Source: Candidatus Omnitrophota bacterium
GTDB taxonomy: Bacteria > Omnitrophota > Gorgyraeia > 2-01-FULL-45-10
DNA: 64,000 nucleotides
Direction of reading: 5' to 3'
NCBI GenBank assembly: GCA_028716065.1
Contig: JAQUQN010000002.1
Coordinates: forward strand, 6,485-70,484
Shown here: positions 1-64,000 of the stretch, one piece after another
Position numbering within the stretch: position 1 is the first letter of the stretch
Layout of the letters: the number at the start of each line of letters is the position of its first letter
The notes under the pieces: generated by a model
Databases searched by the model: none
What the model saw: the letters and a program-made list of their open reading frames with translations, nothing else
Told to the model about the DNA's origin: nothing
Program-made: the position numbers and the translations under genes

Positions 1-1
1 C

Positions 2-721
2 GGAAAGAATTTCACTGAAATCCCCATAAACAAAAAGCACCTTTCGAAAGTCAAGATAGCCTCGGAGATCGCCTCCTGCGACAGCCTGATCGTCCTAAGC
101 CATGTCACGGCTCACATGCAGACCGGCCTGGCCGGGGCCATAAAAAACGTAGGGATGGGATGCGCCGCCAGGCGCGGTAAATATGAACAGCACTCGGGTG
201 CGGTACCAGATATAGATTTAAGTTTTTGCGTGGGCTGCGGATTGTGTTCGCAGGATTGTCCCGCTTCCTGCATTGAAATGAAAAAGGAGCGGCCCGTACT
301 TCATAAAGACTCCTGCATAGGATGCGGGGAGTGCGCGGTTGTATGCAGGACCAAGGCCATAAGTATAAAATGGAGCGAAACACTTGAAAATCTACAGGAG
401 AAGATGGTAGAATATGCCTGCGGCGTAACGAAGGCTTTGAGCGGGAGGATCGCATATATAAACTTTGTCCTGAACGTCACTAAAAACTGCGATTGCATGG
501 CCCAGGACGAACCTCGGATAGCCGATGATATAGGCATCCTGGCATCGTATGATCCCGTAAGCCTGGATAAATCGTCGGCCGACCTGCTCAACGCCTCCTG
601 TAGAGGCGATGTGCTGCGTAAAACTTATAAAGAGATAGACTGGACCTCGCAACTGCGTTATGCCGAAGAAGCCGGATTGGGCGCGATGGATTACAACCTC
701 AAGAAAGTGGAGTATGTTTAA
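2..721 (+). CDS. DUF362 domain protein with two 4Fe-4S ferredoxin-type motifs (5' end cut by window edge)
   Basis: Frame is open from nt 2 into listed ORF 116-721. It carries CVGCGLCSQDCP and CIGCGECAVVC cluster motifs and a DUF362-like core (HMQTGLAGAIKNVGMG). Confidence 0.7.
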   Translation, partial: GKNFTEIPINKKHLSKVKIASEIASCDSLIVLSHVTAHMQTGLAGAIKNVGMGCAARRGKYEQHSGAVPDIDLSFCVGCGLCSQDCPASCIEMKKERPVLHKDSCIGCGECAVVCRTKAISIKWSETLENLQEKMVEYACGVTKALSGRIAYINFVLNVTKNCDCMAQDEPRIADDIGILASYDPVSLDKSSADLLNASCRGDVLRKTYKEIDWTSQLRYAEEAGLGAMDYNLKKVEYV

Positions 722-1064
722 AGATTCGTGCTTATTCTGCAAAATAGCCAAAAAGGAGATACCCTCGCGCATAGTATTTGAAGACGACGAGGTCACCGCG
801 TTTGAAGATATAAAACCGCAGGCGCCGGTCCATATAGTAATAATCCCGAAGATGCATATCGAAAGATTATCCGATATCGACATTAAAGACGGCGCTATCA
901 TGAGCAAACTGATCCTTACGGCAAAAGATATGGCTGAGAAAAGAGGCGTCAGCGAATCCGGCTACAGAGTCGTTATAAATTGTAATAGAGACGGCGGGCA
1001 GGAGATATTTCATCTACATGCACATCTTCTTGGGGGCAGGCCCTTGGCCTGGCCGCCGGGATAA
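714..1064 (+). CDS. HIT (histidine triad) family protein
   Basis: HxHxHxx motif HLHAHLLGG. Start moved to ATG 714 (MFKDSCLFCKI) because the 660 start overlaps the upstream gene by 62 nt. Confidence 0.85.
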   Translation: MFKDSCLFCKIAKKEIPSRIVFEDDEVTAFEDIKPQAPVHIVIIPKMHIERLSDIDIKDGAIMSKLILTAKDMAEKRGVSESGYRVVINCNRDGGQEIFHLHAHLLGGRPLAWPPG

Positions 1065-1137
1065 ACCCCTCGACGCATCCCCGGCCTGAAAGGCCGGGCT
1101 ATTTGCTCGGGGTAATCCTGAGCGGCGCTTCCTTATA

Positions 1138-1162
1138 TGCGGCCTAAAGGCCGCAGTTTTGG
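1138..1162 (+). terminator. GC-rich hairpin with short U-tail after the HIT gene
   Basis: TGCGGCC-TAAA-GGCCGCA then GTTTTGG. A near-identical hairpin (CCCGGCC-TGAAA-GGCCGGG) sits at 1080-1098. Confidence 0.4.
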
Positions 1163-1195
1163 CGCCGTCGAAGGATAAAAAGGAGAAACAGTTTT

Positions 1196-1564
1196 ATGGT
1201 CCCAACAGAAAGAAGATCTTTCCCCAGAATAGCGGATAGCGGACTATCTCTCAAGCTCCATTCCGGCGATTTCGACGCGATAACGCATACGTTGAACATA
1301 AGCGCGTCCGGCATCTATTGCAAGCTTGATAAGGAGATACCTCTCATGTCGCGGGTAAATCTTGTGCTTATGCTTCCGGATAGCCCCAAAAATGAGGATG
1401 CGCCGAAAAAAATTGAAGTTAGCGGAGTCGTCGTAAGGGAGCACCCGGTCATAATAGACGGGAAGACCAAGCATTTTGATGTGGCGATATTCTTCGAAGA
1501 CTTATCGCAAAAACAGAGAGATATGATATCCGGCTATATCTCAAGGAAGATCTCTAAACGCTAA
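1196..1564 (+). CDS. PilZ domain protein (c-di-GMP receptor type)
   Basis: RxxxR motif (ERRSFPR) and D/NxSxxG motif (NISASG). Confidence 0.8.
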   Translation: MVPTERRSFPRIADSGLSLKLHSGDFDAITHTLNISASGIYCKLDKEIPLMSRVNLVLMLPDSPKNEDAPKKIEVSGVVVREHPVIIDGKTKHFDVAIFFEDLSQKQRDMISGYISRKISKR

Positions 1565-1611
1565 GCTTCTCATCATATATTTACCCCTTAACCAGAAAGA
1601 GGAAATAAAAG

Positions 1612-2100
1612 ATGTTGCTCATAATGGAGTTGTTTTTAATAGCCCTCTTGGGGATGATAGTCTTCCTTCTCATAAAGAATCAGAAGATCAATTCAAAAAA
1701 GACCGTCCCGCACGCGAAGCTTGAAGAATACTGGGATGGCAAGGAACGAAGGCGCCACTTCCGGTTCCATAAAGAACTAGTATTAGAATATAAATTACTA
1801 AAAAATCCTCATTCGAACAAAAATTGCAGGACCATAAATATATCCGAAGGAGGCCTTAAGCTATACCTTGACGATAAATTGCTCAAAGGGACCATCATGC
1901 AGATAGAGATCGAGATCCCGGAGGCCAAGCTGCATGGTGAGATAGAGGGTGAGGTCGTTTGGACCGAAGATGCCGATTCGAAAGATGGTTCGGGCAAGAG
2001 ATTTTTTTACTCCGGGATAAAATTTTTAAGAATTGAAGAGCCATTTAGGACAAAGCTCGGTAATTACATACGTTCGCTCGTATCAGGGACCAGGAGTTAA
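1612..2100 (+). CDS. Membrane-anchored PilZ domain protein
   Basis: N-terminal hydrophobic helix, then KERRRHFRF and NISEGG PilZ motifs. Confidence 0.8.
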   Translation: MLLIMELFLIALLGMIVFLLIKNQKINSKKTVPHAKLEEYWDGKERRRHFRFHKELVLEYKLLKNPHSNKNCRTINISEGGLKLYLDDKLLKGTIMQIEIEIPEAKLHGEIEGEVVWTEDADSKDGSGKRFFYSGIKFLRIEEPFRTKLGNYIRSLVSGTRS

Positions 2101-2107
2101 ATCTATC

Positions 2108-2638
2108 ATGGGGACAGCCCATATCCCGTCAAAGGTCAAGTTGTTTACGGGGCTGATCTACGGCGATGAGGAGATCCTTCAAGAAGTAAAGACGGCCCTC
2201 GAGTCAAAATTCAGGAATAGCATAGCTTACGAGAGCGCTCCGCTTGAATTTACATATACGAACTACTACAATGAAGAGATGGGAGGCAATCTCAAAAGGA
2301 GATTTATTAGCTTTAAAGACCACGTGCCCCTCGAGGATATTTATAAGAAAAAGATAGGGGCGAACAACGTTGAGAGGGCATTTTCTGAATCGGGTAGGAG
2401 AAGGGTTAATATCGACCCGGGTTATATCGACCTGGCGAAACTGGTCCTCTTTTCCACGAAGGATTATTCTCACCGCATATATCTTGCAGATGGTATATAC
2501 GCTGAGATTACCCTTATATATAAAGACAGGCATTTTAATCACATGGGATGGACTTATCCTGACTATAAAAGCAGCGCTTACCTAAAAATATTCAACGATA
2601 TTCGCAAAAATTATAAAAGAGAACTTACCGATGCCTAA
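2108..2638 (+). CDS. DUF4416-like conserved hypothetical protein
   Basis: Start taken at ATG 2108 (MGTAHIPSKVKLFTGLIY). Family assignment is from memory of DUF4416 N-termini and was not searched. Confidence 0.45.
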   Translation: MGTAHIPSKVKLFTGLIYGDEEILQEVKTALESKFRNSIAYESAPLEFTYTNYYNEEMGGNLKRRFISFKDHVPLEDIYKKKIGANNVERAFSESGRRRVNIDPGYIDLAKLVLFSTKDYSHRIYLADGIYAEITLIYKDRHFNHMGWTYPDYKSSAYLKIFNDIRKNYKRELTDA

Positions 2639-3218
2639 GATAATAATAAAACAAAAAAGCCTTATCGTAGCCATGGTTTCAAGCTTCGTAATATTGCTCG
2701 TCCTGGTATTCACGCTCCTGGGATATCTCATATATATCGAATTGAGCGGGGAAGATTTCAAAAGAACCTACGAGGAGATGCTGAGAAAAGTCAACGCCAG
2801 GGTCTATTCAGGCAACATAGACATACAAAGGTTGACGGCCAAAATAGAGAAGACGGGCCCGCTTAAGGGAAAACCTATAATAGAAGGAGAGCTGAAGAAC
2901 AAGGGGCCTAAAGAGATCAGCGACATCCTGATAAAGGTCAAATTTCTGGATAAGGATGGTGCCATCATATACGAGACAGTCTTTCATCCACAGGAACCCT
3001 CCCTGGGAACATCCGGTCTTGGCTCCGTCAGCATTCCCTATTTTTCCGGATCCAGCCGGCTTACCTTAAAAACCGGCGGGTCGTTTCCGTTCAAAAGAGT
3101 ACTCAACAATTGTCCCGGAGAGATCATGGAAACGCTGCAAGATACTTCCGGATACGCTAAGGGCGCACCCAGGTGGTCCGGCAAGCTTACGTTTGAAGTT
3201 TCTGCTATAGCCTTCTGA
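2631..3218 (+). CDS. Membrane-anchored hypothetical protein
   Basis: Long ORF with an 8-nt overlap to the upstream gene. One N-terminal TM helix (IVAMVSSFVILLVLVFTLLGYLIYI). No recognisable motif. Confidence 0.5.
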   Translation: MPKIIIKQKSLIVAMVSSFVILLVLVFTLLGYLIYIELSGEDFKRTYEEMLRKVNARVYSGNIDIQRLTAKIEKTGPLKGKPIIEGELKNKGPKEISDILIKVKFLDKDGAIIYETVFHPQEPSLGTSGLGSVSIPYFSGSSRLTLKTGGSFPFKRVLNNCPGEIMETLQDTSGYAKGAPRWSGKLTFEVSAIAF

Positions 3219-3261
3219 GTTTTTCAACAATCTTAACAAAAGAAAGGATGCGAACCGAACG

Positions 3262-4941
3262 GTGAGAAGGTTTTATGTTTTTCTAATATCGATCTTCATA
3301 ACATGCGTATTGATATTCATAGGCTCGTTCATCTATCTGGATAAACAAAGCCGCAAAACTTTTTATTATACGATAAGCCTGGAAGGTCACGATGTGGGCA
3401 CTGCAAAGATAGACAGGTATGGAACGGCGGATAAGCTGATTTATAAGTGCGCGGCCAGTGAACCGTTAGCTCCTGTATATCCCGACACCAAGTTTAAGAT
3501 GGTACTCGACAGACATTATAATTTTGAATATTACTCAAAGGAAAGAAGCGGTGCGGGCGCATACGAAAATACATATGTGGAAAACACCAGAAACGGTATA
3601 TCGTTCGTATCGAACCTTCAATCCAGTTTCATCTGCATCAGTGACATACAGGCACGAAGAGGGGCTTTCGTTTTTGAGGAAGACGCGCCCATCACATATC
3701 TGCCCATGATAGAGAACTACGATTTCAGGAAAGGGCGTTCTCAAGGGTTCAATTCGCTCGTCTTATTTTCGAACGCTCTTCCTCCAATGAAGAGATTCGT
3801 CACGTTTACCTCCGTAAGAGACGAATACGTAAAAGTTGGCTCCAGAAAGATTAAGACAGAATGCCTATTAGTAAAGATACGCAATTTTCCCCAGGCCACC
3901 ATATGGGTATCCAAACAGGATAAAAGCCTGGTCATGCTGGAGATACCGAATAAAAAGCTCAAGATCACCAGAACGTTCAAGCCACCCGTCATAAAACCGG
4001 AGGAATACGTCCTGGCAAGCGAGGAGTACATTTCGAAAGATATTGTTATAAAAGGCAAGTCCGTCCAATTGGCCGGGACGCTTGCCCTACCCAAAGGGCC
4101 TGGTCCCTTTCCCGCGATCCTTCTGGTTCCCGGCACGGCTCCCTGTGACCGTAATTATTTAGGGCTTTTCTACTCGATATCCGACTATCTGGCCAAAAAG
4201 GGATATTGCGTGCTGAGATATGACAAGCGCGGAACGGGCGAAAGCACCGGCTCCCTTGAATCATCCACCGGCAACGATGAGATAGAAGACGCCGGGAACG
4301 CCCTGGAATACCTTGCAAGCCAAAAAGAGGTGGATCCCGGCAGAATGGCCGTAATAGCATATGGCCGCGGGTCATTTTTCGCGATTAAGGCATCATCCGA
4401 AAAATCCGGTGTAAGGACGCTGGTTTTAATATCGCCTTCTTTCGATTTCGGCATAGACCTGAACAGGGATTTTGAGAAGTTGAAAGCCATGGCTGCTAAA
4501 TTCGGCTGGAGCGAAGATTACCTAAAGACGGCTCAGAGGTCTGTGACAGAAACCCTCGATAAGGTCAAAAAAACGAAACATGACTATATTTCGGTCCTAA
4601 GAAGCAGGTGTTTTGCCAAGAGGATGAGACAGGGGGCCGAATACAGGCCTTTGGAGGCCGTCAAGAAGATCGAAATTCCGGTATTGGTATTGCAGGGCAA
4701 GGCGGATTTGACAGATAAGGCCGACACAGCCTCAGTTATAGATAAGACCCTTGAGGAATCCGGCAATAAACGCCATACCCTGACCTACTTTTCATACCTT
4801 GACGCCTTTCTGGGTAAGTGGGTCAACGACGGCATCCACAAAATGCATTATGAGGGTGACGCGGCAGTGCTGGATACGATAGGGTGCTGGTTGCAGGATA
4901 ATATGGTATTATTTTCCAGCGAAGATACCGTCCAAAAATAG
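3262..4941 (+). CDS. N-terminally anchored alpha/beta-hydrolase fold protein
   Basis: GTG start and a TM helix. The C-terminal ~280 aa has hydrolase-fold hallmarks (PAILLVPG, YDKRGTGES). The nucleophile elbow AYGRGSFF is not a canonical GxSxG. Confidence 0.6.
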   Translation: MRRFYVFLISIFITCVLIFIGSFIYLDKQSRKTFYYTISLEGHDVGTAKIDRYGTADKLIYKCAASEPLAPVYPDTKFKMVLDRHYNFEYYSKERSGAGAYENTYVENTRNGISFVSNLQSSFICISDIQARRGAFVFEEDAPITYLPMIENYDFRKGRSQGFNSLVLFSNALPPMKRFVTFTSVRDEYVKVGSRKIKTECLLVKIRNFPQATIWVSKQDKSLVMLEIPNKKLKITRTFKPPVIKPEEYVLASEEYISKDIVIKGKSVQLAGTLALPKGPGPFPAILLVPGTAPCDRNYLGLFYSISDYLAKKGYCVLRYDKRGTGESTGSLESSTGNDEIEDAGNALEYLASQKEVDPGRMAVIAYGRGSFFAIKASSEKSGVRTLVLISPSFDFGIDLNRDFEKLKAMAAKFGWSEDYLKTAQRSVTETLDKVKKTKHDYISVLRSRCFAKRMRQGAEYRPLEAVKKIEIPVLVLQGKADLTDKADTASVIDKTLEESGNKRHTLTYFSYLDAFLGKWVNDGIHKMHYEGDAAVLDTIGCWLQDNMVLFSSEDTVQK

Positions 4942-4943
4942 AT

Positions 4944-4972
4944 TTGACATTAGAATTAAGATATGATATACT
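4944..4972 (+). promoter_or_regulatory. Sigma70-type promoter (TTGACA-N17-TATACT, TGn)
   Basis: Exact -35, 17-nt spacer, extended -10 TGa. About 30 nt upstream of the TIGR04073 gene. Confidence 0.6.
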
Positions 4973-5002
4973 TCATAAAAAATGGAGGGGGTGAGAAAAT
5001 AG

Positions 5003-5383
5003 ATGAACATGTTTAAAATCGGAATGATCTTTTTATTAGTATTATCAATAGGCGCAGTAGCATACGCCGATAGCGCGAACGTCACGCCCGATACCAAAGG
5101 CACGGCAACGCAGACTGGATCTAGAGGGGCTGGTATAAAAGCGGAAAGAGGGGTAAAAAATATCCTCTTCGGATGGACAGAGATACCCAAGTCTATCATA
5201 CAGGTATCAAGAGATACGAAAAACCCGATCTGGGGTATTACCGCTGGAACTTTCAAAGGTGTAGGCAAGGCATTCCCCAGAACCGTTTCGGGTATAGCCG
5301 ATGTGGCAACGTTTCCTTTAGCAGCAGGGGATTACAACAAGCCGCTCGTAAAACCTGATGAGTTAAACACCCAGGTTCAGTAA
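5003..5383 (+). CDS. Exosortase-system-associated protein, TIGR04073-like
   Basis: Signal peptide plus the family pattern RGVKNILFGWTEIPKSI...GITAGTFKGVGKAFPRTVSGIADVATFP. Confidence 0.65.
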   Translation: MNMFKIGMIFLLVLSIGAVAYADSANVTPDTKGTATQTGSRGAGIKAERGVKNILFGWTEIPKSIIQVSRDTKNPIWGITAGTFKGVGKAFPRTVSGIADVATFPLAAGDYNKPLVKPDELNTQVQ

Positions 5384-5404
5384 AGAGATTTGTGAAATAA
5401 AAAA

Positions 5405-5437
5405 AGGGCTATTTTCCAAAAATAGCCCTTTTTTTAT
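5405..5437 (+). terminator. Intrinsic terminator
   Basis: AGGGCTATTT-tccaa-AAATAGCCCT followed by TTTTTTT. Confidence 0.8.
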
Positions 5438-5458
5438 TTAGCTACATATAATAATATA

Positions 5459-5487
5459 TTGACGCAAGACCAACTATATGTTATATT
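5459..5487 (+). promoter_or_regulatory. Sigma70-type promoter (TTGACG-N17-TATATT, TGn)
   Basis: Upstream of the PilZ gene at 5512. Confidence 0.55.
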
Positions 5488-5511
5488 TCTAATGCAAATA
5501 GGGAGAGACGC

Positions 5512-5907
5512 GTGGTAAAGATAAAGAACGTCCTGGCCGAGAGAAGAAGATATATAAGGCTCCAGACCCCCATCACGATCAGTTTTGCCGTACCGGAAAC
5601 CGGTAAAGTTTACACTACATCCGTGAAAAATATATCCGCTGACGGCTTAAGGTTCGAAACACGCGATAAACACCTTAAAGAATCCAGCGAGATTGAATTT
5701 AAACTGGATATTTCGGCAGCCACCAACCCCGTTCATGCCAAGGGCAGGGTAGTATGGAAGAAAAAGTTGAGCCTTGAAGATGCGGCGCCATTTGATGTCG
5801 GCATAGAGTTCATCGAGATAGAGAACGACAATAAAAACACGTTCCTGAAGTTCCTCTGCGATCTCATATATAATATTGTAAAGGAGAAGAAGCATCCTAA
5901 TGAGTAG
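5512..5907 (+). CDS. PilZ domain protein
   Basis: GTG start. ERRRYIRL and NISADG motifs. Confidence 0.8.
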   Translation: MVKIKNVLAERRRYIRLQTPITISFAVPETGKVYTTSVKNISADGLRFETRDKHLKESSEIEFKLDISAATNPVHAKGRVVWKKKLSLEDAAPFDVGIEFIEIENDNKNTFLKFLCDLIYNIVKEKKHPNE

Positions 5908-6244
5908 TCCAAATACCCTCAAAGCCTCTCTTTTGCTGCTTACCCTGGCAATCATGCTGACAGGATGTGCCGGCATAGAGCCGCCCACTACGGACGAAGT
6001 CATGAAAGAACCTCTCGGAAAGGGCTCTCTAAGGGTCGGTATGAGCAAGGAGCAGGTCATATCGATATGGGGTAAGCCGGACGAGATACAAACAAATATG
6101 GAAGACAAGAAAAGGTGGAAGGGAACCAGAGAAGTATGGATATATCATGCGCAGCTGGCTGCGATACCGGTTGACGCCGATTATTTATCTCAGACCAAAA
6201 AACTATATTTCGATGGTAATAACCTGACAAATATCGGAGGATAG
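5900..6244 (+). CDS. Lipoprotein, BamE/SmpA-OmlA-like
   Basis: Lipobox LTGC, and a GMSKEQVISIWGKPDEI segment typical of SmpA/OmlA domains. Confidence 0.55.
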   Translation: MSSPNTLKASLLLLTLAIMLTGCAGIEPPTTDEVMKEPLGKGSLRVGMSKEQVISIWGKPDEIQTNMEDKKRWKGTREVWIYHAQLAAIPVDADYLSQTKKLYFDGNNLTNIGG

Positions 6245-6253
6245 TCGCCCAAG

Positions 6254-6601
6254 ATGTTAAGACTTATGTGCAAGTCAAAGATACATAGAGCTAAAATCAC
6301 AAAGATAGACCTTCACTATGAGGGGAGTATCGGCATAGATAAAAACCTGCTCAAGACCAGTGACATATATCCCAATGAAATCGTTCAAGTCGTAAATATT
6401 AACAATGGAGCCCGTTTTGAGACATACGCCATAGAAGAACCTTCGGGTTCCGGGACGATAGCGCTTTACGGAGCCGCCGCCCACTTAGGGAAAATAGGTG
6501 ATTTGATAATAATTTTTTCTTATGGCGTGTTAGATGATGAAAAATCAAGAAATCTTAAGATGAAAGTATTGCGGGTAGATTCCAGCAATAAACCTCTTTA
6601 A
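6254..6601 (+). CDS. panD: Aspartate 1-decarboxylase
   Basis: [16 protein letters not shown]...YEGSIGID (Gly-Ser self-cleavage site), about 115 aa. Confidence 0.9.
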
Positions 6602-6609
6602 TCCTCGCC

Positions 6610-7083
6610 ATGAATCATCTTATAATAAAGAAATTTCCGAATTCTTGCTTAAGAAAAAAAGCTGAAAAAGTTAAAAAGATAAGCTATGCAGAAAAAGAAC
6701 TACTTTCTGAGATGGCAAAGATCATGTATCTAAATGAGGGGGTGGGCCTTGCGGCGACGCAGGTGGGTATCAACTTCCAGTTGGTCGTTATAGATATTGG
6801 CCAGGGCCTAATCAAGCTCATAAATCCTGAAATAATCTCCAGAGAAGGCAAACAAACGTCTGAAGAGGGCTGTCTCAGCGTTCCTGGTACGGTGGTGAAG
6901 GTCAAGCGTGCCGAGAAGGTAAACTTAAACTTTCTTGATGAAAATGGCAACGCTTCCCGGTTACGCACCGAGGGGCTCCTGGCCCGCGTCGTACAGCACG
7001 AAATGGACCATCTTTCCGGAAAACTGATCATAGACTACCTGAATCCTATCAAAAAACTCCTAATAAAAAGAAAAAAATCTTGA
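6610..7083 (+). CDS. def: Peptide deformylase
   Basis: All three Def motifs are present: GVGLAATQVG, EGCLSVPG, QHEMDHL. Confidence 0.95.
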   Translation: MNHLIIKKFPNSCLRKKAEKVKKISYAEKELLSEMAKIMYLNEGVGLAATQVGINFQLVVIDIGQGLIKLINPEIISREGKQTSEEGCLSVPGTVVKVKRAEKVNLNFLDENGNASRLRTEGLLARVVQHEMDHLSGKLIIDYLNPIKKLLIKRKKS

Positions 7084-7108
7084 CATTTCGCTCATTATAT
7101 GGTATATT
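7080..7108 (+). promoter_or_regulatory. Sigma70-type promoter (TTGACA-N17-TATATT, TGn) for cspA with ~300-nt leader
   Basis: The -35 overlaps the def stop codon. The leader contains repeat copy A. Confidence 0.55.
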
Positions 7109-7201
7109 TAAGACATTATAAGCGAGTATTATAAGTGTCAAAAAATTTAATTAGTAGGGAATGCCATTCAAGGCTTTAAATAAGCCGCGGATGGCTTTTT
7201 T

Positions 7202-7351
7202 TATCCGCCTTCGCAATCAACGTGTAATAGGCTGGGTGCTTCGGCGGATGTCACACTGAAGCGGGTAGGCGGATACCCCCACCGCTAGATTTGCGAAGCA
7301 AATCTGGTGGGGGTAAAGAAAGGAACCACGGGCGTAAGCCCGTGGGGTTCC
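7202..7351 (+). repeat. Structured repeat element, copy A (in cspA leader)
   Basis: Has three parts. First, a TATCCGCC...GGCGGATA 8-bp clamp. Second, a 40-nt palindrome, ACCCCCACC-gct-AGATTTGC-GAA-GCAAATCT-GGTGGGGGT. Third, the hairpin GGAACCACGGGC-GTAA-GCCCGTGGGGTTCC. About 97% identical to copy B. Confidence 0.85.
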
Positions 7352-7419
7352 ATACATTCGCGGGCGTTGGCGCTGATACGCACTGCGAAGCTTCAGATGA
7401 AGGGGGGTGAACTAATTTA

Positions 7420-7623
7420 ATGGTTCAAGGAACAGTAAAATGGTTCAACGACAAAAAAGGTTACGGTTTTATCATTGCTGACACCGGTAAAGACGTTTTT
7501 GTGCATCATTCTGCCATAGAAGGCGAAGGATATAAAACTCTTAAGGAAGGCGAGAAAGTCGAATTTGAGATCGTAAAAGGCCCCAAGGGCGAACAGGCTA
7601 CTAAGGTCGTAAAAGCATCTTAA
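7420..7623 (+). CDS. Cold-shock protein (CspA family)
   Basis: 67 aa with RNP1/RNP2 motifs KGYGFI and VFVHHS. Strong RBS aaggggggtga. Confidence 0.95.
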
Positions 7624-7774
7624 TTCGTTCTAAAGCCGTATCTACCCGCAATAGAGTTCAGCATAGAGGTCATTTCTTAATACTCCCATGGCCAACGAGT
7701 GTGGTCATTCTATAAGCTGCCATAATGTATTAAGTTAGGGTGGAAATTATTCTCTTATTTTTCATGAGGCATTT

Positions 7775-8221
7775 ATGGAATTATATCGGAAATTAGAGTC
7801 CGACATGCGGAACGCATTAAAAAGCAAGGCCGCGATCGCGTTGTCGGTATTGCGCATGCTCATATCGGCGATCAAGACCTTTGAGATAGATAAAAAGATA
7901 AAAGAGGCTTCTGACACGGATATATTGCAGATAATACAAAGACAGATAAAACAACACAAAGAATCGATAGAACAGTTCAAGAAAGGCAACCGTGCCGATC
8001 TTGTGGAAAAAGAACTGGCGGAGTTAAAAATTTTAGAGGCCTATATGCCTGAGCAGCTTACAGAAGATGAGCTGACCGGCCTGATCAAAGAGGCATTGGC
8101 CCAGACCGGCGCCGTTACTAAATCCGACACGGGCAAGGTCATGAAGGTATTGATGGAAAAGGTAAGGGGCAGAGCCGACGGCAAGCTCGTAAATCAACTT
8201 GTGTCCAAACTCCTAAAATAG
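7775..8221 (+). CDS. GatB/YqeY domain protein
   Basis: 148 aa, YqeY-like (LxxDMxxALKxK...ELxILEAYMPEQL...TGKVMKVLM). Confidence 0.8.
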   Translation: MELYRKLESDMRNALKSKAAIALSVLRMLISAIKTFEIDKKIKEASDTDILQIIQRQIKQHKESIEQFKKGNRADLVEKELAELKILEAYMPEQLTEDELTGLIKEALAQTGAVTKSDTGKVMKVLMEKVRGRADGKLVNQLVSKLLK

Positions 8222-8238
8222 GTTCTAGAAAATTTACC

Positions 8239-8598
8239 ATGTCTACGATATCATACATATTGCTGGGTCTTATAACTGGCCTCTGCAGCGGTTTTTTAGG
8301 CTTAGGCGGGGGTTTCGTCCTTGTACCTGCCCTGGTATTCTTGTTCGGGCTTACGCAACACCAGGCGCAGGGAACCTCTTTGGCCGTAATGGTTCCACCC
8401 ATAACCCTATTAGCCGCGCTCAGGTATTACATGGGGGGCAACGTTAAGGTTGACATGGCCATTTTTATAGCTTTGGGGTTCGCCATAGGCGGTTTAATAG
8501 GGGCGGATATTGTTCAGCGCGTACCCGGGCCTCTGTTAAAGAAGATATTTGGTGTCGTACTTCTCTTTGTAGCCGTCAAAATGATAACCTCCAAATGA
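8239..8598 (+). CDS. Half-size (4-TM) TauE/SafE (TSUP) family membrane protein
   Basis: 119 aa with GxxGxGGG motif (GFLGLGGGFVLVP) and four hydrophobic segments. Confidence 0.6.
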   Translation: MSTISYILLGLITGLCSGFLGLGGGFVLVPALVFLFGLTQHQAQGTSLAVMVPPITLLAALRYYMGGNVKVDMAIFIALGFAIGGLIGADIVQRVPGPLLKKIFGVVLLFVAVKMITSK

Positions 8599-8619
8599 GA
8601 TTGCCGTCACAAGACTTTC

Positions 8620-8648
8620 TTGATTAATTACGCTATTTGGTGTATATT
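8620..8648 (+). promoter_or_regulatory. Sigma70-type promoter (TTGATT-N17-TATATT)
   Basis: Upstream of the gene at 8682. Confidence 0.5.
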
Positions 8649-8681
8649 AGTACCATAAATTCATGTTGAAAGGAGGAGAAG

Positions 8682-9038
8682 ATGAGGAAAATCATATGTA
8701 GCGTGGTCTCGATGTGCCTGGTATTATCTTTTATCTTTATAATGACGTCTCAGGCTGCTGAAGAAAATACTACGGGCAGAGATGCTAAAAGTTTCTGGCA
8801 GAGACTCTTCAACTATCCCGCAAAAGTTACAAACGAATCGGCCAACGTCGTAGCCGAAACGGGGAAAAGGGGCACCAGGGTAGTTACCGATGAAGTGAAG
8901 AGGGTGGGCCAGGTTACTTCCGGCGATGTGGCAAAGTCAAAAGAACTGGTCACCGAACCGATCACCGGAACAGCGGAAACGGTCGTAGATGCCGTAAAAG
9001 GAACCGCGAAAGCGCCCATAGAAGCAGCTAAGGAATAA
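8682..9038 (+). CDS. Secreted hypothetical protein
   Basis: Signal peptide ending SQAAEE. Preceded by RBS aaaggaggag and a TTGATT-N17-TATATT promoter. Confidence 0.5.
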   Translation: MRKIICSVVSMCLVLSFIFIMTSQAAEENTTGRDAKSFWQRLFNYPAKVTNESANVVAETGKRGTRVVTDEVKRVGQVTSGDVAKSKELVTEPITGTAETVVDAVKGTAKAPIEAAKE

Positions 9039-9085
9039 GAAGCTATAGTCGAGAAAATAATATTTTCAGCCTAAACAAAAGATGA

Positions 9086-9125
9086 AAAAGCCATATTTTC
9101 TTAGATGAAGATGTATGGCTTTTTC
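9086..9125 (+). terminator. Intrinsic terminator
   Basis: AAAAGCCATA...TATGGCTTTT stem with an 18-nt loop and a T-rich tail. Confidence 0.5.
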
Positions 9126-9135
9126 TGTATTATCC

Positions 9136-9654
9136 ATGAAACGTTTTTTGTTCTGCATAACGCTGATCGTCGTAACTGTCTTTGTCACCGCGTCGTTGTA
9201 TCAGCCCGTTTCCATAGCTCTGTTCAATATAAGAGAGCCCTATTTTAAGAGCCCAATCATGAACGGCTCTGGCGAGCTGACCATACGAAGTGATTCCAGG
9301 GGCGATGGCCATTACGGCGCGAAGCGAAGAAATAACAGGACGCATAGCGGTATCGATATAGCGGCGCCCGTGGGCACCCCTGTATATGCGGCCAAAAGCG
9401 GCATTGCGTTTTGCGGCAAGGTGCCTACCGGTTACGGCAAATATGTCATGATATACCATCCCGATGGTTCTCAGACGATGTATGCGCACTTATCGGATTG
9501 GGCCGTTGTCTCCACGCAAAAGATAGCACGGGGGCAAGTGGTGGGATTCGTCGGCAAGAGCGGCAATGCCGCCAATAAGCATATACAGCCGCATCTACAT
9601 TTCGAGATACGCAAGACCGGCAAGCCGCAGAATCCCATGGAACTGATGAGATAG
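9136..9654 (+). CDS. M23 family metallopeptidase
   Basis: HSGIDIAAPVGTPVYAA and HLHFEIR motifs. Start moved to ATG 9136 because the 9115 ATG lies inside the upstream terminator stem. Confidence 0.85.
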   Translation: MKRFLFCITLIVVTVFVTASLYQPVSIALFNIREPYFKSPIMNGSGELTIRSDSRGDGHYGAKRRNNRTHSGIDIAAPVGTPVYAAKSGIAFCGKVPTGYGKYVMIYHPDGSQTMYAHLSDWAVVSTQKIARGQVVGFVGKSGNAANKHIQPHLHFEIRKTGKPQNPMELMR

Positions 9655-9666
9655 GAGGACGTTATT

Positions 9667-9804
9667 ATGAAAAAGTTTATATTGGCCTGTTTATTGTTAA
9701 GCATCTTCGCGATCCTCGAAGGATGCGGCGAAACCATACAAGGCGTGGGAAAAGACGCAAACCGGATGGGTAAAGGCGTCAATACCTTTTTCTTCCGACA
9801 GTGA
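9667..9804 (+). CDS. Entericidin-like small lipoprotein (45 aa; below ORF-track cutoff)
   Basis: RBS aggagg 6 nt upstream. Sequence MKKFILACLLLSIFAILEGCGETIQGVGKDANRMGKGV has a lipobox Cys followed by the GxGxDxxxxG pattern of EcnA/B. Confidence 0.45.
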   Translation: MKKFILACLLLSIFAILEGCGETIQGVGKDANRMGKGVNTFFFRQ

Positions 9805-9827
9805 TTTAAAAGGGGATTGGAATAAAT

Positions 9828-10547
9828 ATGGCCGTACGAATTAGGGAGATCAATAACATAAATATATTGGATATCGAGGGGAACATTGATATAAATTCCT
9901 CCGATATCATAGAGATGGTCGGCTGGCTCGTCAACACCGGGAAACTTCAGATAATCCTGAATTTGGAGAACGCGGGGCTGGTCGACTATAGCGGGTTGTC
10001 GGTGCTGGCCATCGCATATAAAAACGTTGTTAACCACAAAGGTAAAATTAAGTTCGCCCATGTTTCTCTGCCTGCGATGGAGATGTTCAAGATCGTGAGG
10101 CTGGACGGCCTCTTCGAATCGTATGCAGATGTTGAAGCCGCGCTTAAGAGCTTTAGCGAAGAAGAGATCGATAAACTTGCTCTGAGGCGAAAATTTACCA
10201 GGCTTGATATCCATCTGCGTGTTAAATACAGGATTACGGATCCCCGGACAGACGAGGAACGCAAGGTCTTTGAGGGTGACGCCTTAAACATCAGCGCCGC
10301 GGGGGTATACATATATAGTTCTTCGAAATTACCCATAAATACGAAGGTGGATCTGGAATTCATGATCCCGAGCACCAATACCGCGCTGGCGGCGGATGGA
10401 AAGGTAGTCTGGCATGCGGACAAAGAGATTCAACCGCACTCGTATCCCGGAATGGGGGTGGCGTTCACTCACCTATCATCGGAAAAAGAACAAAGAATAA
10501 TCGATTTCATAGACAAGAATATCACCCACAGGGCAGAGCCTTATTAG
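9828..10547 (+). CDS. STAS domain - PilZ domain fusion protein
   Basis: N-terminal anti-sigma-antagonist-like STAS (LVDYSGLSVL). C-terminal PilZ (LRRKFTRL, NISAAG). Confidence 0.75.
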   Translation: MAVRIREINNINILDIEGNIDINSSDIIEMVGWLVNTGKLQIILNLENAGLVDYSGLSVLAIAYKNVVNHKGKIKFAHVSLPAMEMFKIVRLDGLFESYADVEAALKSFSEEEIDKLALRRKFTRLDIHLRVKYRITDPRTDEERKVFEGDALNISAAGVYIYSSSKLPINTKVDLEFMIPSTNTALAADGKVVWHADKEIQPHSYPGMGVAFTHLSSEKEQRIIDFIDKNITHRAEPY

Positions 10548-10563
10548 AGGCGAGCGGCATCTT

Positions 10564-11571
10564 ATGAAATGCAAATTTGATAAATGCAAAAATAGCTCTA
10601 TTACAAATTCCGACTTTTGCTGGAACCATCTTCATGACAAGGAGACATATAAAAAGGATCTTCTCGACCGCATCGACAGGGGCGAGGACTTGTCAGGTTA
10701 TAATCTGCAAAAGGTCTCCTTCAAAGATGCACACCTGGAGAAGGCCAATTTTTCTAAAGCCAACCTGTCTCAGTCTGACTTCTCCGGAAGCCATATATTC
10801 AATTCAATATTCGAGAACGCCGATCTGATAGGGGCGGATTTCACGGATTCCGACGTGACACACTGCGATCTGAAAGGGACTGACATCACAAAATCGCGTT
10901 TCGTGAATGCCAGGCTCTGGAACTCGAACCTATCCGATTCGAACATGACGGAATGCGACATGTCGGGGGCTGATTTCTGGAATACCAGATTATTCAATGT
11001 AAAGATATGGCACACGACCTTCGCAGCCGCCAAGTCGCTCAATCAGAGGAATTTTTCAAGCGAAAAGAAATTGATGCCGGCGCCGCGGATAAACGAGACG
11101 GGCCTATTTTCGGCGCAGGAGTCATACAGGGACCTCAAAGGCTACTTTCTCGCCGGCGGCATGTATGATGACGCCAGCTGGGCTTCGTTCAAGGAGAAGA
11201 GCCTGGAACGCCTTATCCTCCTGAAGAACAGGGACATCGCGTATTTCCCCAGCCTTCTCATGAACATCCTGTGCGGATACGGCGAGAAACCTTACCGGAT
11301 AGTACTGTCCGCGATCGTGTCGATACTTTTTTTCGCCATAATGTTCTTCACATTCAATACCGTAGAAAACCCCGCCAATCCCGGGTATTCGATGAACTGG
11401 GCCGATTATCTCTATTACAGCGCCATAACCTTTACGACGGTGGGTTATGGCGACTTCATTCCGAGGCCGATCCCCATCTTCAGGCTCCTGGCGGCATGCG
11501 AGGGCTTCATAGGCGTCTTCCTGACAGGGCTCTTCGTATTCACGCTGGCAAGAAGATACTCTGCCAGATAA
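10564..11571 (+). CDS. Pentapeptide-repeat protein fused to a 2-TM K+ channel pore
   Basis: Run of A(D/N)LxX-type repeats, then two TM helices flanking the selectivity filter TTVGYGD. Confidence 0.8.
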   Translation: MKCKFDKCKNSSITNSDFCWNHLHDKETYKKDLLDRIDRGEDLSGYNLQKVSFKDAHLEKANFSKANLSQSDFSGSHIFNSIFENADLIGADFTDSDVTHCDLKGTDITKSRFVNARLWNSNLSDSNMTECDMSGADFWNTRLFNVKIWHTTFAAAKSLNQRNFSSEKKLMPAPRINETGLFSAQESYRDLKGYFLAGGMYDDASWASFKEKSLERLILLKNRDIAYFPSLLMNILCGYGEKPYRIVLSAIVSILFFAIMFFTFNTVENPANPGYSMNWADYLYYSAITFTTVGYGDFIPRPIPIFRLLAACEGFIGVFLTGLFVFTLARRYSAR

Positions 11572-11599
11572 AACAAGTTACATAAATAGATCGGTACAA

Positions 11600-12565
11600 A
11601 TGCCTACCCGTAAAGTTGATTCTAAATTACACAAAATAAGGGACTCCGCAAAGATCTTGAAAGAGTCTCTCGAAAGATGCAGCATCTGTCCGCGCAGATG
11701 CGGCATAAACAGGATCAGAGGAGAGAGGGGTTACTGCAGGGCCGGGCTGCAACCAGCAGTATATAGCCATTCTCCTCACCATGGAGAGGAGCCGCCTCTC
11801 TCAGGGACGCGGGGCTCCGGCACCATATTCTTTACTTATTGCAACATGAAGTGCGCCTATTGTCAGAATTATTACTTCAGCCAGCTCGGGCACGGCGTGG
11901 AGATATCCATAGAAAAGCTTTCCGAGATAATGCTCGGGCTTGAAAAACACGGATGCCATAATATAAATCTCGTAAGCCCGACCCATTTCGTACCGCAGAT
12001 AGTGATGGCGCTGGAGATGGCCGTTGGCAAGGGACTGGATATACCGATCGTCTATAATAGCGGCGGATATGACCTGCCGCGGACATTACGCCTGCTTGAA
12101 GGTATTGTCGATATATACATGCCCGACATGCGGTATAGCGACGACAATACCGCAAAAAAGTATTCGGATGCGGAAGACTATGTTAAATATAACCGCGGTT
12201 CCGTGATGGAGATGCAGCGGCAGGTCGGAGATCTCTTACTCGACGAGAATGGTATCGCCGAAAAAGGGTTGATCGTCAGGCTTCTGGCGCTGCCGCAAGA
12301 GCTGTCCGGTATAAAAGAAAGTTTAAAGTTTATAAAAGACAGGGTCAGCGGAAACGCCTACCTGAGTATCATGAGCCAGTACTACCCTACATATAAGGCC
12401 TATGATTTTAAAGAGCTATCGCGCGGCGTGACGAAGGAAGAGTATAAGAATGTTGTTGACGAGGCAAAGAGATTAGGGTTAAATAATGGTTGGATACAGG
12501 AGAGGCCCCGACAGCAAGACGTTACTTTCCTGGGTACAAACATAAAACCAAAAAGGGAAATTTAA
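11600..12565 (+). CDS. Radical SAM protein (PflX / PFL-activase-like)
   Basis: CNMKCAYCQN radical-SAM cluster motif, about 320 aa. Confidence 0.8.
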   Translation: MPTRKVDSKLHKIRDSAKILKESLERCSICPRRCGINRIRGERGYCRAGLQPAVYSHSPHHGEEPPLSGTRGSGTIFFTYCNMKCAYCQNYYFSQLGHGVEISIEKLSEIMLGLEKHGCHNINLVSPTHFVPQIVMALEMAVGKGLDIPIVYNSGGYDLPRTLRLLEGIVDIYMPDMRYSDDNTAKKYSDAEDYVKYNRGSVMEMQRQVGDLLLDENGIAEKGLIVRLLALPQELSGIKESLKFIKDRVSGNAYLSIMSQYYPTYKAYDFKELSRGVTKEEYKNVVDEAKRLGLNNGWIQERPRQQDVTFLGTNIKPKREI

Positions 12566-12566
12566 G

Positions 12567-13280
12567 ATGCCTGAGAAGGAAAATAAAGGCGCTTCTTACG
12601 CCAGGCAACTGGAAGCGATCTCGAAGGTCAGCAAGACCATCACATCCGGACTATATCTGGAAGAGATCCTGAAACTCATCGTAACCGTGACGGCGGAGAT
12701 AATGAACTCAAAGATATGTTCACTGATGCTGTTAGATGAGAAGAGCAACATGCTCGTGCTCAAGGCAACGCAGTCGATGAGCGAGGTCTATAATAAGAAG
12801 TCCCCCTTGAAGGTAGGCGAGGGCATTGCGGGCAAGGTCGCGCAACAGAACAGCCCTATGGCAATATATGATATAGCCAAGGAGGCGGAATATAAAAATA
12901 AGGACATAGCAAAAAAAGAAGGATTAAAATCCCTTCTATCCGTCCCTCTGGCAGTAAAGGGCAGGGTAATAGGCGTACTCAATAATTACACTTCTCACCC
13001 TCACAAGTTCATTAAAAGCGAAGTCGAACTTCTGACCACGGTAGCAAACCAGGCTGCCATAGTGATAGAAAACGCGGCGCTGATGCTAAAAGCGAAGGTC
13101 ATGCAGGACGAACTTGAGACCAGAAAAACGGTCGAAAGGGCCAAGGGGGTACTGATGCGCACCCAGGGCCTTTCCGAAGAGGAGGCGTTCAGAAAGATAC
13201 AGAAACAGAGCATGGACATGAGAAAAACGATGCGCGAGATTGCCGAGGCCATCCTGCTTCTCGAGAAGATGAAATCCTGA
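12567..13280 (+). CDS. GAF-ANTAR RNA-binding antiterminator-type regulator (paralog 1)
   Basis: GAF-like N-terminal two-thirds (GEGIAGKV...VPLAVKGRVIGVLN). C-terminal ANTAR signature (ERAKGVLMRTQGLSEEEAFRKIQKQSMDMRKTMREIAEAI). Confidence 0.85.
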   Translation: MPEKENKGASYARQLEAISKVSKTITSGLYLEEILKLIVTVTAEIMNSKICSLMLLDEKSNMLVLKATQSMSEVYNKKSPLKVGEGIAGKVAQQNSPMAIYDIAKEAEYKNKDIAKKEGLKSLLSVPLAVKGRVIGVLNNYTSHPHKFIKSEVELLTTVANQAAIVIENAALMLKAKVMQDELETRKTVERAKGVLMRTQGLSEEEAFRKIQKQSMDMRKTMREIAEAILLLEKMKS

Positions 13281-13315
13281 CCCATGTTAGGCAATAAAAA
13301 GTTGCTACTTTATGA

Positions 13316-13343
13316 TTGACAGAATCTGAAAATATGGTATACT
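13316..13343 (+). promoter_or_regulatory. Sigma70-type promoter (TTGACA-N16-TATACT, TGn) for nadE leader
   Basis: Exact -35. Followed by two leader terminators. Confidence 0.6.
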
Positions 13344-13361
13344 TATTATGAAGAGACAAGG

Positions 13362-13398
13362 ATGTCTTTCGGCAAAGTATGCTGAAAGACATTTTTTA
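13362..13398 (+). terminator. nadE leader terminator 1
   Basis: 13-bp stem ATGTCTTTCGGCA / TGCTGAAAGACAT (one G.U), loop AAGTA, then TTTTTT. Confidence 0.75.
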
Positions 13399-13408
13399 TA
13401 GACTAGGG

Positions 13409-13448
13409 CGTCTAGATCCGATATTGCGGATATAGGCGTTTTTTGTTT
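13409..13448 (+). terminator. nadE leader terminator 2
   Basis: CGTCTA-g-ATCCG-atattg-CGGAT-a-TAGGCG (11 bp, one G.U), then TTTTTTGTTT. Ends 12 nt before the nadE ATG. Confidence 0.55.
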
Positions 13449-13460
13449 ATAGGCGGTTTT

Positions 13461-15143
13461 ATGAAGAGAAATATGCGTTTTGCGATAGCCCAGATCGATT
13501 GTTGTGTAGGCGATTTTGAAGGCAACCTTAAGAAGATGACGGCCTGCCTTCAACAAGCCAAGCAGACGGGGGTGGATATTATAGCCTTTCCGGAACTTGC
13601 TGTGACGGGCTATCCCCCTGAAGATCTCCTCCTCAAGGCCAGATTCATAGATGAAAATCTGGAGACCTTGAGAAAGTTATCCAGGTCCGTAGAAGACGTG
13701 GTGGCCGTTATAGGTTTTGTCGACAGGATAGGCTCGGATATATATAATGCGGCAGCGGTAATATATAAAGGCAAGGTGCTAGGAAAATACTATAAGATGT
13801 TCTTGCCCAATTACGGCGTATTCGATGAGCACAGGTATTTCAGGCAGGGTAAGGAACCAATAGTATTCAAGTGGGGCGATCTGGTATTCGGTGTCAATAT
13901 ATGCGAGGACATATGGCATGAGGATGGGCCCACCCGCGCCCAGGCTTCTAGAGGCGTGAAGGTCATAATAAATATCAACGCCTCGCCTTATTACAGCGGA
14001 AGGATCAGGGAAAGGGAGGAGGCCGTAAAAAGCCAGGCAATAGAGAATAAGGTCCATGTGGTTTACGCCAATCTCGTAGGAGGACAGGACGAACTGATCT
14101 TCGATGGCCAGAGCATGATAGTGGATAATAACGGAAAGATAATAAAAAAGGCCGAGGCCTTCAAGGAAGACTTGCTTATTGCTGACCTGGAGATACCGGA
14201 AAACTCTGAAAGATTGAAGGACCTTTATATTACTATCGGTGATAGCGTACCTCCAAAAGATAAGCCTGGTCTGGTCCGGAAAGAGGTAAAGCAGTTAGAC
14301 CCTGTTAGCGAGGTATATGAAGCGCTGGCCCTGGGATTGAGGGACTATGTGACCAAAAACGGTTTTAAAAAAGTGGTTCTCGGATTAAGCGGAGGGATAG
14401 ACTCGTCCCTCGTTGCCTCCATAGCAACGGATGCCATGGGCAAGGACAATGTTATCGGAATTTACATGCCTTCCCGCTACTCTTCATCCGATTCGGAAAA
14501 TGACGCCAAAAAACTGGCTGCGAATCTAGGCATACAGCTTTTGACCATAAGTATCGAGCAGATATTTAAAATATCCCTGATGTCGCTGGACCCTAAATTT
14601 TCCGGACTGGCCAAAGATTCGACCGAAGAGAACCTTCAGGCGCGTATAAGGGGAAACATCCTGATGGCACTTTCAAATAAATTCGGGTGGCTGGTATTGA
14701 CAACCGGAAATAAATCGGAGATGAGCACGGGTTATTCTACATTGTATGGCGACATGGCAGGAGGACTGGCCGTTATAAAGGATGTCCCCAAAACTTTAGT
14801 TTATAAACTGGTTAAATACAGGAATACGGTGAGCGCTGTGATACCCGAGTCGGTGATCAAAAAGGAGCCCACGGCTGAACTGAAACACGACCAAAAGGAT
14901 AGAGACACCCTGCCTCCCTACGATGTGCTGGATCCTATCCTGAAGGCATATGTGGAGGATGATAAGGGACTGAAGGAAATAGTGGCATTGGGTTTTAACA
15001 AGGATACCGTATGCAAAGTCCTGAACATGGTCGATAGAAGCGAATATAAACGCCGCCAATCGCCTCCGGGTTTGAAGATAACCCCTAGGGCGTTCGGCAG
15101 GGACAGGAGAATGCCGGTTACCTCTAGATATAAAGAATATTAA
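13461..15143 (+). CDS. nadE: Glutamine-dependent NAD+ synthetase (CN-hydrolase + NAD synthetase domains)
   Basis: N-terminal nitrilase-like domain (FPELAVTGYPPEDL, NICEDIW). C-terminal SGGIDSS PP-loop. Start chosen at ATG 13461. Confidence 0.9.
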   Translation: MKRNMRFAIAQIDCCVGDFEGNLKKMTACLQQAKQTGVDIIAFPELAVTGYPPEDLLLKARFIDENLETLRKLSRSVEDVVAVIGFVDRIGSDIYNAAAVIYKGKVLGKYYKMFLPNYGVFDEHRYFRQGKEPIVFKWGDLVFGVNICEDIWHEDGPTRAQASRGVKVIININASPYYSGRIREREEAVKSQAIENKVHVVYANLVGGQDELIFDGQSMIVDNNGKIIKKAEAFKEDLLIADLEIPENSERLKDLYITIGDSVPPKDKPGLVRKEVKQLDPVSEVYEALALGLRDYVTKNGFKKVVLGLSGGIDSSLVASIATDAMGKDNVIGIYMPSRYSSSDSENDAKKLAANLGIQLLTISIEQIFKISLMSLDPKFSGLAKDSTEENLQARIRGNILMALSNKFGWLVLTTGNKSEMSTGYSTLYGDMAGGLAVIKDVPKTLVYKLVKYRNTVSAVIPESVIKKEPTAELKHDQKDRDTLPPYDVLDPILKAYVEDDKGLKEIVALGFNKDTVCKVLNMVDRSEYKRRQSPPGLKITPRAFGRDRRMPVTSRYKEY

Positions 15144-15187
15144 ACTCCTATCGCGTTGAAGAGATAGGATACTAAAAGGTGCGATGC

Positions 15188-15231
15188 AGCCCTTTATGCG
15201 CAAAGTAGGCGTGTAAAGGGCTTTAGTTTTT
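15188..15231 (+). terminator. nadE 3' terminator
   Basis: AGCCCTTTA / TAAAGGGCT, 9 bp, 17-nt loop, tail TTAGTTTTT. Confidence 0.65.
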
Positions 15232-15240
15232 ACAAGGCTG

Positions 15241-15789
15241 GTGATAAGAATGAACTTAAATTTCGAAACGCTCGTCAATAGAATAACGCCCACGCTGAAA
15301 AGGATAACGCACCGGCTTAACGGCCATTTTACCTTTTTCGACGACGATGATCTATACCAGGAGGCCGTGACATATCTATGGCCGCTCTTCCAAAGAGGCA
15401 GACTTGGCGACAAGACGGACAGTTATATCCTACAGGGCTGTTATTTTCATCTTAAAAATTATATACGCACCTCGATGGACAAGGCCAAATTGATAAGCAT
15501 CTATAAGATAATAGATGCTGACGAAACCGAGCTTGGCGCGGTCCTGGCCGCGAAGGAGACGCCGGATCCGGAAAATCTGGAATACAAGATATTACTGAAA
15601 GAATCGGATAGGATGGGCCTGACGGAAAAGGAAAGGCGCGTTATATCATATTCATTGGAGGGACTTACTACAAGAGAGATAGGCGACCGCCTCGGTGTAT
15701 CTCACGTAATGGTGCTAAAGATAAAGGGAAAGATCAAACATAAGCTGCGTATTTTCAGAAATGAATACCGGAGAGGTTACCAAAATTAG
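15241..15789 (+). CDS. Sigma-70 family (ECF-like) RNA polymerase sigma factor
   Basis: Region-2-like DDLYQEAVTYLW. Region-4 HTH LTEKERRVISYSLEGLTTREIGDRLGVSHVMV. Confidence 0.7.
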   Translation: MIRMNLNFETLVNRITPTLKRITHRLNGHFTFFDDDDLYQEAVTYLWPLFQRGRLGDKTDSYILQGCYFHLKNYIRTSMDKAKLISIYKIIDADETELGAVLAAKETPDPENLEYKILLKESDRMGLTEKERRVISYSLEGLTTREIGDRLGVSHVMVLKIKGKIKHKLRIFRNEYRRGYQN

Positions 15790-15814
15790 GCATTTTTTAC
15801 TTGTAGAATCGTAG
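15774..15814 (+). promoter_or_regulatory. Conserved 41-nt box, copy 1 (upstream of porin-amtB-glnK)
   Basis: AGGTTACCAaAaTtAgGCATTTTTTACTTGTAgAaTcGTAG. 34/41 identical to 18917-18957. Contains a TAnAnT -10-like hexamer. Overlaps the sigma-factor stop codon. Confidence 0.6.
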
Positions 15815-15849
15815 CCTTGGCAACAAAGGCTAAAGACACATAGAAGTGT
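15812..15849 (+). promoter_or_regulatory. Tandem leader hairpins (amtB operon leader)
   Basis: TAGCCTT-GGCAACA-AAGGCTA and, 3 nt later, ACAC-ATAGAA-GTGT. The second has a hexaloop with A at position 1 and G at position 4, as in ANTAR target loops. Confidence 0.45.
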
Positions 15850-15859
15850 AAAAATGACG

Positions 15860-15896
15860 AAGGCGTTTGGAAGATAAAACGCCTTTTATTTTTTTC
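15860..15896 (+). terminator. amtB-operon leader terminator a
   Basis: AAGGCGTTT-ggaagata-AAACGCCTT then TTATTTTTTT. The 5' arm carries ACGAAGGCGTT. Confidence 0.75.
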
Positions 15897-15908
15897 ATAG
15901 TGGACAGG

Positions 15909-15956
15909 GACGTCTATTCTAATCCGAGGAGGAAAGGAGAGGCGTCTTTTGTTTTT
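15909..15956 (+). terminator. amtB-operon leader terminator b (weaker)
   Basis: GACGTCT / AGGCGTC (7 bp, one G.U), 24-nt loop, tail TTTTGTTTTT. Confidence 0.4.
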
Positions 15957-15975
15957 ATATTAAAGGAGATTTTTA

Positions 15976-17292
15976 ATGAGTCTTAATACAAAAAACATAC
16001 TTAGCGGTCTTGTGGTGTCTCTCTTTATAATCATCAGTTCCTCTACGGCGGTATTTGCGAATGAGATAGAGGAGCTAAGAAATGAGATAAAGATGATGAA
16101 GGAGAAGCTTAGCGCCATGGAGGCGAGATTGCAGCAATCCGAGGCAAGGGCCGCAGACGCCGAAAAACCAAAAACTGGACCGGAAGGGACTATTACGGAC
16201 GCCATCACCTCGATTACTAAGGAGATAGAGTTTCATGGTTTTGTAGACACTTCCTATATATTCAATACGAATACGCCTGTACCTCCCAACCCCAGGACTA
16301 ACAACCTCCGGGTATTCGATACGGACGCCAATGGATTCATGCTCAACATGGCACAATTGAGCTTTGAAAAGACCGTATCGAAAGAATCACCCCTGGGCTT
16401 CAGGGTAGACCTGGATTTCGGCCAGGACGCAAAACTCATACACTCAAACGGCCTTGGCAATCCCGGAGACGAATTCGACCTTGAGCAGGCATATGCACAG
16501 TTCTGCATCCCATTCAGCCTTCCTTTAATGGATACGTTGAGTTTCAAGTTCGGCAAATTCGTCACGTTAATGGGCGCGGAAGTCATTGAATCCGTCAATA
16601 ACTGGAATTTTTCCAGGTCGTACCTTTTCGGTTACGCGATACCGTTCACGCATACGGGCTTGAGGGCCTATTATAAACCCTTCGCGGACATACCGGTCGA
16701 ATCGTACATCGGCATAGTCAATGGATGGGATCAGGTGGACGACCTTAACCGGGCCAAGACGCTGGAAGCCCAGATAGCCGTAACACCTAACGATAAGCTA
16801 TCGTTTTCGTTGGGAGGCATGTTCGGTCCGGAGAGGGCGGATTCCAATAAGGATTTCCGGGACCTTATAGATTTCGTCATAACCTACCAGCCTCTTGATA
16901 AGTTGACTTTAAAAGCCAACTATGACTACGGGTGGGAGAGGAATGGCACGTCGGCCTTCGCCGGCTATACAGACGGCAAGGACGCATCCTGGGATGGTGT
17001 TGCCGGTTACGCCAAATATGATATTTTCGACTGGTGGTCGATCGCCGGCCGCGGTGAATTTTTCCATGACAGGAACGGCGTAAGGACAGGCGTCCTTACA
17101 AGTTCTACGATGCCCATCTCCGACCTGGCTGTCTGGGAATTCACACTTACCAATGAATTCAAGATATTTAAAAATTTCATAGCGAGATTTGAATATAGGT
17201 TCGACAAGGCAAGCGGTCAGGCCTTCACGAAAAACAAGACTACCGCTAATAATCAAAGCACTATAGCTGCTGAAGTAATAACCAAGTTTTAA
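15976..17292 (+). CDS. Outer-membrane beta-barrel porin with N-terminal coiled coil
   Basis: Signal peptide, heptad-like segment, alternating beta-strand pattern and a C-terminal Phe. Sits first in the operon with amtB-glnK. Confidence 0.6.
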   Translation: MSLNTKNILSGLVVSLFIIISSSTAVFANEIEELRNEIKMMKEKLSAMEARLQQSEARAADAEKPKTGPEGTITDAITSITKEIEFHGFVDTSYIFNTNTPVPPNPRTNNLRVFDTDANGFMLNMAQLSFEKTVSKESPLGFRVDLDFGQDAKLIHSNGLGNPGDEFDLEQAYAQFCIPFSLPLMDTLSFKFGKFVTLMGAEVIESVNNWNFSRSYLFGYAIPFTHTGLRAYYKPFADIPVESYIGIVNGWDQVDDLNRAKTLEAQIAVTPNDKLSFSLGGMFGPERADSNKDFRDLIDFVITYQPLDKLTLKANYDYGWERNGTSAFAGYTDGKDASWDGVAGYAKYDIFDWWSIAGRGEFFHDRNGVRTGVLTSSTMPISDLAVWEFTLTNEFKIFKNFIARFEYRFDKASGQAFTKNKTTANNQSTIAAEVITKF

Positions 17293-17314
17293 TATAAGGA
17301 AGGAGGAAAATGCG

Positions 17315-18550
17315 ATGATCAATTCCGGAGATACTGCGTGGATATTGATTTCGACGGCGCTCGTCATGATGATGACTGCGCCGGGTTTAGCGTTCTTTTA
17401 CGGTGGGCTGGTGCGGAGGAAAAACGTCCTCGCCACCATGATGCAGTCTTTCTTCGTACTGTGCCTGATCAGCATCCAGTGGATCTTGTGGGGCTATAGT
17501 CTTGCCTTTGGTCCCGATAAGGGCCATTTCATAGGTAGTCTCGCGTGGTTCGGTCTGAAAGGAGTGGGGATGGCGCCAAATCCTGATTACGCCGCGACCA
17601 TTCCGCATCTATTATTTATGGCATATCAGATGATGTTCGCAGTGATCACGCCCGCCCTGATAACAGGGGCTTTTGCTGAAAGAATGAAATTCTCCGCATA
17701 CGTCGTCTTTACCTTATTATGGGCAACTTTCGTATATGACCCCGTCTGCCATTGGGTATGGGGTACAGGCGGATGGTTAAAAGAGATGGGGGCCCTGGAC
17801 TTCGCAGGCGGCACAGTGGTCCATGTCTCATCAGGCATAGCTGCCCTCGTATGCGCGCTCGTATTAGGAAAACGGCGAGGATATGGCAATGAACCGATGC
17901 CTCCTCATAACTTGCCATTAACCGTCCTTGGGGCCGCGCTATTGTGGTTCGGATGGTTCGGATTTAATGCTGGTAGCGCATTAGGGGCCAACGAATTAGC
18001 CGTGACGGCTTTCATCGCTACAAATACGGCGGCTGCTGCGGCGGCACTTACATGGATGGCCATTGAATGGAACACTATCGGAAAGCCTACCATACTTGGC
18101 GGGGCTACGGGCGCTGTGGCGGGGCTTGTCGCAATAACGCCTGCCGCCGGCTTCGTCTCTCCGATATCCGCCATCTTCATAGGGATCATAGTAGGCCTGG
18201 TATGCTATACAGCTGTCGCCATCATTAAATTAAAACTTTCTTATGATGACAGTCTCGATGCTTTTGGCGTTCATGGTGTCGGCGGAGCAGTGGGTGCCCT
18301 GGTAACTGGGCTTTTCGCGCAGAAGATAATAAATCCCGGAGGGAGCAACGGGCTATTTTTCGGCAACCCTTCACAGCTAGCCACTCAAGCCATCGGTGTC
18401 ATAGCCACCATGGCATATTCGATCGCCGTAACATTCATCTTACTCAAAGTCCTTGATGCGGTCATGGGGCTGCGTGTTTCCGAAGAAGACGAGGTGGCCG
18501 GACTCGACATAACGCAACACGAGGAAAGCGCCTATACATTGTTAGACTAG
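17315..18550 (+). CDS. amtB: Ammonium transporter
   Basis: 411 aa polytopic protein with Amt signatures (DFAGGTVVHVSSG, FGVHGVGG). Confidence 0.95.
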   Translation: MINSGDTAWILISTALVMMMTAPGLAFFYGGLVRRKNVLATMMQSFFVLCLISIQWILWGYSLAFGPDKGHFIGSLAWFGLKGVGMAPNPDYAATIPHLLFMAYQMMFAVITPALITGAFAERMKFSAYVVFTLLWATFVYDPVCHWVWGTGGWLKEMGALDFAGGTVVHVSSGIAALVCALVLGKRRGYGNEPMPPHNLPLTVLGAALLWFGWFGFNAGSALGANELAVTAFIATNTAAAAAALTWMAIEWNTIGKPTILGGATGAVAGLVAITPAAGFVSPISAIFIGIIVGLVCYTAVAIIKLKLSYDDSLDAFGVHGVGGAVGALVTGLFAQKIINPGGSNGLFFGNPSQLATQAIGVIATMAYSIAVTFILLKVLDAVMGLRVSEEDEVAGLDITQHEESAYTLLD

Positions 18551-18562
18551 GAGGAGGTAGAA

Positions 18563-18904
18563 ATGAAACTGATAATCTCTATAATACAGCCGCATAGGCT
18601 TGAAAAGGTGCTGGAAGAATTGAACAAATCGGGAATCAGCCTGAGGACCGTATCCAACGTCCTGGGTTGCGGCAGGCAGAAAGGCCACACCGAGGTATAT
18701 CGCGGGAGGAAAGAGACGGGTAACCTTCTTAAAAAGGTACGCCTCGAAATTGCCGTCAATGAAGATTTCGTGGAACCTACGGTCAGGGCCATCATAAAAG
18801 GGGCAAAGACCGGAGAGATCGGAGACGGGAAGATATTTATAGCCGATCTGGCCGAATGCATAAGGATACGGACCGGGGAGAGGGGCGGCGAGGCGATAGG
18901 GTAA
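18563..18904 (+). CDS. glnK: P-II nitrogen regulatory protein
   Basis: 113 aa with T-loop [12 protein letters not shown] (Tyr51 retained) and DGKIFI. Directly downstream of amtB. Confidence 0.9.
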
Positions 18905-18916
18905 ACTTTAAAAAAT

Positions 18917-18957
18917 AGGTTACCAGAGTAACGCATTTTTTACTTGTATAGTTGTAG
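18917..18957 (+). promoter_or_regulatory. Conserved 41-nt box, copy 2 (upstream of glnA)
   Basis: AGGTTACCAgAgTaAcGCATTTTTTACTTGTAtAgTtGTAG, starting 13 nt after the glnK stop. Confidence 0.6.
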
Positions 18958-18967
18958 GGTATTAATA

Positions 18968-18983
18968 GGCACGCAGTAGTGCC
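18968..18983 (+). promoter_or_regulatory. Leader hairpin GGCAC-GCAGTA-GTGCC (glnA leader)
   Basis: 5-bp GC-rich stem with a hexaloop. Preceded by TA (TAGGCA word). Confidence 0.5.
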
Positions 18984-19010
18984 CCAAAAATAGGCAAACT
19001 TAAAGAACAG

Positions 19011-19066
19011 AGGCGTTCATTTTGGTCAGCGAGTGATTTGACCGAGTGAGCGCCTTTTTATCTTTT
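19011..19066 (+). terminator. glnA leader terminator
   Basis: 16-bp stem AGGCGTTCATTTTGGTC / GACCGAGTGAGCGCCT (three G.U, one bulge), then TTTTTATCTTTT. Ends 28 nt before the glnA ATG. Confidence 0.7.
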
Positions 19067-19094
19067 ATGCCCCACCACTAAAGGAGGAGTAAAC

Positions 19095-20603
19095 ATGAAA
19101 AAGAAGAAAGAGAAAAAACTAACAGACGTGAGGACAAAGAACCCGCTCATAAACGGCTCTTTCGATGAAAAGGCCGCCCGGGAAGTGATGAAGATGATCA
19201 AGGAGAAGAAGATACAGATCCTTGATCTTAAATTCAATGACCTGCCGGGCCTGTGGCAGCATTTCTCCATACCCGCATCGGAGCTTACGGAGATGGATGA
19301 CCTGACACGCTCTATCTGGGTGGACGGCATAGGGTTCGACGGCTCATCCATACGCGGCTTCCAGAAGATCCAGGAGTCGGACATGATCCTGATCCCTGAC
19401 CCTGCGACAGCCGTAATAGACCCTGTTTGCGAAGTGCCGACATTAAGCGTCATATGCGATATCTATGACCCGCTTACCAGAAAAGCATATACCCGAGACC
19501 CTAGATATATCGCGAAAAAGGCGGAAAAGTACCTGAAGGCATCCGGTATTGCCGACAATGTATACTTCGGGCCGGAGGCTGAGTTCTTTCTCTTCAATGA
19601 CGTCCGCTTTGACCAGACGGAAAACTCGGGATACTATTTTATAGACTCAGTCGAGGCTGACTGGAATACTGGAAAATCCGAAAATCCTAACCTGGGCTAT
19701 AAGATACGGTTCAAGGAAGGATATTTCCCAGTACCTCCGCACGACTCGCTACAGGACCTTCGCAGTAAGATGATCCTAAAGATGATAGAGGCCGGGATCC
19801 CCGTTGAAGTGCACCACCACGAAGTGGCCACAGCAGGACAATGCGAAATCGATATGAAGTTCGACACGTTGACAAAGATGGGCGATAACCTTTTGCTTTA
19901 CAAATATATCATAAAGAACATGGCCAGGAAGAACAACATGGTGGCCACGTTCATGCCCAAGCCGCTCTTTGCGGATAACGGCTCAGGCATGCACTGCCAC
20001 CAGAGCCTGTGGAAAAACGGCGTAAACCTTTTTTACGACAAGAACGGATACGCGCTCCTGAGCCAGACGGCCAAATACTACATAGGGGGGCTTTTAAAAC
20101 ACGCCAAGAGCCTCATGGCGTTCTGCGCGCCGACGACAAATTCTTACAAACGCCTGGTGCCGGGATACGAAGCGCCCGTAAACCTTGTTTACTCTGCCCG
20201 CAACCGGTCAGCGGCGGTAAGGATACCGATGTATTCCGACAGCCCCAAATCGAAAAGGATAGAGTTCAGGCCGCCCGATCCGTCCTGCAACGCCTACATA
20301 GCGTTCAGCGCAATGTTGATGGCGGGCCTTGACGGGATACAGCATAAGATCGATCCCGGCGAACCCGCAGACCAGGATCTATTCGAATTGAATGAGGAAG
20401 AACTGGCGAAGATCCCAACCGTGCCGTCATCTCTGCGCAGGGCTATAGATGCCCTGGAAGAAGACCATGACTACCTTCTCAAGGGCGGCGTCTTCACAAA
20501 AGACGTTATCGATGTATGGCTCGAATATAAACGCAAAAGAGAAATAGACACGGTGAGGATGCGCCCGCATCCATACGAGTTTTATCTATATTTTGATATT
20601 TAA
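19095..20603 (+). CDS. glnA: Glutamine synthetase type I
   Basis: GSI motifs ([32 protein letters not shown]). The adenylylation-site Tyr is replaced (DLFEL). Strong RBS aaaggagg. Confidence 0.95.
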
Positions 20604-20615
20604 TTACGAATCGCG

Positions 20616-20658
20616 GTAGGCGGCGCGGATATTTTTTAACCGGGCCTGCCTATCTTTT
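20616..20658 (+). terminator. Probable glnA 3' terminator
   Basis: TAGGCGG / CCTGCCTA stem with inner CGG/CCG pairs, tail TCTTTT. Confidence 0.45.
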
Positions 20659-20668
20659 AGGCATTGAT

Positions 20669-20854
20669 ATGGATGACAACCTACCCATTTACAGAACGAT
20701 CATAGCGCAGGTTGAAAAACCGCTCATAGAGATGGCCCTGGAGAGAACGAGCGGCAATCAGATCAGGGCCGCCGAACTGTTAGGGATCAATCGTAATACG
20801 ATCCGCACCAAGATAAAAAAACTCGGCATCGACGTCAAGAGATGGAAGGTATGA
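20669..20854 (+). CDS. Stand-alone Fis/NtrC-C-terminal-type HTH protein (61 aa)
   Basis: [26 protein letters not shown] is an HTH_8-type motif. Its stop overlaps the gltB start (ATGA). Confidence 0.65.
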
Positions 20855-23800
20855 ACAAAATGAGACACAACCACTTGCCCGAAAGACAGGGCCTCTATGA
20901 TCCGCGCTTCGAGCATGACTCATGCGGCGTCGGGTTCGTCTGTAATATAGACGGAGTGCGGTCGCACGATGCCGTTCAAAAAGGCCTTGAAGTGCTGAAA
21001 CGGCTCTCGCATCGCGGAGCGACCGGTTCGGACCCGAAAACCGGAGACGGCGCAGGCATACTACTGCAGATCCCGCATGAGTTCCTGCTCAAGGCCTGCG
21101 GGGAAGAAGGTATGGAATTACCGGACGAGGGGAGCTATGGCACCGGCATCGTTTTCCTGCCGACCGATGAGAGAGAAAGAAGGTTCTGCAAGGCCGCCTT
21201 CGCGAAAATAGCTAAGGAGGAGGGACAGGCTCTTTTAGGATGGCGCAAAGTCCCGGTAGACGATTCGGATATAGGCAGAATCGCGAGGGAGACCGAGCCG
21301 GTGATAGAACAAGTCTTCATCGCTAAAAATAGAAGGCTGAAGGATAGGCTGGCTTTCGAACGCAGACTGTATGTTATCAGAAAAGGGGTCGAGAATCTCA
21401 TAAGAACGACCGGCTTAAGGCAGAAGGCCTTCTTCTATATCACCAATATATCCAATCGTACCATGTCGTATAAAGGGCTTCTCATGCCCTATCAATTAGA
21501 AAAATTCTTCATCGATCTAAAAGATAATTCGCTAAAAAGCTCTTTATGCCTTGTTCATTCCCGGTACAGCACGAATACTTTCCCGACATGGGATCTGTCA
21601 CAGCCGTTCAGGTTCCTTGCGCATAATGGCGAGATAAACACATTGCGGGGGAACATAAATTGGATGAGGGCCAGGGAAAAATTACTGAAGAGTAATCTAT
21701 TCGGGCAGGAGATCAAAAATATCATGCCTGTAATCGTTCCGAACGGAAGCGATTCGGCGGCCATAGACAACGTGCTTGAACTTCTGGCACTATCGGGCAG
21801 GTCGCTACCCCATGCCATGGCAATGCTCATACCTTCAGCGTGGGAAGGCGATGGCCTGATGGATGATGAACTTAGAGACTTTTACAGATACCACGCCTGC
21901 ATGATGGAGCCATGGGACGGGCCTGCGGCTATCGCCTTTACGGATGGCACGAGGATAGGGGCAGTGCTGGACAGGAACGGGTTGAGGCCCGCACGCTACA
22001 TGATAACTAAAGGCGGGCTTGTAGTTATGGCATCCGAAGTGGGGGTTCTCGACATAAGACCGGAGGATATATCGGTATCGGGCAGGCTGGAACCCGGTAA
22101 GACGTTCTACATCGATACGGAACTAAAACGTGTGATCGACGATGTGGAGATCAAGAGATCTCTTTCCATGGCACAGCCTTACGGCGACTGGATTAAAAAG
22201 AAGCTGGTCTCTCTCAATGATCTGCCGGAGAGAGGCAATGAACCAAAGCATCCCGAAGATGTCATTACATCCTTAAAGGCGTTTGGTTACACGCGCGAAG
22301 ACCTCAAGACCATACTTAAACCGATGGCGGAGAAAGGTGCGGAACCGATCGGCTCCATGGGAAACGATACGCCCCATGCCGTCCTATCGGCCATGCCTCA
22401 GATACTCTTCAACTACTTCAAACAATTATTCGCCCAGGTAACAAACCCTGCCATAGATCCGATAAGGGAAGAGCTGGTAATGAGCCTGACGGCACTTGTC
22501 GGGCCCGAAAAAGGACTGCTCGATGAGACACCGGAACACTGTCACAAACTCGAGGTGGCCCGTCCCATTCTCTCGGACGGCGAGTTATCAAAAATACGCG
22601 ATATCGCTATAAACGGGTTCAGGACCAAAACCATATCCATATTATTCGACCCTCTTCGAGAAAAAAGTTTCATCGATACGATAGACCACATATGTGAAGA
22701 GTCATCCAGGGCCATAAACGAGGGTTATTCATTCATTATTTTAAGCGATAGGGGCGCGGATATTTCCAAGGCCGCTCTTCCGAGCCTTTTGGCAGTAGGC
22801 GCCGTGCATCATCACCTCGTCAGAAAATCTTCGAGAACCCAGATAGGCATAATCCTCGAGAGCGCCGAACCCAGAGAGGTTCACCATTTTGCGCTCCTTT
22901 TCGGCTATGGGGCGGACTGCATAAACCCTTACCTCGCGTATGAGGCCCTCGGCTATCTGGTAAGAGAAAAAGAACTGGAGATGGATTACGAGAAGGCTCT
23001 CGAAAATTACAGAAAGGCCCTGGAGAGCGGCATATTGAAGGTGCTCTCAAAGATGGGCATATCGACATTGCAGAGCTACCGCGGCGCTCAGATATTTGAG
23101 GCGCTCGGATTGAGCGATGCCCTCATAGAAAAATGTTTTACAGGCACCGTTTCCAGAATAGGCGGTATAGGCTTCGACACAATAGCGAAGGAGTATATCG
23201 CCAGGCACTCTCAAGTCTATCCTGTAAGCGCGGCGTCCCAACCATACCTGCCTACCGGAGGCGTATACCAGTGGAAGAGAGACGGAGAGATCCACCTCTG
23301 GAACCCTGACTCCATAGCTGCGTTGCAGGATGCCGCCAGGACCAACGATAATAAAAAGTACTCGGAATTCGCTGGATTGATAAACGACCAATCGAAAGGC
23401 CCCTGCACGTTGCGAGGGCTCTTAAAATTCAGAAAAGCCAGGCCCATCCCGATAGAGGAGGTGGAGCCCTCGAAAGAGATCGTAAAAAGATTCGCGACCG
23501 GCGCCATGAGTTTCGGTTCCATAAGCAAGAGCGCTCACGAAGCCATAGCCATAGCCATGAACATGCTCGGAGGCAGGTCAAACACCGGGGAAGGCGGAGA
23601 GGATCCGGCGCGATTCAATCCATTGCCGAACGGTGATTCTGCGAGAAGCGCCATAAAGCAGGTCGCTTCCGGCAGGTTCGGCGTTACCACCAATTATCTC
23701 GTCAATGCGGATGAACTGCAGATAAAGATAGCCCAGGGGGCAAAACCCGGAGAAGGCGGGCAGCTGCCCGGCCACAAAGTGAGCGCCATCATAGCGCGGA

Positions 23801-25389
23801 CCAGGTATACCACGCAAGGCGTCACCCTCATATCGCCGCCTCCGCACCACGACATATATTCCATCGAGGACCTTGCGCAGCTCATATTTGACCTGAAGAA
23901 CGTCAATCCTAAAGCCCGAATAAGCGTTAAGCTTGTATCGGAGATAGGGGTGGGCACGGTCGCCGCGGGTGTCGCCAAAGGTCATGCCGACATGATACTG
24001 ATCTCGGGCGGAGACGGGGGAACCGGCGCATCGCCTCTCAGTTCCATAAAACACGCGGGCCTCCCGTGGGAACTCGGCCTTTCGGAGACACATCAAACTC
24101 TGGTCCTGAACGACCTGCGCAGCAGGGTCAGGCTGCAGACGGACGGACAGATGCGCACGGGCCGCGACATCGCCATCGCCGCCTTGCTGGGAGCGGAAGA
24201 GTTTGGCTTCTCTACCGCGGTACTGATAGTCCTCGGATGTGTGATGTTGAGGCATTGCCACCTGAATAATTGTTCCGTGGGAGTCGCCACGCAGGACGCC
24301 ATCCTGCAGAATAGGTTCAGGGGAAGGCCTGAATATATAATCAACTACTTCTATTTCGTCGCGCAAGAACTGAGAGAGATAATGGCCGGGCTGGGTATTC
24401 GCCGCGTTGACGACATGATCGGCAGGACGGATCTATTGCTGGTCGATAAGACGGCCTTGACCTGGAAGACCAAAGGGCTGGATTTTTCAAGAATGCTGTA
24501 CAAGGCCGGAACGAAGAGGCCGGACACCAGATACCATGTTATGCCTCAGAAGCCTGCAATGCACGGGGAATTGGATTCAGAACTCATCAAACTCTCAAAA
24601 GATGCGATAGGCAATAGAGCACCTGTAAAACTCTCCATGGGCATAAAAAATAGCAATAGGACTGCCGGCGCCATGTTGAGCGGAGAGGTGTGCAGGGTAC
24701 ATGGGGAAGGCGGCCTGCCTGATGATACCGTATACTGCAAATTCAAGGGTGTAGCCGGCCAGAGCTTCGGCGCCTTTCTCTCCAAAGGAATAACATTTGA
24801 ACTCGAAGGCATGGCGAACGATTATGTGGGCAAGGGTATCTCCGGCGGGAAGATCATAATATATCCGGACAGGAGAGCGGGTTATGACGCCAGCAGGGGC
24901 ATCATCATCGGAAATACGACATTTTACGGCGCCATAAGCGGTGAGGCATATATAAGGGGGACCGCGGGAGAAAGGTTTTGCATAAGGAATTCGGGGCTGA
25001 ATGCCGTCGTAGAAGGCACCGGTGACCATGGATGCGAATACATGACCGGAGGAAGGGTTGTCATTCTGGGAAAAACTGGAAGGAACTTTGCCGCTGGGAT
25101 GTCTGGCGGCATCGCGTATGTTTACGATCCGAAGAGAGATTTTAAAGATAGGTGCAACATGGAGATGGTAACCCTGGAAAGCATAAATTCCGACGATGAG
25201 ATGACGATCGGCGAGCTGCTATCCAACCACCACAGGTTCACCGGCAGTACATTGGCCAGAGAGATACTGGACGACCTTAAATCCAGGTTAAAGAGCTTTA
25301 TCAAGGTCATGCCGATAGAATACAAGCGTATCCTGGAAAGCAAAGAGCTAGAGGAAGATTTGAATCTCGTAGAGGTGTCAGATGGGTGA
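20851..25389 (+). CDS. gltB: Glutamate synthase large subunit
   Basis: About 1510 aa. N-terminal Ntn Cys (HDSCGVGF), FMN domain and C-terminal GXGXG domain. Start set at the ATG of the ATGA overlap. Confidence 0.95.
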
Positions 25390-26827
25390 TCCGAGAGGAT
25401 TTTTGAAAGTAAAGCGGGAAGGCTCTCCATATAGACCCGTATGTGAACGCGTTAAGGATTACAAAGAAGTATCGGCGCCGAGAGACGACGAACGTTCCAA
25501 GGAACAGTCTTCGCGTTGCATGGATTGCGGAACGCCCTTCTGCCACTGGGCCTGCCCGGTCGGTAATTATATCCCGGAATGGAACGACGCGATGTTCCAC
25601 GGCCACTGGAAAAAGGCCATAGACCTACTGCATGCGACGAACAATTTTCCGGAGATAACGGGGCGGTTGTGCCCGGCGATGTGCGAATACGCCTGCGTAT
25701 TGGGTATAAACGACGACCCTGTTACGGTAAGAGAGAACGAACTGGCCATCATAGAGCATGGGTTTAGACAGGGCATCATAAAGGCGTCTGGGCCCGCGAA
25801 GCGCAGCGGAAAACGTATCGCCATAATAGGCTCGGGCCCTGCAGGGCTGGCCTGCGCCGACCAATTAAATAAAGCGGGACACGAGGTGACGGTCTATGAA
25901 AAAGACGACAGGGCCGGAGGAATATTACGATACGGCATACCGGACTTTAAACTGGAAAAATGGGTCCTGGACAGGCGGCTCGATATTTTAAAAAAAGAAG
26001 GCGTAAAACTCATAACCTCGGTCAATGTTGGAACCGATATCACCATTTCCGAACTGCGGAAAGGTTTTGACGCCGTCTGCCTGGCCGGAGGCAGCCGCGT
26101 TCCGAGAGACCTGAAGATCGAAGGAAGGGAATTGAAAGGTATACATTTCGCCATGGACTTCCTGGTGCAGGCGAACAGGATGGTAGCTGGAGAAAAGATA
26201 CTGGAAGATAAATTCATAGACGCTAAGGGCAAAAGGATAGTCGTAATAGGCGGAGGCGATACGGGATCTGACTGCGTCGGTGTATCGCACCGTCACGGCG
26301 CAAGCTGCGTAGTCCAGATCGAACTGTTACCTCAGCCGTCAGAATCCCGCACCGGGGAATATAACTGGCCGAAATATCCGCTTCTCCTCAAGAGATCCTC
26401 CAGCCATGAAGAAGGGGGCGAGCGCAACTGGTCGATACTCACGAAGCGGCTTATCGGAGTAGACGGACGCGTGAAAAGATTGTCCTGCGTCCGCGTCAGT
26501 TTTGACCAAAAAGACGAGCGAGGCCGTCCGCTCATGAGGGAACTACCCGGAAGCGAGTTCGAGATAGAGGCCGATCTGGTAATATTGGCTATGGGTTTTG
26601 TACACCCGGAGCACGACATCCTGCTCGATGCGCTCGGCGTAAAACTGGATCCGTACGGAAATGTGGCCACGGATGACAAGTACATGACTTCGGCCAAAGG
26701 CGTATTCTCGGCCGGCGACATGAGAAGGGGGCAATCCCTGATCGTCTGGGCCATATCGGAAGGCCGCCGCTCAGCCCACGCCATCGATAAATACCTTATG
26801 GGTTCAAGCAACCTGCCGGTAGTCTAA
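25382..26827 (+). CDS. gltD: Glutamate synthase small subunit (NADPH)
   Basis: Cys clusters (CMDCGTPFC, CPAMCEYAC) and the dinucleotide fold IAIIGSGPAGLACA. Confidence 0.95.
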   Translation: MGDPRGFLKVKREGSPYRPVCERVKDYKEVSAPRDDERSKEQSSRCMDCGTPFCHWACPVGNYIPEWNDAMFHGHWKKAIDLLHATNNFPEITGRLCPAMCEYACVLGINDDPVTVRENELAIIEHGFRQGIIKASGPAKRSGKRIAIIGSGPAGLACADQLNKAGHEVTVYEKDDRAGGILRYGIPDFKLEKWVLDRRLDILKKEGVKLITSVNVGTDITISELRKGFDAVCLAGGSRVPRDLKIEGRELKGIHFAMDFLVQANRMVAGEKILEDKFIDAKGKRIVVIGGGDTGSDCVGVSHRHGASCVVQIELLPQPSESRTGEYNWPKYPLLLKRSSSHEEGGERNWSILTKRLIGVDGRVKRLSCVRVSFDQKDERGRPLMRELPGSEFEIEADLVILAMGFVHPEHDILLDALGVKLDPYGNVATDDKYMTSAKGVFSAGDMRRGQSLIVWAISEGRRSAHAIDKYLMGSSNLPVV

Positions 26828-26852
26828 TCCCCCTTAAAACCTCCATTATTAT

Positions 26853-26881
26853 TTGCCAATATTCCAAAAGATTAGTATAAT
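26853..26881 (+). promoter_or_regulatory. Sigma70-type promoter (TTGCCA-N17-TATAAT)
   Basis: The -10 ends 10 nt before ATG 26892, so the transcript would be leaderless or nearly so. Confidence 0.5.
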
Positions 26882-26891
26882 AAAACCTGTC

Positions 26892-27773
26892 ATGATATCC
26901 TTATTAAAATTTAAGGACTGGATATTGAAATTCTTCTTAGAAGAGAACCCATCCGCCAGGGCGGCAGGTGAGCCGATAAAAGATGGCCTATCCGACAAAT
27001 TAAAAATAAGCGAAACGGAGGCGCGCATATTAAACTCGCTCATATCCGTCCTATTCAGCCCAACATTGTCTATGGGGTACACCCATCCGTTCAGAGAGAT
27101 AGATACCCGGTCTCTCGATAAACTCAAATCCTCCGGTTGTTATTCTTATATAGAAAATTTCGCCGCGAATTTCGGGCCCGGCTATTCCGAAGATGATATC
27201 TCCAAACTGCGTAAACTGGTTTCGGCTAAAGGCGCAGATCTTACAGACGAGCAGATCGGCGATCTGATCGCCCTCGAAAAGAGAAATCATCAATACAGCG
27301 ATTTCCGGAGGATCTTTTCGTCACATAATCCGCGTTCCGTAAAAGATACGATAAAGCTATTCTCGGCTGCCTTCTCTAAAGAGATCGGCTCACTGGAGAC
27401 CTATGGCGAGAGGGTCAGGCGTTTCGGCCTGCGCAAGGTCGTCATCTACAAAAAGGGGAGGAGTTTCCGGGCGGCGTTTGAGAGACTCGACAGATACGAG
27501 CTGGGCGGAGGCGAAGACCTCGGGTCGCTTCATATCGCAGACGACGAGGGAAGATACTATAACAGCATGGACAAGGTATATGACGAGATAAAGGAGATGG
27601 TCTGCCGGCTGTCATTTCTCAAGCGCCTGATATCCGAGTCAAAGATAGACTCAAAAGAGGCCCCGGCCAGGCGGCCAAACGATAATGAGCTGATCAAATT
27701 GATCATATCCTCGAGAAAAGAATCGGAAATGGAGGATTTCGAAAAAAGCCTTAAAAACGGAGGAAAGTTATGA
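26892..27773 (+). CDS. Hypothetical protein
   Basis: Long ORF with no recognisable motif. The ATG at 26892 lies 11 nt after a TTGCCA-N17-TATAAT promoter. ATGA overlap with the next gene. Confidence 0.5.
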   Translation: MISLLKFKDWILKFFLEENPSARAAGEPIKDGLSDKLKISETEARILNSLISVLFSPTLSMGYTHPFREIDTRSLDKLKSSGCYSYIENFAANFGPGYSEDDISKLRKLVSAKGADLTDEQIGDLIALEKRNHQYSDFRRIFSSHNPRSVKDTIKLFSAAFSKEIGSLETYGERVRRFGLRKVVIYKKGRSFRAAFERLDRYELGGGEDLGSLHIADDEGRYYNSMDKVYDEIKEMVCRLSFLKRLISESKIDSKEAPARRPNDNELIKLIISSRKESEMEDFEKSLKNGGKL

Positions 27774-28246
27774 GCGTATTCAATGCGGCCGAGATAATAG
27801 ACATGGGCATAGAAAAGGAAAAGAAGCGAAGGGACTTCTACGGGCTAGTAGCTGAAAAATTCACGGAAAAAGAGATGAAGGATCTCTTCACCCGCTTAAG
27901 AGATTGGGAAGATGAGCACATCAAAAAATTCAGCGAGATAAGACAGGGCGTTGAAGAGGACGATACCCATGAAACATATCCCGGGGAACTGGCGGATTAC
28001 ATGAAAGTACTGGTGGAGGACAGGCTCTATAAAGAGGCCTCGCCGTCCGAATTCGCCAAAAATGTAAAGACACCCATCGTGGCCATTCAATACGGAATGG
28101 CATTCGAAAGGGACGCGATATTGTTCTTCAGCGAGCTTCTGCCGGCCATGGGCCGGACCAACAGGGATTCCGTACAGAAGTTGATAGATGAAGAGAAGCA
28201 GCACTTGATCTATCTTTCCAAGTTAAAACAAAAATTCCAATCCTGA
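27770..28246 (+). CDS. Rubrerythrin/ferritin-like diiron-fold protein
   Basis: Four-helix pattern with paired E...ExxH motifs (WEDEHIKKF, DEEKQHLIYL). Confidence 0.6.
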   Translation: MSVFNAAEIIDMGIEKEKKRRDFYGLVAEKFTEKEMKDLFTRLRDWEDEHIKKFSEIRQGVEEDDTHETYPGELADYMKVLVEDRLYKEASPSEFAKNVKTPIVAIQYGMAFERDAILFFSELLPAMGRTNRDSVQKLIDEEKQHLIYLSKLKQKFQS

Positions 28247-28250
28247 CAGC

Positions 28251-29078
28251 ATGAAAATAAAACGGTTGGTTTTAATGCGCCAAATATCACAGACCGTTTT
28301 TTTCTTTTTATTTATCTACATCATCTGGTCGGCCACTTACCAATTAAAAGGGCCTCTGTCTCCCAGGTTAATTTTTGACGCCGATCCTCTCCTGACATTA
28401 TCCGCATCCATAGGCAGCCGCGTGATCATCCCCGGCATCTCATTGTCCCTCATCATCTTATTTATGACAGCTGTCCTCGGAAGATTCTTCTGCGGCTGGA
28501 TATGCCCCCTGGGTTCGACCATGGACCTGATCGCATCCTTTAAAAAAAGAAAGGCCGGTATTCCAGATTCGAAGAATAAAAAATTGAGAAGGCCGAAATT
28601 TTACATATTCGGCCTGATAGGCCTGTCGGCCGTGATGGGTACTCAGATAGCATGGTTGCTTGACCCGCTGGTGATCACAGAGCGTTTCCTGTCACTGACC
28701 ATCAGGTCCGCCTGCTCTTTACTGGGGAAGGGGGCTAATTTCTCGCCATACTCCATCATAACGCTTATATTCTTCGCGGTTATTTGCTCAATGGCGATAT
28801 TCTTAAGCCGTTTCTGGTGCCGGGCCATCTGCCCGTTAGGAGCGTTATATGCGGTCATGGCGCGTTTTTCCATATTAAGGCGTATTGTGGTGGAATGCAA
28901 GGATTGCGGCAACTGTAAAAGTTCGTGCAGGATGGGTGCTATAAAGGATGACGCCAGTTATGTAAAGTCAGAATGCATCCTTTGCATGGACTGTATCTAT
29001 GACTGCTCTTCCAACTCGACCAGCTTCGGCTGGGGCGATAAAAAGACCCGCAATTTTCTACTTGACAAAACACACTAA
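28251..29078 (+). CDS. Polytopic 4Fe-4S binding membrane protein (NapH/MauN-like)
   Basis: Repeated CxxxCP(L)G motifs (FCGWICPLG, FWCRAICPLG) plus two ferredoxin motifs (CKDCGNCKSSC, CILCMDCIYDC). Confidence 0.7.
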   Translation: MKIKRLVLMRQISQTVFFFLFIYIIWSATYQLKGPLSPRLIFDADPLLTLSASIGSRVIIPGISLSLIILFMTAVLGRFFCGWICPLGSTMDLIASFKKRKAGIPDSKNKKLRRPKFYIFGLIGLSAVMGTQIAWLLDPLVITERFLSLTIRSACSLLGKGANFSPYSIITLIFFAVICSMAIFLSRFWCRAICPLGALYAVMARFSILRRIVVECKDCGNCKSSCRMGAIKDDASYVKSECILCMDCIYDCSSNSTSFGWGDKKTRNFLLDKTH

Positions 29079-29090
29079 TGTTGCTATATT
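29062..29090 (+). promoter_or_regulatory. Sigma70-type promoter (TTGACA-N17-TATATT) for nfnAB-gdhA leader
   Basis: The -35 lies inside the 3' end of the upstream CDS. Followed by a leader terminator. Confidence 0.6.
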
Positions 29091-29119
29091 ATATCATCAA
29101 TATTATGTTAAAAGGGGAC

Positions 29120-29159
29120 AAAGACGTCCGCTAAAAAAAGCGGCGTCTTTTTTTATTTT
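29120..29159 (+). terminator. nfnAB-gdhA leader terminator
   Basis: AAAGACG-t-CCGC-taaaaaaa-GCGG-CGTCTTT (11 bp, one bulge), then TTTTATTTT. About 25 nt after the promoter -10. Confidence 0.75.
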
Positions 29160-29199
29160 CCAATGCATAAAAAATAGGCAACTGCCATTTCTTTAAAAA

Positions 29200-30026
29200 A
29201 TGAAGATACTGAAAAAAGAGATACTTGCCGATCACGAAGGGACGAGGCTGGTTAGGATGGAGCTCCACTCCCCGCTAATTGCCAAAAAGGCGTCAGCGGG
29301 CCAATTTGTCGTCCTCATGGCCGATGAGAAAGGCGAGAGGATACCTCTTACCATAGTTGAGGCCGACAGGGAAAAGGGGTCCATAGCCATCATCTTCCAG
29401 GAGGTGGGCCATACTACAAAACTCCTGGGAAAGATGGAAGCGGGCAAATCGCTATATTCCTTAACGGGGCCCCTGGGACATGCGACAGAGATAAGGAAAT
29501 TCGGGAAGGTTATCCTCGTGGGAGGAGGGGTCGGCATAGCAGAGATTTACCCCGTGGCAAGGGCCTTAAAAGCAAGCGGCAACCGTGTCGTGACCATACT
29601 CGGCGCCAGGACAAAAGCGTTATTAATACTGGAAAAAGAGCTCAAAGAGACATCCGATGAAATCTACATAACTACCGATGACGGATCTTACGGGTTAAAG
29701 GGTTTCACGACATCGGTACTGGAGGGCCTCCTCTCTAAAGGAAATTACGATCTCGTCTATTCAGTAGGTCCTATTCCAATGATGAAGAACTCTTCTTCAG
29801 TGACCAGGCGTTTTAATGTCAGGACGCTCGTCTCGCTGAATGCCCTGATGGTGGACGCAACGGGCATGTGCGGGTGCTGCAGGGTCGCAGTCGGGGGTAA
29901 GGTAAAGTTCAGCTGCGTTGACGGGCCGGAATTTGACGCGCACCAGGTCGACTGGGAGGAACTGGATAAGAGAAACAGGGTATACACGGACAAAGAAAAA
30001 CATATCTGCAAACTGAATAATTTAAA

Positions 30027-30030
<4 letters not shown>
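29200..30030 (+). CDS. nfnA: NfnA / SudB-type ferredoxin-NADP+ oxidoreductase subunit alpha (FAD, 2Fe-2S)
   Basis: PyrK-like fold with DATGMCGCCRV...FSCVDGPEF. Overlaps the nfnB start by 4 nt. Confidence 0.8.
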
Positions 30031-32800
<2,770 letters not shown>

Positions 32801-32823
32801 CGGAGGGCGGTAAAAAATAATAC

Positions 32824-32852
32824 TTGACAAAATAGACAAATCGTGGTATAAA
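32824..32852 (+). promoter_or_regulatory. Sigma70-type promoter (TTGACA-N17-TATAAA, TGn) for GAF-ANTAR-2 leader
   Basis: Lies 24 nt after the gdhA stop. Followed by three terminators. Confidence 0.6.
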
Positions 32853-32869
32853 TAGTTGATTAAAAATTA

Positions 32870-32886
32870 GGCACAAAGTCAGTGCC
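32870..32886 (+). promoter_or_regulatory. Leader hairpin GGCAC-AAAGTCA-GTGCC (GAF-ANTAR-2 leader)
   Basis: Same stem as 18968-18983 and a related loop (AGT-A). Preceded by TTA (TAGGCA word). Confidence 0.5.
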
Positions 32887-32902
32887 ATAATGAGAAAGGA
32901 CG

Positions 32903-32933
32903 AAGGCGTTCGAAAGAACGCCTTTCTCTTTTT
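32903..32933 (+). terminator. GAF-ANTAR-2 leader terminator 1 (may also end the gdhA transcript)
   Basis: AAGGCGTTC-GAAA-GAACGCCTT then TCTCTTTTT. The 5' arm carries ACGAAGGCGTT. Confidence 0.65.
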
Positions 32934-32973
32934 AGACAACCTTTCTCTTTCAACGCGGAAAACCTGGATAAAG

Positions 32974-33018
32974 ACGTCCGATCTGGCAGTATCATAATGC
33001 CGGAGAGGGCGTTTTTTT
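32974..33018 (+). terminator. GAF-ANTAR-2 leader terminator 2
   Basis: ACGTCCGATCTGGC / GCCGGAGAGGGCGT (12 pairs including two G.U, tandem G-A internal loop), then TTTTTTT. The 5' arm carries AAAGACGTCCG. Confidence 0.7.
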
Positions 33019-33025
33019 ATGAACG

Positions 33026-33070
33026 AAGGCGTTCTGTGCCGATAAACGGCGCATTGCGCCTTATTTTTTT
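33026..33070 (+). terminator. GAF-ANTAR-2 leader terminator 3
   Basis: Outer AAGGCG/CGCCTT plus inner TGTGCCG-ataaa-CGGCGCA, then TTATTTTTTT. The 5' arm carries ACGAAGGCGTT. Ends 10 nt before ATG 33081. Confidence 0.7.
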
Positions 33071-33080
33071 AGGTGACGCC

Positions 33081-33776
33081 ATGTCATACGAAGAACAGAT
33101 AAAGGCATTATCACGGATAAGCAGGGCCATAGCATCCGATCAATACCTGGAAGATATCCTACGCCTCATAGTCACGGTAACCGCGGAGATGATGGGTTCG
33201 AACATATGTTCGCTCATGCTGCTGGATGAGAACAGGAATGAGCTCATCATAAGGGCGACTCAAAGCGTAAGCGATGCATACAATAAAAAACCACCAGTAA
33301 AAATAGGCGAAGGCATAGCAGGCAAGGTATTCAAGGAGAAGGTGCCGGTAAAGGTCCTTGACGTGCGCAAAGATAAAAATTACATAAGCAGGAGCATAGC
33401 GAAGAAAGAAGGGCTGTGCTCGCTCCTGTGTGTACCCCTGATAGTCAAGAATAAGGCCATAGGGGTCCTAAATTGCTACACATCGAAACCCCGCGATTTC
33501 AGCGAGACGGAGACGAATATCCTGGCGACCATCGCCAATCAGGCGGCGGTAGCCATAGAGAATACGGAATTGATGGTCAGGAGCAAGGTCATACAGGAAG
33601 AGCTGGAGGTACGTAAGAAGATAGAACGCGCCAAGGGCATCATAATGAAGAGGGAGGGATTGAAAGAGGAAGAGGCCTATTTAAAACTCAGGAAATACAG
33701 TATGGATAGCCGTAAGACGATGCGCGAAATAGCGGATGCCATCATTCTTACGGAGGATTTAAGCAAGAAATTATAA
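33081..33776 (+). CDS. GAF-ANTAR RNA-binding antiterminator-type regulator (paralog 2)
   Basis: Roughly 55% identical by eye to 12567-13280. ANTAR signature ERAKGIIMKREGLKEEEAYLKLRKYSMDSRKTMREIADAI. Start at ATG 33081, downstream of the leader terminators. Confidence 0.85.
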   Translation: MSYEEQIKALSRISRAIASDQYLEDILRLIVTVTAEMMGSNICSLMLLDENRNELIIRATQSVSDAYNKKPPVKIGEGIAGKVFKEKVPVKVLDVRKDKNYISRSIAKKEGLCSLLCVPLIVKNKAIGVLNCYTSKPRDFSETETNILATIANQAAVAIENTELMVRSKVIQEELEVRKKIERAKGIIMKREGLKEEEAYLKLRKYSMDSRKTMREIADAIILTEDLSKKL

Positions 33777-33800
33777 TCAACAAAAAGAAAGGAGTCAGAC

Positions 33801-35393
33801 ATGAATTTGTTGAGGCCAAATGGTAATGATGCAACAAAGACCTTCAACAGGTCCAAAAACGTGGTGCCCGGTTCGGGCATATGTTCAAGGTGCATAGACG
33901 GATGTAAGGGTAATTGTGAAATATTCAAGTCGTCATTCAGAGGCCGTGAGGTCATCTATCCCGGCCCATTCGGCGATGTAACGGCCGGTGGAGACAAGGA
34001 TTACCCCGTGGACTATTCACACCTCAATATCCAGGGATATGCCCAGGGGGCAAAGGGCCTGCCCAACGGCACCGAAGGAAACCCGGATACGGCCACGTTT
34101 CCGGCAGTCGACGTCGGAACGGAATACGGATGGGATAAGAAGGTCAAGATGCAGCTGCCCATCTTTACGGGGGCGCTGGGTTCCACAGAAGTGGCGCGAA
34201 AGAACTGGGAGCATTTCGCTATAGGTGCGGCGATATCCGGTATAACGATAGTCTGCGGTGAGAACGTCTGCGGGATAGACCCGAAGCTTGAGCTCGACTC
34301 CAAGGGTAAGATCGTAAGCGCTCCTGACATGGACAGGCGCATAGAGACCTACAAAAAGTTCCATAACGGCTTTGGGGAGATCCTCGTGCAGATGAACGTG
34401 GAAGATACGCGGCTGGGCGTAGCCGAATATATCCGCAAGAAACATAAGCTCGACACGATAGAGCTGAAATGGGGGCAGGGCGCAAAGTGTATAGGCGGAG
34501 AGATAAAGGTCTCCAGCATTGAACGCGCCAAGGAATTGAAGAGGCGCGGATACATAGTCACTCCCGACCCGACGGTCCATGCTAATGAACAAGCATTTAA
34601 GGATGGCGCCATAAAAGAATTCGAAAGGCATTCAAGGCTCGGTTTCGTCTCGGAAGAATCTTTCATGAAAGAGGTCAAACGTCTTCGCGACCTCGGTTTC
34701 AAGAGGATTACGGTAAAGACCGGGGCATATTCCATGGTAGAGCTGGCGCAGGCCATACGGTATTCCGCGAACGCCAAGATAGATCTCTTGACCATAGACG
34801 GCGCGCCGGGCGGGACCGGGATGAGCCCGTGGCGCATGATGGAAGAGTGGGGCATACCGACATTCTACCTGCAGGCGTTGACGTACCAGTTCTGCGAGAA
34901 GCTGAGAAAAAAGAAGATAAGGGTCCCGGATATAGCCATCGCGGGAGGATTTTCGCTGGAAGACCATGTCTTTAAAGCGATAGCGATGGGCGCGCCGTAC
35001 GTGAAGGCGGTCTGCATGGGACGCGCGCTGATGATACCCGGTTTCGTGGGAAAGAACATCGGAGAATGGATAAAAGAAGGCAAACTGCCTCCGACCATAT
35101 CTGAATTCGGGACAAAACCTGAAGAGATATTCGTATGTTACGAAGAGCTGGTGGACCGGTTCGGCAAGGAGATGAAGAATATATCCCTAGGTGCCGTAGG
35201 TATTTACAGCTTCGCCCAGAGGGTCAAGGTCGGACTGCAGCAGCTCATGGCCGGCTCGAGGAACTTCAGGCTCAATACGATCTCCAGGAACGACCTCATG
35301 AGCCTGACGGAAGAGGCCGCCAAAATATCAGGCATTCCATACGTCATGGACGCGTATCGTAAAGAGGCAGAGGCGATCATCGACGGCAAATAA
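33801..35393 (+). CDS. FMN-binding glutamate-synthase-related protein (GltB domain-2 only) with N-terminal Cys cluster
   Basis: 530 aa. CSRCIDGCKGNC near the N-terminus, and a TIM-barrel FMN region (IELKWGQGAK...TIDGAPGGTG). Confidence 0.8.
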   Translation: MNLLRPNGNDATKTFNRSKNVVPGSGICSRCIDGCKGNCEIFKSSFRGREVIYPGPFGDVTAGGDKDYPVDYSHLNIQGYAQGAKGLPNGTEGNPDTATFPAVDVGTEYGWDKKVKMQLPIFTGALGSTEVARKNWEHFAIGAAISGITIVCGENVCGIDPKLELDSKGKIVSAPDMDRRIETYKKFHNGFGEILVQMNVEDTRLGVAEYIRKKHKLDTIELKWGQGAKCIGGEIKVSSIERAKELKRRGYIVTPDPTVHANEQAFKDGAIKEFERHSRLGFVSEESFMKEVKRLRDLGFKRITVKTGAYSMVELAQAIRYSANAKIDLLTIDGAPGGTGMSPWRMMEEWGIPTFYLQALTYQFCEKLRKKKIRVPDIAIAGGFSLEDHVFKAIAMGAPYVKAVCMGRALMIPGFVGKNIGEWIKEGKLPPTISEFGTKPEEIFVCYEELVDRFGKEMKNISLGAVGIYSFAQRVKVGLQQLMAGSRNFRLNTISRNDLMSLTEEAAKISGIPYVMDAYRKEAEAIIDGK

Positions 35394-35404
35394 AGGAGGT
35401 CTAT

Positions 35405-35542
35405 ATGAAAAAGAAAGGGTTGTGTTCCAACTGCTCCAATCACGGCAACTGTATCTTCTTGAAAGAGCCTCCTGTGTTGCAATGCGAGGAATATACGTTT
35501 CTACAGCCTAAGGCCGCGAAAGAGAAGAGAGCTCGCCGATAA
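35405..35542 (+). CDS. Small Cys-rich protein (45 aa; below ORF-track cutoff)
   Basis: RBS aaaggagg 6 nt upstream. Sequence MKKKGLCSNCSNHGNCIFLKEPPVLQCEEY... has a CxxCx5C...C pattern. Lies 11 nt after the GltB-like gene. Confidence 0.35.
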   Translation: MKKKGLCSNCSNHGNCIFLKEPPVLQCEEYTFLQPKAAKEKRARR

Positions 35543-35556
35543 GAGCCCGTAACGGT

Positions 35557-35584
35557 TTGACATATTAAAAAAATGTGATATACT
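35557..35584 (+). promoter_or_regulatory. Sigma70-type promoter (TTGACA-N16-TATACT, TGn) for pyrG-carA-carB(N-half)
   Basis: Exact -35 and extended -10 TGa. Confidence 0.6.
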
Positions 35585-35619
35585 GTTCGAGTAGCTCAGA
35601 GCGGATCTACTATAAAAAC

Positions 35620-37294
<1,675 letters not shown>

Positions 37295-37295
37295 C

Positions 37296-38375
37296 ATGAA
37301 AGCGATACTGGCCCTGGAAGACGGAAAAATATTTAAAGGAGATTCCTTCGGAGCGGAAGGCGAAACCTTCGGGGAGGTCGTCTTCAACACGAGCATGGCG
37401 GGCTATCAGGAGATAGTGACCGACCCCTCCTACAAGGGGCAGATCGTGACGATGACCTATCCGTTGATAGGCAATTATGGTGTCAACGCAGAGGACGCGG
37501 AATCATGCAGGCCATTTGCCGAGGCTCTCGTCGTAAAAGAATATTCCAAGGTTGCCTCAAGCTGGCGCAGCCAGAAGTCCCTCGGCGATTATCTCAAGGA
37601 GAATAAAATATTGGGCATAGAAGATATCGATACCCGACAGCTGACCCTTCATATACGAGAGGCCGGGGCGATGAAAGCAGTTCTATCCACCGTCGATTTC
37701 GATGAAGCAAATCTCGTGAGGAAGGCCAAGAAATCTCCCGGACTTATAGGCATAGACCTGGTAAAAGATGTCTCTTCACAAAAGAGACGCGTATGGAACA
37801 CGGAAGGGCGCTACAAGGTAGTTGTTTTGGACTGCGGAGTGAAATTTAATATCTTAAGAGAACTTGCCAAGCGTGACTGCGCCGTTACGGTACTACCGGC
37901 AAGCGCATCCGCTGAAGAGATATTATCACTCAAGCCAAATGGCATATTGTTATCGAATGGTCCGGGGGACCCGGCCGCTGTTCCATATGTCGTCGAGACG
38001 GCCCGGGATCTACTGGGAAAGGTTCCTATATTCGGAATATGCCTGGGCCATCAGATGCTGGGGCAGGCCTTCGGCGGCAAGACATATAAACTCAAATTCG
38101 GCCACCATGGCGGCAACCATCCCGTAAAGGACCTAAAGACAGACAAGGTGGCAATAACGGTTCAAAATCACGGTTTTTGCGTAGACATAGATACCTTGAA
38201 CAAGAAAGAGATCGAGATAACACACATAAATCTGAACGACAAAACACTGGAAGGAATGAGGCATAAGAGACTGCCTGTATTCTCCGTGCAGTTTCATCCG
38301 GAATCTTCGCCGGGCCCCCATGACTCCGAATACCTTTTTTGCAATTTTGTGGAGATGATGAAACGCCATGCCTAA
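37296..38375 (+). CDS. carA: Carbamoyl-phosphate synthase small (glutaminase) subunit, catalytically intact copy
   Basis: Canonical triad context GICLGHQ and [15 protein letters not shown]. Starts 1 nt after the pyrG stop. Confidence 0.9.
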
Positions 38376-40035
38376 GCGAAAGGACATAAAAAAGATACTG
38401 ATCATAGGCTCGGGGCCTATCGTGATAGGCCAGGCATGCGAGTTTGACTATTCCGGATCTCAGGCGTGCAAGGTCCTGAGGCAGGAAGGTTACAAAGTGA
38501 TCCTTGTAAATTCAAATCCCGCCACTATAATGACCGATCCGGAGATGGCGGATAAAACCTACATAGAACCCATAGATGTAGATACCGTCGGAAGGATAAT
38601 CGCAAAGGAGAGACCCGACGCGTTGCTTCCCACGCTAGGGGGACAGACCGCATTGAACACTGCTGTAGGACTTGCCGAGGCGGGTATATTAAAAAAATAT
38701 AAGGTGGAGACGATAGGCGCCAATATAAAAGCGATCAAGAAGGCTGAGGACAGGCGGCTCTTTAAGGAGGCGATGCAGAAGATAGGGCTTGATCTGCCGG
38801 AGAGCGGCAAGGCTTATAACATGAAAGAGGCTTTTGAAACTGCGGAGAAGATAGGGTTTCCCGTCATCATAAGACCGAGCTTTACCCTGGGAGGAAAAGG
38901 CGGGAGCGTCGCATATAATAAAGAGGATTTTAAAGAGCTTGCGAAAATAGGCATTGAATCCAGCATGATAAGCGAGATATTGATAGAGGAATCTGTTATG
39001 GGATGGAAGGAGTTCGAGCTCGAAGTCATGAGGGACGTCAAGGACAATGTAGTAATAATATGTTCTATCGAAAATCTGGATCCTATGGGGATCCACACAG
39101 GGGACAGCATAACGGTCGCGCCCGCCCAGACACTGACCGATAGAGAATACCAGAAGATGAGAGACGCCTCGATAGCATGTATAAGAGAGATAGGGGTTGA
39201 AACCGGCGGATCCAATATACAGTTTGCCGTGAACCCCAAAACGGGCAGGATGGTAGTTATAGAGATGAACCCCAGGGTATCGAGAAGTTCTGCCCTGGCC
39301 TCCAAGGCGACCGGATTTCCGATAGCCAAGATAGCTGCCAAACTGGCGGTCGGTTATACGCTGGATGAAATACCGAACGATATCACGAAGGAGACGCCTG
39401 CATGTTTTGAGCCGGCCATCGACTATTGCGTCGTCAAGATACCGAGGTTTACATTCGAAAAGTTCGCCACGGCAGACCCAACATTGACAATATCGATGAA
39501 ATCCGTGGGAGAGGCGATGGCAATTGGCAGGACTTTCAAGGAAGCGCTACAGAAAGGCCTGCGTTCACTAGAGATTAAAAAATCAGGCCTCGACACCATC
39601 ATCTTTAAGGGGCACGTCGACGATATAAACGCCGATGAGGAGACGAGGGATGAAATCTGTCAAAAGGTTATAATACCAAACTCGGAAAGGATATTTTATA
39701 TCGGCGACGCCCTGAGGGCCGGTATCGATGCCGAAAAGATATGCGAGCTTTCCGGAATAGACCCTTGGTTCATACATAATATCAAAGAAATTATAATCGC
39801 GGAAAAAGAGATCATCTCGGGAAAGGATAAGATGACCGCTGAACTGTTGGCCAAGGCAAAACGGCTGGGTTTCAGTGATATTCAGATCGCCTGCCTGACA
39901 GGCACCAAGGAGAAAGCTATACGCGCCTTAAGAAAAAAATTCGGGATAAATCCTTCCTTCAAGCTCGTCGATACCTGCGCCGCTGAGTTCAGGGCCCACA
40001 CCCCATACTATTACTCAACGTACGATCATCAATAA
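38368..40035 (+). CDS. carB: Half-size CarB: N-terminal (carboxyphosphate) ATP-grasp plus oligomerisation domain only, 555 aa
   Basis: Collinear with residues 1-555 of the full-length carB at 46593. ATP-grasp motifs are intact. Ends ...[18 protein letters not shown], exactly at the half boundary. 8-nt overlap with carA. Confidence 0.85.
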
Positions 40036-40097
40036 TTTCCATTGCATCATAACCACTTTCATTATAGAATAATCCTATAAAATCCAAGAGGTGAGAC

Positions 40098-40562
40098 GTG
40101 CCTAAAAAAATACCCATAATAGAACAGCGCCATTTCATAAGGCACCCTTTGTGCATTCCGCTGGAATATAGAATTCTCGAGAAGACTTCCGACAAAGACT
40201 CACAGCCGCAACGTTCCATGACGATAAATATAAGCCAGGGCGGATTGATGTTTTCTGCGCGCAGGGCCGTGCCGCAGAACCGTATAATCAGCGTCAAGAT
40301 GCCTTTTCAGGATAAGGTATTCAACGTGAGGGCAAAGGTCGTCCATTGCAATAAAAATTCCGATACCAAACTATACAACATCGGTGTATCTTTCTACCGG
40401 TTCACCGACGCCTTCAAAGCGAAATTGATAGAGCAGCTCTATCTGATATCGGAATATCGGGATCTGCGCAGCATACAACTCGGCAGGGACGTCTCGCTGG
40501 AACAGGCCTCTGAGGAATGGATCAAAAGATATTCGGCACGCTTCAAGCGGTTGTATTGGTAA
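40098..40562 (+). CDS. PilZ domain protein
   Basis: GTG start. QRHFIRH and NISQGG motifs. Confidence 0.8.
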   Translation: MPKKIPIIEQRHFIRHPLCIPLEYRILEKTSDKDSQPQRSMTINISQGGLMFSARRAVPQNRIISVKMPFQDKVFNVRAKVVHCNKNSDTKLYNIGVSFYRFTDAFKAKLIEQLYLISEYRDLRSIQLGRDVSLEQASEEWIKRYSARFKRLYW

Positions 40563-40615
40563 AGCATGAAAGCGAGAAAGCCGTTCATAATAGCCCTTAT
40601 CGTAGCAACCGGAAT

Positions 40616-42142
40616 ATGACAAAAAAAACTGGTTTCGATAACGAAAAATATCTGAACGAGCAGACCTCGGCCATAGTAAACAGGGTAAAAAAGTTCGACA
40701 ACAAACTGTATCTAGAGTTCGGGGGCAAGCTCTGTTTCGACTATCACGCCGCGCGCGTCCTTCCTGGATATGACTCCAACGTCAAAATACGGCTCCTGCA
40801 GCTATTGAAAGACAAGATTGATATAGTACTCTCCATATATTCGGGCGATATAGAGAAGGGCAGGGTAAGGGGCGATTTCGGTATCACCTACGACGCCGCC
40901 ACTCTCAAACTGATAGACGACCTGCGAAAATGGGGTCTCGATATCCTCGCCGTAGTCATCACCCGTTTCGCTAATCAGTCCTCGGCCATCATCTTCAAAA
41001 ACAAACTGGAACGTAGGGGTGTCAAGGTATACCTCCATTACCCCATAGACGGGTATCCTACCAATATAGACCGCGTGGTCAGCGACGATGGTTTCGGAAA
41101 GAATGAGTACATCCAGACTAAAAAACCGATAGTGGTCGTTACGGGCCCCGGGCCGAACAGCGGCAAGCTGGCAACGTGCCTTTCCCAGCTCTATCAAGAA
41201 CATAAACGCGGAATAAACGCCGGGTACGCCAAATTCGAAACATTCCCTATCTGGAACATCCCGCTCAAACACCCTGTCAACGTCGCTTATGAAGCGGCTA
41301 CCGCCGATATAATGGACTTCAATCTCGTAGATCCTTTCCATCTAAACGTATATAATGAAACGGCGATAAACTATAATCGCGACGTGGAGAGCTTTCCCAT
41401 ACTCAAGCTGATCCTCAGCAAGATATTCACTAAAAACGCGAACCTGCCGATGTATAACTCTCCTACCGATATGGGGGTAAACAAGGCCGGCTTTGGAATC
41501 ATAGATGATAGCGTGGTCCAGGAGGCCGCGAAACAGGAACTGATAAGAAGGTATTTCAGATATAACACAGAATACGTACTCGGCATAGAGAGAAAAGAGA
41601 CGGTGGATAAGGTAGCTATCCTGATGGAAGAGATGGGCGTCAAGATAACCGACCGCCTCGTAGTGGAGATCGCCAGGAAGACCGCCGAAGAAGCGGAGTC
41701 GAAAGGCAAGGGGCATGCCGGTATACATTGCGGTGCGGCCGTTCAACTCGGGGACGGGCAGCTCATAACGGGTAAAAATTCAAACCTGATGCACGCCGCC
41801 TCGAGCGTCGTCTTGAACGCCATCAAGATGCTCGCGAACATACCGGATGAGATATTACTATTATCACCGCATATAATAAACCAGATCTCGAAATTAAAAG
41901 AGGGCATTCTGAAGGCCGACCCCGAAAGCCTGGACCTCGAAGAGACGCTTATAGCGCTCTCCATAAGCGCTACCACAAACCATACCGCCGAACTTGCCAT
42001 GCAGAAGCTGGTCGCATTAAGAGGATGTGAAATGCACATGACCCACATTCCTACCCCCGGTGACGAAGTCGGTTTAAAAAGGCTGGGCGTAAACCTCACC
42101 ACGGACGGCAAATTCTCATCCCGCAACCTATTCGTAGCCTGA
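40616..42142 (+). CDS. DUF1846 (UPF0371) family protein
   Basis: Start at ATG 40616 (MTKKTGFDNEKYLNEQ), about 508 aa. Family assignment is from memory and was not searched. Confidence 0.7.
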   Translation: MTKKTGFDNEKYLNEQTSAIVNRVKKFDNKLYLEFGGKLCFDYHAARVLPGYDSNVKIRLLQLLKDKIDIVLSIYSGDIEKGRVRGDFGITYDAATLKLIDDLRKWGLDILAVVITRFANQSSAIIFKNKLERRGVKVYLHYPIDGYPTNIDRVVSDDGFGKNEYIQTKKPIVVVTGPGPNSGKLATCLSQLYQEHKRGINAGYAKFETFPIWNIPLKHPVNVAYEAATADIMDFNLVDPFHLNVYNETAINYNRDVESFPILKLILSKIFTKNANLPMYNSPTDMGVNKAGFGIIDDSVVQEAAKQELIRRYFRYNTEYVLGIERKETVDKVAILMEEMGVKITDRLVVEIARKTAEEAESKGKGHAGIHCGAAVQLGDGQLITGKNSNLMHAASSVVLNAIKMLANIPDEILLLSPHIINQISKLKEGILKADPESLDLEETLIALSISATTNHTAELAMQKLVALRGCEMHMTHIPTPGDEVGLKRLGVNLTTDGKFSSRNLFVA

Positions 42143-42160
42143 AAAAGATCTCTACATGAA

Positions 42161-42234
42161 ACCCCCACCAGATTTGCTTCGCAAATCTAGCTGTGGGGGG
42201 TATCCGCCTAACGATTTTTATGCGAAGGCGGATA
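42161..42234 (-). repeat. Structured repeat element, copy C (short, inverted; between convergent genes)
   Basis: The reverse complement carries the TATCCGCC...GGCGGATA clamp and the same palindrome. It lacks the internal ~50 nt and the GTAA hairpin. Confidence 0.8.
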
Positions 42235-42265
42235 AAAAAGACCCCGCGATTTTCGCGCGGGGTCA
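42232..42265 (-). terminator. Intrinsic terminator for the minus-strand two-component/CBM operon
   Basis: GACCCCGCG-attttcg-CGCGGGGTC. On the minus strand it is followed by TTTTTTAT. Confidence 0.7.
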
Positions 42266-42288
42266 GAAAAAACAGGTTAACGTGTCTC

Positions 42289-42894
42289 TTACTTTATGAC
42301 CTTCACATTATCGATGTAGATAGGCCCGTCATATACGGGGTTCCTGTTGGACTCAACCCTGATGGCTATCTTCCTCACGTCCTTCCTGAAGTTGTCATCC
42401 ACCACTGTCCTTTTCCAGTCTTCGCTTCCGGGCATCAAATTGGCGGATATCGTGACCCATTCACCGGGCACCAGAGGAATGGAGCGTGCCATTTCCGTAA
42501 ACTTCCAGCTCTCGCCCACGGTCAGTATCAATTTTCCCTTCAGACCGGACGGCGAATCTTGCGGTATATATACGTCGCAAGAAACCTCTTTATAAGGCGA
42601 CCAATCAAAATATTCGAAATCTTCCACTATGGCAGCGGTCCAAACCTTGCCAGGGAAGTTCGCTGTCAATTTCAGGGACTTCGTGCCGTTTTTGGCGAAA
42701 TCGGCTGAGGATGCAACGGTCTTTCCTACATAATCCTGCTGTTCCAGTGCCCATTCAGGCACTTCCCAGCCCTGAGTGTCTTTTTCGAAATTGAAGAGAA
42801 CCTTCTCTTCGCCTTCTGCGCTGGCTAACGCGGAAAATAACCCTAGAAGGGCTACCGCCACGACCATCGCCATTATCTTCTTCATAGTGATCAC
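42289..42894 (-). CDS. Secreted protein with CBM / galactose-binding-like beta-sandwich
   Basis: Signal peptide (ALASAEGE). Ends ...PIYIDNVKVIK, typical of CBM-type modules. Assignment is tentative. Confidence 0.5.
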   Translation of the reverse strand: MITMKKIMAMVVAVALLGLFSALASAEGEEKVLFNFEKDTQGWEVPEWALEQQDYVGKTVASSADFAKNGTKSLKLTANFPGKVWTAAIVEDFEYFDWSPYKEVSCDVYIPQDSPSGLKGKLILTVGESWKFTEMARSIPLVPGEWVTISANLMPGSEDWKRTVVDDNFRKDVRKIAIRVESNRNPVYDGPIYIDNVKVIK

Positions 42895-42989
42895 TCCTTT
42901 CCTGTTTTTTCATACCTATTATACATCACAATCCATTAAAAAATAATTAAAATTATATTAAAAATTTCTAATATTCCACAGGTCTTTCG

Positions 42990-44480
42990 TCATGCAGAAC
43001 CGTTCTTAAAAGATGGGAGGGAGACCGTAAAAGTAGATCCTTTCGAAACCTCGCTCTTCACATCGATCCTTCCATTATGGGTTTCGGCTATGGACCTGGC
43101 TATGCTTAAGCCGAGGCCAAATCCCGCATCGTCTGCGCGCGACTTATCAACGCAATAGAACCTGTCGAAGATGTGGCCGATCTCTTCTCTTGAAATACCA
43201 ACGCCGGTATCGCTTATCTTGACCGTGACAAGATCGCCGTTTGCAACAGCGACGATCTCTATCCTGCCGCCTGGTTCCGTATATTTAACGGCATTATCAA
43301 TGATATTAAGGAAGAGGGTCTTTAACTGATTCTCGTCTCCGTACAAGAAAAGGGGCTTATCATCCTGGCCCAATGAAATCCGTATATTTTTCAATTCGGA
43401 TAGCGTCTTTACATTCTTCATGACGTCATTGAGTAATTGGCCAAGCTCTAACCGCTTCTTTTCGGGCATCATCTGACTCGAATCGAACTTCGCCAGAAAG
43501 AGGAGGTTTTCAGCCAATTTTATTATTTTATTCACTTCCTGAAGCGCGCTCTTCAATATCGATTCATATTCACCCTGAGAACGCATCTTCTTGAGCACGA
43601 CCTCAAATTCACCTTTCAGTATGGTCAGAGGAGTCTTGAGATCATGCGACAAGTTTTCAAAAAGCTGCCTCTGAGCATTAAAAGAGCTCTCGAGGCGTCC
43701 AAGCATGCTGTTGAATGTTTCGGCAAGCTTCTGTATTTCGTCCCTGGTGTCGGGGATGGAGAGTTTCAGCTTCATGTTCTCAGCTGTAATTTGGTGTATG
43801 GTATCTATCATGCTGTCAACGGGGTGGAGCGCCACCTTCGCCAGAAAAGCGCCCATAACTCCCGTGAGCAGAACGGTCGCGGGCAGTATCAATAAGAGGG
43901 CCGCCCTAAGGCTATTGAGGGCAACATGTATGGAGGTCAGTGGACTGGCGACCTGGACTATATAGGCGACCTTCTCCTTTTCAAATATAGGCGTGGTAAA
44001 TACCCTGTACGATTCCCTGTCGGATTGATTGATATCGCCCAACGTATCGAAGCGGGTCTTCCCCTGTAGCACCGTGATAAAATTCTTTCTCGAAATGGTC
44101 GGCATATCTTTGGCTTCGATTGAAGAGGCTATCGTGGCGCCGTCGGTATCGAATACCTGGACAAATATATCCATGAGCCTCGGATCGCTCGTCTCCTTCT
44201 TGACCCAGCGTTGGGCTATCTTCGCGAAATTCACGTTGCGTCTCTTCCGGACCTCATCGGGCTTTACGCCGCTGTCTATGACTTCCAGCTTCGATGCCTC
44301 CCAGTAAGTGTCTATGGCCTGCGCTATGCCTGCCGCCTTTGACTTGAGCAGGGTATCCATGTTGCCATAGAGGCTATTATCGACATTGTGGTAAAGAGCT
44401 ATGCTGATGGCGGCCAGCGTAACCGCCAGTATGGCCATGTACAATATCGTGATCTTGAATCTTATTGATTTTAAAAACAT
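42990..44480 (-). CDS. Sensor histidine kinase (2 TM, HAMP, HisKA, HATPase)
   Basis: H-box FENLSHDLKTPLT, N-box NIIDNAVKYT, G-box GFGLGLSIA. Confidence 0.9.
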   Translation of the reverse strand: MFLKSIRFKITILYMAILAVTLAAISIALYHNVDNSLYGNMDTLLKSKAAGIAQAIDTYWEASKLEVIDSGVKPDEVRKRRNVNFAKIAQRWVKKETSDPRLMDIFVQVFDTDGATIASSIEAKDMPTISRKNFITVLQGKTRFDTLGDINQSDRESYRVFTTPIFEKEKVAYIVQVASPLTSIHVALNSLRAALLLILPATVLLTGVMGAFLAKVALHPVDSMIDTIHQITAENMKLKLSIPDTRDEIQKLAETFNSMLGRLESSFNAQRQLFENLSHDLKTPLTILKGEFEVVLKKMRSQGEYESILKSALQEVNKIIKLAENLLFLAKFDSSQMMPEKKRLELGQLLNDVMKNVKTLSELKNIRISLGQDDKPLFLYGDENQLKTLFLNIIDNAVKYTEPGGRIEIVAVANGDLVTVKISDTGVGISREEIGHIFDRFYCVDKSRADDAGFGLGLSIARSIAETHNGRIDVKSEVSKGSTFTVSLPSFKNGSA

Positions 44481-44486
44481 TGGGGC

Positions 44487-45155
44487 TCACTCTTTCAATA
44501 TGTAGCCTCTGCCGCGTATCGTATGTATCAGCTTCTTGCTAAAACCGGAATCGACCTTTTTCCTCAGATAATTTATATAGACGTCTATGACATTCGTGAA
44601 GGTGTCGAAATCTATATCCCATACGTGCTCCGATATCATCGTCCTGCTTACGACCGTGCCGGCATTCCGCATCAGGTACTCCAGAAGACTGTACTCTTTG
44701 GCGGTCAGTGATATCTCCTTGCCTGATCGCGCCACTTTATGAGTCAGAAGATCCAGCTCAAGATCCCCCACCTGCAGTTTCGTAACGGTGCCGGACTCCT
44801 TTTTCCTGAGTATGACCCTGATCCTGGCGAGCAGTTCCTCGAAAGCAAACGGCTTTGTCAGATAATCGTCGGCTCCAGTATCAAGGCCCACAACCTTGTC
44901 CTTGACCGTATCCTTTGCCGTAAGCATGATAATGGGGGAGGAGACACCTTCCTTCTTCAACTGCCCGCAGAGGCTGAGGCCGTCTATCTTGGGAAGCATG
45001 AGGTCCAGGAGTATGAGGTCGTAGTTGTTGGTCTTGGCCAGAAAATGGCCCTGTTCACCGTCATGGGCCAAATCCACGGCGTAGCCTTCTTCCTTAAGGC
45101 CCCTTTTAATAAAATCCGCTATTTTTCTCTCATCTTCAATGATAAGGATCCGCAT
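44487..45155 (-). CDS. OmpR-family response regulator
   Basis: REC domain (DLILLDLMLP, acceptor Asp) plus a winged-helix C-terminus (TIRGRGY). Confidence 0.95.
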   Translation of the reverse strand: MRILIIEDERKIADFIKRGLKEEGYAVDLAHDGEQGHFLAKTNNYDLILLDLMLPKIDGLSLCGQLKKEGVSSPIIMLTAKDTVKDKVVGLDTGADDYLTKPFAFEELLARIRVILRKKESGTVTKLQVGDLELDLLTHKVARSGKEISLTAKEYSLLEYLMRNAGTVVSRTMISEHVWDIDFDTFTNVIDVYINYLRKKVDSGFSKKLIHTIRGRGYILKE

Positions 45156-45239
45156 CTTTATCTCCCTATAGGAACCGTATTATTATACGCTTTTTTATGG
45201 AAAAATAGAATTAAAATATTAATGCTTATCTCAAAATAT

Positions 45240-45268
45240 CTTGACATATAAGATGTGATGTGTTAGAG
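45240..45268 (+). promoter_or_regulatory. Sigma70-type promoter (TTGACA-N17-TAGAGT) for carA*-carB-purF-guaA-purLQ
   Basis: Exact -35. Followed by a ~190-nt leader with a terminator. Confidence 0.55.
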
Positions 45269-45378
45269 TATTGCTCTGATAACAACCAAGAAATATATCT
45301 TATGGAAAATATGAATGTCTCTCGAAAAGGAGTTATCAAGATACAAGGTAAATAACAAGTTCGTGCAACCGAAGGTTG

Positions 45379-45418
45379 TGGCCAGGGGAGGTTTCGTCTC
45401 TCGTGGCCATTTTTTATT
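45379..45418 (+). terminator. carA*-carB-pur operon leader terminator
   Basis: TGGCCA-g-GGGAGG / TCTCTC-g-TGGCCA (12 pairs, two G.U, one G-G mismatch), loop TTTCG, then TTTTTTATT. Lies 49 nt upstream of the ATG. Confidence 0.7.
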
Positions 45419-45466
45419 GGCGGGTTATCGGAATTCCGCCGTTTAAGATCAATTGCGGAGAATGAG

Positions 45467-46606
45467 ATGAAAGCAACGTTAGTTCTGGAAAATGGCAGGT
45501 CCTTTGAGGGTGTTTCAATAGGCGCGCCGGCCGAGAGGATAGGCGAGGTCATTTTAAATACGGCGGTAGTGGGCTATCAGGAGATGATGACCGACCCGGC
45601 AAATGCCGGTAAGTTATTGGCCCTGACTTATCCTTTGATAGGTAATTACGGGGTGGCGAACAAATTTTACGAGTCTAGAAAATGCTGGGTTAACGGATTG
45701 ATCATGAAAGAATGCAGCAGGATATATTCGAACTGGCAGGCAGAGGGTTCCTTCCAGGACTTTCTGAATCATGAAGGGGTCGTCGCCTTGAGCGAAGTCG
45801 ACACGAGAACTCTGGCCGTTGAATTACGTAATCACGGAGAGATGATGGGTATCATAACGAGCGAGCCGCTCGATGGGCAGAAGGCGATAAAAAAACTGCG
45901 AGAGCATAAAAAGAAGGGCAAAAATAATTTTATAAGCAATATCTCCGTGAAGGCCATAACCGAAGTAGAGACCGGCTCCAGGGGGCCAAGGGTCGCGGTG
46001 CTTGACCTTGGCATGCTGAAGAGCTTCACCGCCCAATTGAAGAGCCTTAAATGCGGCGTGGCCCTGTTGCCCTACAACATAACGCCCAAAGAGATCCTGG
46101 CCATAAAACCGGACGGCCTCGTAATATCCAGCGGGCCGGAGGACGATGCTGCCATACCCGAGATCATCAAGACCGTGAACGGCGTGCTTGGAAAAATTCC
46201 TATATTGGGCATATCTTTAGGACATGAGCTCATCGCGCTTGCGTTGGGCGGCAAAGTGAAAAAGATGAAGCTGGGGCACCGAGGAGTAAACTATCCGGTA
46301 AAGCCGGCGGATTCGTTTAAGGGCGAGATAACGACGCAAAATCATAGCTACATCGTTGACGAGGACTCAATAAGAAGAAAGAAGGCCGTAGAAATAACCC
46401 TGAGAAATATAAACGACGGCTCCATAGAGGAGATGGAAAGCAAGAGCTTGAAGTTCATCTCGACACAATACTATCCGGTCAGCCCCGGTTTCGGGGAGGT
46501 CAACAATGTCTTCTTGCGATTTTTGAAATTGCTAAACCCTTCCGGGAGAGCGGGGATAAAAACGAAGAAAAATAAACAACTTGAGGTGAGCTATGCCAAA
46601 ACGTAA
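45467..46606 (+). CDS. carA: CarA-like subunit with the glutaminase catalytic triad lost (pseudo-glutaminase)
   Basis: Full-length CarA fold, but GICLGHQ is GISLGHE (Ser250, codon TCT 46214-46216) and QFHPE is QYYPV (Tyr336, Val338). 14-nt overlap with full-length carB. Confidence 0.85.
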
Positions 46607-49600
46607 GGATATACATAAAATACTGATGATAGGCTCCGGCCCAATAGTCATCGGCCAGGCATGCGAATTTGACTATTCCGGCTCCCAGGCATGCAAGGCG
46701 TTAAAAGAAGAGGGGTATCGCACCATACTCGTGAATTCGAACCCCGCCACCATCATGACCGATCCCAACATGGCCGACGTCACATATATAGAGCCCCTCA
46801 CGGTGGAGGCGGTTACCGAGATAATAAAAAAGGAAAGGCCTGACGCCATCCTTCCCACTCTTGGCGGCCAGACCGGACTGAACCTGGCATTCTTCCTGAT
46901 GAAGGAAGGGATATTGAAAAAATACGGAGTCGAATCGATAGGCGCAAATGTCGATGCCATCTCGCGGGCCGAAGACAGGGAGCTGTTCAAAAAGGCCATG
47001 CTCGAGATAGGCATAGATGTCCCAAAAAGCGGTATCGCCACCACTATAGAAGAGGGCATAAAGATAGGGCTCGGTATAGGGTTTCCGCTCATCTTAAGGC
47101 CGGCCTACACGCTCGGGGGCACGGGCGGATCCATAGCGTATAATAAAGAAGAGCTGGAGCTCTTCCTGGCCAAGGGCATAGAATTGAGCCCCGTGGGCCA
47201 GATCCTGGTGGAACAATCTGTCCTGGGCTGGAAAGAGATAGAATTTGAAGTTATGCGGGATTGCGTCGATAACGTCATCATGATAACATCGATGGAGAAT
47301 GTCGACCCCATGGGCGTCCATACAGGCGACAGCATCGTCGTCGCTCCATCGCAGACCCTGACCAAAGAGGAATATGCTCAGTTCGTAAACCTGTCCAAGA
47401 AGATAATAAGGAAGATAGGCATAACCGGAGGGGGCGCCAATATCCAGTTTGCGCAAAACCCCGCCAATGGCCATATAGTTATAATCGAGGTGAACCCGCG
47501 CCTCTCCAGAAGCTCTGCCCTGGCATCGAAGGCCACGGGATTTCCTATCGCGCGCGTCGCCACCAAGCTGGCTGTTGGGCTGACGCTTCCGGAGGTCCTC
47601 AATCAGATAACGGGCGGGACGAAGGCCTTTTTCGAACCGACGGTTGATTATTGCGTCTTCAAGATATGCAGGTTCACGTTTGAGAAATTTCCGCAGACTA
47701 ACAGGACGCTGAATACCTCCATGAAGGCGGTGGGAGAGGCGATGTCCATAGGGAGAAACTTCAAAGAGGCCCTCCAGAAAGGCATAAGGTCGACCGAGAT
47801 CCGAAGGTTCGGGCTGGGTTGTGACGGCCGGGACAAGATAACGGATGAAAACATCGAATCTCCCGGAGCGGATACCATACAGACCATAAAAGAGAAGATA
47901 CGCCTTCCCAACGACGACAGGCTATTCTATATAAGATACGCCCTTAAGCTGGGAATGACGGCCGAGGAGATATATGAATTGTCCAGGATCGACATGTGGT
48001 TTATCGACAACTTAAAGCAGATCGTGGAATTAGAAGAAGGCCTCAAGAACTACCGCAAGACCAGCCAGAAGGGTTCTATAAAGATCCCTCCCGCGGTACT
48101 TCTGGAGGCGAAGAAATACGGATTTTCAGATGTACAGATCGCGTTCCTTACAAAATCCAGCGAAAAAGAGGTGAGAGAATTGAGAAAGAGGCATGATATA
48201 AAACCTACTTATAAATTGGTAGATACATGCGCGGGGGAGATCAAGGCCAAACAGCCCTATTATTACTCTACCTATGAGACCGAAGACGAAAGCCGCCCGA
48301 CGAAGAACAAGAAGGTCCTGATCCTGGGTGGAGGCCCCAACAGGATCGGCCAAGGCATAGAGTTCGATTACTGCTGCTGCCACGCATCATACGCCCTGAA
48401 AGAAGAGGGGATAGAGAGCATCATGGTCAATTGTAACCCTGAAACAGTCTCCACGGATTATGATACATCCGATAAGTTATATTTTGAGCCGCTTACCGTG
48501 GAAGATGTGATGAATATAGTGGACAACGAAAAACCGATAGGGGCAATAGTACAGTTCGGAGGCCAGACGCCCCTGAATATTTCGGGCGAATTACACAAGA
48601 TGGGCCTCAATATATTAGGCACCAGCCCGGACTCAATCGATATCGCTGAGGACAGGAAACGCTTCCAGCAGATGCTGAAGAAACTTAAACTGGTCCAACC
48701 CGATAACGGAACGGCGACCTCTTTCGAGGAGGCAAAGAAGATCGCGCATACGATAGGGTATCCCGTGGTAGTAAGGCCTTCTTACGTGCTGGGTGGCAGG
48801 GCGATGGAGATAGTTTATGATGAAAAGGCCCTGTGCGATTATATGGAAAGGGCCACGGAGGCTTCGCCCGAAAAACCCATATTGATCGATAAATTCCTCG
48901 AAGACGCCATAGAGGTTGATGTCGACGCCATAGCCGACGGTAAAAGATGCGTGATAGGAGGATTCCTTGAGCATATAGAGGAGGCGGGGATCCATTCGGG
49001 CGACAGCGCGATGGTGCTCCCTCCGCATACCCTGGGCAAGGATATCATAGACACCATAAAGAAAAATACCTATGCGATGGCAAAGGAGCTGAAGGTCAAG
49101 GGCCTCATGAACGTGCAATACGCCGTAAAAAACAACATAGTCTATGTGCTGGAAGTAAACCCGAGGGCCAGCAGGACCGTTCCGTTCGTCTCTAAGGCGA
49201 TAGGCATACCCCTGGCAAAACTCGCCACGAAGATAATGCTGGGCAAGACATTGGATGAACTCGGTTTTACAAAAGAGAAAAATATAAATTTTGTCGTGGT
49301 CAAAGAATCTGTATTCCCCTTCATAAGGTTCCCTGGCGCGGACGCCATATTGGGCCCTGAAATGAAATCTACCGGTGAGGTAATGGGCATGGACTCTACA
49401 TTCGGCATGGCTTACGCTAAAAGCCAGTTAGCGGCCGGCCAGAAACTGCCTAAAAAAGGCAATGTCTTTATAAGCGTAAAAAACCAGGACAAGAGAAACA
49501 TGGTATTCGTGGCAAAGAAGCTTTCCGATCTTGGCTTTAAGATCCTGGCCACTATAGGGACCGCTGAGGCTCTGAGGAGCAATGACATAGAGGTCCGGGT

Positions 49601-49862
49601 ATTGCCAAAGCTTCATGAAGGCCGGCCCAATATCATAGATTTTATAAAGGATAATAAAGTCCATCTAATCATAAATACCCCTGCGGGAAAGGCCACGAAA
49701 GAGGACGAGTCTAAAATAAGGGCCCATGCGATCCTTTATAATGTTCCGCTCATAACCACGGTTTCGGGCGCGCAGGCATCCGTAAACGGAATAGAAAATC
49801 TGATTAAAAAACCTGAGATGTCCGTAAGGTCTCTGCAGGATTACCACAAGAAGATAAAATAG
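46593..49862 (+). CDS. carB: Carbamoyl-phosphate synthase large subunit (full length)
   Basis: 1089 aa with both ATP-grasp halves and a C-terminal MGS-like allosteric domain. Confidence 0.95.
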
Positions 49863-49880
49863 CTACGTCGGAAGGTATTT

Positions 49881-51281
49881 ATGAAAGAGTATTGCGGAGT
49901 TGTCGGTATCTTCGGCCATAAAGACGCTGCGCGGCTGGCATACCTGGCGCTCTATGCCTTGCAGCACAGGGGAGAAGAATCCGCTGGGATAGTCAGCTTC
50001 GACAGAAAAAAAGTCTATACCCATAAAGGCATGGGCCTCGTAGGCAATGTATTCAGTGAGGAAGGATTAAAAAAATTAAAGGGGCCCATGGCAATAGGCC
50101 ATGTAAGATATTCTACGACGGGCTCGAGCACCACCAAGAATATCCAGCCATTATTGATAAATCATAAAAAAGGGTTCATTGCGGTAGCCCACAACGGAAA
50201 TCTCACGAATTCCGTTGAGCTGCAAAATGAACTCGAAGATTCCGGATCGATACTTCAGACCTCGATGGACTCCGAACTGATAATCCATCTTCTGGTCAGG
50301 GACCAGAAAAATAATTATAGGGAGAAGATGATACCCATCCTGTCGAGGCTTGAAGGGGCCTACGCATTCGTCTTCATGATTAATGACACCATCTATGCCG
50401 TAAGGGATCCATACGGTTTCAGGCCCCTTTCCATAGCGAAAGCGGAAGACGCCTACGTCGTTGCCAGCGAGACCTGCGCCTTCGACATGATACGCGCCAA
50501 ATACGTGCGTGATGTGGAGCCCGGGGAAGTCGTAATGATAAACAAGGACGGCCTGACATCGCTCGGCCACATACCCGGAAAGAGACACGCCTTCTGTATA
50601 TTTGAATATATATACTTCGCGCGCCCCGACAGCAATATCTTTACGAAAAGCGTCTATCTGACGAGGAAGAACCTGGGCAGGGCCCTTGCCAGAGAGCACC
50701 CCGTCGGAGCCGATATAGTGATGCCGATACCCGACTCGGGCACATACGCCGCCCTCGGTTATGCCGAGGAATCCAAGATACCTCTTGAGATGGCTTTCGT
50801 AAGAAACCATTACATAGGAAGGACATTCATACAGCCCAGCCAATTCATAAGAGATTTCAAGGTGCGTGTAAAGCTGAATCCCGTCAGGGATGCCTTGAAA
50901 GATAAACGAATCGTCATAATCGAGGATTCTATAGTCAGGGGCACTACCTCGAGGAGCAGGGTAAGGGCGCTCAAGGAGGCAGGGGCACGCGAGATACACA
51001 TGAGGGTCAGTTGTCCGCCGTTAATATCGCCATGTTTTTACGGGATAGACTTCCCGACCAAAAAAGAGCTCATAGCCTCCAGCCATAAGATCGAAGAGAT
51101 AAGGCAGTTCATAGGGCTGGACAGCCTTGAATATTTAAGTATTGAAGGCATGCTGAATTCCATGCTTCTTCCGAAAGAGGAATTCTGCACCGCCTGTTTT
51201 TCAGGAGATTATCCGACCAGGATATGCAAGCCACCGTCAAAAAAGGCGCTCGAAAAGAGCCGCTGCATGGGGATAAAATAA
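49881..51281 (+). CDS. purF: Amidophosphoribosyltransferase
   Basis: N-terminal [11 protein letters not shown] (Ntn Cys) and PRTase motif [12 protein letters not shown]. Confidence 0.95.
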
Positions 51282-51282
51282 G

Positions 51283-52827
51283 ATGGCTACTGAAGATATT
51301 CTAATAATCGATTTCGGTTCGCAGTATAACCAGTTAATAGCCCGTAAGGTAAGGGAGCATGATGTCTTTTGCGAGATCGTGCCTCCGGACATCTCAGCGG
51401 CATCCATCAGGAAAAAAAATGTGAAGGGTATCATCCTCTCCGGAGGTCCGGCCAGCGTCTACGCGAAGAATGCGCCGTCCTGCGATAAGGAGATATTCTC
51501 GTTGGGCATACCGGTCCTCGGCATATGCTACGGCATGCAGCTCATGACGAAGCTCCTGGGCGGAAAGGTAGAGAGGACTCGCTTTCGCGAATACGGCAGA
51601 GCCGCTCTCACAGTTACAAACCGTAGGATGTTATTCAAGCATATACCTAAAAAGAGCGTCTCCTGGATGAGCCACGGCGACAAGGTGAAACGGATGCCGC
51701 AAGGTTTTACGCGGTTGGCATTGTCCAAGAACACATCCATTGCGGCCTTCGCCGATTTTCGTAGAAGGCTGTATGGCGTCCAATTCCATCCCGAAGTGGT
51801 CCATACCGAACACGGCAAGACCATCATAAAAAATTTCGTAAAAGATATCTGCCGCTGCAGCGGCGACTGGTCGATGCGCTCTTTCGTAAAAGATACCATA
51901 TCCGAGATACGAAAGGTGGTAGGCAAAAAAGAGAAGGTGGTGCTGGGGCTTTCGGGAGGCGTAGACTCCTCGGTGACGGCACTCTTGATAAATAAGGCCA
52001 TAGGCCACCGGCTCGTATGCATATTCGTGGACAACGGCCTCTTGCGTAAGAACGAGGCCGGAAGCGTTAAGGAGATATTCCAGAAGCACTTCAAGATAAA
52101 CCTGAAGTGCGTGGACGCCTCAAAATATTTTTTAAACGAACTTCGCGGCGTCCAGGACCCGGAAAAGAAGAGAAAGATAATCGGCAGGACTTTCATAAAG
52201 GTATTCGAGGAGGAGGCACACAAGGTAGGCGGCGTAAAATTCCTGGCGCAGGGCACGCTCTATCCGGACCTTATAGAATCCCGTTCGGCATTCGGCGGGC
52301 CGAGCGCGACCATAAAGACCCACCATAACGTCGGGGGACTGCCCAAAGAGATGAAACTGAAACTCATCGAACCGCTAAAATACCTATTTAAGGACGAAGT
52401 AAGAAGGGTAGGACGGGAACTCAAAATGCCGCAAGAGGTGCTCGGACGTCATCCGTTCCCGGGTCCGGGCCTGGCCGTACGGATAATAGGGGAGGTCACT
52501 AAAGCGCGCTGTGATATCCTGCGCGAAGTGGATGACAGGTTCATAAGCGCCCTGCGGAGCAACAACCTCTACGATAAGATCTGGCAGGCGTTCGCCGTGC
52601 TCTTACCGATAAAATCCGTCGGAGTCATGGGCGACGAGAGGACATACGAAAACGTGGTCGCCATACGGGCCGTCACGAGCCTTGACGGCATGACAGCCGA
52701 TTGGGCGAAGATACCCCATGAAGTGCTCGGAAAAGTATCGAACAGGATAATCAATGAGGTCAACGGTGTCAACAGAGTCGTCTATGATATAAGCTCCAAA
52801 CCTCCCTCCACCATCGAGTGGGAATAA
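51283..52827 (+). CDS. guaA: GMP synthase (glutamine-hydrolysing)
   Basis: GICYGMQ GATase, SGGVDSS PP-loop, C-terminal ...PPSTIEWE. Confidence 0.95.
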
Positions 52828-52845
52828 TCTAAAAGGAAGCTATAG

Positions 52846-55707
52846 ATGTTTTGGCGGATCGAGATAAAGGAAAAAGAAGGTCATTTCGACGCGCTGGGCG
52901 AAAGCGCCAAAAGAGATATCAATGACCTTGACCTGAGGAGCAGGGCCAGAGAAGTAAAGACCGTCCAGGTCTACCATTTGGATGGGGAACTGCAAGAACC
53001 CGACATAAAGACGATATGCGAAGACTTGCTCATAGATCCCGTAACGCAGGAATACGACTACTCCGGCAGCGCTGAGGCCGAAAGCAGATTTAAAGTTGTC
53101 GAAGTGGCCTACAACCCTGGCGTGATGGATCCCGTTGAGGAGAGCACTAAAAAGGCGATACTCGACCTGGGCATAGCGGGCATACGTTCCGTAAGAACCG
53201 CTAAGAAATATCTGATAAAAGGGGATCTAAGCGCCGACGATATCCGCCTTCTGGCCGAGAAGGTCCTCTACAATAAACTCGTGCAGCATGTCGTCAAAGA
53301 TCCTTCGGAGGTCTCAGCAGAACCGCCCACCTACTGCTTCAAACTTATCAGCGTTGATCTTATAAAGGCAGCTGACAAAAGATTAAAAAAGATATCCAGG
53401 GACGGCCAGCTCTTCCTGGACCTGGAAGAGATGCGGACGATAAAAAAGTACTTCGTGAAGCTCGGCAGGAATCCCACCGACTGTGAACTCGAAACGATCG
53501 CGCAGACCTGGTCCGAACATTGTTATCACAAAACATTCAGAGGCCTCGTCAAGTATAACGGAAAGACGATCGACAACCTGCTCAAGAATACGGTGATGAA
53601 GGTCACCAAAAAACTAAAAAAAAAGTGGTGCGTCTCTGTCTTCGAGGATAATTCGGGCGTCATCAGGTTTGACGAGAAATTCAATATCTGTTTCAAGGTA
53701 GAGACCCACAATCATCCATCCGCGCTTGAACCATACGGCGGCGCAGGGACGGGCATAGGAGGGGTCATCCGCGATCCCTTGGGGACCGGCCTTGGCGCAA
53801 AGCCTATAATAAATACCGATGTATTCTGTTTCGGTCCGCCCGATCATTCCTATAAAAAACTTCCTAAAGGGGTACTTCATCCTAAACGCATAATGAAGGG
53901 CGTCGTCGCCGGCGTGAGGGACTACGGCAACAGGATGGGCATACCTACCTCGAACGGCGCGGTCCTGTTCGACGAGAATTTTGTGGGAAATCCACTCGTC
54001 TTCTGCGGAAACGTCGGTATCATGCCCAGGAACAAATCTTTCAAAGAGGCCCATAGCGGCGACCTGATAGTGGTGGTGGGCGGCAGGACGGGAAGGGACG
54101 GGATACACGGCGCGACCTTTTCCTCCGGAGAACTTACACACGAATCGCACGGCGTCTCGGGTTCAGCGGTACAGATCGGAAACCCTATACAGGAAAAGAA
54201 GCTTGTGGATACCATACTTCAGGCCAGGGACCTCAATCTATACAGCGCTATAACGGACTGCGGAGCCGGCGGATTATCAAGCGCCGTGGGAGAGATGGGC
54301 GCAGAGCTGGGCGCCGAGGTCGAACTGGAGAAGGTGCCTTTAAAATACAAGGGCCTAAGATATGACGAGATATGGATATCCGAAGCTCAGGAACGGATGG
54401 TCCTGGCGGTGCCGCCGGAGAAGATAGACGCGCTTCAGAACGTCTTTAAAAAAGAAAATGTGGAGGCTACCGTAATAGGAAATTTTACGAAAGACAGACG
54501 GCTCAGATTATCCTATGATGGAAACCGTGTTTGCGACATAGATATGCGGTTCTTGCATAAAGGCGCTCCAAGGACGGTGCGAAAGGCCTCATGGAAGAGG
54601 CCCCGGTTCTCCGAACCCAGGATAATCCCTAAAAAAGACCTTACGGGGGAACTCTTGGGACTCCTATCCAACCCTAACATCGCGTCAAAAGAATGGATAA
54701 TCAGGCAATATGACCATGAAGTGCAGGGCGGAAGCGTGATAAAACCTCTGCAGGGCATAAACGGCGGCGGGCCGGGAGACGCTTGCGTAACGCGCCCCGT
54801 TCTCAATTCAAAAAAAGGCATCGTCTTAGGCTGCGGAATAAATCCGGATTACGGAAAGATAGACCCTTACTGGATGGCGGCAAGCGTGATAGACGAGGCC
54901 CTACGACAGATCACATCCGTAGGAGGAAAACTGGATAGGTGCGCCATATTGGACAATTTCTGCTGGGGCAATACGAATAAACCGGATAGGCTTGGCGGAC
55001 TGGTGCGGGCAGCGGAGGGGTGTCATGACATAGCCTTGGCCTACGGTGTTCCTTTCATCTCAGGAAAAGACAGCCTTAACAATGAATATTCAGCCGGAAA
55101 TAAATCCATATCTATACCTCCGACGCTGCTAATATCGGCGATCGCAATAATGGATGACGTGGCCAGGGCGGTCACGATGGACGCGAAAAAATCCGGGAAC
55201 GCGATATATATCATAGGAAAGACCCATGACGAGCTCGGAGGCTCGCAGTATTACAAGATGAAAGGTTATGTAGGCAACAACGTTCCTAAAGTAGATACCC
55301 CAACGGGAAAAAGTATCATGGAGTCCATGAATAAGGCCATGGATGCCGGATGCGTCCGGTCATGCCATGATTGCTCGGAGGGTGGAATGGCGGTAGCCCT
55401 GGCTGAAATGGCTTTTGCCGGAGGACTCGGCATGGAGATAGACCTCTCTATTCTTCCCGACTCGGCTCATGAGGACATCAAAAGAGACGATACGTTATTA
55501 TTCTCCGAAAGCAATTCAAGATTTATTGTAGAGGTCGAGAATGAAGCTAAATTCATAAAGATCATGAAGGGAAAACCGGTATTCAAACTTGGCCGCATAA
55601 ATAAAGGTAAAATTTTCAAAATATACGGCATGAGCGGAGATATTTTGATAAAGAGCGATGTGGACAGGTTAAAAGCGGCATGGCAAAGGCCGTTCAAAAA
55701 CATGTAA
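52846..55707 (+). CDS. purL: Phosphoribosylformylglycinamidine synthase PurL with fused N-terminal PurS-like domain(s)
   Basis: 953 aa. The first ~170 aa are PurS-like, followed by the PurL core (ETHNHPSALEPYGGAGTGIGGVIRD). Confidence 0.9.
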   Translation: MFWRIEIKEKEGHFDALGESAKRDINDLDLRSRAREVKTVQVYHLDGELQEPDIKTICEDLLIDPVTQEYDYSGSAEAESRFKVVEVAYNPGVMDPVEESTKKAILDLGIAGIRSVRTAKKYLIKGDLSADDIRLLAEKVLYNKLVQHVVKDPSEVSAEPPTYCFKLISVDLIKAADKRLKKISRDGQLFLDLEEMRTIKKYFVKLGRNPTDCELETIAQTWSEHCYHKTFRGLVKYNGKTIDNLLKNTVMKVTKKLKKKWCVSVFEDNSGVIRFDEKFNICFKVETHNHPSALEPYGGAGTGIGGVIRDPLGTGLGAKPIINTDVFCFGPPDHSYKKLPKGVLHPKRIMKGVVAGVRDYGNRMGIPTSNGAVLFDENFVGNPLVFCGNVGIMPRNKSFKEAHSGDLIVVVGGRTGRDGIHGATFSSGELTHESHGVSGSAVQIGNPIQEKKLVDTILQARDLNLYSAITDCGAGGLSSAVGEMGAELGAEVELEKVPLKYKGLRYDEIWISEAQERMVLAVPPEKIDALQNVFKKENVEATVIGNFTKDRRLRLSYDGNRVCDIDMRFLHKGAPRTVRKASWKRPRFSEPRIIPKKDLTGELLGLLSNPNIASKEWIIRQYDHEVQGGSVIKPLQGINGGGPGDACVTRPVLNSKKGIVLGCGINPDYGKIDPYWMAASVIDEALRQITSVGGKLDRCAILDNFCWGNTNKPDRLGGLVRAAEGCHDIALAYGVPFISGKDSLNNEYSAGNKSISIPPTLLISAIAIMDDVARAVTMDAKKSGNAIYIIGKTHDELGGSQYYKMKGYVGNNVPKVDTPTGKSIMESMNKAMDAGCVRSCHDCSEGGMAVALAEMAFAGGLGMEIDLSILPDSAHEDIKRDDTLLFSESNSRFIVEVENEAKFIKIMKGKPVFKLGRINKGKIFKIYGMSGDILIKSDVDRLKAAWQRPFKNM

Positions 55708-55708
55708 G

Positions 55709-56524
55709 ATGGGTAAAATAAAAGTCATAATAATACGGACTGCGGGTACCAATTGCGACGAGGAAACGGCATACGCATTTCAGCTGGCGGGGGCCGACGC
55801 GGCACTGGTCCATATAAACGAGGTTACGAGGGGAGAGCGGGATCTTAATGGCTACCATATTATGGCCATTCCGGGAGGATTCACATACGGCGACGACATA
55901 GCAAGCGGCAAGATACTGGCCAACGAATTCAAGTTTGAGTTAAAACACCAGATGCGTAAATTCGTGAAAGACGGCAGGCTCATAATAGGCATATGCAACG
56001 GCTTTCAGGTGCTTGTCAAATCAGGGTTCTTGCCTAATTTAAACGGCTCTTTTGAATCTATCGAGGCTACATTGACAATAAATGATTCTGCAAAGTTCGA
56101 AGATAGATGGGTATATTTAAAAAAAGGGGCAAGGGGCAAGGGACAAGGGGCAAGTAAAGACAGGTGCGTGTGGACAAAGGGGATAGGAGATATAATATAT
56201 CTGCCGGTAGCTCACGGCGAGGGAAAGTTCATGCCGGGAAACAGAGACATCATGAAAAGGCTTAAAAACGAAGGGATGATAGCCTTGGAGTATGTGGACG
56301 AAAACGGCCGAAAGAAAGGATACCCTCACAATCCAAACGGCTCAATAGATAATATCGCCGGTATATGCGATAATACCGGAAGGATATTTGGCCTGATGCC
56401 CCATCCCGAAAGACACATAACATGCTTTCAGCATCCCCGATGGACAAGAAAGAACGCGAAGAAAGAGGGAGACGGCCTGGCAATATTCAGGAATGGTGTG
56501 GCTTTCGCTAAAAAAAATTTGTAA
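55709..56524 (+). CDS. purQ: Phosphoribosylformylglycinamidine synthase glutaminase subunit
   Basis: GICNGFQ nucleophile and HGEG / HPER motifs. Contains a Gly/Lys-rich insertion, KGARGKGQGASKD. Confidence 0.9.
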   Translation: MGKIKVIIIRTAGTNCDEETAYAFQLAGADAALVHINEVTRGERDLNGYHIMAIPGGFTYGDDIASGKILANEFKFELKHQMRKFVKDGRLIIGICNGFQVLVKSGFLPNLNGSFESIEATLTINDSAKFEDRWVYLKKGARGKGQGASKDRCVWTKGIGDIIYLPVAHGEGKFMPGNRDIMKRLKNEGMIALEYVDENGRKKGYPHNPNGSIDNIAGICDNTGRIFGLMPHPERHITCFQHPRWTRKNAKKEGDGLAIFRNGVAFAKKNL

Positions 56525-56588
56525 TTTGGCTAAAATTAGTATATATTTATATAAAAGGATCGGAGTATAAAATCGCCCTATATACTTA

Positions 56589-57308
56589 ATGAGTAAAAGT
56601 ATCGAGTCATTAAGAAGGTTCCCCTCCAAGGAAGAGATATTATTCCACGACCATATTGTCGACACTTATTTCCGCAAAACCAACCGAAAAAAAAGACTTA
56701 AGATCGAAAAAAAGAAATTGGCGTCTTTTCTAATTATCGCCTTCACGGCTATCGCCGTCGTGTCGGCCCTTTTCTATATATTCAATTTTTTCAACAATAG
56801 GTATGTTAGTTTTCTGAAAGAGAAGATAACCAATTCCAGTATAGTAGAGCTCGTCAAAAACGGCACCCGCAACAATGAAGCCATCAAAAGATTAGAGTTC
56901 CGGGGATATGCGAAGTCAAGGAGCAAGTTATCCTTAGACACGATGGTGTTGAACAATCCAAAAAAATATAATTGGGCCGATGCCGCTATAGATTTCCGTT
57001 TTCCCATAGATTTTACGGATAAGACCATCTTCCTGTCGCTCAAAGGCAAGATAGGGGGCGAGAGGGTGGGCCTCGTCATAAGGGATAATCTAAACCGTTC
57101 TGCCAGGGTCTGCGATATCTACCTGGGGCGCGATTGGATAGAGAAGACCATACAGCTCGACAATGTTAAAAGAGATGTAGACCTTTCTCAGATATCTCAT
57201 ATGAGGCTTGAATGCGGCCGTATCGGAGAAGAGGCCGATAAGATGGATAAGCCCATAGATGTCACGGTATACGTAAAAGAGATTCGAATAGCAAAAAAAG
57301 GAGATTAG
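56589..57308 (+). CDS. Single-pass membrane protein with Lys/Arg-rich cytoplasmic N-terminus and CBM-like ectodomain
   Basis: N-terminal ~45 aa are basic (RKTNRKKRLKIEKKK), followed by a TM helix and a ~170-aa domain ending VYVKEIRIAKK. Ends 3 nt before the ParA-like gene. Confidence 0.5.
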   Translation: MSKSIESLRRFPSKEEILFHDHIVDTYFRKTNRKKRLKIEKKKLASFLIIAFTAIAVVSALFYIFNFFNNRYVSFLKEKITNSSIVELVKNGTRNNEAIKRLEFRGYAKSRSKLSLDTMVLNNPKKYNWADAAIDFRFPIDFTDKTIFLSLKGKIGGERVGLVIRDNLNRSARVCDIYLGRDWIEKTIQLDNVKRDVDLSQISHMRLECGRIGEEADKMDKPIDVTVYVKEIRIAKKGD

Positions 57309-57311
57309 GCT

Positions 57312-58454
57312 ATGAAAATAGTATCTGTGGCTAATCAAAAAGGCGGATGCGGAAAGACTACCACGGCCATAAACCTGGCGGGCGCCCTGGCCAAACTCGG
57401 GAAGAAGACGCTTCTCATCGACCTGGATCCGCAGGCGCACGCGTCATATGGGCTTGGAATATCGAGCCAGGCGGTAAAAAAATCGATATATAATGTCTTG
57501 ACCGATATCCCTGAGAAGAGATGCGCACTGAATGGTTGCATAGTGAACGTTTTACAGAACCTCGATCTCATTCCATCCAACATACTACTGAGCACCCTGG
57601 AACAGGAGCTGAAAGACAAGGAAGACGCCGTATCAAGGCTGAACCAGGTCCTCTCCGGAGGTAAATTGAATTATGATTACGTGATAATGGACTGCCCTCC
57701 GAGCCTGGGCTTTCTGACATTCAACGCCCTGAGGGCATCGGAGCTCATAATAGTTCCCATCGACATGAGTGCCTTTTCCCTGATGGGGGTGGGGATGCTT
57801 CTCGGAATGCTGGAACTTATAAAGGTAAAGATATTCCACGCTCCGCGCGTGAACGCGGTCGCCACTCTTTTCGATAAAAGGACCAAATATTCCCAGACGA
57901 TGCTGGAAGAGATACGGGCGTTCTTCAAGGGACAGACCCTCGATGCCGTCATAAGAAACAGCGTCGCCCTAAAAAAGGCCGTATATAAAGGGATACCTGT
58001 CACGGAGTTCGAAGCCGGATCGAACGGCGCGATGGACCACATAGCGCTGGCGCGAGAGATACTCCAGAAAGAAGGCGACCTTGAATTTGAAAAGGCCATG
58101 GAAGATACTAAGCCCGGTGCGCAGGAACCGGAAATAACTCCCGCGCAGGAAGGACCGCTACCGGCCAGGACAGAAAGTCCGATCCTGCCGGCCAGTTTCA
58201 TAGAATCTATCTTCTCTATACAGGCGCCCACCGCCAAGGATGTATATATCGTGGGTGATTTTAACAACTGGAAGATCAATGACGAGAGCAAACTATCGAA
58301 GATCAATGAGGGCAGGTGGGAGAAGCGGCTCAATCTCACGAGCGGAAAATACAGATATAAATTCGTCGTGGACGGGGAGTGGCAGCTTGACTCGAGAAAT
58401 AACGAACGCGAGATGAACCCGTTCGGCACATTTGATTCTATAATAAAACTATAG
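57312..58454 (+). CDS. ParA/MinD-family ATPase fused to a C-terminal CBM48 (AMPK-beta-type glycogen-binding) domain
   Basis: Deviant Walker A NQKGGCGKTT and DCPPSLG. A Pro/Glu-rich linker precedes the C-terminal segment VYIVGDFNNWK...GKYRYKFVVDGEWQLDSRN...FGTFDSII. Confidence 0.85.
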   Translation: MKIVSVANQKGGCGKTTTAINLAGALAKLGKKTLLIDLDPQAHASYGLGISSQAVKKSIYNVLTDIPEKRCALNGCIVNVLQNLDLIPSNILLSTLEQELKDKEDAVSRLNQVLSGGKLNYDYVIMDCPPSLGFLTFNALRASELIIVPIDMSAFSLMGVGMLLGMLELIKVKIFHAPRVNAVATLFDKRTKYSQTMLEEIRAFFKGQTLDAVIRNSVALKKAVYKGIPVTEFEAGSNGAMDHIALAREILQKEGDLEFEKAMEDTKPGAQEPEITPAQEGPLPARTESPILPASFIESIFSIQAPTAKDVYIVGDFNNWKINDESKLSKINEGRWEKRLNLTSGKYRYKFVVDGEWQLDSRNNEREMNPFGTFDSIIKL

Positions 58455-58467
58455 ATGAAAGATATTG

Positions 58468-58920
58468 ATGAGGCCTACCGCACATATCATCACATCCGGC
58501 ATAATAGGCGTCTGGGTGGGCCTCTATCTCAAATCCATGGGGTATGGCTTAATCTCCTTCTTGTCGGGCATCATCATCGATATCGACCACATATTCGACT
58601 ACTATCGTAGTCGCGGGTTTACGCATGAACTGGGCAAGATATATCATGCCTGTGTCAAAATGGACTTAAAATATGCATATCTCCTATTGCACTCCTATGA
58701 GTTTTTATTACTGCTCTGGACGGCGATAATTTTGTTTTCGCTCGGAAATTTCTGGAAGGCGATGGCCATAGGCGTAACACAGCACATCATTTTTGACCAG
58801 GTAACAAATTCTATTAACACGTTCGGATATTTTTTGACATTCAGGATGATCAAGGGGTTCGAGTCTGACAAGATATTAAAAAAGGATGATTTATGCGACA
58901 GCGGGAAGCAGAGCACCTGA
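58468..58920 (+). CDS. Small polytopic membrane protein, DUF457/YdjM-like putative metal-dependent hydrolase
   Basis: N-terminal TAHIITSG and IIDIDHIFD motifs with 3-4 TM helices. Tentative. Confidence 0.5.
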   Translation: MRPTAHIITSGIIGVWVGLYLKSMGYGLISFLSGIIIDIDHIFDYYRSRGFTHELGKIYHACVKMDLKYAYLLLHSYEFLLLLWTAIILFSLGNFWKAMAIGVTQHIIFDQVTNSINTFGYFLTFRMIKGFESDKILKKDDLCDSGKQST

Positions 58921-59558
58921 GAGGGCTCAAACAAGACTTCACTAAAGAGGATCCATGGCGGATCTTTCGCATCATGAGCGAGTTCGTGGACGGCTTCGAG
59001 ACGCTGTCTGACATAAAGAAGGCCGTGTCCATCTTCGGTTCCTCAAAGGCGAGGCCTCAAGATAAATTTTACGGCCTGGCCCAAAAATGCGCACAGGCCC
59101 TTGTAAAAAACGGATACGCAATAATAACGGGGGCCGGCTCGGGTATAATGGAGGCGGCCAATAAAGGCGCCAAGGAGGGCGGGGGAGAGTCCATCGGGCT
59201 CAACATCCTTATCCCTACCATGCAGAAACCCAACAGGTATATTACGCGCCTGCTCGAATTCAGGTACTTCTTCTGCAGAAAGGTCATGTTTGCTAAATAT
59301 AGCAAGGCCTTCGTGGTATTTCCAGGCGGATTTGGAACGATGGATGAGCTGTTCGAGGCCATGACGCTGGTGCAGACAAGAAGGGTTGAGCCATTTCCAG
59401 TAATCCTTGTCAGCCGCAACTACTGGAACGACCTGATAAGATGGATAGAGGGAACCCTATTAAAACATGGGGCAATAGAAAAAAAGGACCTGGCCATTAT
59501 CAGCGTGGCGGATACGCCGGATGAGGTCGTCTCAATAATAAAGAGATTCTATAAATAA
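58893..59558 (+). CDS. LOG family (TIGR00730) nucleotide phosphoribohydrolase
   Basis: PGGFGTMDELFE and GAGSGIMEAANKGA motifs. Confidence 0.85.
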   Translation: MRQREAEHLRGLKQDFTKEDPWRIFRIMSEFVDGFETLSDIKKAVSIFGSSKARPQDKFYGLAQKCAQALVKNGYAIITGAGSGIMEAANKGAKEGGGESIGLNILIPTMQKPNRYITRLLEFRYFFCRKVMFAKYSKAFVVFPGGFGTMDELFEAMTLVQTRRVEPFPVILVSRNYWNDLIRWIEGTLLKHGAIEKKDLAIISVADTPDEVVSIIKRFYK

Positions 59559-59573
59559 CCCGTCTTGACCATC

Positions 59574-59602
59574 TTGACAAAGACGCGCCCTGCCTGTAAA
59601 AT
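59574..59602 (+). promoter_or_regulatory. Sigma70-type promoter (TTGACA-N17-TAAAAT) for mnmG leader
   Basis: Exact -35. The ~345-nt leader contains the 3-way-junction structure and repeat copy B. Confidence 0.55.
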
Positions 59603-59629
59603 CTCATTGAAACAACCTGAAAATAAAAA

Positions 59630-59702
59630 GGATGGCAACAGCTCTCTTGTAGGTATCTAGTACCTCGAGGCCCGATAACGGGTCATTCTGCTGTTGTCAT
59701 CC
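59630..59702 (+). other. 73-nt predicted three-way-junction RNA structure in mnmG leader
   Basis: 13-bp closing stem GGATGGCAACAGC / GCTGTTGTCATCC (one G.U). It encloses hairpins AGGTA-tctag-TACCT and GGCCCG-ataa-CGGGTC. No U-tail. Downstream of promoter 59574-59602. Confidence 0.45.
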
Positions 59703-59756
59703 AAAACTAGTATACACTATTACATTATAATTGACAAGGCAAAGTGGATAGATTTC

Positions 59757-59954
59757 TATCCGCCTTCGCAATCAACGTGTAATAGGCTAGGTGCTTCGGC
59801 GGATGTCACACTGAAGCGGGTAGGCGGATACCCCCACCGTTAGATTTGCGAAGCAAATCTGGTGGGGGTTGGCAGATACCCCCACTGTTAGATTTGCGAA
59901 GCAAATCTGGTGGGGGTAAATAAAGGAACCACGGGCGTAAGCCCGTGGGGTTCT
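59757..59954 (+). repeat. Structured repeat element, copy B (in mnmG leader) with tandem duplication of the 48-nt palindromic unit
   Basis: Same order of modules as copy A with 4 substitutions. The GATACCCCCAC(C/T)GTTAGATTTGCGAAGCAAATCTGGTGGGGGT unit occurs twice back to back. Coordinates +/-1-2 nt. Confidence 0.85.
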
Positions 59955-61745
59955 ATGAATAGCGAATACGACATAATAATAATAGGCTCAGGCCATGCCG
60001 GCTGTGAAGCCAGCCTTGCTTCATCGAGGCTGGGCTGCAAGACCCTGCTCATTACTATGAGCATAGATAAGATCGGCTTCATGTCCTGTAACCCGGCCGT
60101 GGGAGGCCTGGCAAAGGGCCAGCTGGTCAAGGAGATAGACGCGCTCGGCGGCCAGATGGCCAAGGCAACCGATGTGTCGTGCATCCAACTGAGATTGTTG
60201 AACACGCGCAAAGGCCCTGCGGTAAGATCCACGAGGGCGCAGGTAGACAGGCAGATATATAAAACATACATGACCTCCATAGTAGAAACGCAGCCAAATC
60301 TCTCTGTGAAGGAAGGGCTTGTCGAGAAGATCCTTGTCGAAAACAACGTCGCCAAAGGCGTAGTGACCTCTCTGAACGAGGAATATTTCGCAAAGGCCGT
60401 GATAATAACACCCGGTACATTTTTGAACGGCCTCATACACATAGGTCTGGAACATCATGCCGGCGGCAGAATAGGGGAGAGGCACTCCGAGAGATTGGCC
60501 GCAGATCTAAGGAAGCTCGGATTTAAAATGGGGCGTCTCAAGACAGGCACATGCGCGCGGATCGACGGCCGGACGATAAATTTTGAAAAGCTCACTGCAC
60601 AATATGGCGATAAAGAAATGCCTCCATTCTCATTCCAGACGGTAAGAAGGCAGGAAAAGGAACTACCCTGCTATATAACCTACACCAATGAAAGAACCCA
60701 CGATATCATCAGGGCCAATCTAAACAGGTCCCCATTATTCACTGGTATCATAAAAGGGACCGGCGTGCGGTATTGTCCTTCGATAGAAGATAAGATATAC
60801 CGCTTCCCGCAGCGTGACAGGCATCATATATTCCTTGAGCCCGAGGGCCTTAATACCATAGAGTATTACCCGAATGGAATATCTACCAGCCTGCCCGTAG
60901 ATGTGCAGGTGAAGATGATAAACTCCATAGAGGGCCTCGAAAACGCCAGGATAACACGGCCGGGATACGGGATAGAATATGATTTCGTCGATCCTACACA
61001 ACTCTATCCCACGCTGGAGACGAAATCCATTAAAGGCCTATACATGGCCGGCCAGATCAACGGAACCACCGGCTACGAAGAGGCGGCCGCACTTGGCCTC
61101 ATGGCAGGCATAAACGCCGCATTATCGATAAAGGGTAAAAGGCCTCTCGTACTCGACCGTTCTCAAGCCTACATAGGAGTTCTCATAGATGACCTGGTTA
61201 CAAAGGGCACTGCAGAACCATACAGGATGTTCACTTCAAGGGTGGAATACCGTCTTTTACTGCGCGAGGACAACGCTGATTGGCGGCTTACGCCGATAGG
61301 CTTCGAGATAGGCCTGATAGGGGACCAGAGGCACAGGGCCGTTTTAATGAAAAGAGAGAATATCGAGAGAGAGTTGCGCAAGTTAAGAGAGCGGGGCTTT
61401 GAGAAGATCCTCAGGCGGCCGGGCGTAACATATAAAACATTAGGTTACACAGAAGCCGATCCCGCGCTTACAAGGGAAGAGATAGCTGAATTGGAGATAG
61501 AGATAAAATATGAGGGCTTTGTAAAAAGGCAGCTTAATGACATAGGGCGTTTTAAAAAGATTGAAAAGATACGGATCCCGGAAATCATGGACTACGCAAA
61601 AGTGCACGGCCTATCCTCTGAAGTAAGGGAGAAACTCTCCGGCATCAAGCCTATCAATCTGGGACAGGCATCGCGGATCTCCGGAGTCACACCTGCGGCC
61701 ATATCCATATTGATGGTATATCTGGAGAAGTACAGAAGAAGTTAG
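59955..61745 (+). CDS. mnmG: tRNA uridine 5-carboxymethylaminomethyl modification enzyme
   Basis: Start taken at MNSEYDIIIIGSGHAGCEA (FAD fold). The listed 59910 GTG start lies inside the upstream repeat element. Confidence 0.95.
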   Translation: MNSEYDIIIIGSGHAGCEASLASSRLGCKTLLITMSIDKIGFMSCNPAVGGLAKGQLVKEIDALGGQMAKATDVSCIQLRLLNTRKGPAVRSTRAQVDRQIYKTYMTSIVETQPNLSVKEGLVEKILVENNVAKGVVTSLNEEYFAKAVIITPGTFLNGLIHIGLEHHAGGRIGERHSERLAADLRKLGFKMGRLKTGTCARIDGRTINFEKLTAQYGDKEMPPFSFQTVRRQEKELPCYITYTNERTHDIIRANLNRSPLFTGIIKGTGVRYCPSIEDKIYRFPQRDRHHIFLEPEGLNTIEYYPNGISTSLPVDVQVKMINSIEGLENARITRPGYGIEYDFVDPTQLYPTLETKSIKGLYMAGQINGTTGYEEAAALGLMAGINAALSIKGKRPLVLDRSQAYIGVLIDDLVTKGTAEPYRMFTSRVEYRLLLREDNADWRLTPIGFEIGLIGDQRHRAVLMKRENIERELRKLRERGFEKILRRPGVTYKTLGYTEADPALTREEIAELEIEIKYEGFVKRQLNDIGRFKKIEKIRIPEIMDYAKVHGLSSEVREKLSGIKPINLGQASRISGVTPAAISILMVYLEKYRRS

Positions 61746-61757
61746 GGGTGTGGAGTT

Positions 61758-62669
61758 ATGGGCTTGGAGTACAATGATTATAATACCTACCTTAAAACAA
61801 AATACGGATGCAAGGTCTACAGGATCGGGATTGATGCCGGCTTCTCCTGTCCGAACCGGGACAGAGTGAAAGGTGCCGGCGGATGCATCTATTGTAACAA
61901 GGAAGGCTCGAGGGCGCCCTACGCGAATCCAAATGAGGGTGTTTCAGAACAACTCGCAACGAGAATAAATTATCTAAAAGAGAAACGGGACGCCAAAAAA
62001 TTCATAGCATATTTTCAGGCGTTCACGAACACGTACGCCCCTCCCGCCAAATTAAAAAACATTTATGACGCGGTCCTGCCTTTTGAGGAAATCGTCGGCA
62101 TCTCCATAGGGACCCGGCCTGACGCCATAGATGAAGAGAAGCTAAAAGTGATATCGTCATATAAGAATGACTACGAAGTGTGGATAGAATATGGGCTGCA
62201 ATCCATTCATGATAAGACACTAAAGGCGCTGAAGAGGGGACATGACTTTAACGCCTTTCTTACCGCCTTAAAGATGACGAAGAGATTCGATATACCCGTA
62301 TCTGTCCACGTGATTTTGGGCCTACAGAACGAAACAAAAGAGGACATGTTGGAGACGGCCCGAAAATTAAGCGATCTAAGGATTAATGGCGTGAAGATCC
62401 ATCTTCTGCATATATTGAGAGGAAGTACCCTGGAAAGATTATATATGGAAGGCAAGGTAAAAATTCTCGAACAGGATGAATACGTCGAACTCGTCTGTGA
62501 CTTTCTGGAGCATATTGATAAAAGTATAATAGTCCAGCGGCTCACGGGCGAGGGGACGCGCCAGAATCACATTGCGCCCGCCTGGGCGCTTGATAAAATT
62601 GGTACGATAACTAAAATAGAGGCTACTTTAAAAAAGAGAGGAACGAGGCAGGGGTGTAGATGCGGATAA
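61758..62669 (+). CDS. TIGR01212-family radical SAM protein
   Basis: GFSCPNRD...GGCIYC cluster context, about 300 aa. Confidence 0.85.
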   Translation: MGLEYNDYNTYLKTKYGCKVYRIGIDAGFSCPNRDRVKGAGGCIYCNKEGSRAPYANPNEGVSEQLATRINYLKEKRDAKKFIAYFQAFTNTYAPPAKLKNIYDAVLPFEEIVGISIGTRPDAIDEEKLKVISSYKNDYEVWIEYGLQSIHDKTLKALKRGHDFNAFLTALKMTKRFDIPVSVHVILGLQNETKEDMLETARKLSDLRINGVKIHLLHILRGSTLERLYMEGKVKILEQDEYVELVCDFLEHIDKSIIVQRLTGEGTRQNHIAPAWALDKIGTITKIEATLKKRGTRQGCRCG

Positions 62670-62671
62670 AA

Positions 62672-63919
62672 TCAGATCTTGTTTCCATCTTTGACGAGGC
62701 CGTTCTTCGGAATTATAACGATGCCGTCTCTTATGAAGTAGCCCTGGCCGTCAAAATTTTTTAAATTCTTCAGATTTTTTATGATAACGTTCTTCCCGAT
62801 CCTGGCATTCTTATCGACTATGGCCGTATCGATCACCGTGCCATCCCCGATACCCAGTTTTATACTGCTCTTAACCGATCCTTCCTCGTAATAATCGGCG
62901 CCCATCACTATCGCCCTATTCACTTTACAGCCGTTTCCTATCATGGTCCTGAGCCCGATTATTGAGTTCTTTATGTCGGCATCCTTTATCACGGAACCTT
63001 CCGCGATTATAGAACGTGCTATGTTGCCATCCAGGAGGCAGGCAGGGGGGAGGAAGCGGGGCCTGCTGAATATAGCACCTCCATAAAAGAAGGAGAAATG
63101 GGGCTTGTAAGCCGCCAGTTCCATGTTAGCCTCATAGAAGGACTTTATAGTACCTATATCCCGCCAGTATCCATTAAACGGGTAAGCGAATGCCTTGAAG
63201 GTCTTGATGGAGTGGGGTATGATCTCATGCCCGAAATCCACGTCATTACCCTCCAGGACATTGGTCAGGACCCGGGCATTAAAGATGTAAACGCCCATGG
63301 AAGCCATGTAAGAGCCCTGCCTCCGAAAACCCTTTATCTCCGACATCTTCTTGGGTTTTTCTTTAAAACCTATTATTCTGTTATTTTTCGATAATTTCAA
63401 GATGCCAAATTCCTTTACCTCATATTCTTTTATGGGTATTACCGAAACCGTGATGTCCGCGCCCGTCCTTCTATGATAAGAGACTATCTCCCTGTAATCC
63501 ATGTTGTAAAGATGATCTCCCGAGAGTATAAGTATCTCTTCGTTGCCCTTCAGATTTAAATGGGCCATGCTCTTCCTGACGGCATCGGCAGTCCCTTCAT
63601 ACCAATCTGTATGTTCAAGCGTCTGTTCCGCAGCCAGTATCCTGACAAAGGCCCTCGAAAAATAATCAAAGCGGTAGGTATTGTTTATATGATTATTGAG
63701 CGATTCTGAATTGAACTGGGTAAGGACGTAGATATCTTTTATGCCTGAACGGAGACAATGGCTGATGGGGATATCGATGAGGCGGTATTTTCCGCCTATG
63801 GGGACCGCGGGCTTGGAACGGTATTCTGTAAGAGGGAAGAGCCTCTTGCCCTGACCGCCGCCCAGAATGAGGGATATGGTCTTTTTCATATTCGTGCTAA
63901 GTATACCATATTTTTTCAC
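62672..63919 (-). CDS. glgC: Glucose-1-phosphate adenylyltransferase
   Basis: LILGGGQGKRLFPLTEYRSKPAVPIGGKYRLIDIP N-terminal signature and a left-handed beta-helix C-terminus. Confidence 0.9.
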   Translation of the reverse strand: MKKYGILSTNMKKTISLILGGGQGKRLFPLTEYRSKPAVPIGGKYRLIDIPISHCLRSGIKDIYVLTQFNSESLNNHINNTYRFDYFSRAFVRILAAEQTLEHTDWYEGTADAVRKSMAHLNLKGNEEILILSGDHLYNMDYREIVSYHRRTGADITVSVIPIKEYEVKEFGILKLSKNNRIIGFKEKPKKMSEIKGFRRQGSYMASMGVYIFNARVLTNVLEGNDVDFGHEIIPHSIKTFKAFAYPFNGYWRDIGTIKSFYEANMELAAYKPHFSFFYGGAIFSRPRFLPPACLLDGNIARSIIAEGSVIKDADIKNSIIGLRTMIGNGCKVNRAIVMGADYYEEGSVKSSIKLGIGDGTVIDTAIVDKNARIGKNVIIKNLKNLKNFDGQGYFIRDGIVIIPKNGLVKDGNKI

Positions 63920-63940
63920 AAAAACAAAATTTTATATTCC

Positions 63941-63969
63941 TTGACACTGCGATGTCAGGCACTTATAAT
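63941..63969 (+). promoter_or_regulatory. Sigma70-type promoter (TTGACA-N17-TATAAT) reading out of the window
   Basis: Perfect consensus hexamers. The -35 is part of the inverted repeat TGACA-N6-TGTCA. Divergent from glgC. Confidence 0.55.
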
Positions 63970-64000
63970 TGTCGTAAATATCGTAAAAAGAGAGGTCAAT

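Follow-up and report, generated by a model that had tools for sequence, protein, structure and literature searches.

Results

The carA gene overlaps a gene for half of the large subunit

Does a carA gene that is coupled to only half of a carB gene still contribute to a carbamoyl-phosphate synthetase (CPS), and which protein would then provide the other half? This question is raised by a locus in the DNA analyzed here, a stretch of 64 kb from an Omnitrophota genome to which we refer as the window. The genes concerned and the elements upstream of them are:

35557..35584, + strand: promoter-like site upstream of pyrG, TTGACA-16-TATACT with extended TG (consensus match only, 11/12)
35681..37294, + strand: pyrG, which encodes CTP synthase and opens the cluster (NCBIfam PRK05380, 857 bits)
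37296..38375, + strand: carA, 359 aa, small subunit predicted to be active in hydrolyzing glutamine; Cys of the triad in GICLGHQ, His and Glu in FHPE
38368..40035, + strand: carB-N, 555 aa, with pre-ATP-grasp, ATP-grasp (carboxyphosphate/carbamate-forming) and oligomerisation domains

The initial annotation had described an intact carA that overlaps a half-size carB in linkage with pyrG, with intact ATP-grasp motifs, a clean stop at the half boundary and no remnant of a C half behind it. All of these features were recovered. The two reading frames overlap by 8 nt (ATGCCTAA), and 1 nt separates the stop of pyrG (37294) from the ATG of carA. The gene order pyrG-carA-carB-N is kept in the related loci L001, L005, L088, L089, L090 and L093. 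The promoter-like site is a candidate start of a transcript of these three genes, and a scan of the + strand from the region of this site up to position 40700 found no terminator-like sites. A PilZ gene starts at 40098, 62 nt past the carB-N stop, and a tblastn search across the 64 kb detected no C-half remnant outside a full-length carB gene at 46593-49862. Neither regulatory RNAs nor tRNAs were found in the window.

The carA product matches TIGR01368 with 520 bits in a profile search and shares 67-75% identity with the carA beside half-size carB in L001-L008. With intact GICLGHQ and FHPE motifs it provides the active glutaminase partner that is expected for the N subunit of a split CarB. In a Pfam search carB-N contains CPSase_L_D1, CPSase_L_D2 and CPSase_L_D3 and nothing else; in NCBIfam PRK05294 it covers profile positions 1-542 of 1058. 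A canonical two-subunit CarAB has a large subunit of ~1070 aa with both halves and the allosteric domain; the 555 aa of carB-N correspond instead to the domain content of a split-CarB N subunit, which ends at the A2/B1 boundary. The initial annotation had already noted the resemblance of CarB-N to the first half of the full-length CarB (46593-49862), with an estimate of ~65% identity that was slightly high: BLASTP gives 60% to residues 1-564 and 37% to the C half of the same protein. The C-terminus of CarB-N (...YYYSTYDHQ, followed by the stop) coincides with residue 564 of the full-length copy, which reads on at this point.

CarB-N aligns with E. coli CarB (1BXR) without gaps to residue ~340, and the alignment over residues 1-549 scores 730 bits, so that its fold is not in question. 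All of the key ATP-grasp residues that were checked are present (R129, R169, E215, H243, N283, Q285, E299, N301, R303 and R306). Within the carB-N family dN is 0.12-0.20; only dN is given here because dS is saturated and the dN/dS ratio is not computable. The stop position is conserved in nine orthologs, all copies ending 0-5 codons from ...YSTY. Intact residues together with purifying selection are what an N subunit of a split CarB should exhibit. The marks of a pseudogene, namely frameshifts, lost residues, relaxed selection and sporadic occurrence, are absent from this family, which is conserved, monophyletic and intact. By their sequences, carA and carB-N clearly appear to be intact, coupled and functional.

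The half-size carB is nested among full-length genes

The carB-N family comprises 24 protein clusters of 553-561 aa with 79-82% identity; the range of identity within Omnitrophota is 73-82%, and ten half-size carB loci are present in GTDB genomes. In neighbor-joining (NJ) trees computed from protein distances carB-N forms one clade (25/25 NJ bootstraps), which is nested among the N-halves of ordinary full-length CarBs. The sisters of this clade are ordinary long CarBs, which in their C parts share only ~70% identity with C*, the C-terminal module of the full-length CarB in the window. Because the clade lies inside the full-length N-halves, the tree indicates that the half-size carB is a derived truncation and not an ancestral form. 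The suggestion of an ancestral-type mini-CPS in the initial annotation does not agree with this topology.

The second CPS locus in the window has lost its glutaminase triad

The full-length carB* is located 6.5 kb from carB-N, in the following locus:

45467..46606, + strand: carA*, small-subunit paralog with lost triad (Cys to Ser, His to Tyr, Glu to Val)
46593..48287, + strand: N* module of full-length carB*, residues 1-565, a divergent yet intact N half
48288..49862, + strand: C* module of carB*, residues 566-1089, with the carbamate-phosphorylating ATP-grasp and an MGS-like allosteric domain
49881..51281, + strand: purF (TIGR01134, 530 bits), the synteny anchor of the C-half locus and not a part of the enzyme

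Here, too, the genes overlap: carA* extends 14 nt into the start of carB*. CarA* reads GISLGHE and YYPV where carA has GICLGHQ and FHPE. The same substitutions are found in the consensus of 40 relatives, which indicates a loss throughout the family, and the best PDB match of CarA* is a chain of the E. coli CarA C269S mutant. Like this mutant (PDB 1C30, 1C3O) and mammalian CPS I (PDB 5DOT), CarA* has a scaffold glutaminase domain in which the nucleophile Cys is replaced by Ser; unlike them it is a separate bacterial subunit that also lacks the His and the Glu. Within the 64-kb window, no CPS-type glutaminase other than CarA has a catalytic triad, which supports the initial annotation on this point.

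N*, which is the 60% identical counterpart of CarB-N, has retained its catalytic residues. Compared with the N halves of the carA*-linked CarBs in L083, L085 and L086 it shows 78-86% identity; for the C* module and the C halves of such CarBs the value is 78-88%, so that carB* is orthologous to them over its whole length. The 'second tandem carB' copies found in L014, L029 and L036 were considered as a source of N* and rejected, since they form a separate clade in the tree. In the linker between N* and C* there is no in-frame start codon (ATG, GTG or TTG) from which a free C* could be made.

Both sets of genes are found together in a second genome, GCA_041643025.1 (L001 and L085). A comparison of the two genomes gave 86% identity for N* and 88% for C* and hence no relaxation of N* relative to C*. 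This means that both front ends are apparently maintained; it is also compatible with two independent enzymes.

Sister genomes contain the C half as a free-standing gene

Seven sister contigs have the orthologous carA-carB-N and, in addition, a free C-half gene for ~520 aa, which either adjoins purF or is directly adjacent to carB-N. Downstream of carB-N it is reached after 8 kb in L002, 5 kb in L090, 4.6 kb in L093 and 3.4 kb in both L088 and L089. The closest arrangements are those in L005 (0.3 kb, a 342-nt gap) and in L092, where the two genes overlap by 4 nt. In total, at least 77 clusters of stand-alone C-half proteins were found, which have their own Met at their start.

Between C* and the stand-alone carB-C of L002, L005, L088, L090, L092 and L093 the identity is 82-87%, and C* is the sister of the L002 C half in the tree. 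Furthermore, purF follows either the stand-alone C half or carB* in L002, L005, L083, L085 and L088-L093. By this similarity and gene order, C* is orthologous to the C-subunit genes that stand alone in the sister genomes. In the C-half tree, fused and stand-alone forms interleave with 19 changes of state by parsimony (16-22 across bootstraps), a count of independent losses that could be inflated if the purF locus has recombined or been transferred. The closest pairs of fused and stand-alone C-halves are ~92% identical. Upstream of the free C-half genes in L002, L005, L088, L089 and L090 no remnants of carA* or N* were detected; the only match was the paralogous one to be expected inside the C gene.

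According to the initial annotation, a separate C-half gene would reduce the locus to an ordinary split carB. Such genes exist in the sister genomes, as the seven contigs and the stand-alone clusters demonstrate; in the 64-kb window the only C half is the one within the fused carB* (46593-49862). The fact that the C-half ortholog of the window is the C half of a full-length carB means that an ordinary split carB does not fully describe this locus. CarA-CarB-N could still be self-sufficient in the source genome.

Discussion

The explanation that we favor, and that we consider fairly probable, is that the products of carA and carB-N form the front end of a split CPS, which in this lineage is partnered by the purF-linked C half. 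Because the sister contigs pair carA-carB-N with free C-half genes, the carB-N family would represent the N subunit of such an enzyme. In the proposed reaction CarA would hydrolyze glutamine and hand NH3 to CarB-N, which would use ATP and bicarbonate to form carbamate by way of carboxyphosphate. To phosphorylate carbamate to carbamoyl phosphate, another ATP-grasp module would be needed; in this Omnitrophota lineage it would be the purF-linked C half with its ATP-grasp and allosteric domain. In the many sister genomes in which this C half is a free protein of ~520 aa, the result would be an Aquifex-like enzyme of three subunits.

From the observed gene structures, orthologies and co-occurrence we infer that the two subunits differ in descent, which makes the split chimeric. 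An ordinary carAB operon would have given rise to the N subunit by losing its C half, and the C subunit would go back to another, older paralog, carA*-carB*, with a dead glutaminase. This resident paralog, in which the glutaminase would already have been dead, would then have lost its N half repeatedly. The source genome and GCA_041643025.1 look like a redundant intermediate, in which N* and carA* still reside at the purF locus. The source genome would accordingly possess a complete CarA*-CarB*, which presumably depends on ammonia, and beside it CarA-CarB-N as a front end that uses glutamine. A cooperation of this front end with the C* module is suggested by the lineages that repeatedly dropped carA* and N* and kept C. 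What argues against such a pairing in trans is that the C module in the window is covalently joined to N*; in a canonical CarB the N half already packs against the C half, which leaves CarB-N no obvious way to reach it. More tentatively, one C* back end could serve two front ends, CarB-N with the live CarA and N* with the dead CarA*, which would compete for it or take turns, and in this way permit switching between glutamine and ammonia; or CarA-CarB-N alone could form a homodimeric half-size CPS that depends on glutamine.

The proposed arrangement has parallels in known systems. Methanocaldococcus jannaschii has a split carB with neighboring N and C genes. Adjacent N and C genes also occur in L005 and L092; unlike in M. 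jannaschii, the two halves in the window are separated by 6.5 kb and N* is fused to the C part. Compared with E. coli CarAB (PDB 1BXR, 1JDB), CarB-N aligns with all of the catalytic residues and CarA has the Cys-His-Glu triad; the difference is that CarB-N lacks residues ~553-1073, that is the carbamoyl-phosphate and allosteric domains. The split CPS of Aquifex aeolicus, with separate GLN, CPS.A and CPS.B genes (Ahuja et al. 2001, as summarised in PMC6022934), is similar in several respects. There, too, the break in CarB comes right behind the oligomerisation domain, an active small subunit is encoded by a gene of its own, and linkage of the N and C genes is not required; exactly this three-gene layout is present in the sister genomes L002, L005 and L088-L093. 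It differs from the Omnitrophota system in that the halves of the latter come from two paralogous CPS lineages, in that the C half of the window is not free but fused to a second N half beside a dead glutaminase, and in that Aquifex is a hyperthermophile whereas this Omnitrophota lineage is mesophilic. A search of the literature found nothing on CPS of Omnitrophota, on split carB outside Aquifex or on fission of CPS genes.

Among the alternatives, a self-sufficient mini-CPS is the strongest, albeit an unlikely one. Two CarA-CarB-N would pair in it so that one N makes carbamate and the other phosphorylates it, and CarB* would be independent. The absence of a free C half from the 64-kb window and the preservation of all catalytic residues and of the oligomerisation domain in CarB-N would suit such an enzyme, and the conserved N* fits a CarA*-CarB* that is a separate and complete CPS. 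Engineered GLN-CPS.A constructs of E. coli were reportedly described by Guy and Evans in 1996. Like these constructs, and like the 41-kDa CPS of Methanobrevibacter smithii (Popa 2012, as cited in PMC6022934), which is a dimer, CarB-N is a single synthetase module that might pair with itself for both phosphorylations; furthermore, the isolated Aquifex halves carry out both ATP-dependent partial reactions (review PMC6022934). For Aquifex, however, the full glutamine-dependent reaction was reported for a mixture of all three subunits. CarB-N also differs from a single-module CPS, which consists of the ATP-grasp subdomain alone (~40 kDa) in a genome with no other synthetase half: its 555 aa (61 kDa) include the oligomerisation domain, CPSase_L_D3, and an intact second half lies 6.5 kb downstream. 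Moreover, the half-size form is derived and not ancestral, and each sister contig with a stand-alone C half has retained it after the loss of N* and carA*. The C half would be dispensable if CarA-CarB-N sufficed, so that its retention counts against the mini-CPS.

It is improbable to a greater degree that carB-N belongs to an ordinary split carB whose free C half is located elsewhere in the genome, with CarA*-CarB* as an unrelated second CPS. Free C-halves are common in the clade, and the sequence covered amounts to 64 kb of a 72.6-kb contig. The free C half of the sisters, however, sits directly upstream of purF, and this slot is occupied here by carB*, with its 82-87% identical ortholog; a further copy would be a duplicate, of which none was seen in any locus.

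Still less likely is an accessory role, in which CarA-CarB-N would supply NH3 or carbamate to CarA*-CarB*, or would regulate it or oligomerise with it, and so restore the use of glutamine. This could account for the missing triad of CarA*, for the D3 oligomerisation domain that CarB-N has kept and for the presence of both sets in two genomes. Against it, the tunnels for ammonia and carbamate are intramolecular in known CPS structures, including that of E. coli, and we know of no precedent for channelling between CPS complexes; in addition, CarA-CarB-N is kept in genomes without N* and carA*. A decaying or non-functional duplicate, which the initial annotation had named as a finding that would refute its reading, and which the half length and the full-length paralog 6.5 kb away might suggest, is refuted to the point of being barely credible by the conservation across 24 clusters, a stop at an unchanged position in nine genomes, the intact residues, a dN far below the saturated dS, the translational coupling to an intact carA and the fact that the N half which was lost repeatedly is that of the full-length paralog.

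Split carB genes are usually assumed to result from one gene that was cut in two; to our knowledge, the genes themselves are established and the manner of their origin is not. A split front end with a purF-linked C half would indicate another route, in which an extra copy of an ordinary carAB loses its C half and a resident paralog with a dead glutaminase repeatedly loses its N half, which results in a chimeric three-subunit enzyme. The window would capture the stage at which the two front ends are present side by side. It would thus offer a natural test of an old question about CPS, namely whether its halves are interchangeable or pair with themselves. If the reading with a shared C* or with a homodimer is true, the locus would be a natural demonstration that halves from different CPS paralogs can be interchanged, and that a multidomain enzyme can be split by duplication and complementary loss. 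For the annotation of Omnitrophota genomes it follows that a half-size carB may be misread as a fragment or pseudogene, which would create false gaps in the arginine and pyrimidine pathways of these bacteria.

The half-size carB and its operon

The initial annotation described an intact carA coupled to a half-size carB, and the ORF map and the translations agree with this. The carbamoyl-phosphate synthetase (CPS) genes of the window are:

37296-38375, + strand: carA, 359 aa, with GICLGHQ (glutaminase nucleophile motif) and FHPE (His/Glu motif); TIGR01368, 520 bits
38368-40035, + strand: carB-N, half-size carB, 555 aa, with pre-ATP-grasp, ATP-grasp and oligomerisation domains only (Pfam)
45467-46606, + strand: carA*, second carA, with the catalytic Cys replaced by Ser and His/Glu by Tyr/Val
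46593-49862, + strand: carB*, full-length carB, comprising N* (residues 1-565) and C* (residues 566-1089)

The first two genes overlap by 8 nt (ATGCCTAA). CarB-N matches positions 1-542 of the 1058 positions in the NCBIfam profile PRK05294. BLASTP gave 60% identity to the N half of CarB* versus 37% to its C half; the proposed likeness to the N half is real, but the figure of about 65% was slightly too high. CarB-N ends in ...YYYSTYDHQ*, precisely at the half/half junction as had been stated, and its ATP-grasp motifs are indeed intact, with 10 of 10 checked residues present. The alignment with E. coli CarB (1BXR, 730 bits) runs without gaps up to about residue 340. The claim that no C-half remnant follows carB-N was borne out by a tblastn search of the 64-kb window, which detected no further C-half sequence besides carB*. 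The gap between the end of pyrG and carA is only 1 nt, in line with the operon proposed earlier; pyrG is preceded by a strong promoter-like site (sequence match), and no terminator-like site occurs on the + strand from there to the PilZ gene (40098-40562).

A DUF1846 (PRK13663) gene is a repeated neighbor of the Omnitrophota CPS/purF cluster. It is found at 40517-42142 in the window and, on contigs of relatives, at 14069-15619 (L002), 18049-19566 (L083), 8276-9799 (L085) and 14458-16008 (L093). In the window this mechanically called ORF shares 46 nt with the PilZ gene; as its similarity to the family does not start before residue 36, the true start is probably further downstream.

Phylogenetic position of carB-N

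A protein identical to CarB-N is annotated in a Candidatus Omnitrophica MAG. A protein search returned 24 clusters (553-561 aa, 79-82% identity), whose source names, where given, are Omnitrophica/Omnitrophota MAGs. The scan of GTDB species genomes yielded ten half-size loci (L001-L008, L015 and L034); all remaining matches were full-length carB genes. The stop lies within 0-5 codons of a shared ...YSTY motif in all nine complete-ended orthologs, and non-synonymous divergence among orthologs is 0.12-0.20, with synonymous sites saturated. The half-size proteins form a single clade in 25 of 25 NJ bootstraps, and this clade is located inside the ordinary full-length CarBs. Taken together, the conservation, the shared stop, the low non-synonymous divergence and the nested clade mean that carB-N is a conserved, selected and derived truncation. 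The stop and the low divergence rule out a decaying copy. The nesting rules out a relic of the pre-duplication enzyme, and with it the earlier suggestion of an ancestral-type half.

An Omnitrophota-type carA-carB-N pair, 75% identical and within the half-size clade, occurs in a MAG labelled 'uncultured Planctomycetales' (L034, CAYHRM010000004.1); the taxonomic label or the binning may be wrong.

Free C-half genes in sister genomes

In Omnitrophica RIFCSPLOWO2_01_FULL_45_10 (L005), pyrG-carA-carB-N is followed, after a gap of 342 nt, by a separate C-half gene and then by purF-guaA. The C-half gene of L002 (520 aa) is 8 kb downstream of carB-N and immediately upstream of purF, and carB-N is likewise accompanied by a separate C-half gene before purF in L088, L089, L090 and L093. 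L092 (1-2093) shows another way of rearranging this locus: the last 4 nt of carB-N (...YYYSTYDK*) also belong to the start of the C-half gene, with purF next, and of the stand-alone C-halves this one lies nearest to the C* that is fused in L085 (NJ distance 0.096). With the C-half of L002 as query, at least 77 protein clusters of 519-546 aa were found, each with its own Met a few residues ahead of a shared N-terminal motif.

Because separate C-half genes accompany carB-N in the sisters, we assign the carB-N family, from its gene context, to the N subunits of split CPS enzymes. Structurally, carB-N corresponds to the N subunit of the Aquifex type. The stand-alone C-half that was to reveal an ordinary split carB is present in sister genomes but not within the window, where the C half is fused in carB*. 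carB-N differs in two respects from a minimal single-module CPS, and the mini-CPS idea is weakened.

The free C-half ORFs at 19581-21143 in L002 and 16231-17790 in L093 are intact, yet absent from the NCBI called-gene tables. Annotation pipelines may drop half-size carB C genes or flag them as incomplete, and false gaps in pathways would follow.

A small subunit without the catalytic triad

CarA* had been suggested to be dead, and all three triad positions are replaced; in the PDB it is closest to the inactive E. coli C269S chain. It belongs to a large family (more than 120 clusters, 58-67% identity) whose consensus (GIS(T)GHE ... QYYPVSPGF) has the same Ser/Tyr/Val replacements of the whole Cys-His-Glu triad. 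Clusters with a source name are Omnitrophica/Omnitrophota, plus one Ratteibacteria. In Omnitrophica WOR_2 SM23_29 (L086), carA* and a full-length carB are inside a pyrB-pyrC-...-pyrK-pyrD-pyrF-pyrE cluster, and this is the only visible carA there. These features suggest that bacteria have a CPS resembling CPS I, dependent on ammonia, in which a pseudo-glutaminase is kept as a scaffold.

Divergent from carA*, the - strand (42990-45155) encodes a sensor kinase (HAMP/HisKA/HATPase) together with a response regulator of the OmpR type; the regulator-carA* junction is also present in an independent Logan assembly (L094).

Probable chimeric descent of the two subunits

carB* is immediately upstream of purF, the same slot as the free C-halves, and is orthologous end to end to CarBs after carA*-type genes in other Omnitrophota (L083, L085 and L086; N* 78-86%, C* 78-88% identical). 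N* shows no sign of relaxation: between the two genomes with both sets, identity is 86% for N* and 88% for C*. C* shares 82-87% identity with the free C-halves but just ~70% with the C parts of the long CarBs closest to the half-size N clade. This difference places the two subunits in different lineages: as read from these identities, an ordinary carAB operon gave rise to the N subunit, and the carA*-carB* paralog to the C subunit. The double set of the window recurs in GCA_041643025.1 on two contigs, with pyrG-carA-carB-N on L001 and carA*-carB*(1089 aa)-purF on L085.

Two tandem full-length carB genes occur in L014 (6621-13255, Pelovirga), L029 (8164-14653, Planctomycetia) and L036 (8194-14854, Omnitrophota). 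The second copies are divergent (N half ~57% identical to CarB-N, C half 58-65% to C*) and form their own clade apart from N*/C*.

When 119 C-halves are placed on an NJ tree, fused and free forms interleave, and the nearest free/fused pairs are ~92% identical. Fitch parsimony counts 19 state changes (16-22 over 30 bootstraps); NJ trees are crude, and this number may be too high if lineages have recombined at the purF locus. The most basal branches and every outgroup are fused. No carA* or N* remnants were found upstream of the free C-half genes of L002, L005, L088, L089 and L090. The simplest reading, in which we infer the direction of events, has three steps: carA*-carB* alone would be the starting state, carA-carB-N would then have been acquired behind pyrG, giving the state of the window, and repeated loss of carA* and N* would have produced the chimeric split enzyme.

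Catalysis and implications

Judged by their residues, the window genes encode a glutaminase predicted to be active, which is coupled to a carboxyphosphate/carbamate module that is intact. They also encode a second, complete CPS with a small subunit that should be incapable of glutamine hydrolysis by the known mechanism. Across the lineage, a C half is kept. CarA-CarB-N would convert glutamine, bicarbonate and ATP to carbamate, and a C-type module would carry out the second phosphorylation. That lineages could drop N* and carA*, keeping only C, implies that CarB-N could already have paired functionally with C* before the deletion. The N*-C* linker has no internal start codon, so no route to an untethered C* is seen there.

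Possibly, two CarA-CarB-N units instead pair with each other in this genome, as engineered halves of E. coli CPS reportedly do and as a review reports for the 41-kDa M. smithii CPS (PMC6022934). Self-pairing would not account for the retained free C-halves on the seven sister contigs that carry both carB-N and a C-half.

A full-text literature search found no report of an Omnitrophota CPS or of a split carB arising by paralog complementation. The proposed intermediate state of the window, the chimeric origin of the split enzyme and its recurrent resolution are unexpected, and they are directly testable.

Follow-up and report, generated by a model that had tools for sequence, protein, structure and literature searches.

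The 64-kb stretch of Omnitrophota DNA analysed here (the window) carries two genes for the small subunit of carbamoyl-phosphate synthase (CPS), an enzyme known from textbooks as a glutamine amidotransferase with substrate channelling. The second of them, carA2* (45467–46606; this and all features given below lie on the + strand), encodes a 379-residue CarA-type protein in which the glutaminase triad has been lost (a pseudo-glutaminase). The carA2* ORF is intact and covers both CarA domains (PF00988, 146 bits; PF00117, 112 bits); its product scores 357.7 against TIGR01368, above the cut-off of 307.35, and matches E. coli CarA with 187 bits, compared with 362 bits for the canonical copy at 37296–38375. 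When the PDB was searched with HMMER, the top match of CarA2* was 1c30_B, the C269S mutant of the E. coli protein. The 3′ end of carA2* overlaps by 14 nt the start of carB2 (46593–49862), which encodes a full-length CPS large subunit of 1089 residues, the cognate partner of CarA2*. ORF calls, domain matches and alignments agree with the initial annotation, which had described a CarA-type ORF overlapping a full-length carB. A structure model of CarA2*, built with 25 close homologues, resembled E. coli CarA and the N-terminal moiety of CPS1 (TM 0.70); the model is of low confidence (mean pLDDT 64.8, below 50 in the N-domain) and serves for the overall fold only, not for the geometry of the pocket or tunnel. 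In databases, proteins of the CarA2* type carry the label "glutamine-hydrolyzing". The Rfam search of the 64-kb window gave no matches, hence none 5′ of carA2*, and matches to the sigma-54 motif TGGCAC-N5-TTGC upstream of the gene were no commoner than chance; these scans gave no support for a regulatory RNA or a sigma-54 promoter 5′ of carA2*. No tRNAs were found in the window.

The triad was examined codon by codon and by alignment (E. coli numbering is used for the reference positions). Ser250 (TCT, 46214–46216) occupies the position of the nucleophile Cys269, and in the Tyr336-Pro337 pair (46472–46477) the tyrosine (TAT, 46472–46474) takes the place of the general base His353. HMMER placed GISLGHE of CarA2* opposite GICLGHQ of E. 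coli, and QYYP-VSPG opposite QGHPEASPG, the codon for Glu355 being absent after Pro337. The Glu355 column is a one-residue gap in the HMMER alignment and in one MAFFT alignment, which leave Val338 (GTC, 46478–46480) opposite Ala356; another MAFFT run put Val338 in the Glu355 column, and under either alignment there is no Glu. The initial annotation had listed Cys to Ser, His to Tyr and Glu to Val. The alignment and codon checks agree with the first two changes; the third stands as far as the absence of Glu goes, but the residue appears to be deleted rather than substituted by the HMMER and one of the MAFFT alignments. No other triad in register was found in CarA2* with HMMER and three MAFFT alignments, all of which agreed on the Cys and His columns.

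We then compared a family set of 120 sequences, consisting of CarA2* and its 119 closest homologues from independent assemblies, with 74 canonical CarAs. The Cys was missing in 118 of the 119 homologues, one keeping it, and both His and Glu were missing in all of them. Over the whole family the Cys269 position is Ser in 90 members, Ala in 21, Gly in 4, Val in 2, and Thr, Gln and Cys in one each; the His353 position is Tyr in 88, Asn in 17, Asp in 6, Cys in 5, Ser in 2 and Ile in 2, with His in 0/120, and the Glu355 column is a gap in 120/120. The family has no conserved nucleophile, because 28/120 members bear Ala, Gly, Val or Gln at the Cys position. For the same reason, and with no His available, Ser250 was rejected as a replacement nucleophile.

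These recurrent losses bear on the trivial explanations, namely that the substitutions are assembly errors or that carA2* is a decaying pseudogene. The odd residues themselves would fit such an origin, as would the faster evolution of the small subunit (CarA2* homologues are 52–67% identical, compared with 73–97% for the CarB2 orthologues). However, the triad changes recur in about 200 independent sequences (NCBI, JGI, ENA and Logan assemblies), which disposes of the assembly errors that the initial annotation had named as a refuting case. Members of the family were collected by scanning a genome collection with a generic CarA motif, which gave at least 4 of them, and then metagenomes with a family-specific DNA motif. 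The reading frame of carA2* is whole, and pN (0.17–0.35) lies far below pS (0.72–0.94, the synonymous sites being saturated) in the N-domain and in the dead GATase domain alike, so that a decaying pseudogene can be set aside. Of the positions conserved in canonical CarAs, the pseudo-CarAs keep 34/44 in the N-domain and 35/63 in the GATase domain, and the replacement residues are themselves invariant. With purifying selection this strong, we consider the chance of an artefact or of decay to be negligible. Judged from these comparisons, the loss of the triad in CarA2* is common to the whole lineage and under purifying selection.

The partner subunit was analysed in the same way. CarB2 can be aligned with E. 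coli CarB over its whole length (1271 bits), keeps the ATP-site residues in both halves and has the MGS-like allosteric domain. A CarB2-type gene directly follows the pseudo-carA in 65/68 metagenome loci and in all fetched genome loci, and the two genes are nearly always linked in translation. At one locus, L161, the dead carA has no carB within 1.2 kb, and no recognisable gene lies in the downstream DNA. An unbiased scan of 1089 CarB columns, in which 54 canonical CarBs were compared with 10 partners of pseudo-CarAs, returned just 9 positions specific to the latter. One of these partner-linked changes replaces Arg265 by Val (GTA, 47385–47387, codon verified); 52/54 canonical CarBs have Arg at position 265, and 10/10 of the type III (pseudo-CarA-partnered) CarBs have Val. 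Arg265 is said, after work by Kim and Raushel in 2004, to be part of the tunnel wall, and we take αP360, αH361 and βR265 to be the residues at which the tunnel can be perforated. A second change concerns the gate of the ammonia tunnel, formed by C232, A251 and A314 (PMC8674909, PMC4655335): CarB2 has Thr232 (ACA, 47286–47288, codon verified), as do 10/10 partners of pseudo-CarAs, and 54/54 canonical CarBs have Cys there. External ammonia is still a substrate for E. coli CPS variants whose tunnel has been blocked or perforated (PMC4655335).

The former glutamine pocket of CarA2* has been remodelled as well. In the segment 46139–46228, Glu225 stands at E. coli Gly243, Asp227 at Pro245 and Glu254 at Gln273. 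Across the family Gly243 is replaced by Glu in 120/120 members, Pro245 by Asp in 119/120 and Gln273 by Glu in 105/120, whereas G243, P245 and Q273 are present in 74/74 canonical CarAs. Ser47, Gly243, Gln273 and Gly313, the glutamine-binding residues of the E. coli structures, are invariant in the 74 canonical CarAs and replaced in the CarA2* family by Ala/Thr, Glu, Glu and Ser, respectively. Aromatic residues have also been gained (H295 to Tyr in 119/120, P360 to Phe in 116/120), and together with these changes the former pocket has acquired newly conserved residues at Glu225, Asp227, Glu254, Phe342 and Glu344. N311, H312, P358 and G359 are retained in the pseudo-CarAs, and N311, P358 and G359 are tunnel or interface residues. 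The sequence also bears out the earlier observation that HHGGNHP is degraded to HRGVNYP in CarA2*. Within this motif, Val274-Asn275-Tyr276 (46286–46294) places Val274 at E. coli Gly293, a residue lining the ammonia tunnel, and Tyr276 at His295. The Gly293 position is Val, Leu or Ile in 101/120 pseudo-CarAs, as opposed to Gly, Ala or Ser in 70/74 canonical CarAs; since Val is also seen in 2/74 canonical CarAs, a blocked tunnel is suggested rather than demonstrated by this substitution. In human CPS1, Gln318 at the position equivalent to Gly293 blocks the ancestral tunnel (PMC4655335).

The presence of newly conserved acidic residues in a dead pocket indicates that a purely structural role for CarA2* may be too simple, and the residues gained there argue that the pocket still binds a ligand or has a part in regulation rather than serving as a mere scaffold. 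One specific form of this idea is that the former glutaminase site has been neofunctionalised and might bind, for example, NH4+, which it would capture and pass into the retained distal part of the tunnel, or else a cationic effector; CarA2* would then act as an active sensor or loader. The acidic residues at the former substrate contacts, the aromatic changes beside the retained N311, H312, P358 and G359, and a pN in the dead domain as low as that in the N-domain would all be in keeping with this, but the bulky residue at Gly293 argues, by analogy with CPS1, for a pocket cut off from the tunnel, and we regard such a capture or sensor function as rather unlikely. It is mutually compatible with an ammonia-dependent CPS.

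The canonical small subunit lies upstream, in a block composed of pyrG, carA1 and carBN. The first gene (35681–37294) encodes a glutamine-hydrolysing CTP synthase (NF003792, 857 bits). It is followed by carA1 (37296–38375; TIGR01368, 520 bits), which had been reported as canonical on the basis of its GICLGHQ motif and in which we find the Cys-His-Glu triad intact. The third gene, carBN (38368–40035), overlaps carA1, to which it is translationally coupled, and its 555-residue product corresponds to the N-terminal half of CarB only, with the carboxyphosphate and oligomerisation domains. Orthologues of carBN in five other contigs (six contigs with the window) end at E. coli residue 548–550 and have an intact N-half ATP site, and CarBN nests within the canonical N-halves of Omnitrophota CarBs. 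No gene for a free CarB C-half (CPS.B) was found in the 64-kb window, where the sole C-half is that within CarB2. A free C-half was seen only in locus L045, in which carA1 and carBN are accompanied by a frameshifted C-half left by a deletion; this C-half falls within the CarB2 clade. Activity is known for split as well as half-size CPS enzymes, and half-size synthetases can act as homodimers (PMC6022934). On these sequence features, CarA1 and CarBN most likely constitute a separate, minimal glutamine-dependent CPS, in which a CarBN homodimer would stand in for both synthetase halves. With an active CarA1 encoded 7 kb upstream of carA2*, the organism can probably also make carbamoyl phosphate from glutamine, beside the route of CarA2*-CarB2.

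CarA1 could in principle also dock on CarB2. By this account CarB2 would be glutamine-dependent in vivo and CarA2* would be a competing regulatory subunit, imposing an "off" state or an "ammonia mode". The genes for both small subunits share a contig in the window, L087, L115 and L159, and the position of the L045 C-half inside the CarB2 clade hints that parts of CarA1/CarBN can work with parts of CarB2, although this C-half carries a frameshift and could be a remnant in decay. However, carA1 overlaps carBN just as carA2* overlaps carB2, no canonical carA lies nearby in 16/19 loci with at least 6.5 kb of upstream sequence, and CarB2 has partner-specific changes at tunnel positions that are conserved in CarBs with an active CarA partner. 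An exchange of subunits of this kind seems improbable to us.

Between carBN and carA2* lies pyrJ (40517–42142; likely true start Met34, at 40616), a DUF1846/UPF0371 gene with PF08903 and PF20921, whose product matches the UPF0371 protein of PDB entry 7f00 (E = 4.8e-151), presumably from Streptococcus pneumoniae. Experiments have shown PyrJ (DUF1846, Spd_0310) to be a CTP synthase that accepts ammonia only and serves as a backup for the glutamine-dependent PyrG (bioRxiv 10.1101/2024.09.24.614635). The gene adjoins carA2* in the window and in eleven other loci (L002, L084, L086, L087, L110, L115, L126, L142, L156, L159 and L163), and in L081 and L088 it lies a few kb downstream of the pseudo-carA; the adjacency is limited to some subclades, being found in 3/33 metagenome loci with at least 2 kb of upstream sequence. 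The NADP-glutamate dehydrogenase gene gdhA (31208–32800 in the window, likely true start 31460) is located directly or almost directly 5′ of pyrJ-carA2* in L084, L086 and L157. Further upstream, amt, glnA, gltB and gltD (17315–26827) provide for ammonium uptake and the GS-GOGAT pathway. With amt, glnA, gltBD, gdhA, nadE, pyrG, purF, guaA and purLQ all present, the view that the region is devoted to ammonium handling holds.

The reading that we favour, with a probability of roughly 70%, is that carA2* encodes a conserved dead glutaminase subunit and that CarA2*-CarB2 is a CPS that depends on ammonia, keeps its pseudo-glutaminase as a structural subunit and has converged on CPS I. The initial annotation had proposed an ammonia-dependent CPS with a structural or regulatory pseudo-glutaminase in parallel to CPS I, a proposal that gains comparative support from the conservation of the family, its linkage to CarB, the tunnel positions and the neighbouring pyrJ and gdhA. 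We propose that carA2* has been retained because its product is a structural partner of the full-length CarB2. Having no means to take nitrogen from glutamine, CarA2*-CarB2 would use free ammonia as its source and would synthesize carbamoyl phosphate from ammonia, bicarbonate and two ATP. The Val at the Gly293 position probably closes the former way out of the dead glutamine pocket, and the tunnel gate of CarB2 may have been retuned by the changes of Cys232 to Thr and Arg265 to Val; ammonia from outside would then take a different path to the carboxyphosphate site, as has been suggested for CPS I. In this organism the enzyme would belong to the NH3-fed half of a duplicated wiring, made up of gdhA, pyrJ and carA2*-carB2, the half fed by glutamine being glnA-gltBD, pyrG and carA1-carBN.

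To our knowledge, an ammonia-specific CPS with a fossil glutaminase is known solely from animal CPS I, which uses ammonia only and requires N-acetylglutamate, and our literature search found no paper on a triad-less bacterial CarA. Human CPS1 has Ser in place of the nucleophilic Cys, an inactive glutaminase module and an alternative path for ammonia (PMC4655335). Like CPS1 (PDB 5DOU/5DOT), CarA2*-CarB2 combines a folded dead class-I glutaminase, with the same Cys to Ser change, with an intact synthetase, carries a bulkier residue at the Gly293 position (Gln318 in CPS1, Val274 in CarA2*) and would draw its nitrogen from free ammonia. The two systems differ in that CPS I is a fused polypeptide of about 1500 residues, whereas CarA2* and CarB2 are encoded by two ORFs (379 and 1089 residues); in that CarA2* also lacks the His and the Glu and has its pocket re-lined with conserved acidic residues; and in that the tunnel-gate Cys is kept in CPS1 (Cys648) but is Thr in CarB2. 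CarA2*-CarB2 also has an independent origin, within Omnitrophota, and a glutamine-dependent CPS coexists with it at the same locus. With E. coli CPS II (CarA-CarB; PDB 1JDB, 1C30) the pair shares subunit organisation, gene order and domain architecture, but CarA2* lacks the machinery for glutamine hydrolysis and the tunnel positions C232 and R265 of CarB2 are altered. CarBN is comparable to the CPS.A/CPS.B/GLN system of Aquifex aeolicus and to the 41-kDa CPS of Methanobrevibacter smithii (PMC6022934), as it ends where CPS.A and CPS.B meet (E. coli residue ~550) and has a glutaminase of the active type as its partner; unlike the split CPS of Aquifex, there is no separate CPS.B gene in the window and CarBN keeps the oligomerisation domain. 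PyrJ offers a parallel in that an ammonia-dependent enzyme stands beside a glutamine-dependent one for the same step of the pyrimidine pathway; in contrast to the CarA2* form, which is a degenerate paralogue of the glutamine-dependent enzyme, it has an unrelated fold and replaces PyrG outright.

A wider proposal, which we put forward more tentatively and to which we give less than even odds, is that a bacterial counterpart of CPS I operates in Omnitrophota and, with a separate origin, in further anaerobes, among them Desulfonispora, Thermosyntropha and some Planctomycetota. The dead CarA and its CarB would have co-evolved a re-plumbed ammonia entry, with the pocket sealed and acidified and the gate changed from Cys232 to Thr. 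In the subclade of the window, the wiring of nucleotide synthesis to two nitrogen donors might then be a deliberate one, with GDH, PyrJ and CarA*-CarB running on NH3, and GS-GOGAT, PyrG and the minimal CPS of CarA and a homodimeric half-CarB running on glutamine; no bacterial half-size CPS with a glutaminase would have been known before this minimal CPS. If these readings are correct, a large and conserved bacterial family has arrived at the CPS I solution and provides a natural convergent experiment on the decommissioning and re-routing of a tunnel, testable at position 293 of the small subunit and positions 232 and 265 of the large one. Many annotations of small subunits as "glutamine-hydrolyzing" would be wrong, which would affect metabolic reconstructions of Omnitrophota and other anaerobes. 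Together with PyrJ, the arrangement would suggest that ammonium-rich anaerobic niches favour making nucleotides without spending ATP on glutamine synthesis, and CarA with half a CarB would be a candidate for a minimal glutamine-dependent CPS in which to trace how the internal duplication evolved.

Downstream of carB2, the window continues with purF, guaA, purSL and purQ (49881–56524). The amidotransferases of this region keep their nucleophiles, and the gene order downstream of carB2 is the same in L002, L084, L086, L087, L115 and L163.

In the window, carA2* (45467-46606, plus strand) encodes the CarA-type small subunit under study and overlaps by 14 nt the plus-strand gene of its full-length large-subunit partner, carB2 (46593-49862). 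An NCBI entry located on a contig of 72.6 kb, from a Candidatus Omnitrophota metagenome-assembled genome, matches the CarA2* protein with 100% identity. The initial annotation had claimed that this CarA has lost the glutaminase triad (Cys to Ser, His to Tyr, Glu to Val). HMMER comparison with PDB sequences aligned CarA2* with E. coli CarA across both domains, the best match being 1c30_B, an engineered C269S mutant of the E. coli protein. As E. coli GICLGHQ corresponds to GISLGHE and QGHPEASPG to QYYP-VSPG, the changed Cys269 and His353 columns were confirmed, with Ser encoded by TCT at 46214-46216 and Tyr by TAT at 46472-46474. The third change stands in part: Glu355 is absent, but the supposed substitution by Val (GTC at 46478-46480) is better read as the deletion of one residue; Val occupies the Glu355 column in one alignment only, the others placing a gap there. 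The upstream copy, CarA1, is canonical throughout, as had been proposed. CarA2* scores 357.7 bits, above the NCBI curated cut-off of 307.35 for 'glutamine-hydrolyzing' CarA, and databases therefore give it that name. Comparative evidence supports the suggestion that this bacterium may run an ammonia-dependent carbamoyl-phosphate synthase (CPS), and our reading, to which we give a probability of roughly 0.7, is that CarA2*-CarB2 is such an enzyme, with a conserved pseudo-glutaminase small subunit and a co-evolved ammonia path.

The CarA2* proteins form a family, and we reject the lower-ranked explanation that their substitutions are an artefact. The 119 closest homologues (58-67% identical; NCBI, JGI, ENA and Logan assemblies, mostly labelled Omnitrophota) have all lost His353 and Glu355, and one keeps Cys269. 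Across the resulting family of 120, the Cys269 position is occupied by Ser (90), Ala (21), Gly (4), Val (2), Thr, Gln and Cys (1 each), and the His353 position by Tyr (88), Asn (17), Asp (6), Cys (5), Ser (2) and Ile (2); such variability marks the loss of catalytic constraint. Taken as a whole, the protein is under constraint: pairwise comparison of seven CarA2* orthologues gave a pS of 0.72-0.94, with synonymous sites saturated, and a pN of 0.17-0.35, the constraint being equal in the dead GATase domain and in the CarB-binding N-domain. Measured against 74 canonical CarAs, the family keeps 34/44 canonically conserved positions in the N-domain and 35/63 in the GATase domain. Besides the triad, the 25 switched positions include S47, G243, Q273 and G313, which we take to be the glutamine-contact positions of E. 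coli CarA, as well as P360 and D362; the adjoining tunnel residues P358 and G359 are kept. As several replacements are themselves invariant or nearly so (G243 to Glu in 120/120, P245 to Asp and H295 to Tyr each in 119/120, P360 to Phe in 116/120, Q273 to Glu in 105/120), the pocket has been remodelled more than eroded. Such a remodelled pocket might serve a new ligand-binding role, an alternative that we place below an ammonia-dependent CPS.

A metagenome scan with the family-specific DNA motif QYYPxSPGFxE returned 80 loci, 79 of which encode a CarA2*-type protein; where downstream sequence was available, a CarB2-type gene follows directly in 65 of 68, with 73-97% identity to that of the window. 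On two metagenome contigs, L161 (8355-10649) and L148, pseudo-carA is without carB within 0.8-1.2 kb downstream, and no recognisable gene was found in that DNA. CarB2 (1089 aa) can be aligned with E. coli CarB over the full length (1271 bits) and has every checked ATP-site residue in both halves and the MGS-like allosteric domain. In neighbour-joining trees, the CarB2 proteins group in a clade of their own, outside the canonical CarBs of Omnitrophota and Planctomycetota. We also screened all 1089 positions without bias for those invariant in 10 CarB2, conserved to 85% or more in 54 other CarBs and differing between the groups; 9 qualified: Cys232 to Thr (Thr in 10/10, Cys in 54/54 canonical CarBs), Arg265 to Val (Val in 10/10, Arg in 52/54), V304L, A324T, D333P, P360C, L402T, A534G and A651S. 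Large-subunit Arg265 was reportedly removed, along with alphaP360 and alphaH361, in the 'perforation' mutant of Kim and Raushel (2004). Midway along the ammonia tunnel of E. coli CPS, Cys232, Ala251 and Ala314 form a triangular gate (PMC8674909; PMC4655335). With this gate residue and Arg265 among the CarB2-specific positions, the large-subunit ammonia path has thus altered in step with the small subunit.

Human CPS1, the ammonia-dependent animal enzyme (CPS I), has Ser294 at the catalytic Cys position, and its ancestral tunnel is blocked ahead of the gate by Gln318, at the position of E. coli Gly293; a different tunnel, running along the interface of the two moieties, is the probable entry route for ammonia, and E. 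coli enzymes whose tunnel has been blocked or perforated retain normal activity with external ammonia (PMC4655335). Ser likewise occupies the Cys position in 90/120 pseudo-CarAs, and a second, suggestive point of convergence is the bulkier residue at the Gly293 position (Val, Leu or Ile in 101/120, versus Gly, Ala or Ser in 70/74 canonical CarAs). Unlike CPS I, CarA2* and CarB2 are separate polypeptides, His and Glu are missing too, the pocket is acidified and the gate Cys is changed in CarB2, whereas CPS1 keeps Cys648.

CarB2 might instead be served by CarA1 through subunit exchange, which we also rank lower: canonical carA is absent (within 6.5-10 kb) from 16 of the 19 pseudo-CarA loci long enough to judge. 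In the window, carA1 (37296-38375) lies between pyrG (35681-37294) and carBN (38368-40035), a carB of only 555 aa, all on the plus strand. Canonical CarA translationally coupled to an N-half CarB was seen in the window (37296-40035), L087 (3594-6396), L115, L159, L014, L015 and L012. We rejected an artefactual origin of CarBN, as its ATP site is intact and orthologues on five other contigs (L087, L012, L014, L015, L045) share its end point, at E. coli residue 548-550. CarBN branches within the canonical, full-length CarBs of Omnitrophota, to which its N-domain is 75-78% identical, and so originated by losing the C-half. It keeps exactly the carboxyphosphate and oligomerisation domains, the CarB parts that contact the small subunit (PMC6245113). 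A free C-half (CPS.B) gene was not found in the window, and carA1-carBN is a candidate minimal glutamine-dependent CPS with no CPS.B gene nearby. As activity is known for CPSs that are split, such as Aquifex CPS.A/CPS.B/GLN, or half-size, such as the 41-kDa homodimer of M. smithii (PMC6022934), a self-sufficient glutamine-dependent (CarA1-CarBN)2 is a plausible prediction. The order pyrG-carA1-carBN-...-pyrJ-...-carA2*-carB2 recurs on four independent contigs (window, L087, L115, L159). In L045 (Omnitrophica RIFCSPLOWO2_01_FULL_45_10, 5583-9162), pyrG-carA1-carBN is followed by an 84-aa ORF, a free carB C-half and purF; this C-half falls inside the clade of CarB2 and, like guaA, carries a frameshift in the assembly, and the locus is a derived case, with an apparent deletion of pseudo-carA and the CarB2 N-half. 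L030 (7077-16365; Omnitrophota, UBA10183) carries a canonical carA, then two full-length carB in tandem and pyrJ; the second of these carB genes is very divergent, its product sharing 54% identity with CarB2.

Both CPS operons lie in a plus-strand supercluster of nitrogen-assimilation and amidotransferase genes at 13.4-56.5 kb, with nadE, amt (17315-18550), glnA, gltB, gltD, an nfnAB-like pair, gdhA and a GAF protein, and with purF, guaA, purSL and purQ after carB2, to 56524. This nitrogen-donor 'supercluster' (13443-56524) is unusually complete: nearly all recognisable glutamine amidotransferases of the window (nadE, gltB, pyrG, carA, purF, guaA, purLQ) lie on the same strand as amt, glnA and gdhA. 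A PilZ protein gene (40098-40562) and a two-component system with divergent transcription (42990-45155) interrupt the stretch from one CPS operon to the other; the histidine kinase, response regulator and a small exported protein are encoded on the minus strand, between carA2* and a plus-strand DUF1846 (UPF0371) gene, the pyrJ homologue (40517-42142). The latter's product matches UPF0371 structure 7f00 (E = 4.8e-151). The DUF1846 protein of S. pneumoniae, Spd_0310, now called PyrJ, shows synthetic lethality with pyrG; once purified, it makes CTP from UTP using ammonia and not glutamine (2024 preprint, 10.1101/2024.09.24.614635). pyrJ lies directly 5' of carA2*, often preceded by gdhA, in L002, L084, L086, L087, L110, L115, L126, L142, L156, L159 and L163, and a few kb 3' of it in L081 and L088; the linkage is confined to some subclades, occurring in only 3 of the 33 metagenome loci whose upstream sequence spans 2 kb or more. 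In several Omnitrophota the homologue adjoins CPS genes and gdhA, with pyrG first in the canonical carA operon. In the subclade to which the window belongs, this locus thus carries matched enzyme pairs, glutamine- versus ammonia-dependent, known or proposed: GS-GOGAT and GDH, PyrG and PyrJ, CarA1-CarBN and (proposed) CarA2*-CarB2. In L081 (14649-16055), L088 (14525-15973) and L089 (14393-15874), a divergent PurF-like gene directly follows pseudo-carA/carB2; the proteins score 207-223 bits against TIGR01134, below the cut-off of 350, and begin MSGIFGV, with Ser at the N-terminal nucleophile Cys. They may represent a second amidotransferase-like protein lacking the glutaminase nucleophile in the same operon.

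We found no literature on a triad-less bacterial CarA family. The triad is missing in about half of the best 150 CarA representatives (50%-identity clusters), including cultured Clostridia and other phyla: Thermosyntropha lipolytica, an isolate (P0146; Cys to Gly, His to Asp), Desulfonispora thiosulfatigenes DSM 11270 (L090, 7028-8107; Cys to Gly), where the gene sits in a classical pyrB-pyrC-carA-carB-pyrK-pyrD-pyrF-pyrE operon, and the Planctomycetota cluster P0127. All named entries among them are annotated as CPS small subunit, 'glutamine-hydrolyzing' in NCBI records. With triad-less CarAs in isolates and other phyla, the CarA glutaminase thus seems to have been lost repeatedly in anaerobes. 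The pseudo-carA/carB2 pair of L001 (CAYFRM010000086.1), labelled 'uncultured Clostridia bacterium', is 63% / 82% identical to that of the window, and this bin is probably a mislabelled or mis-binned Omnitrophota.
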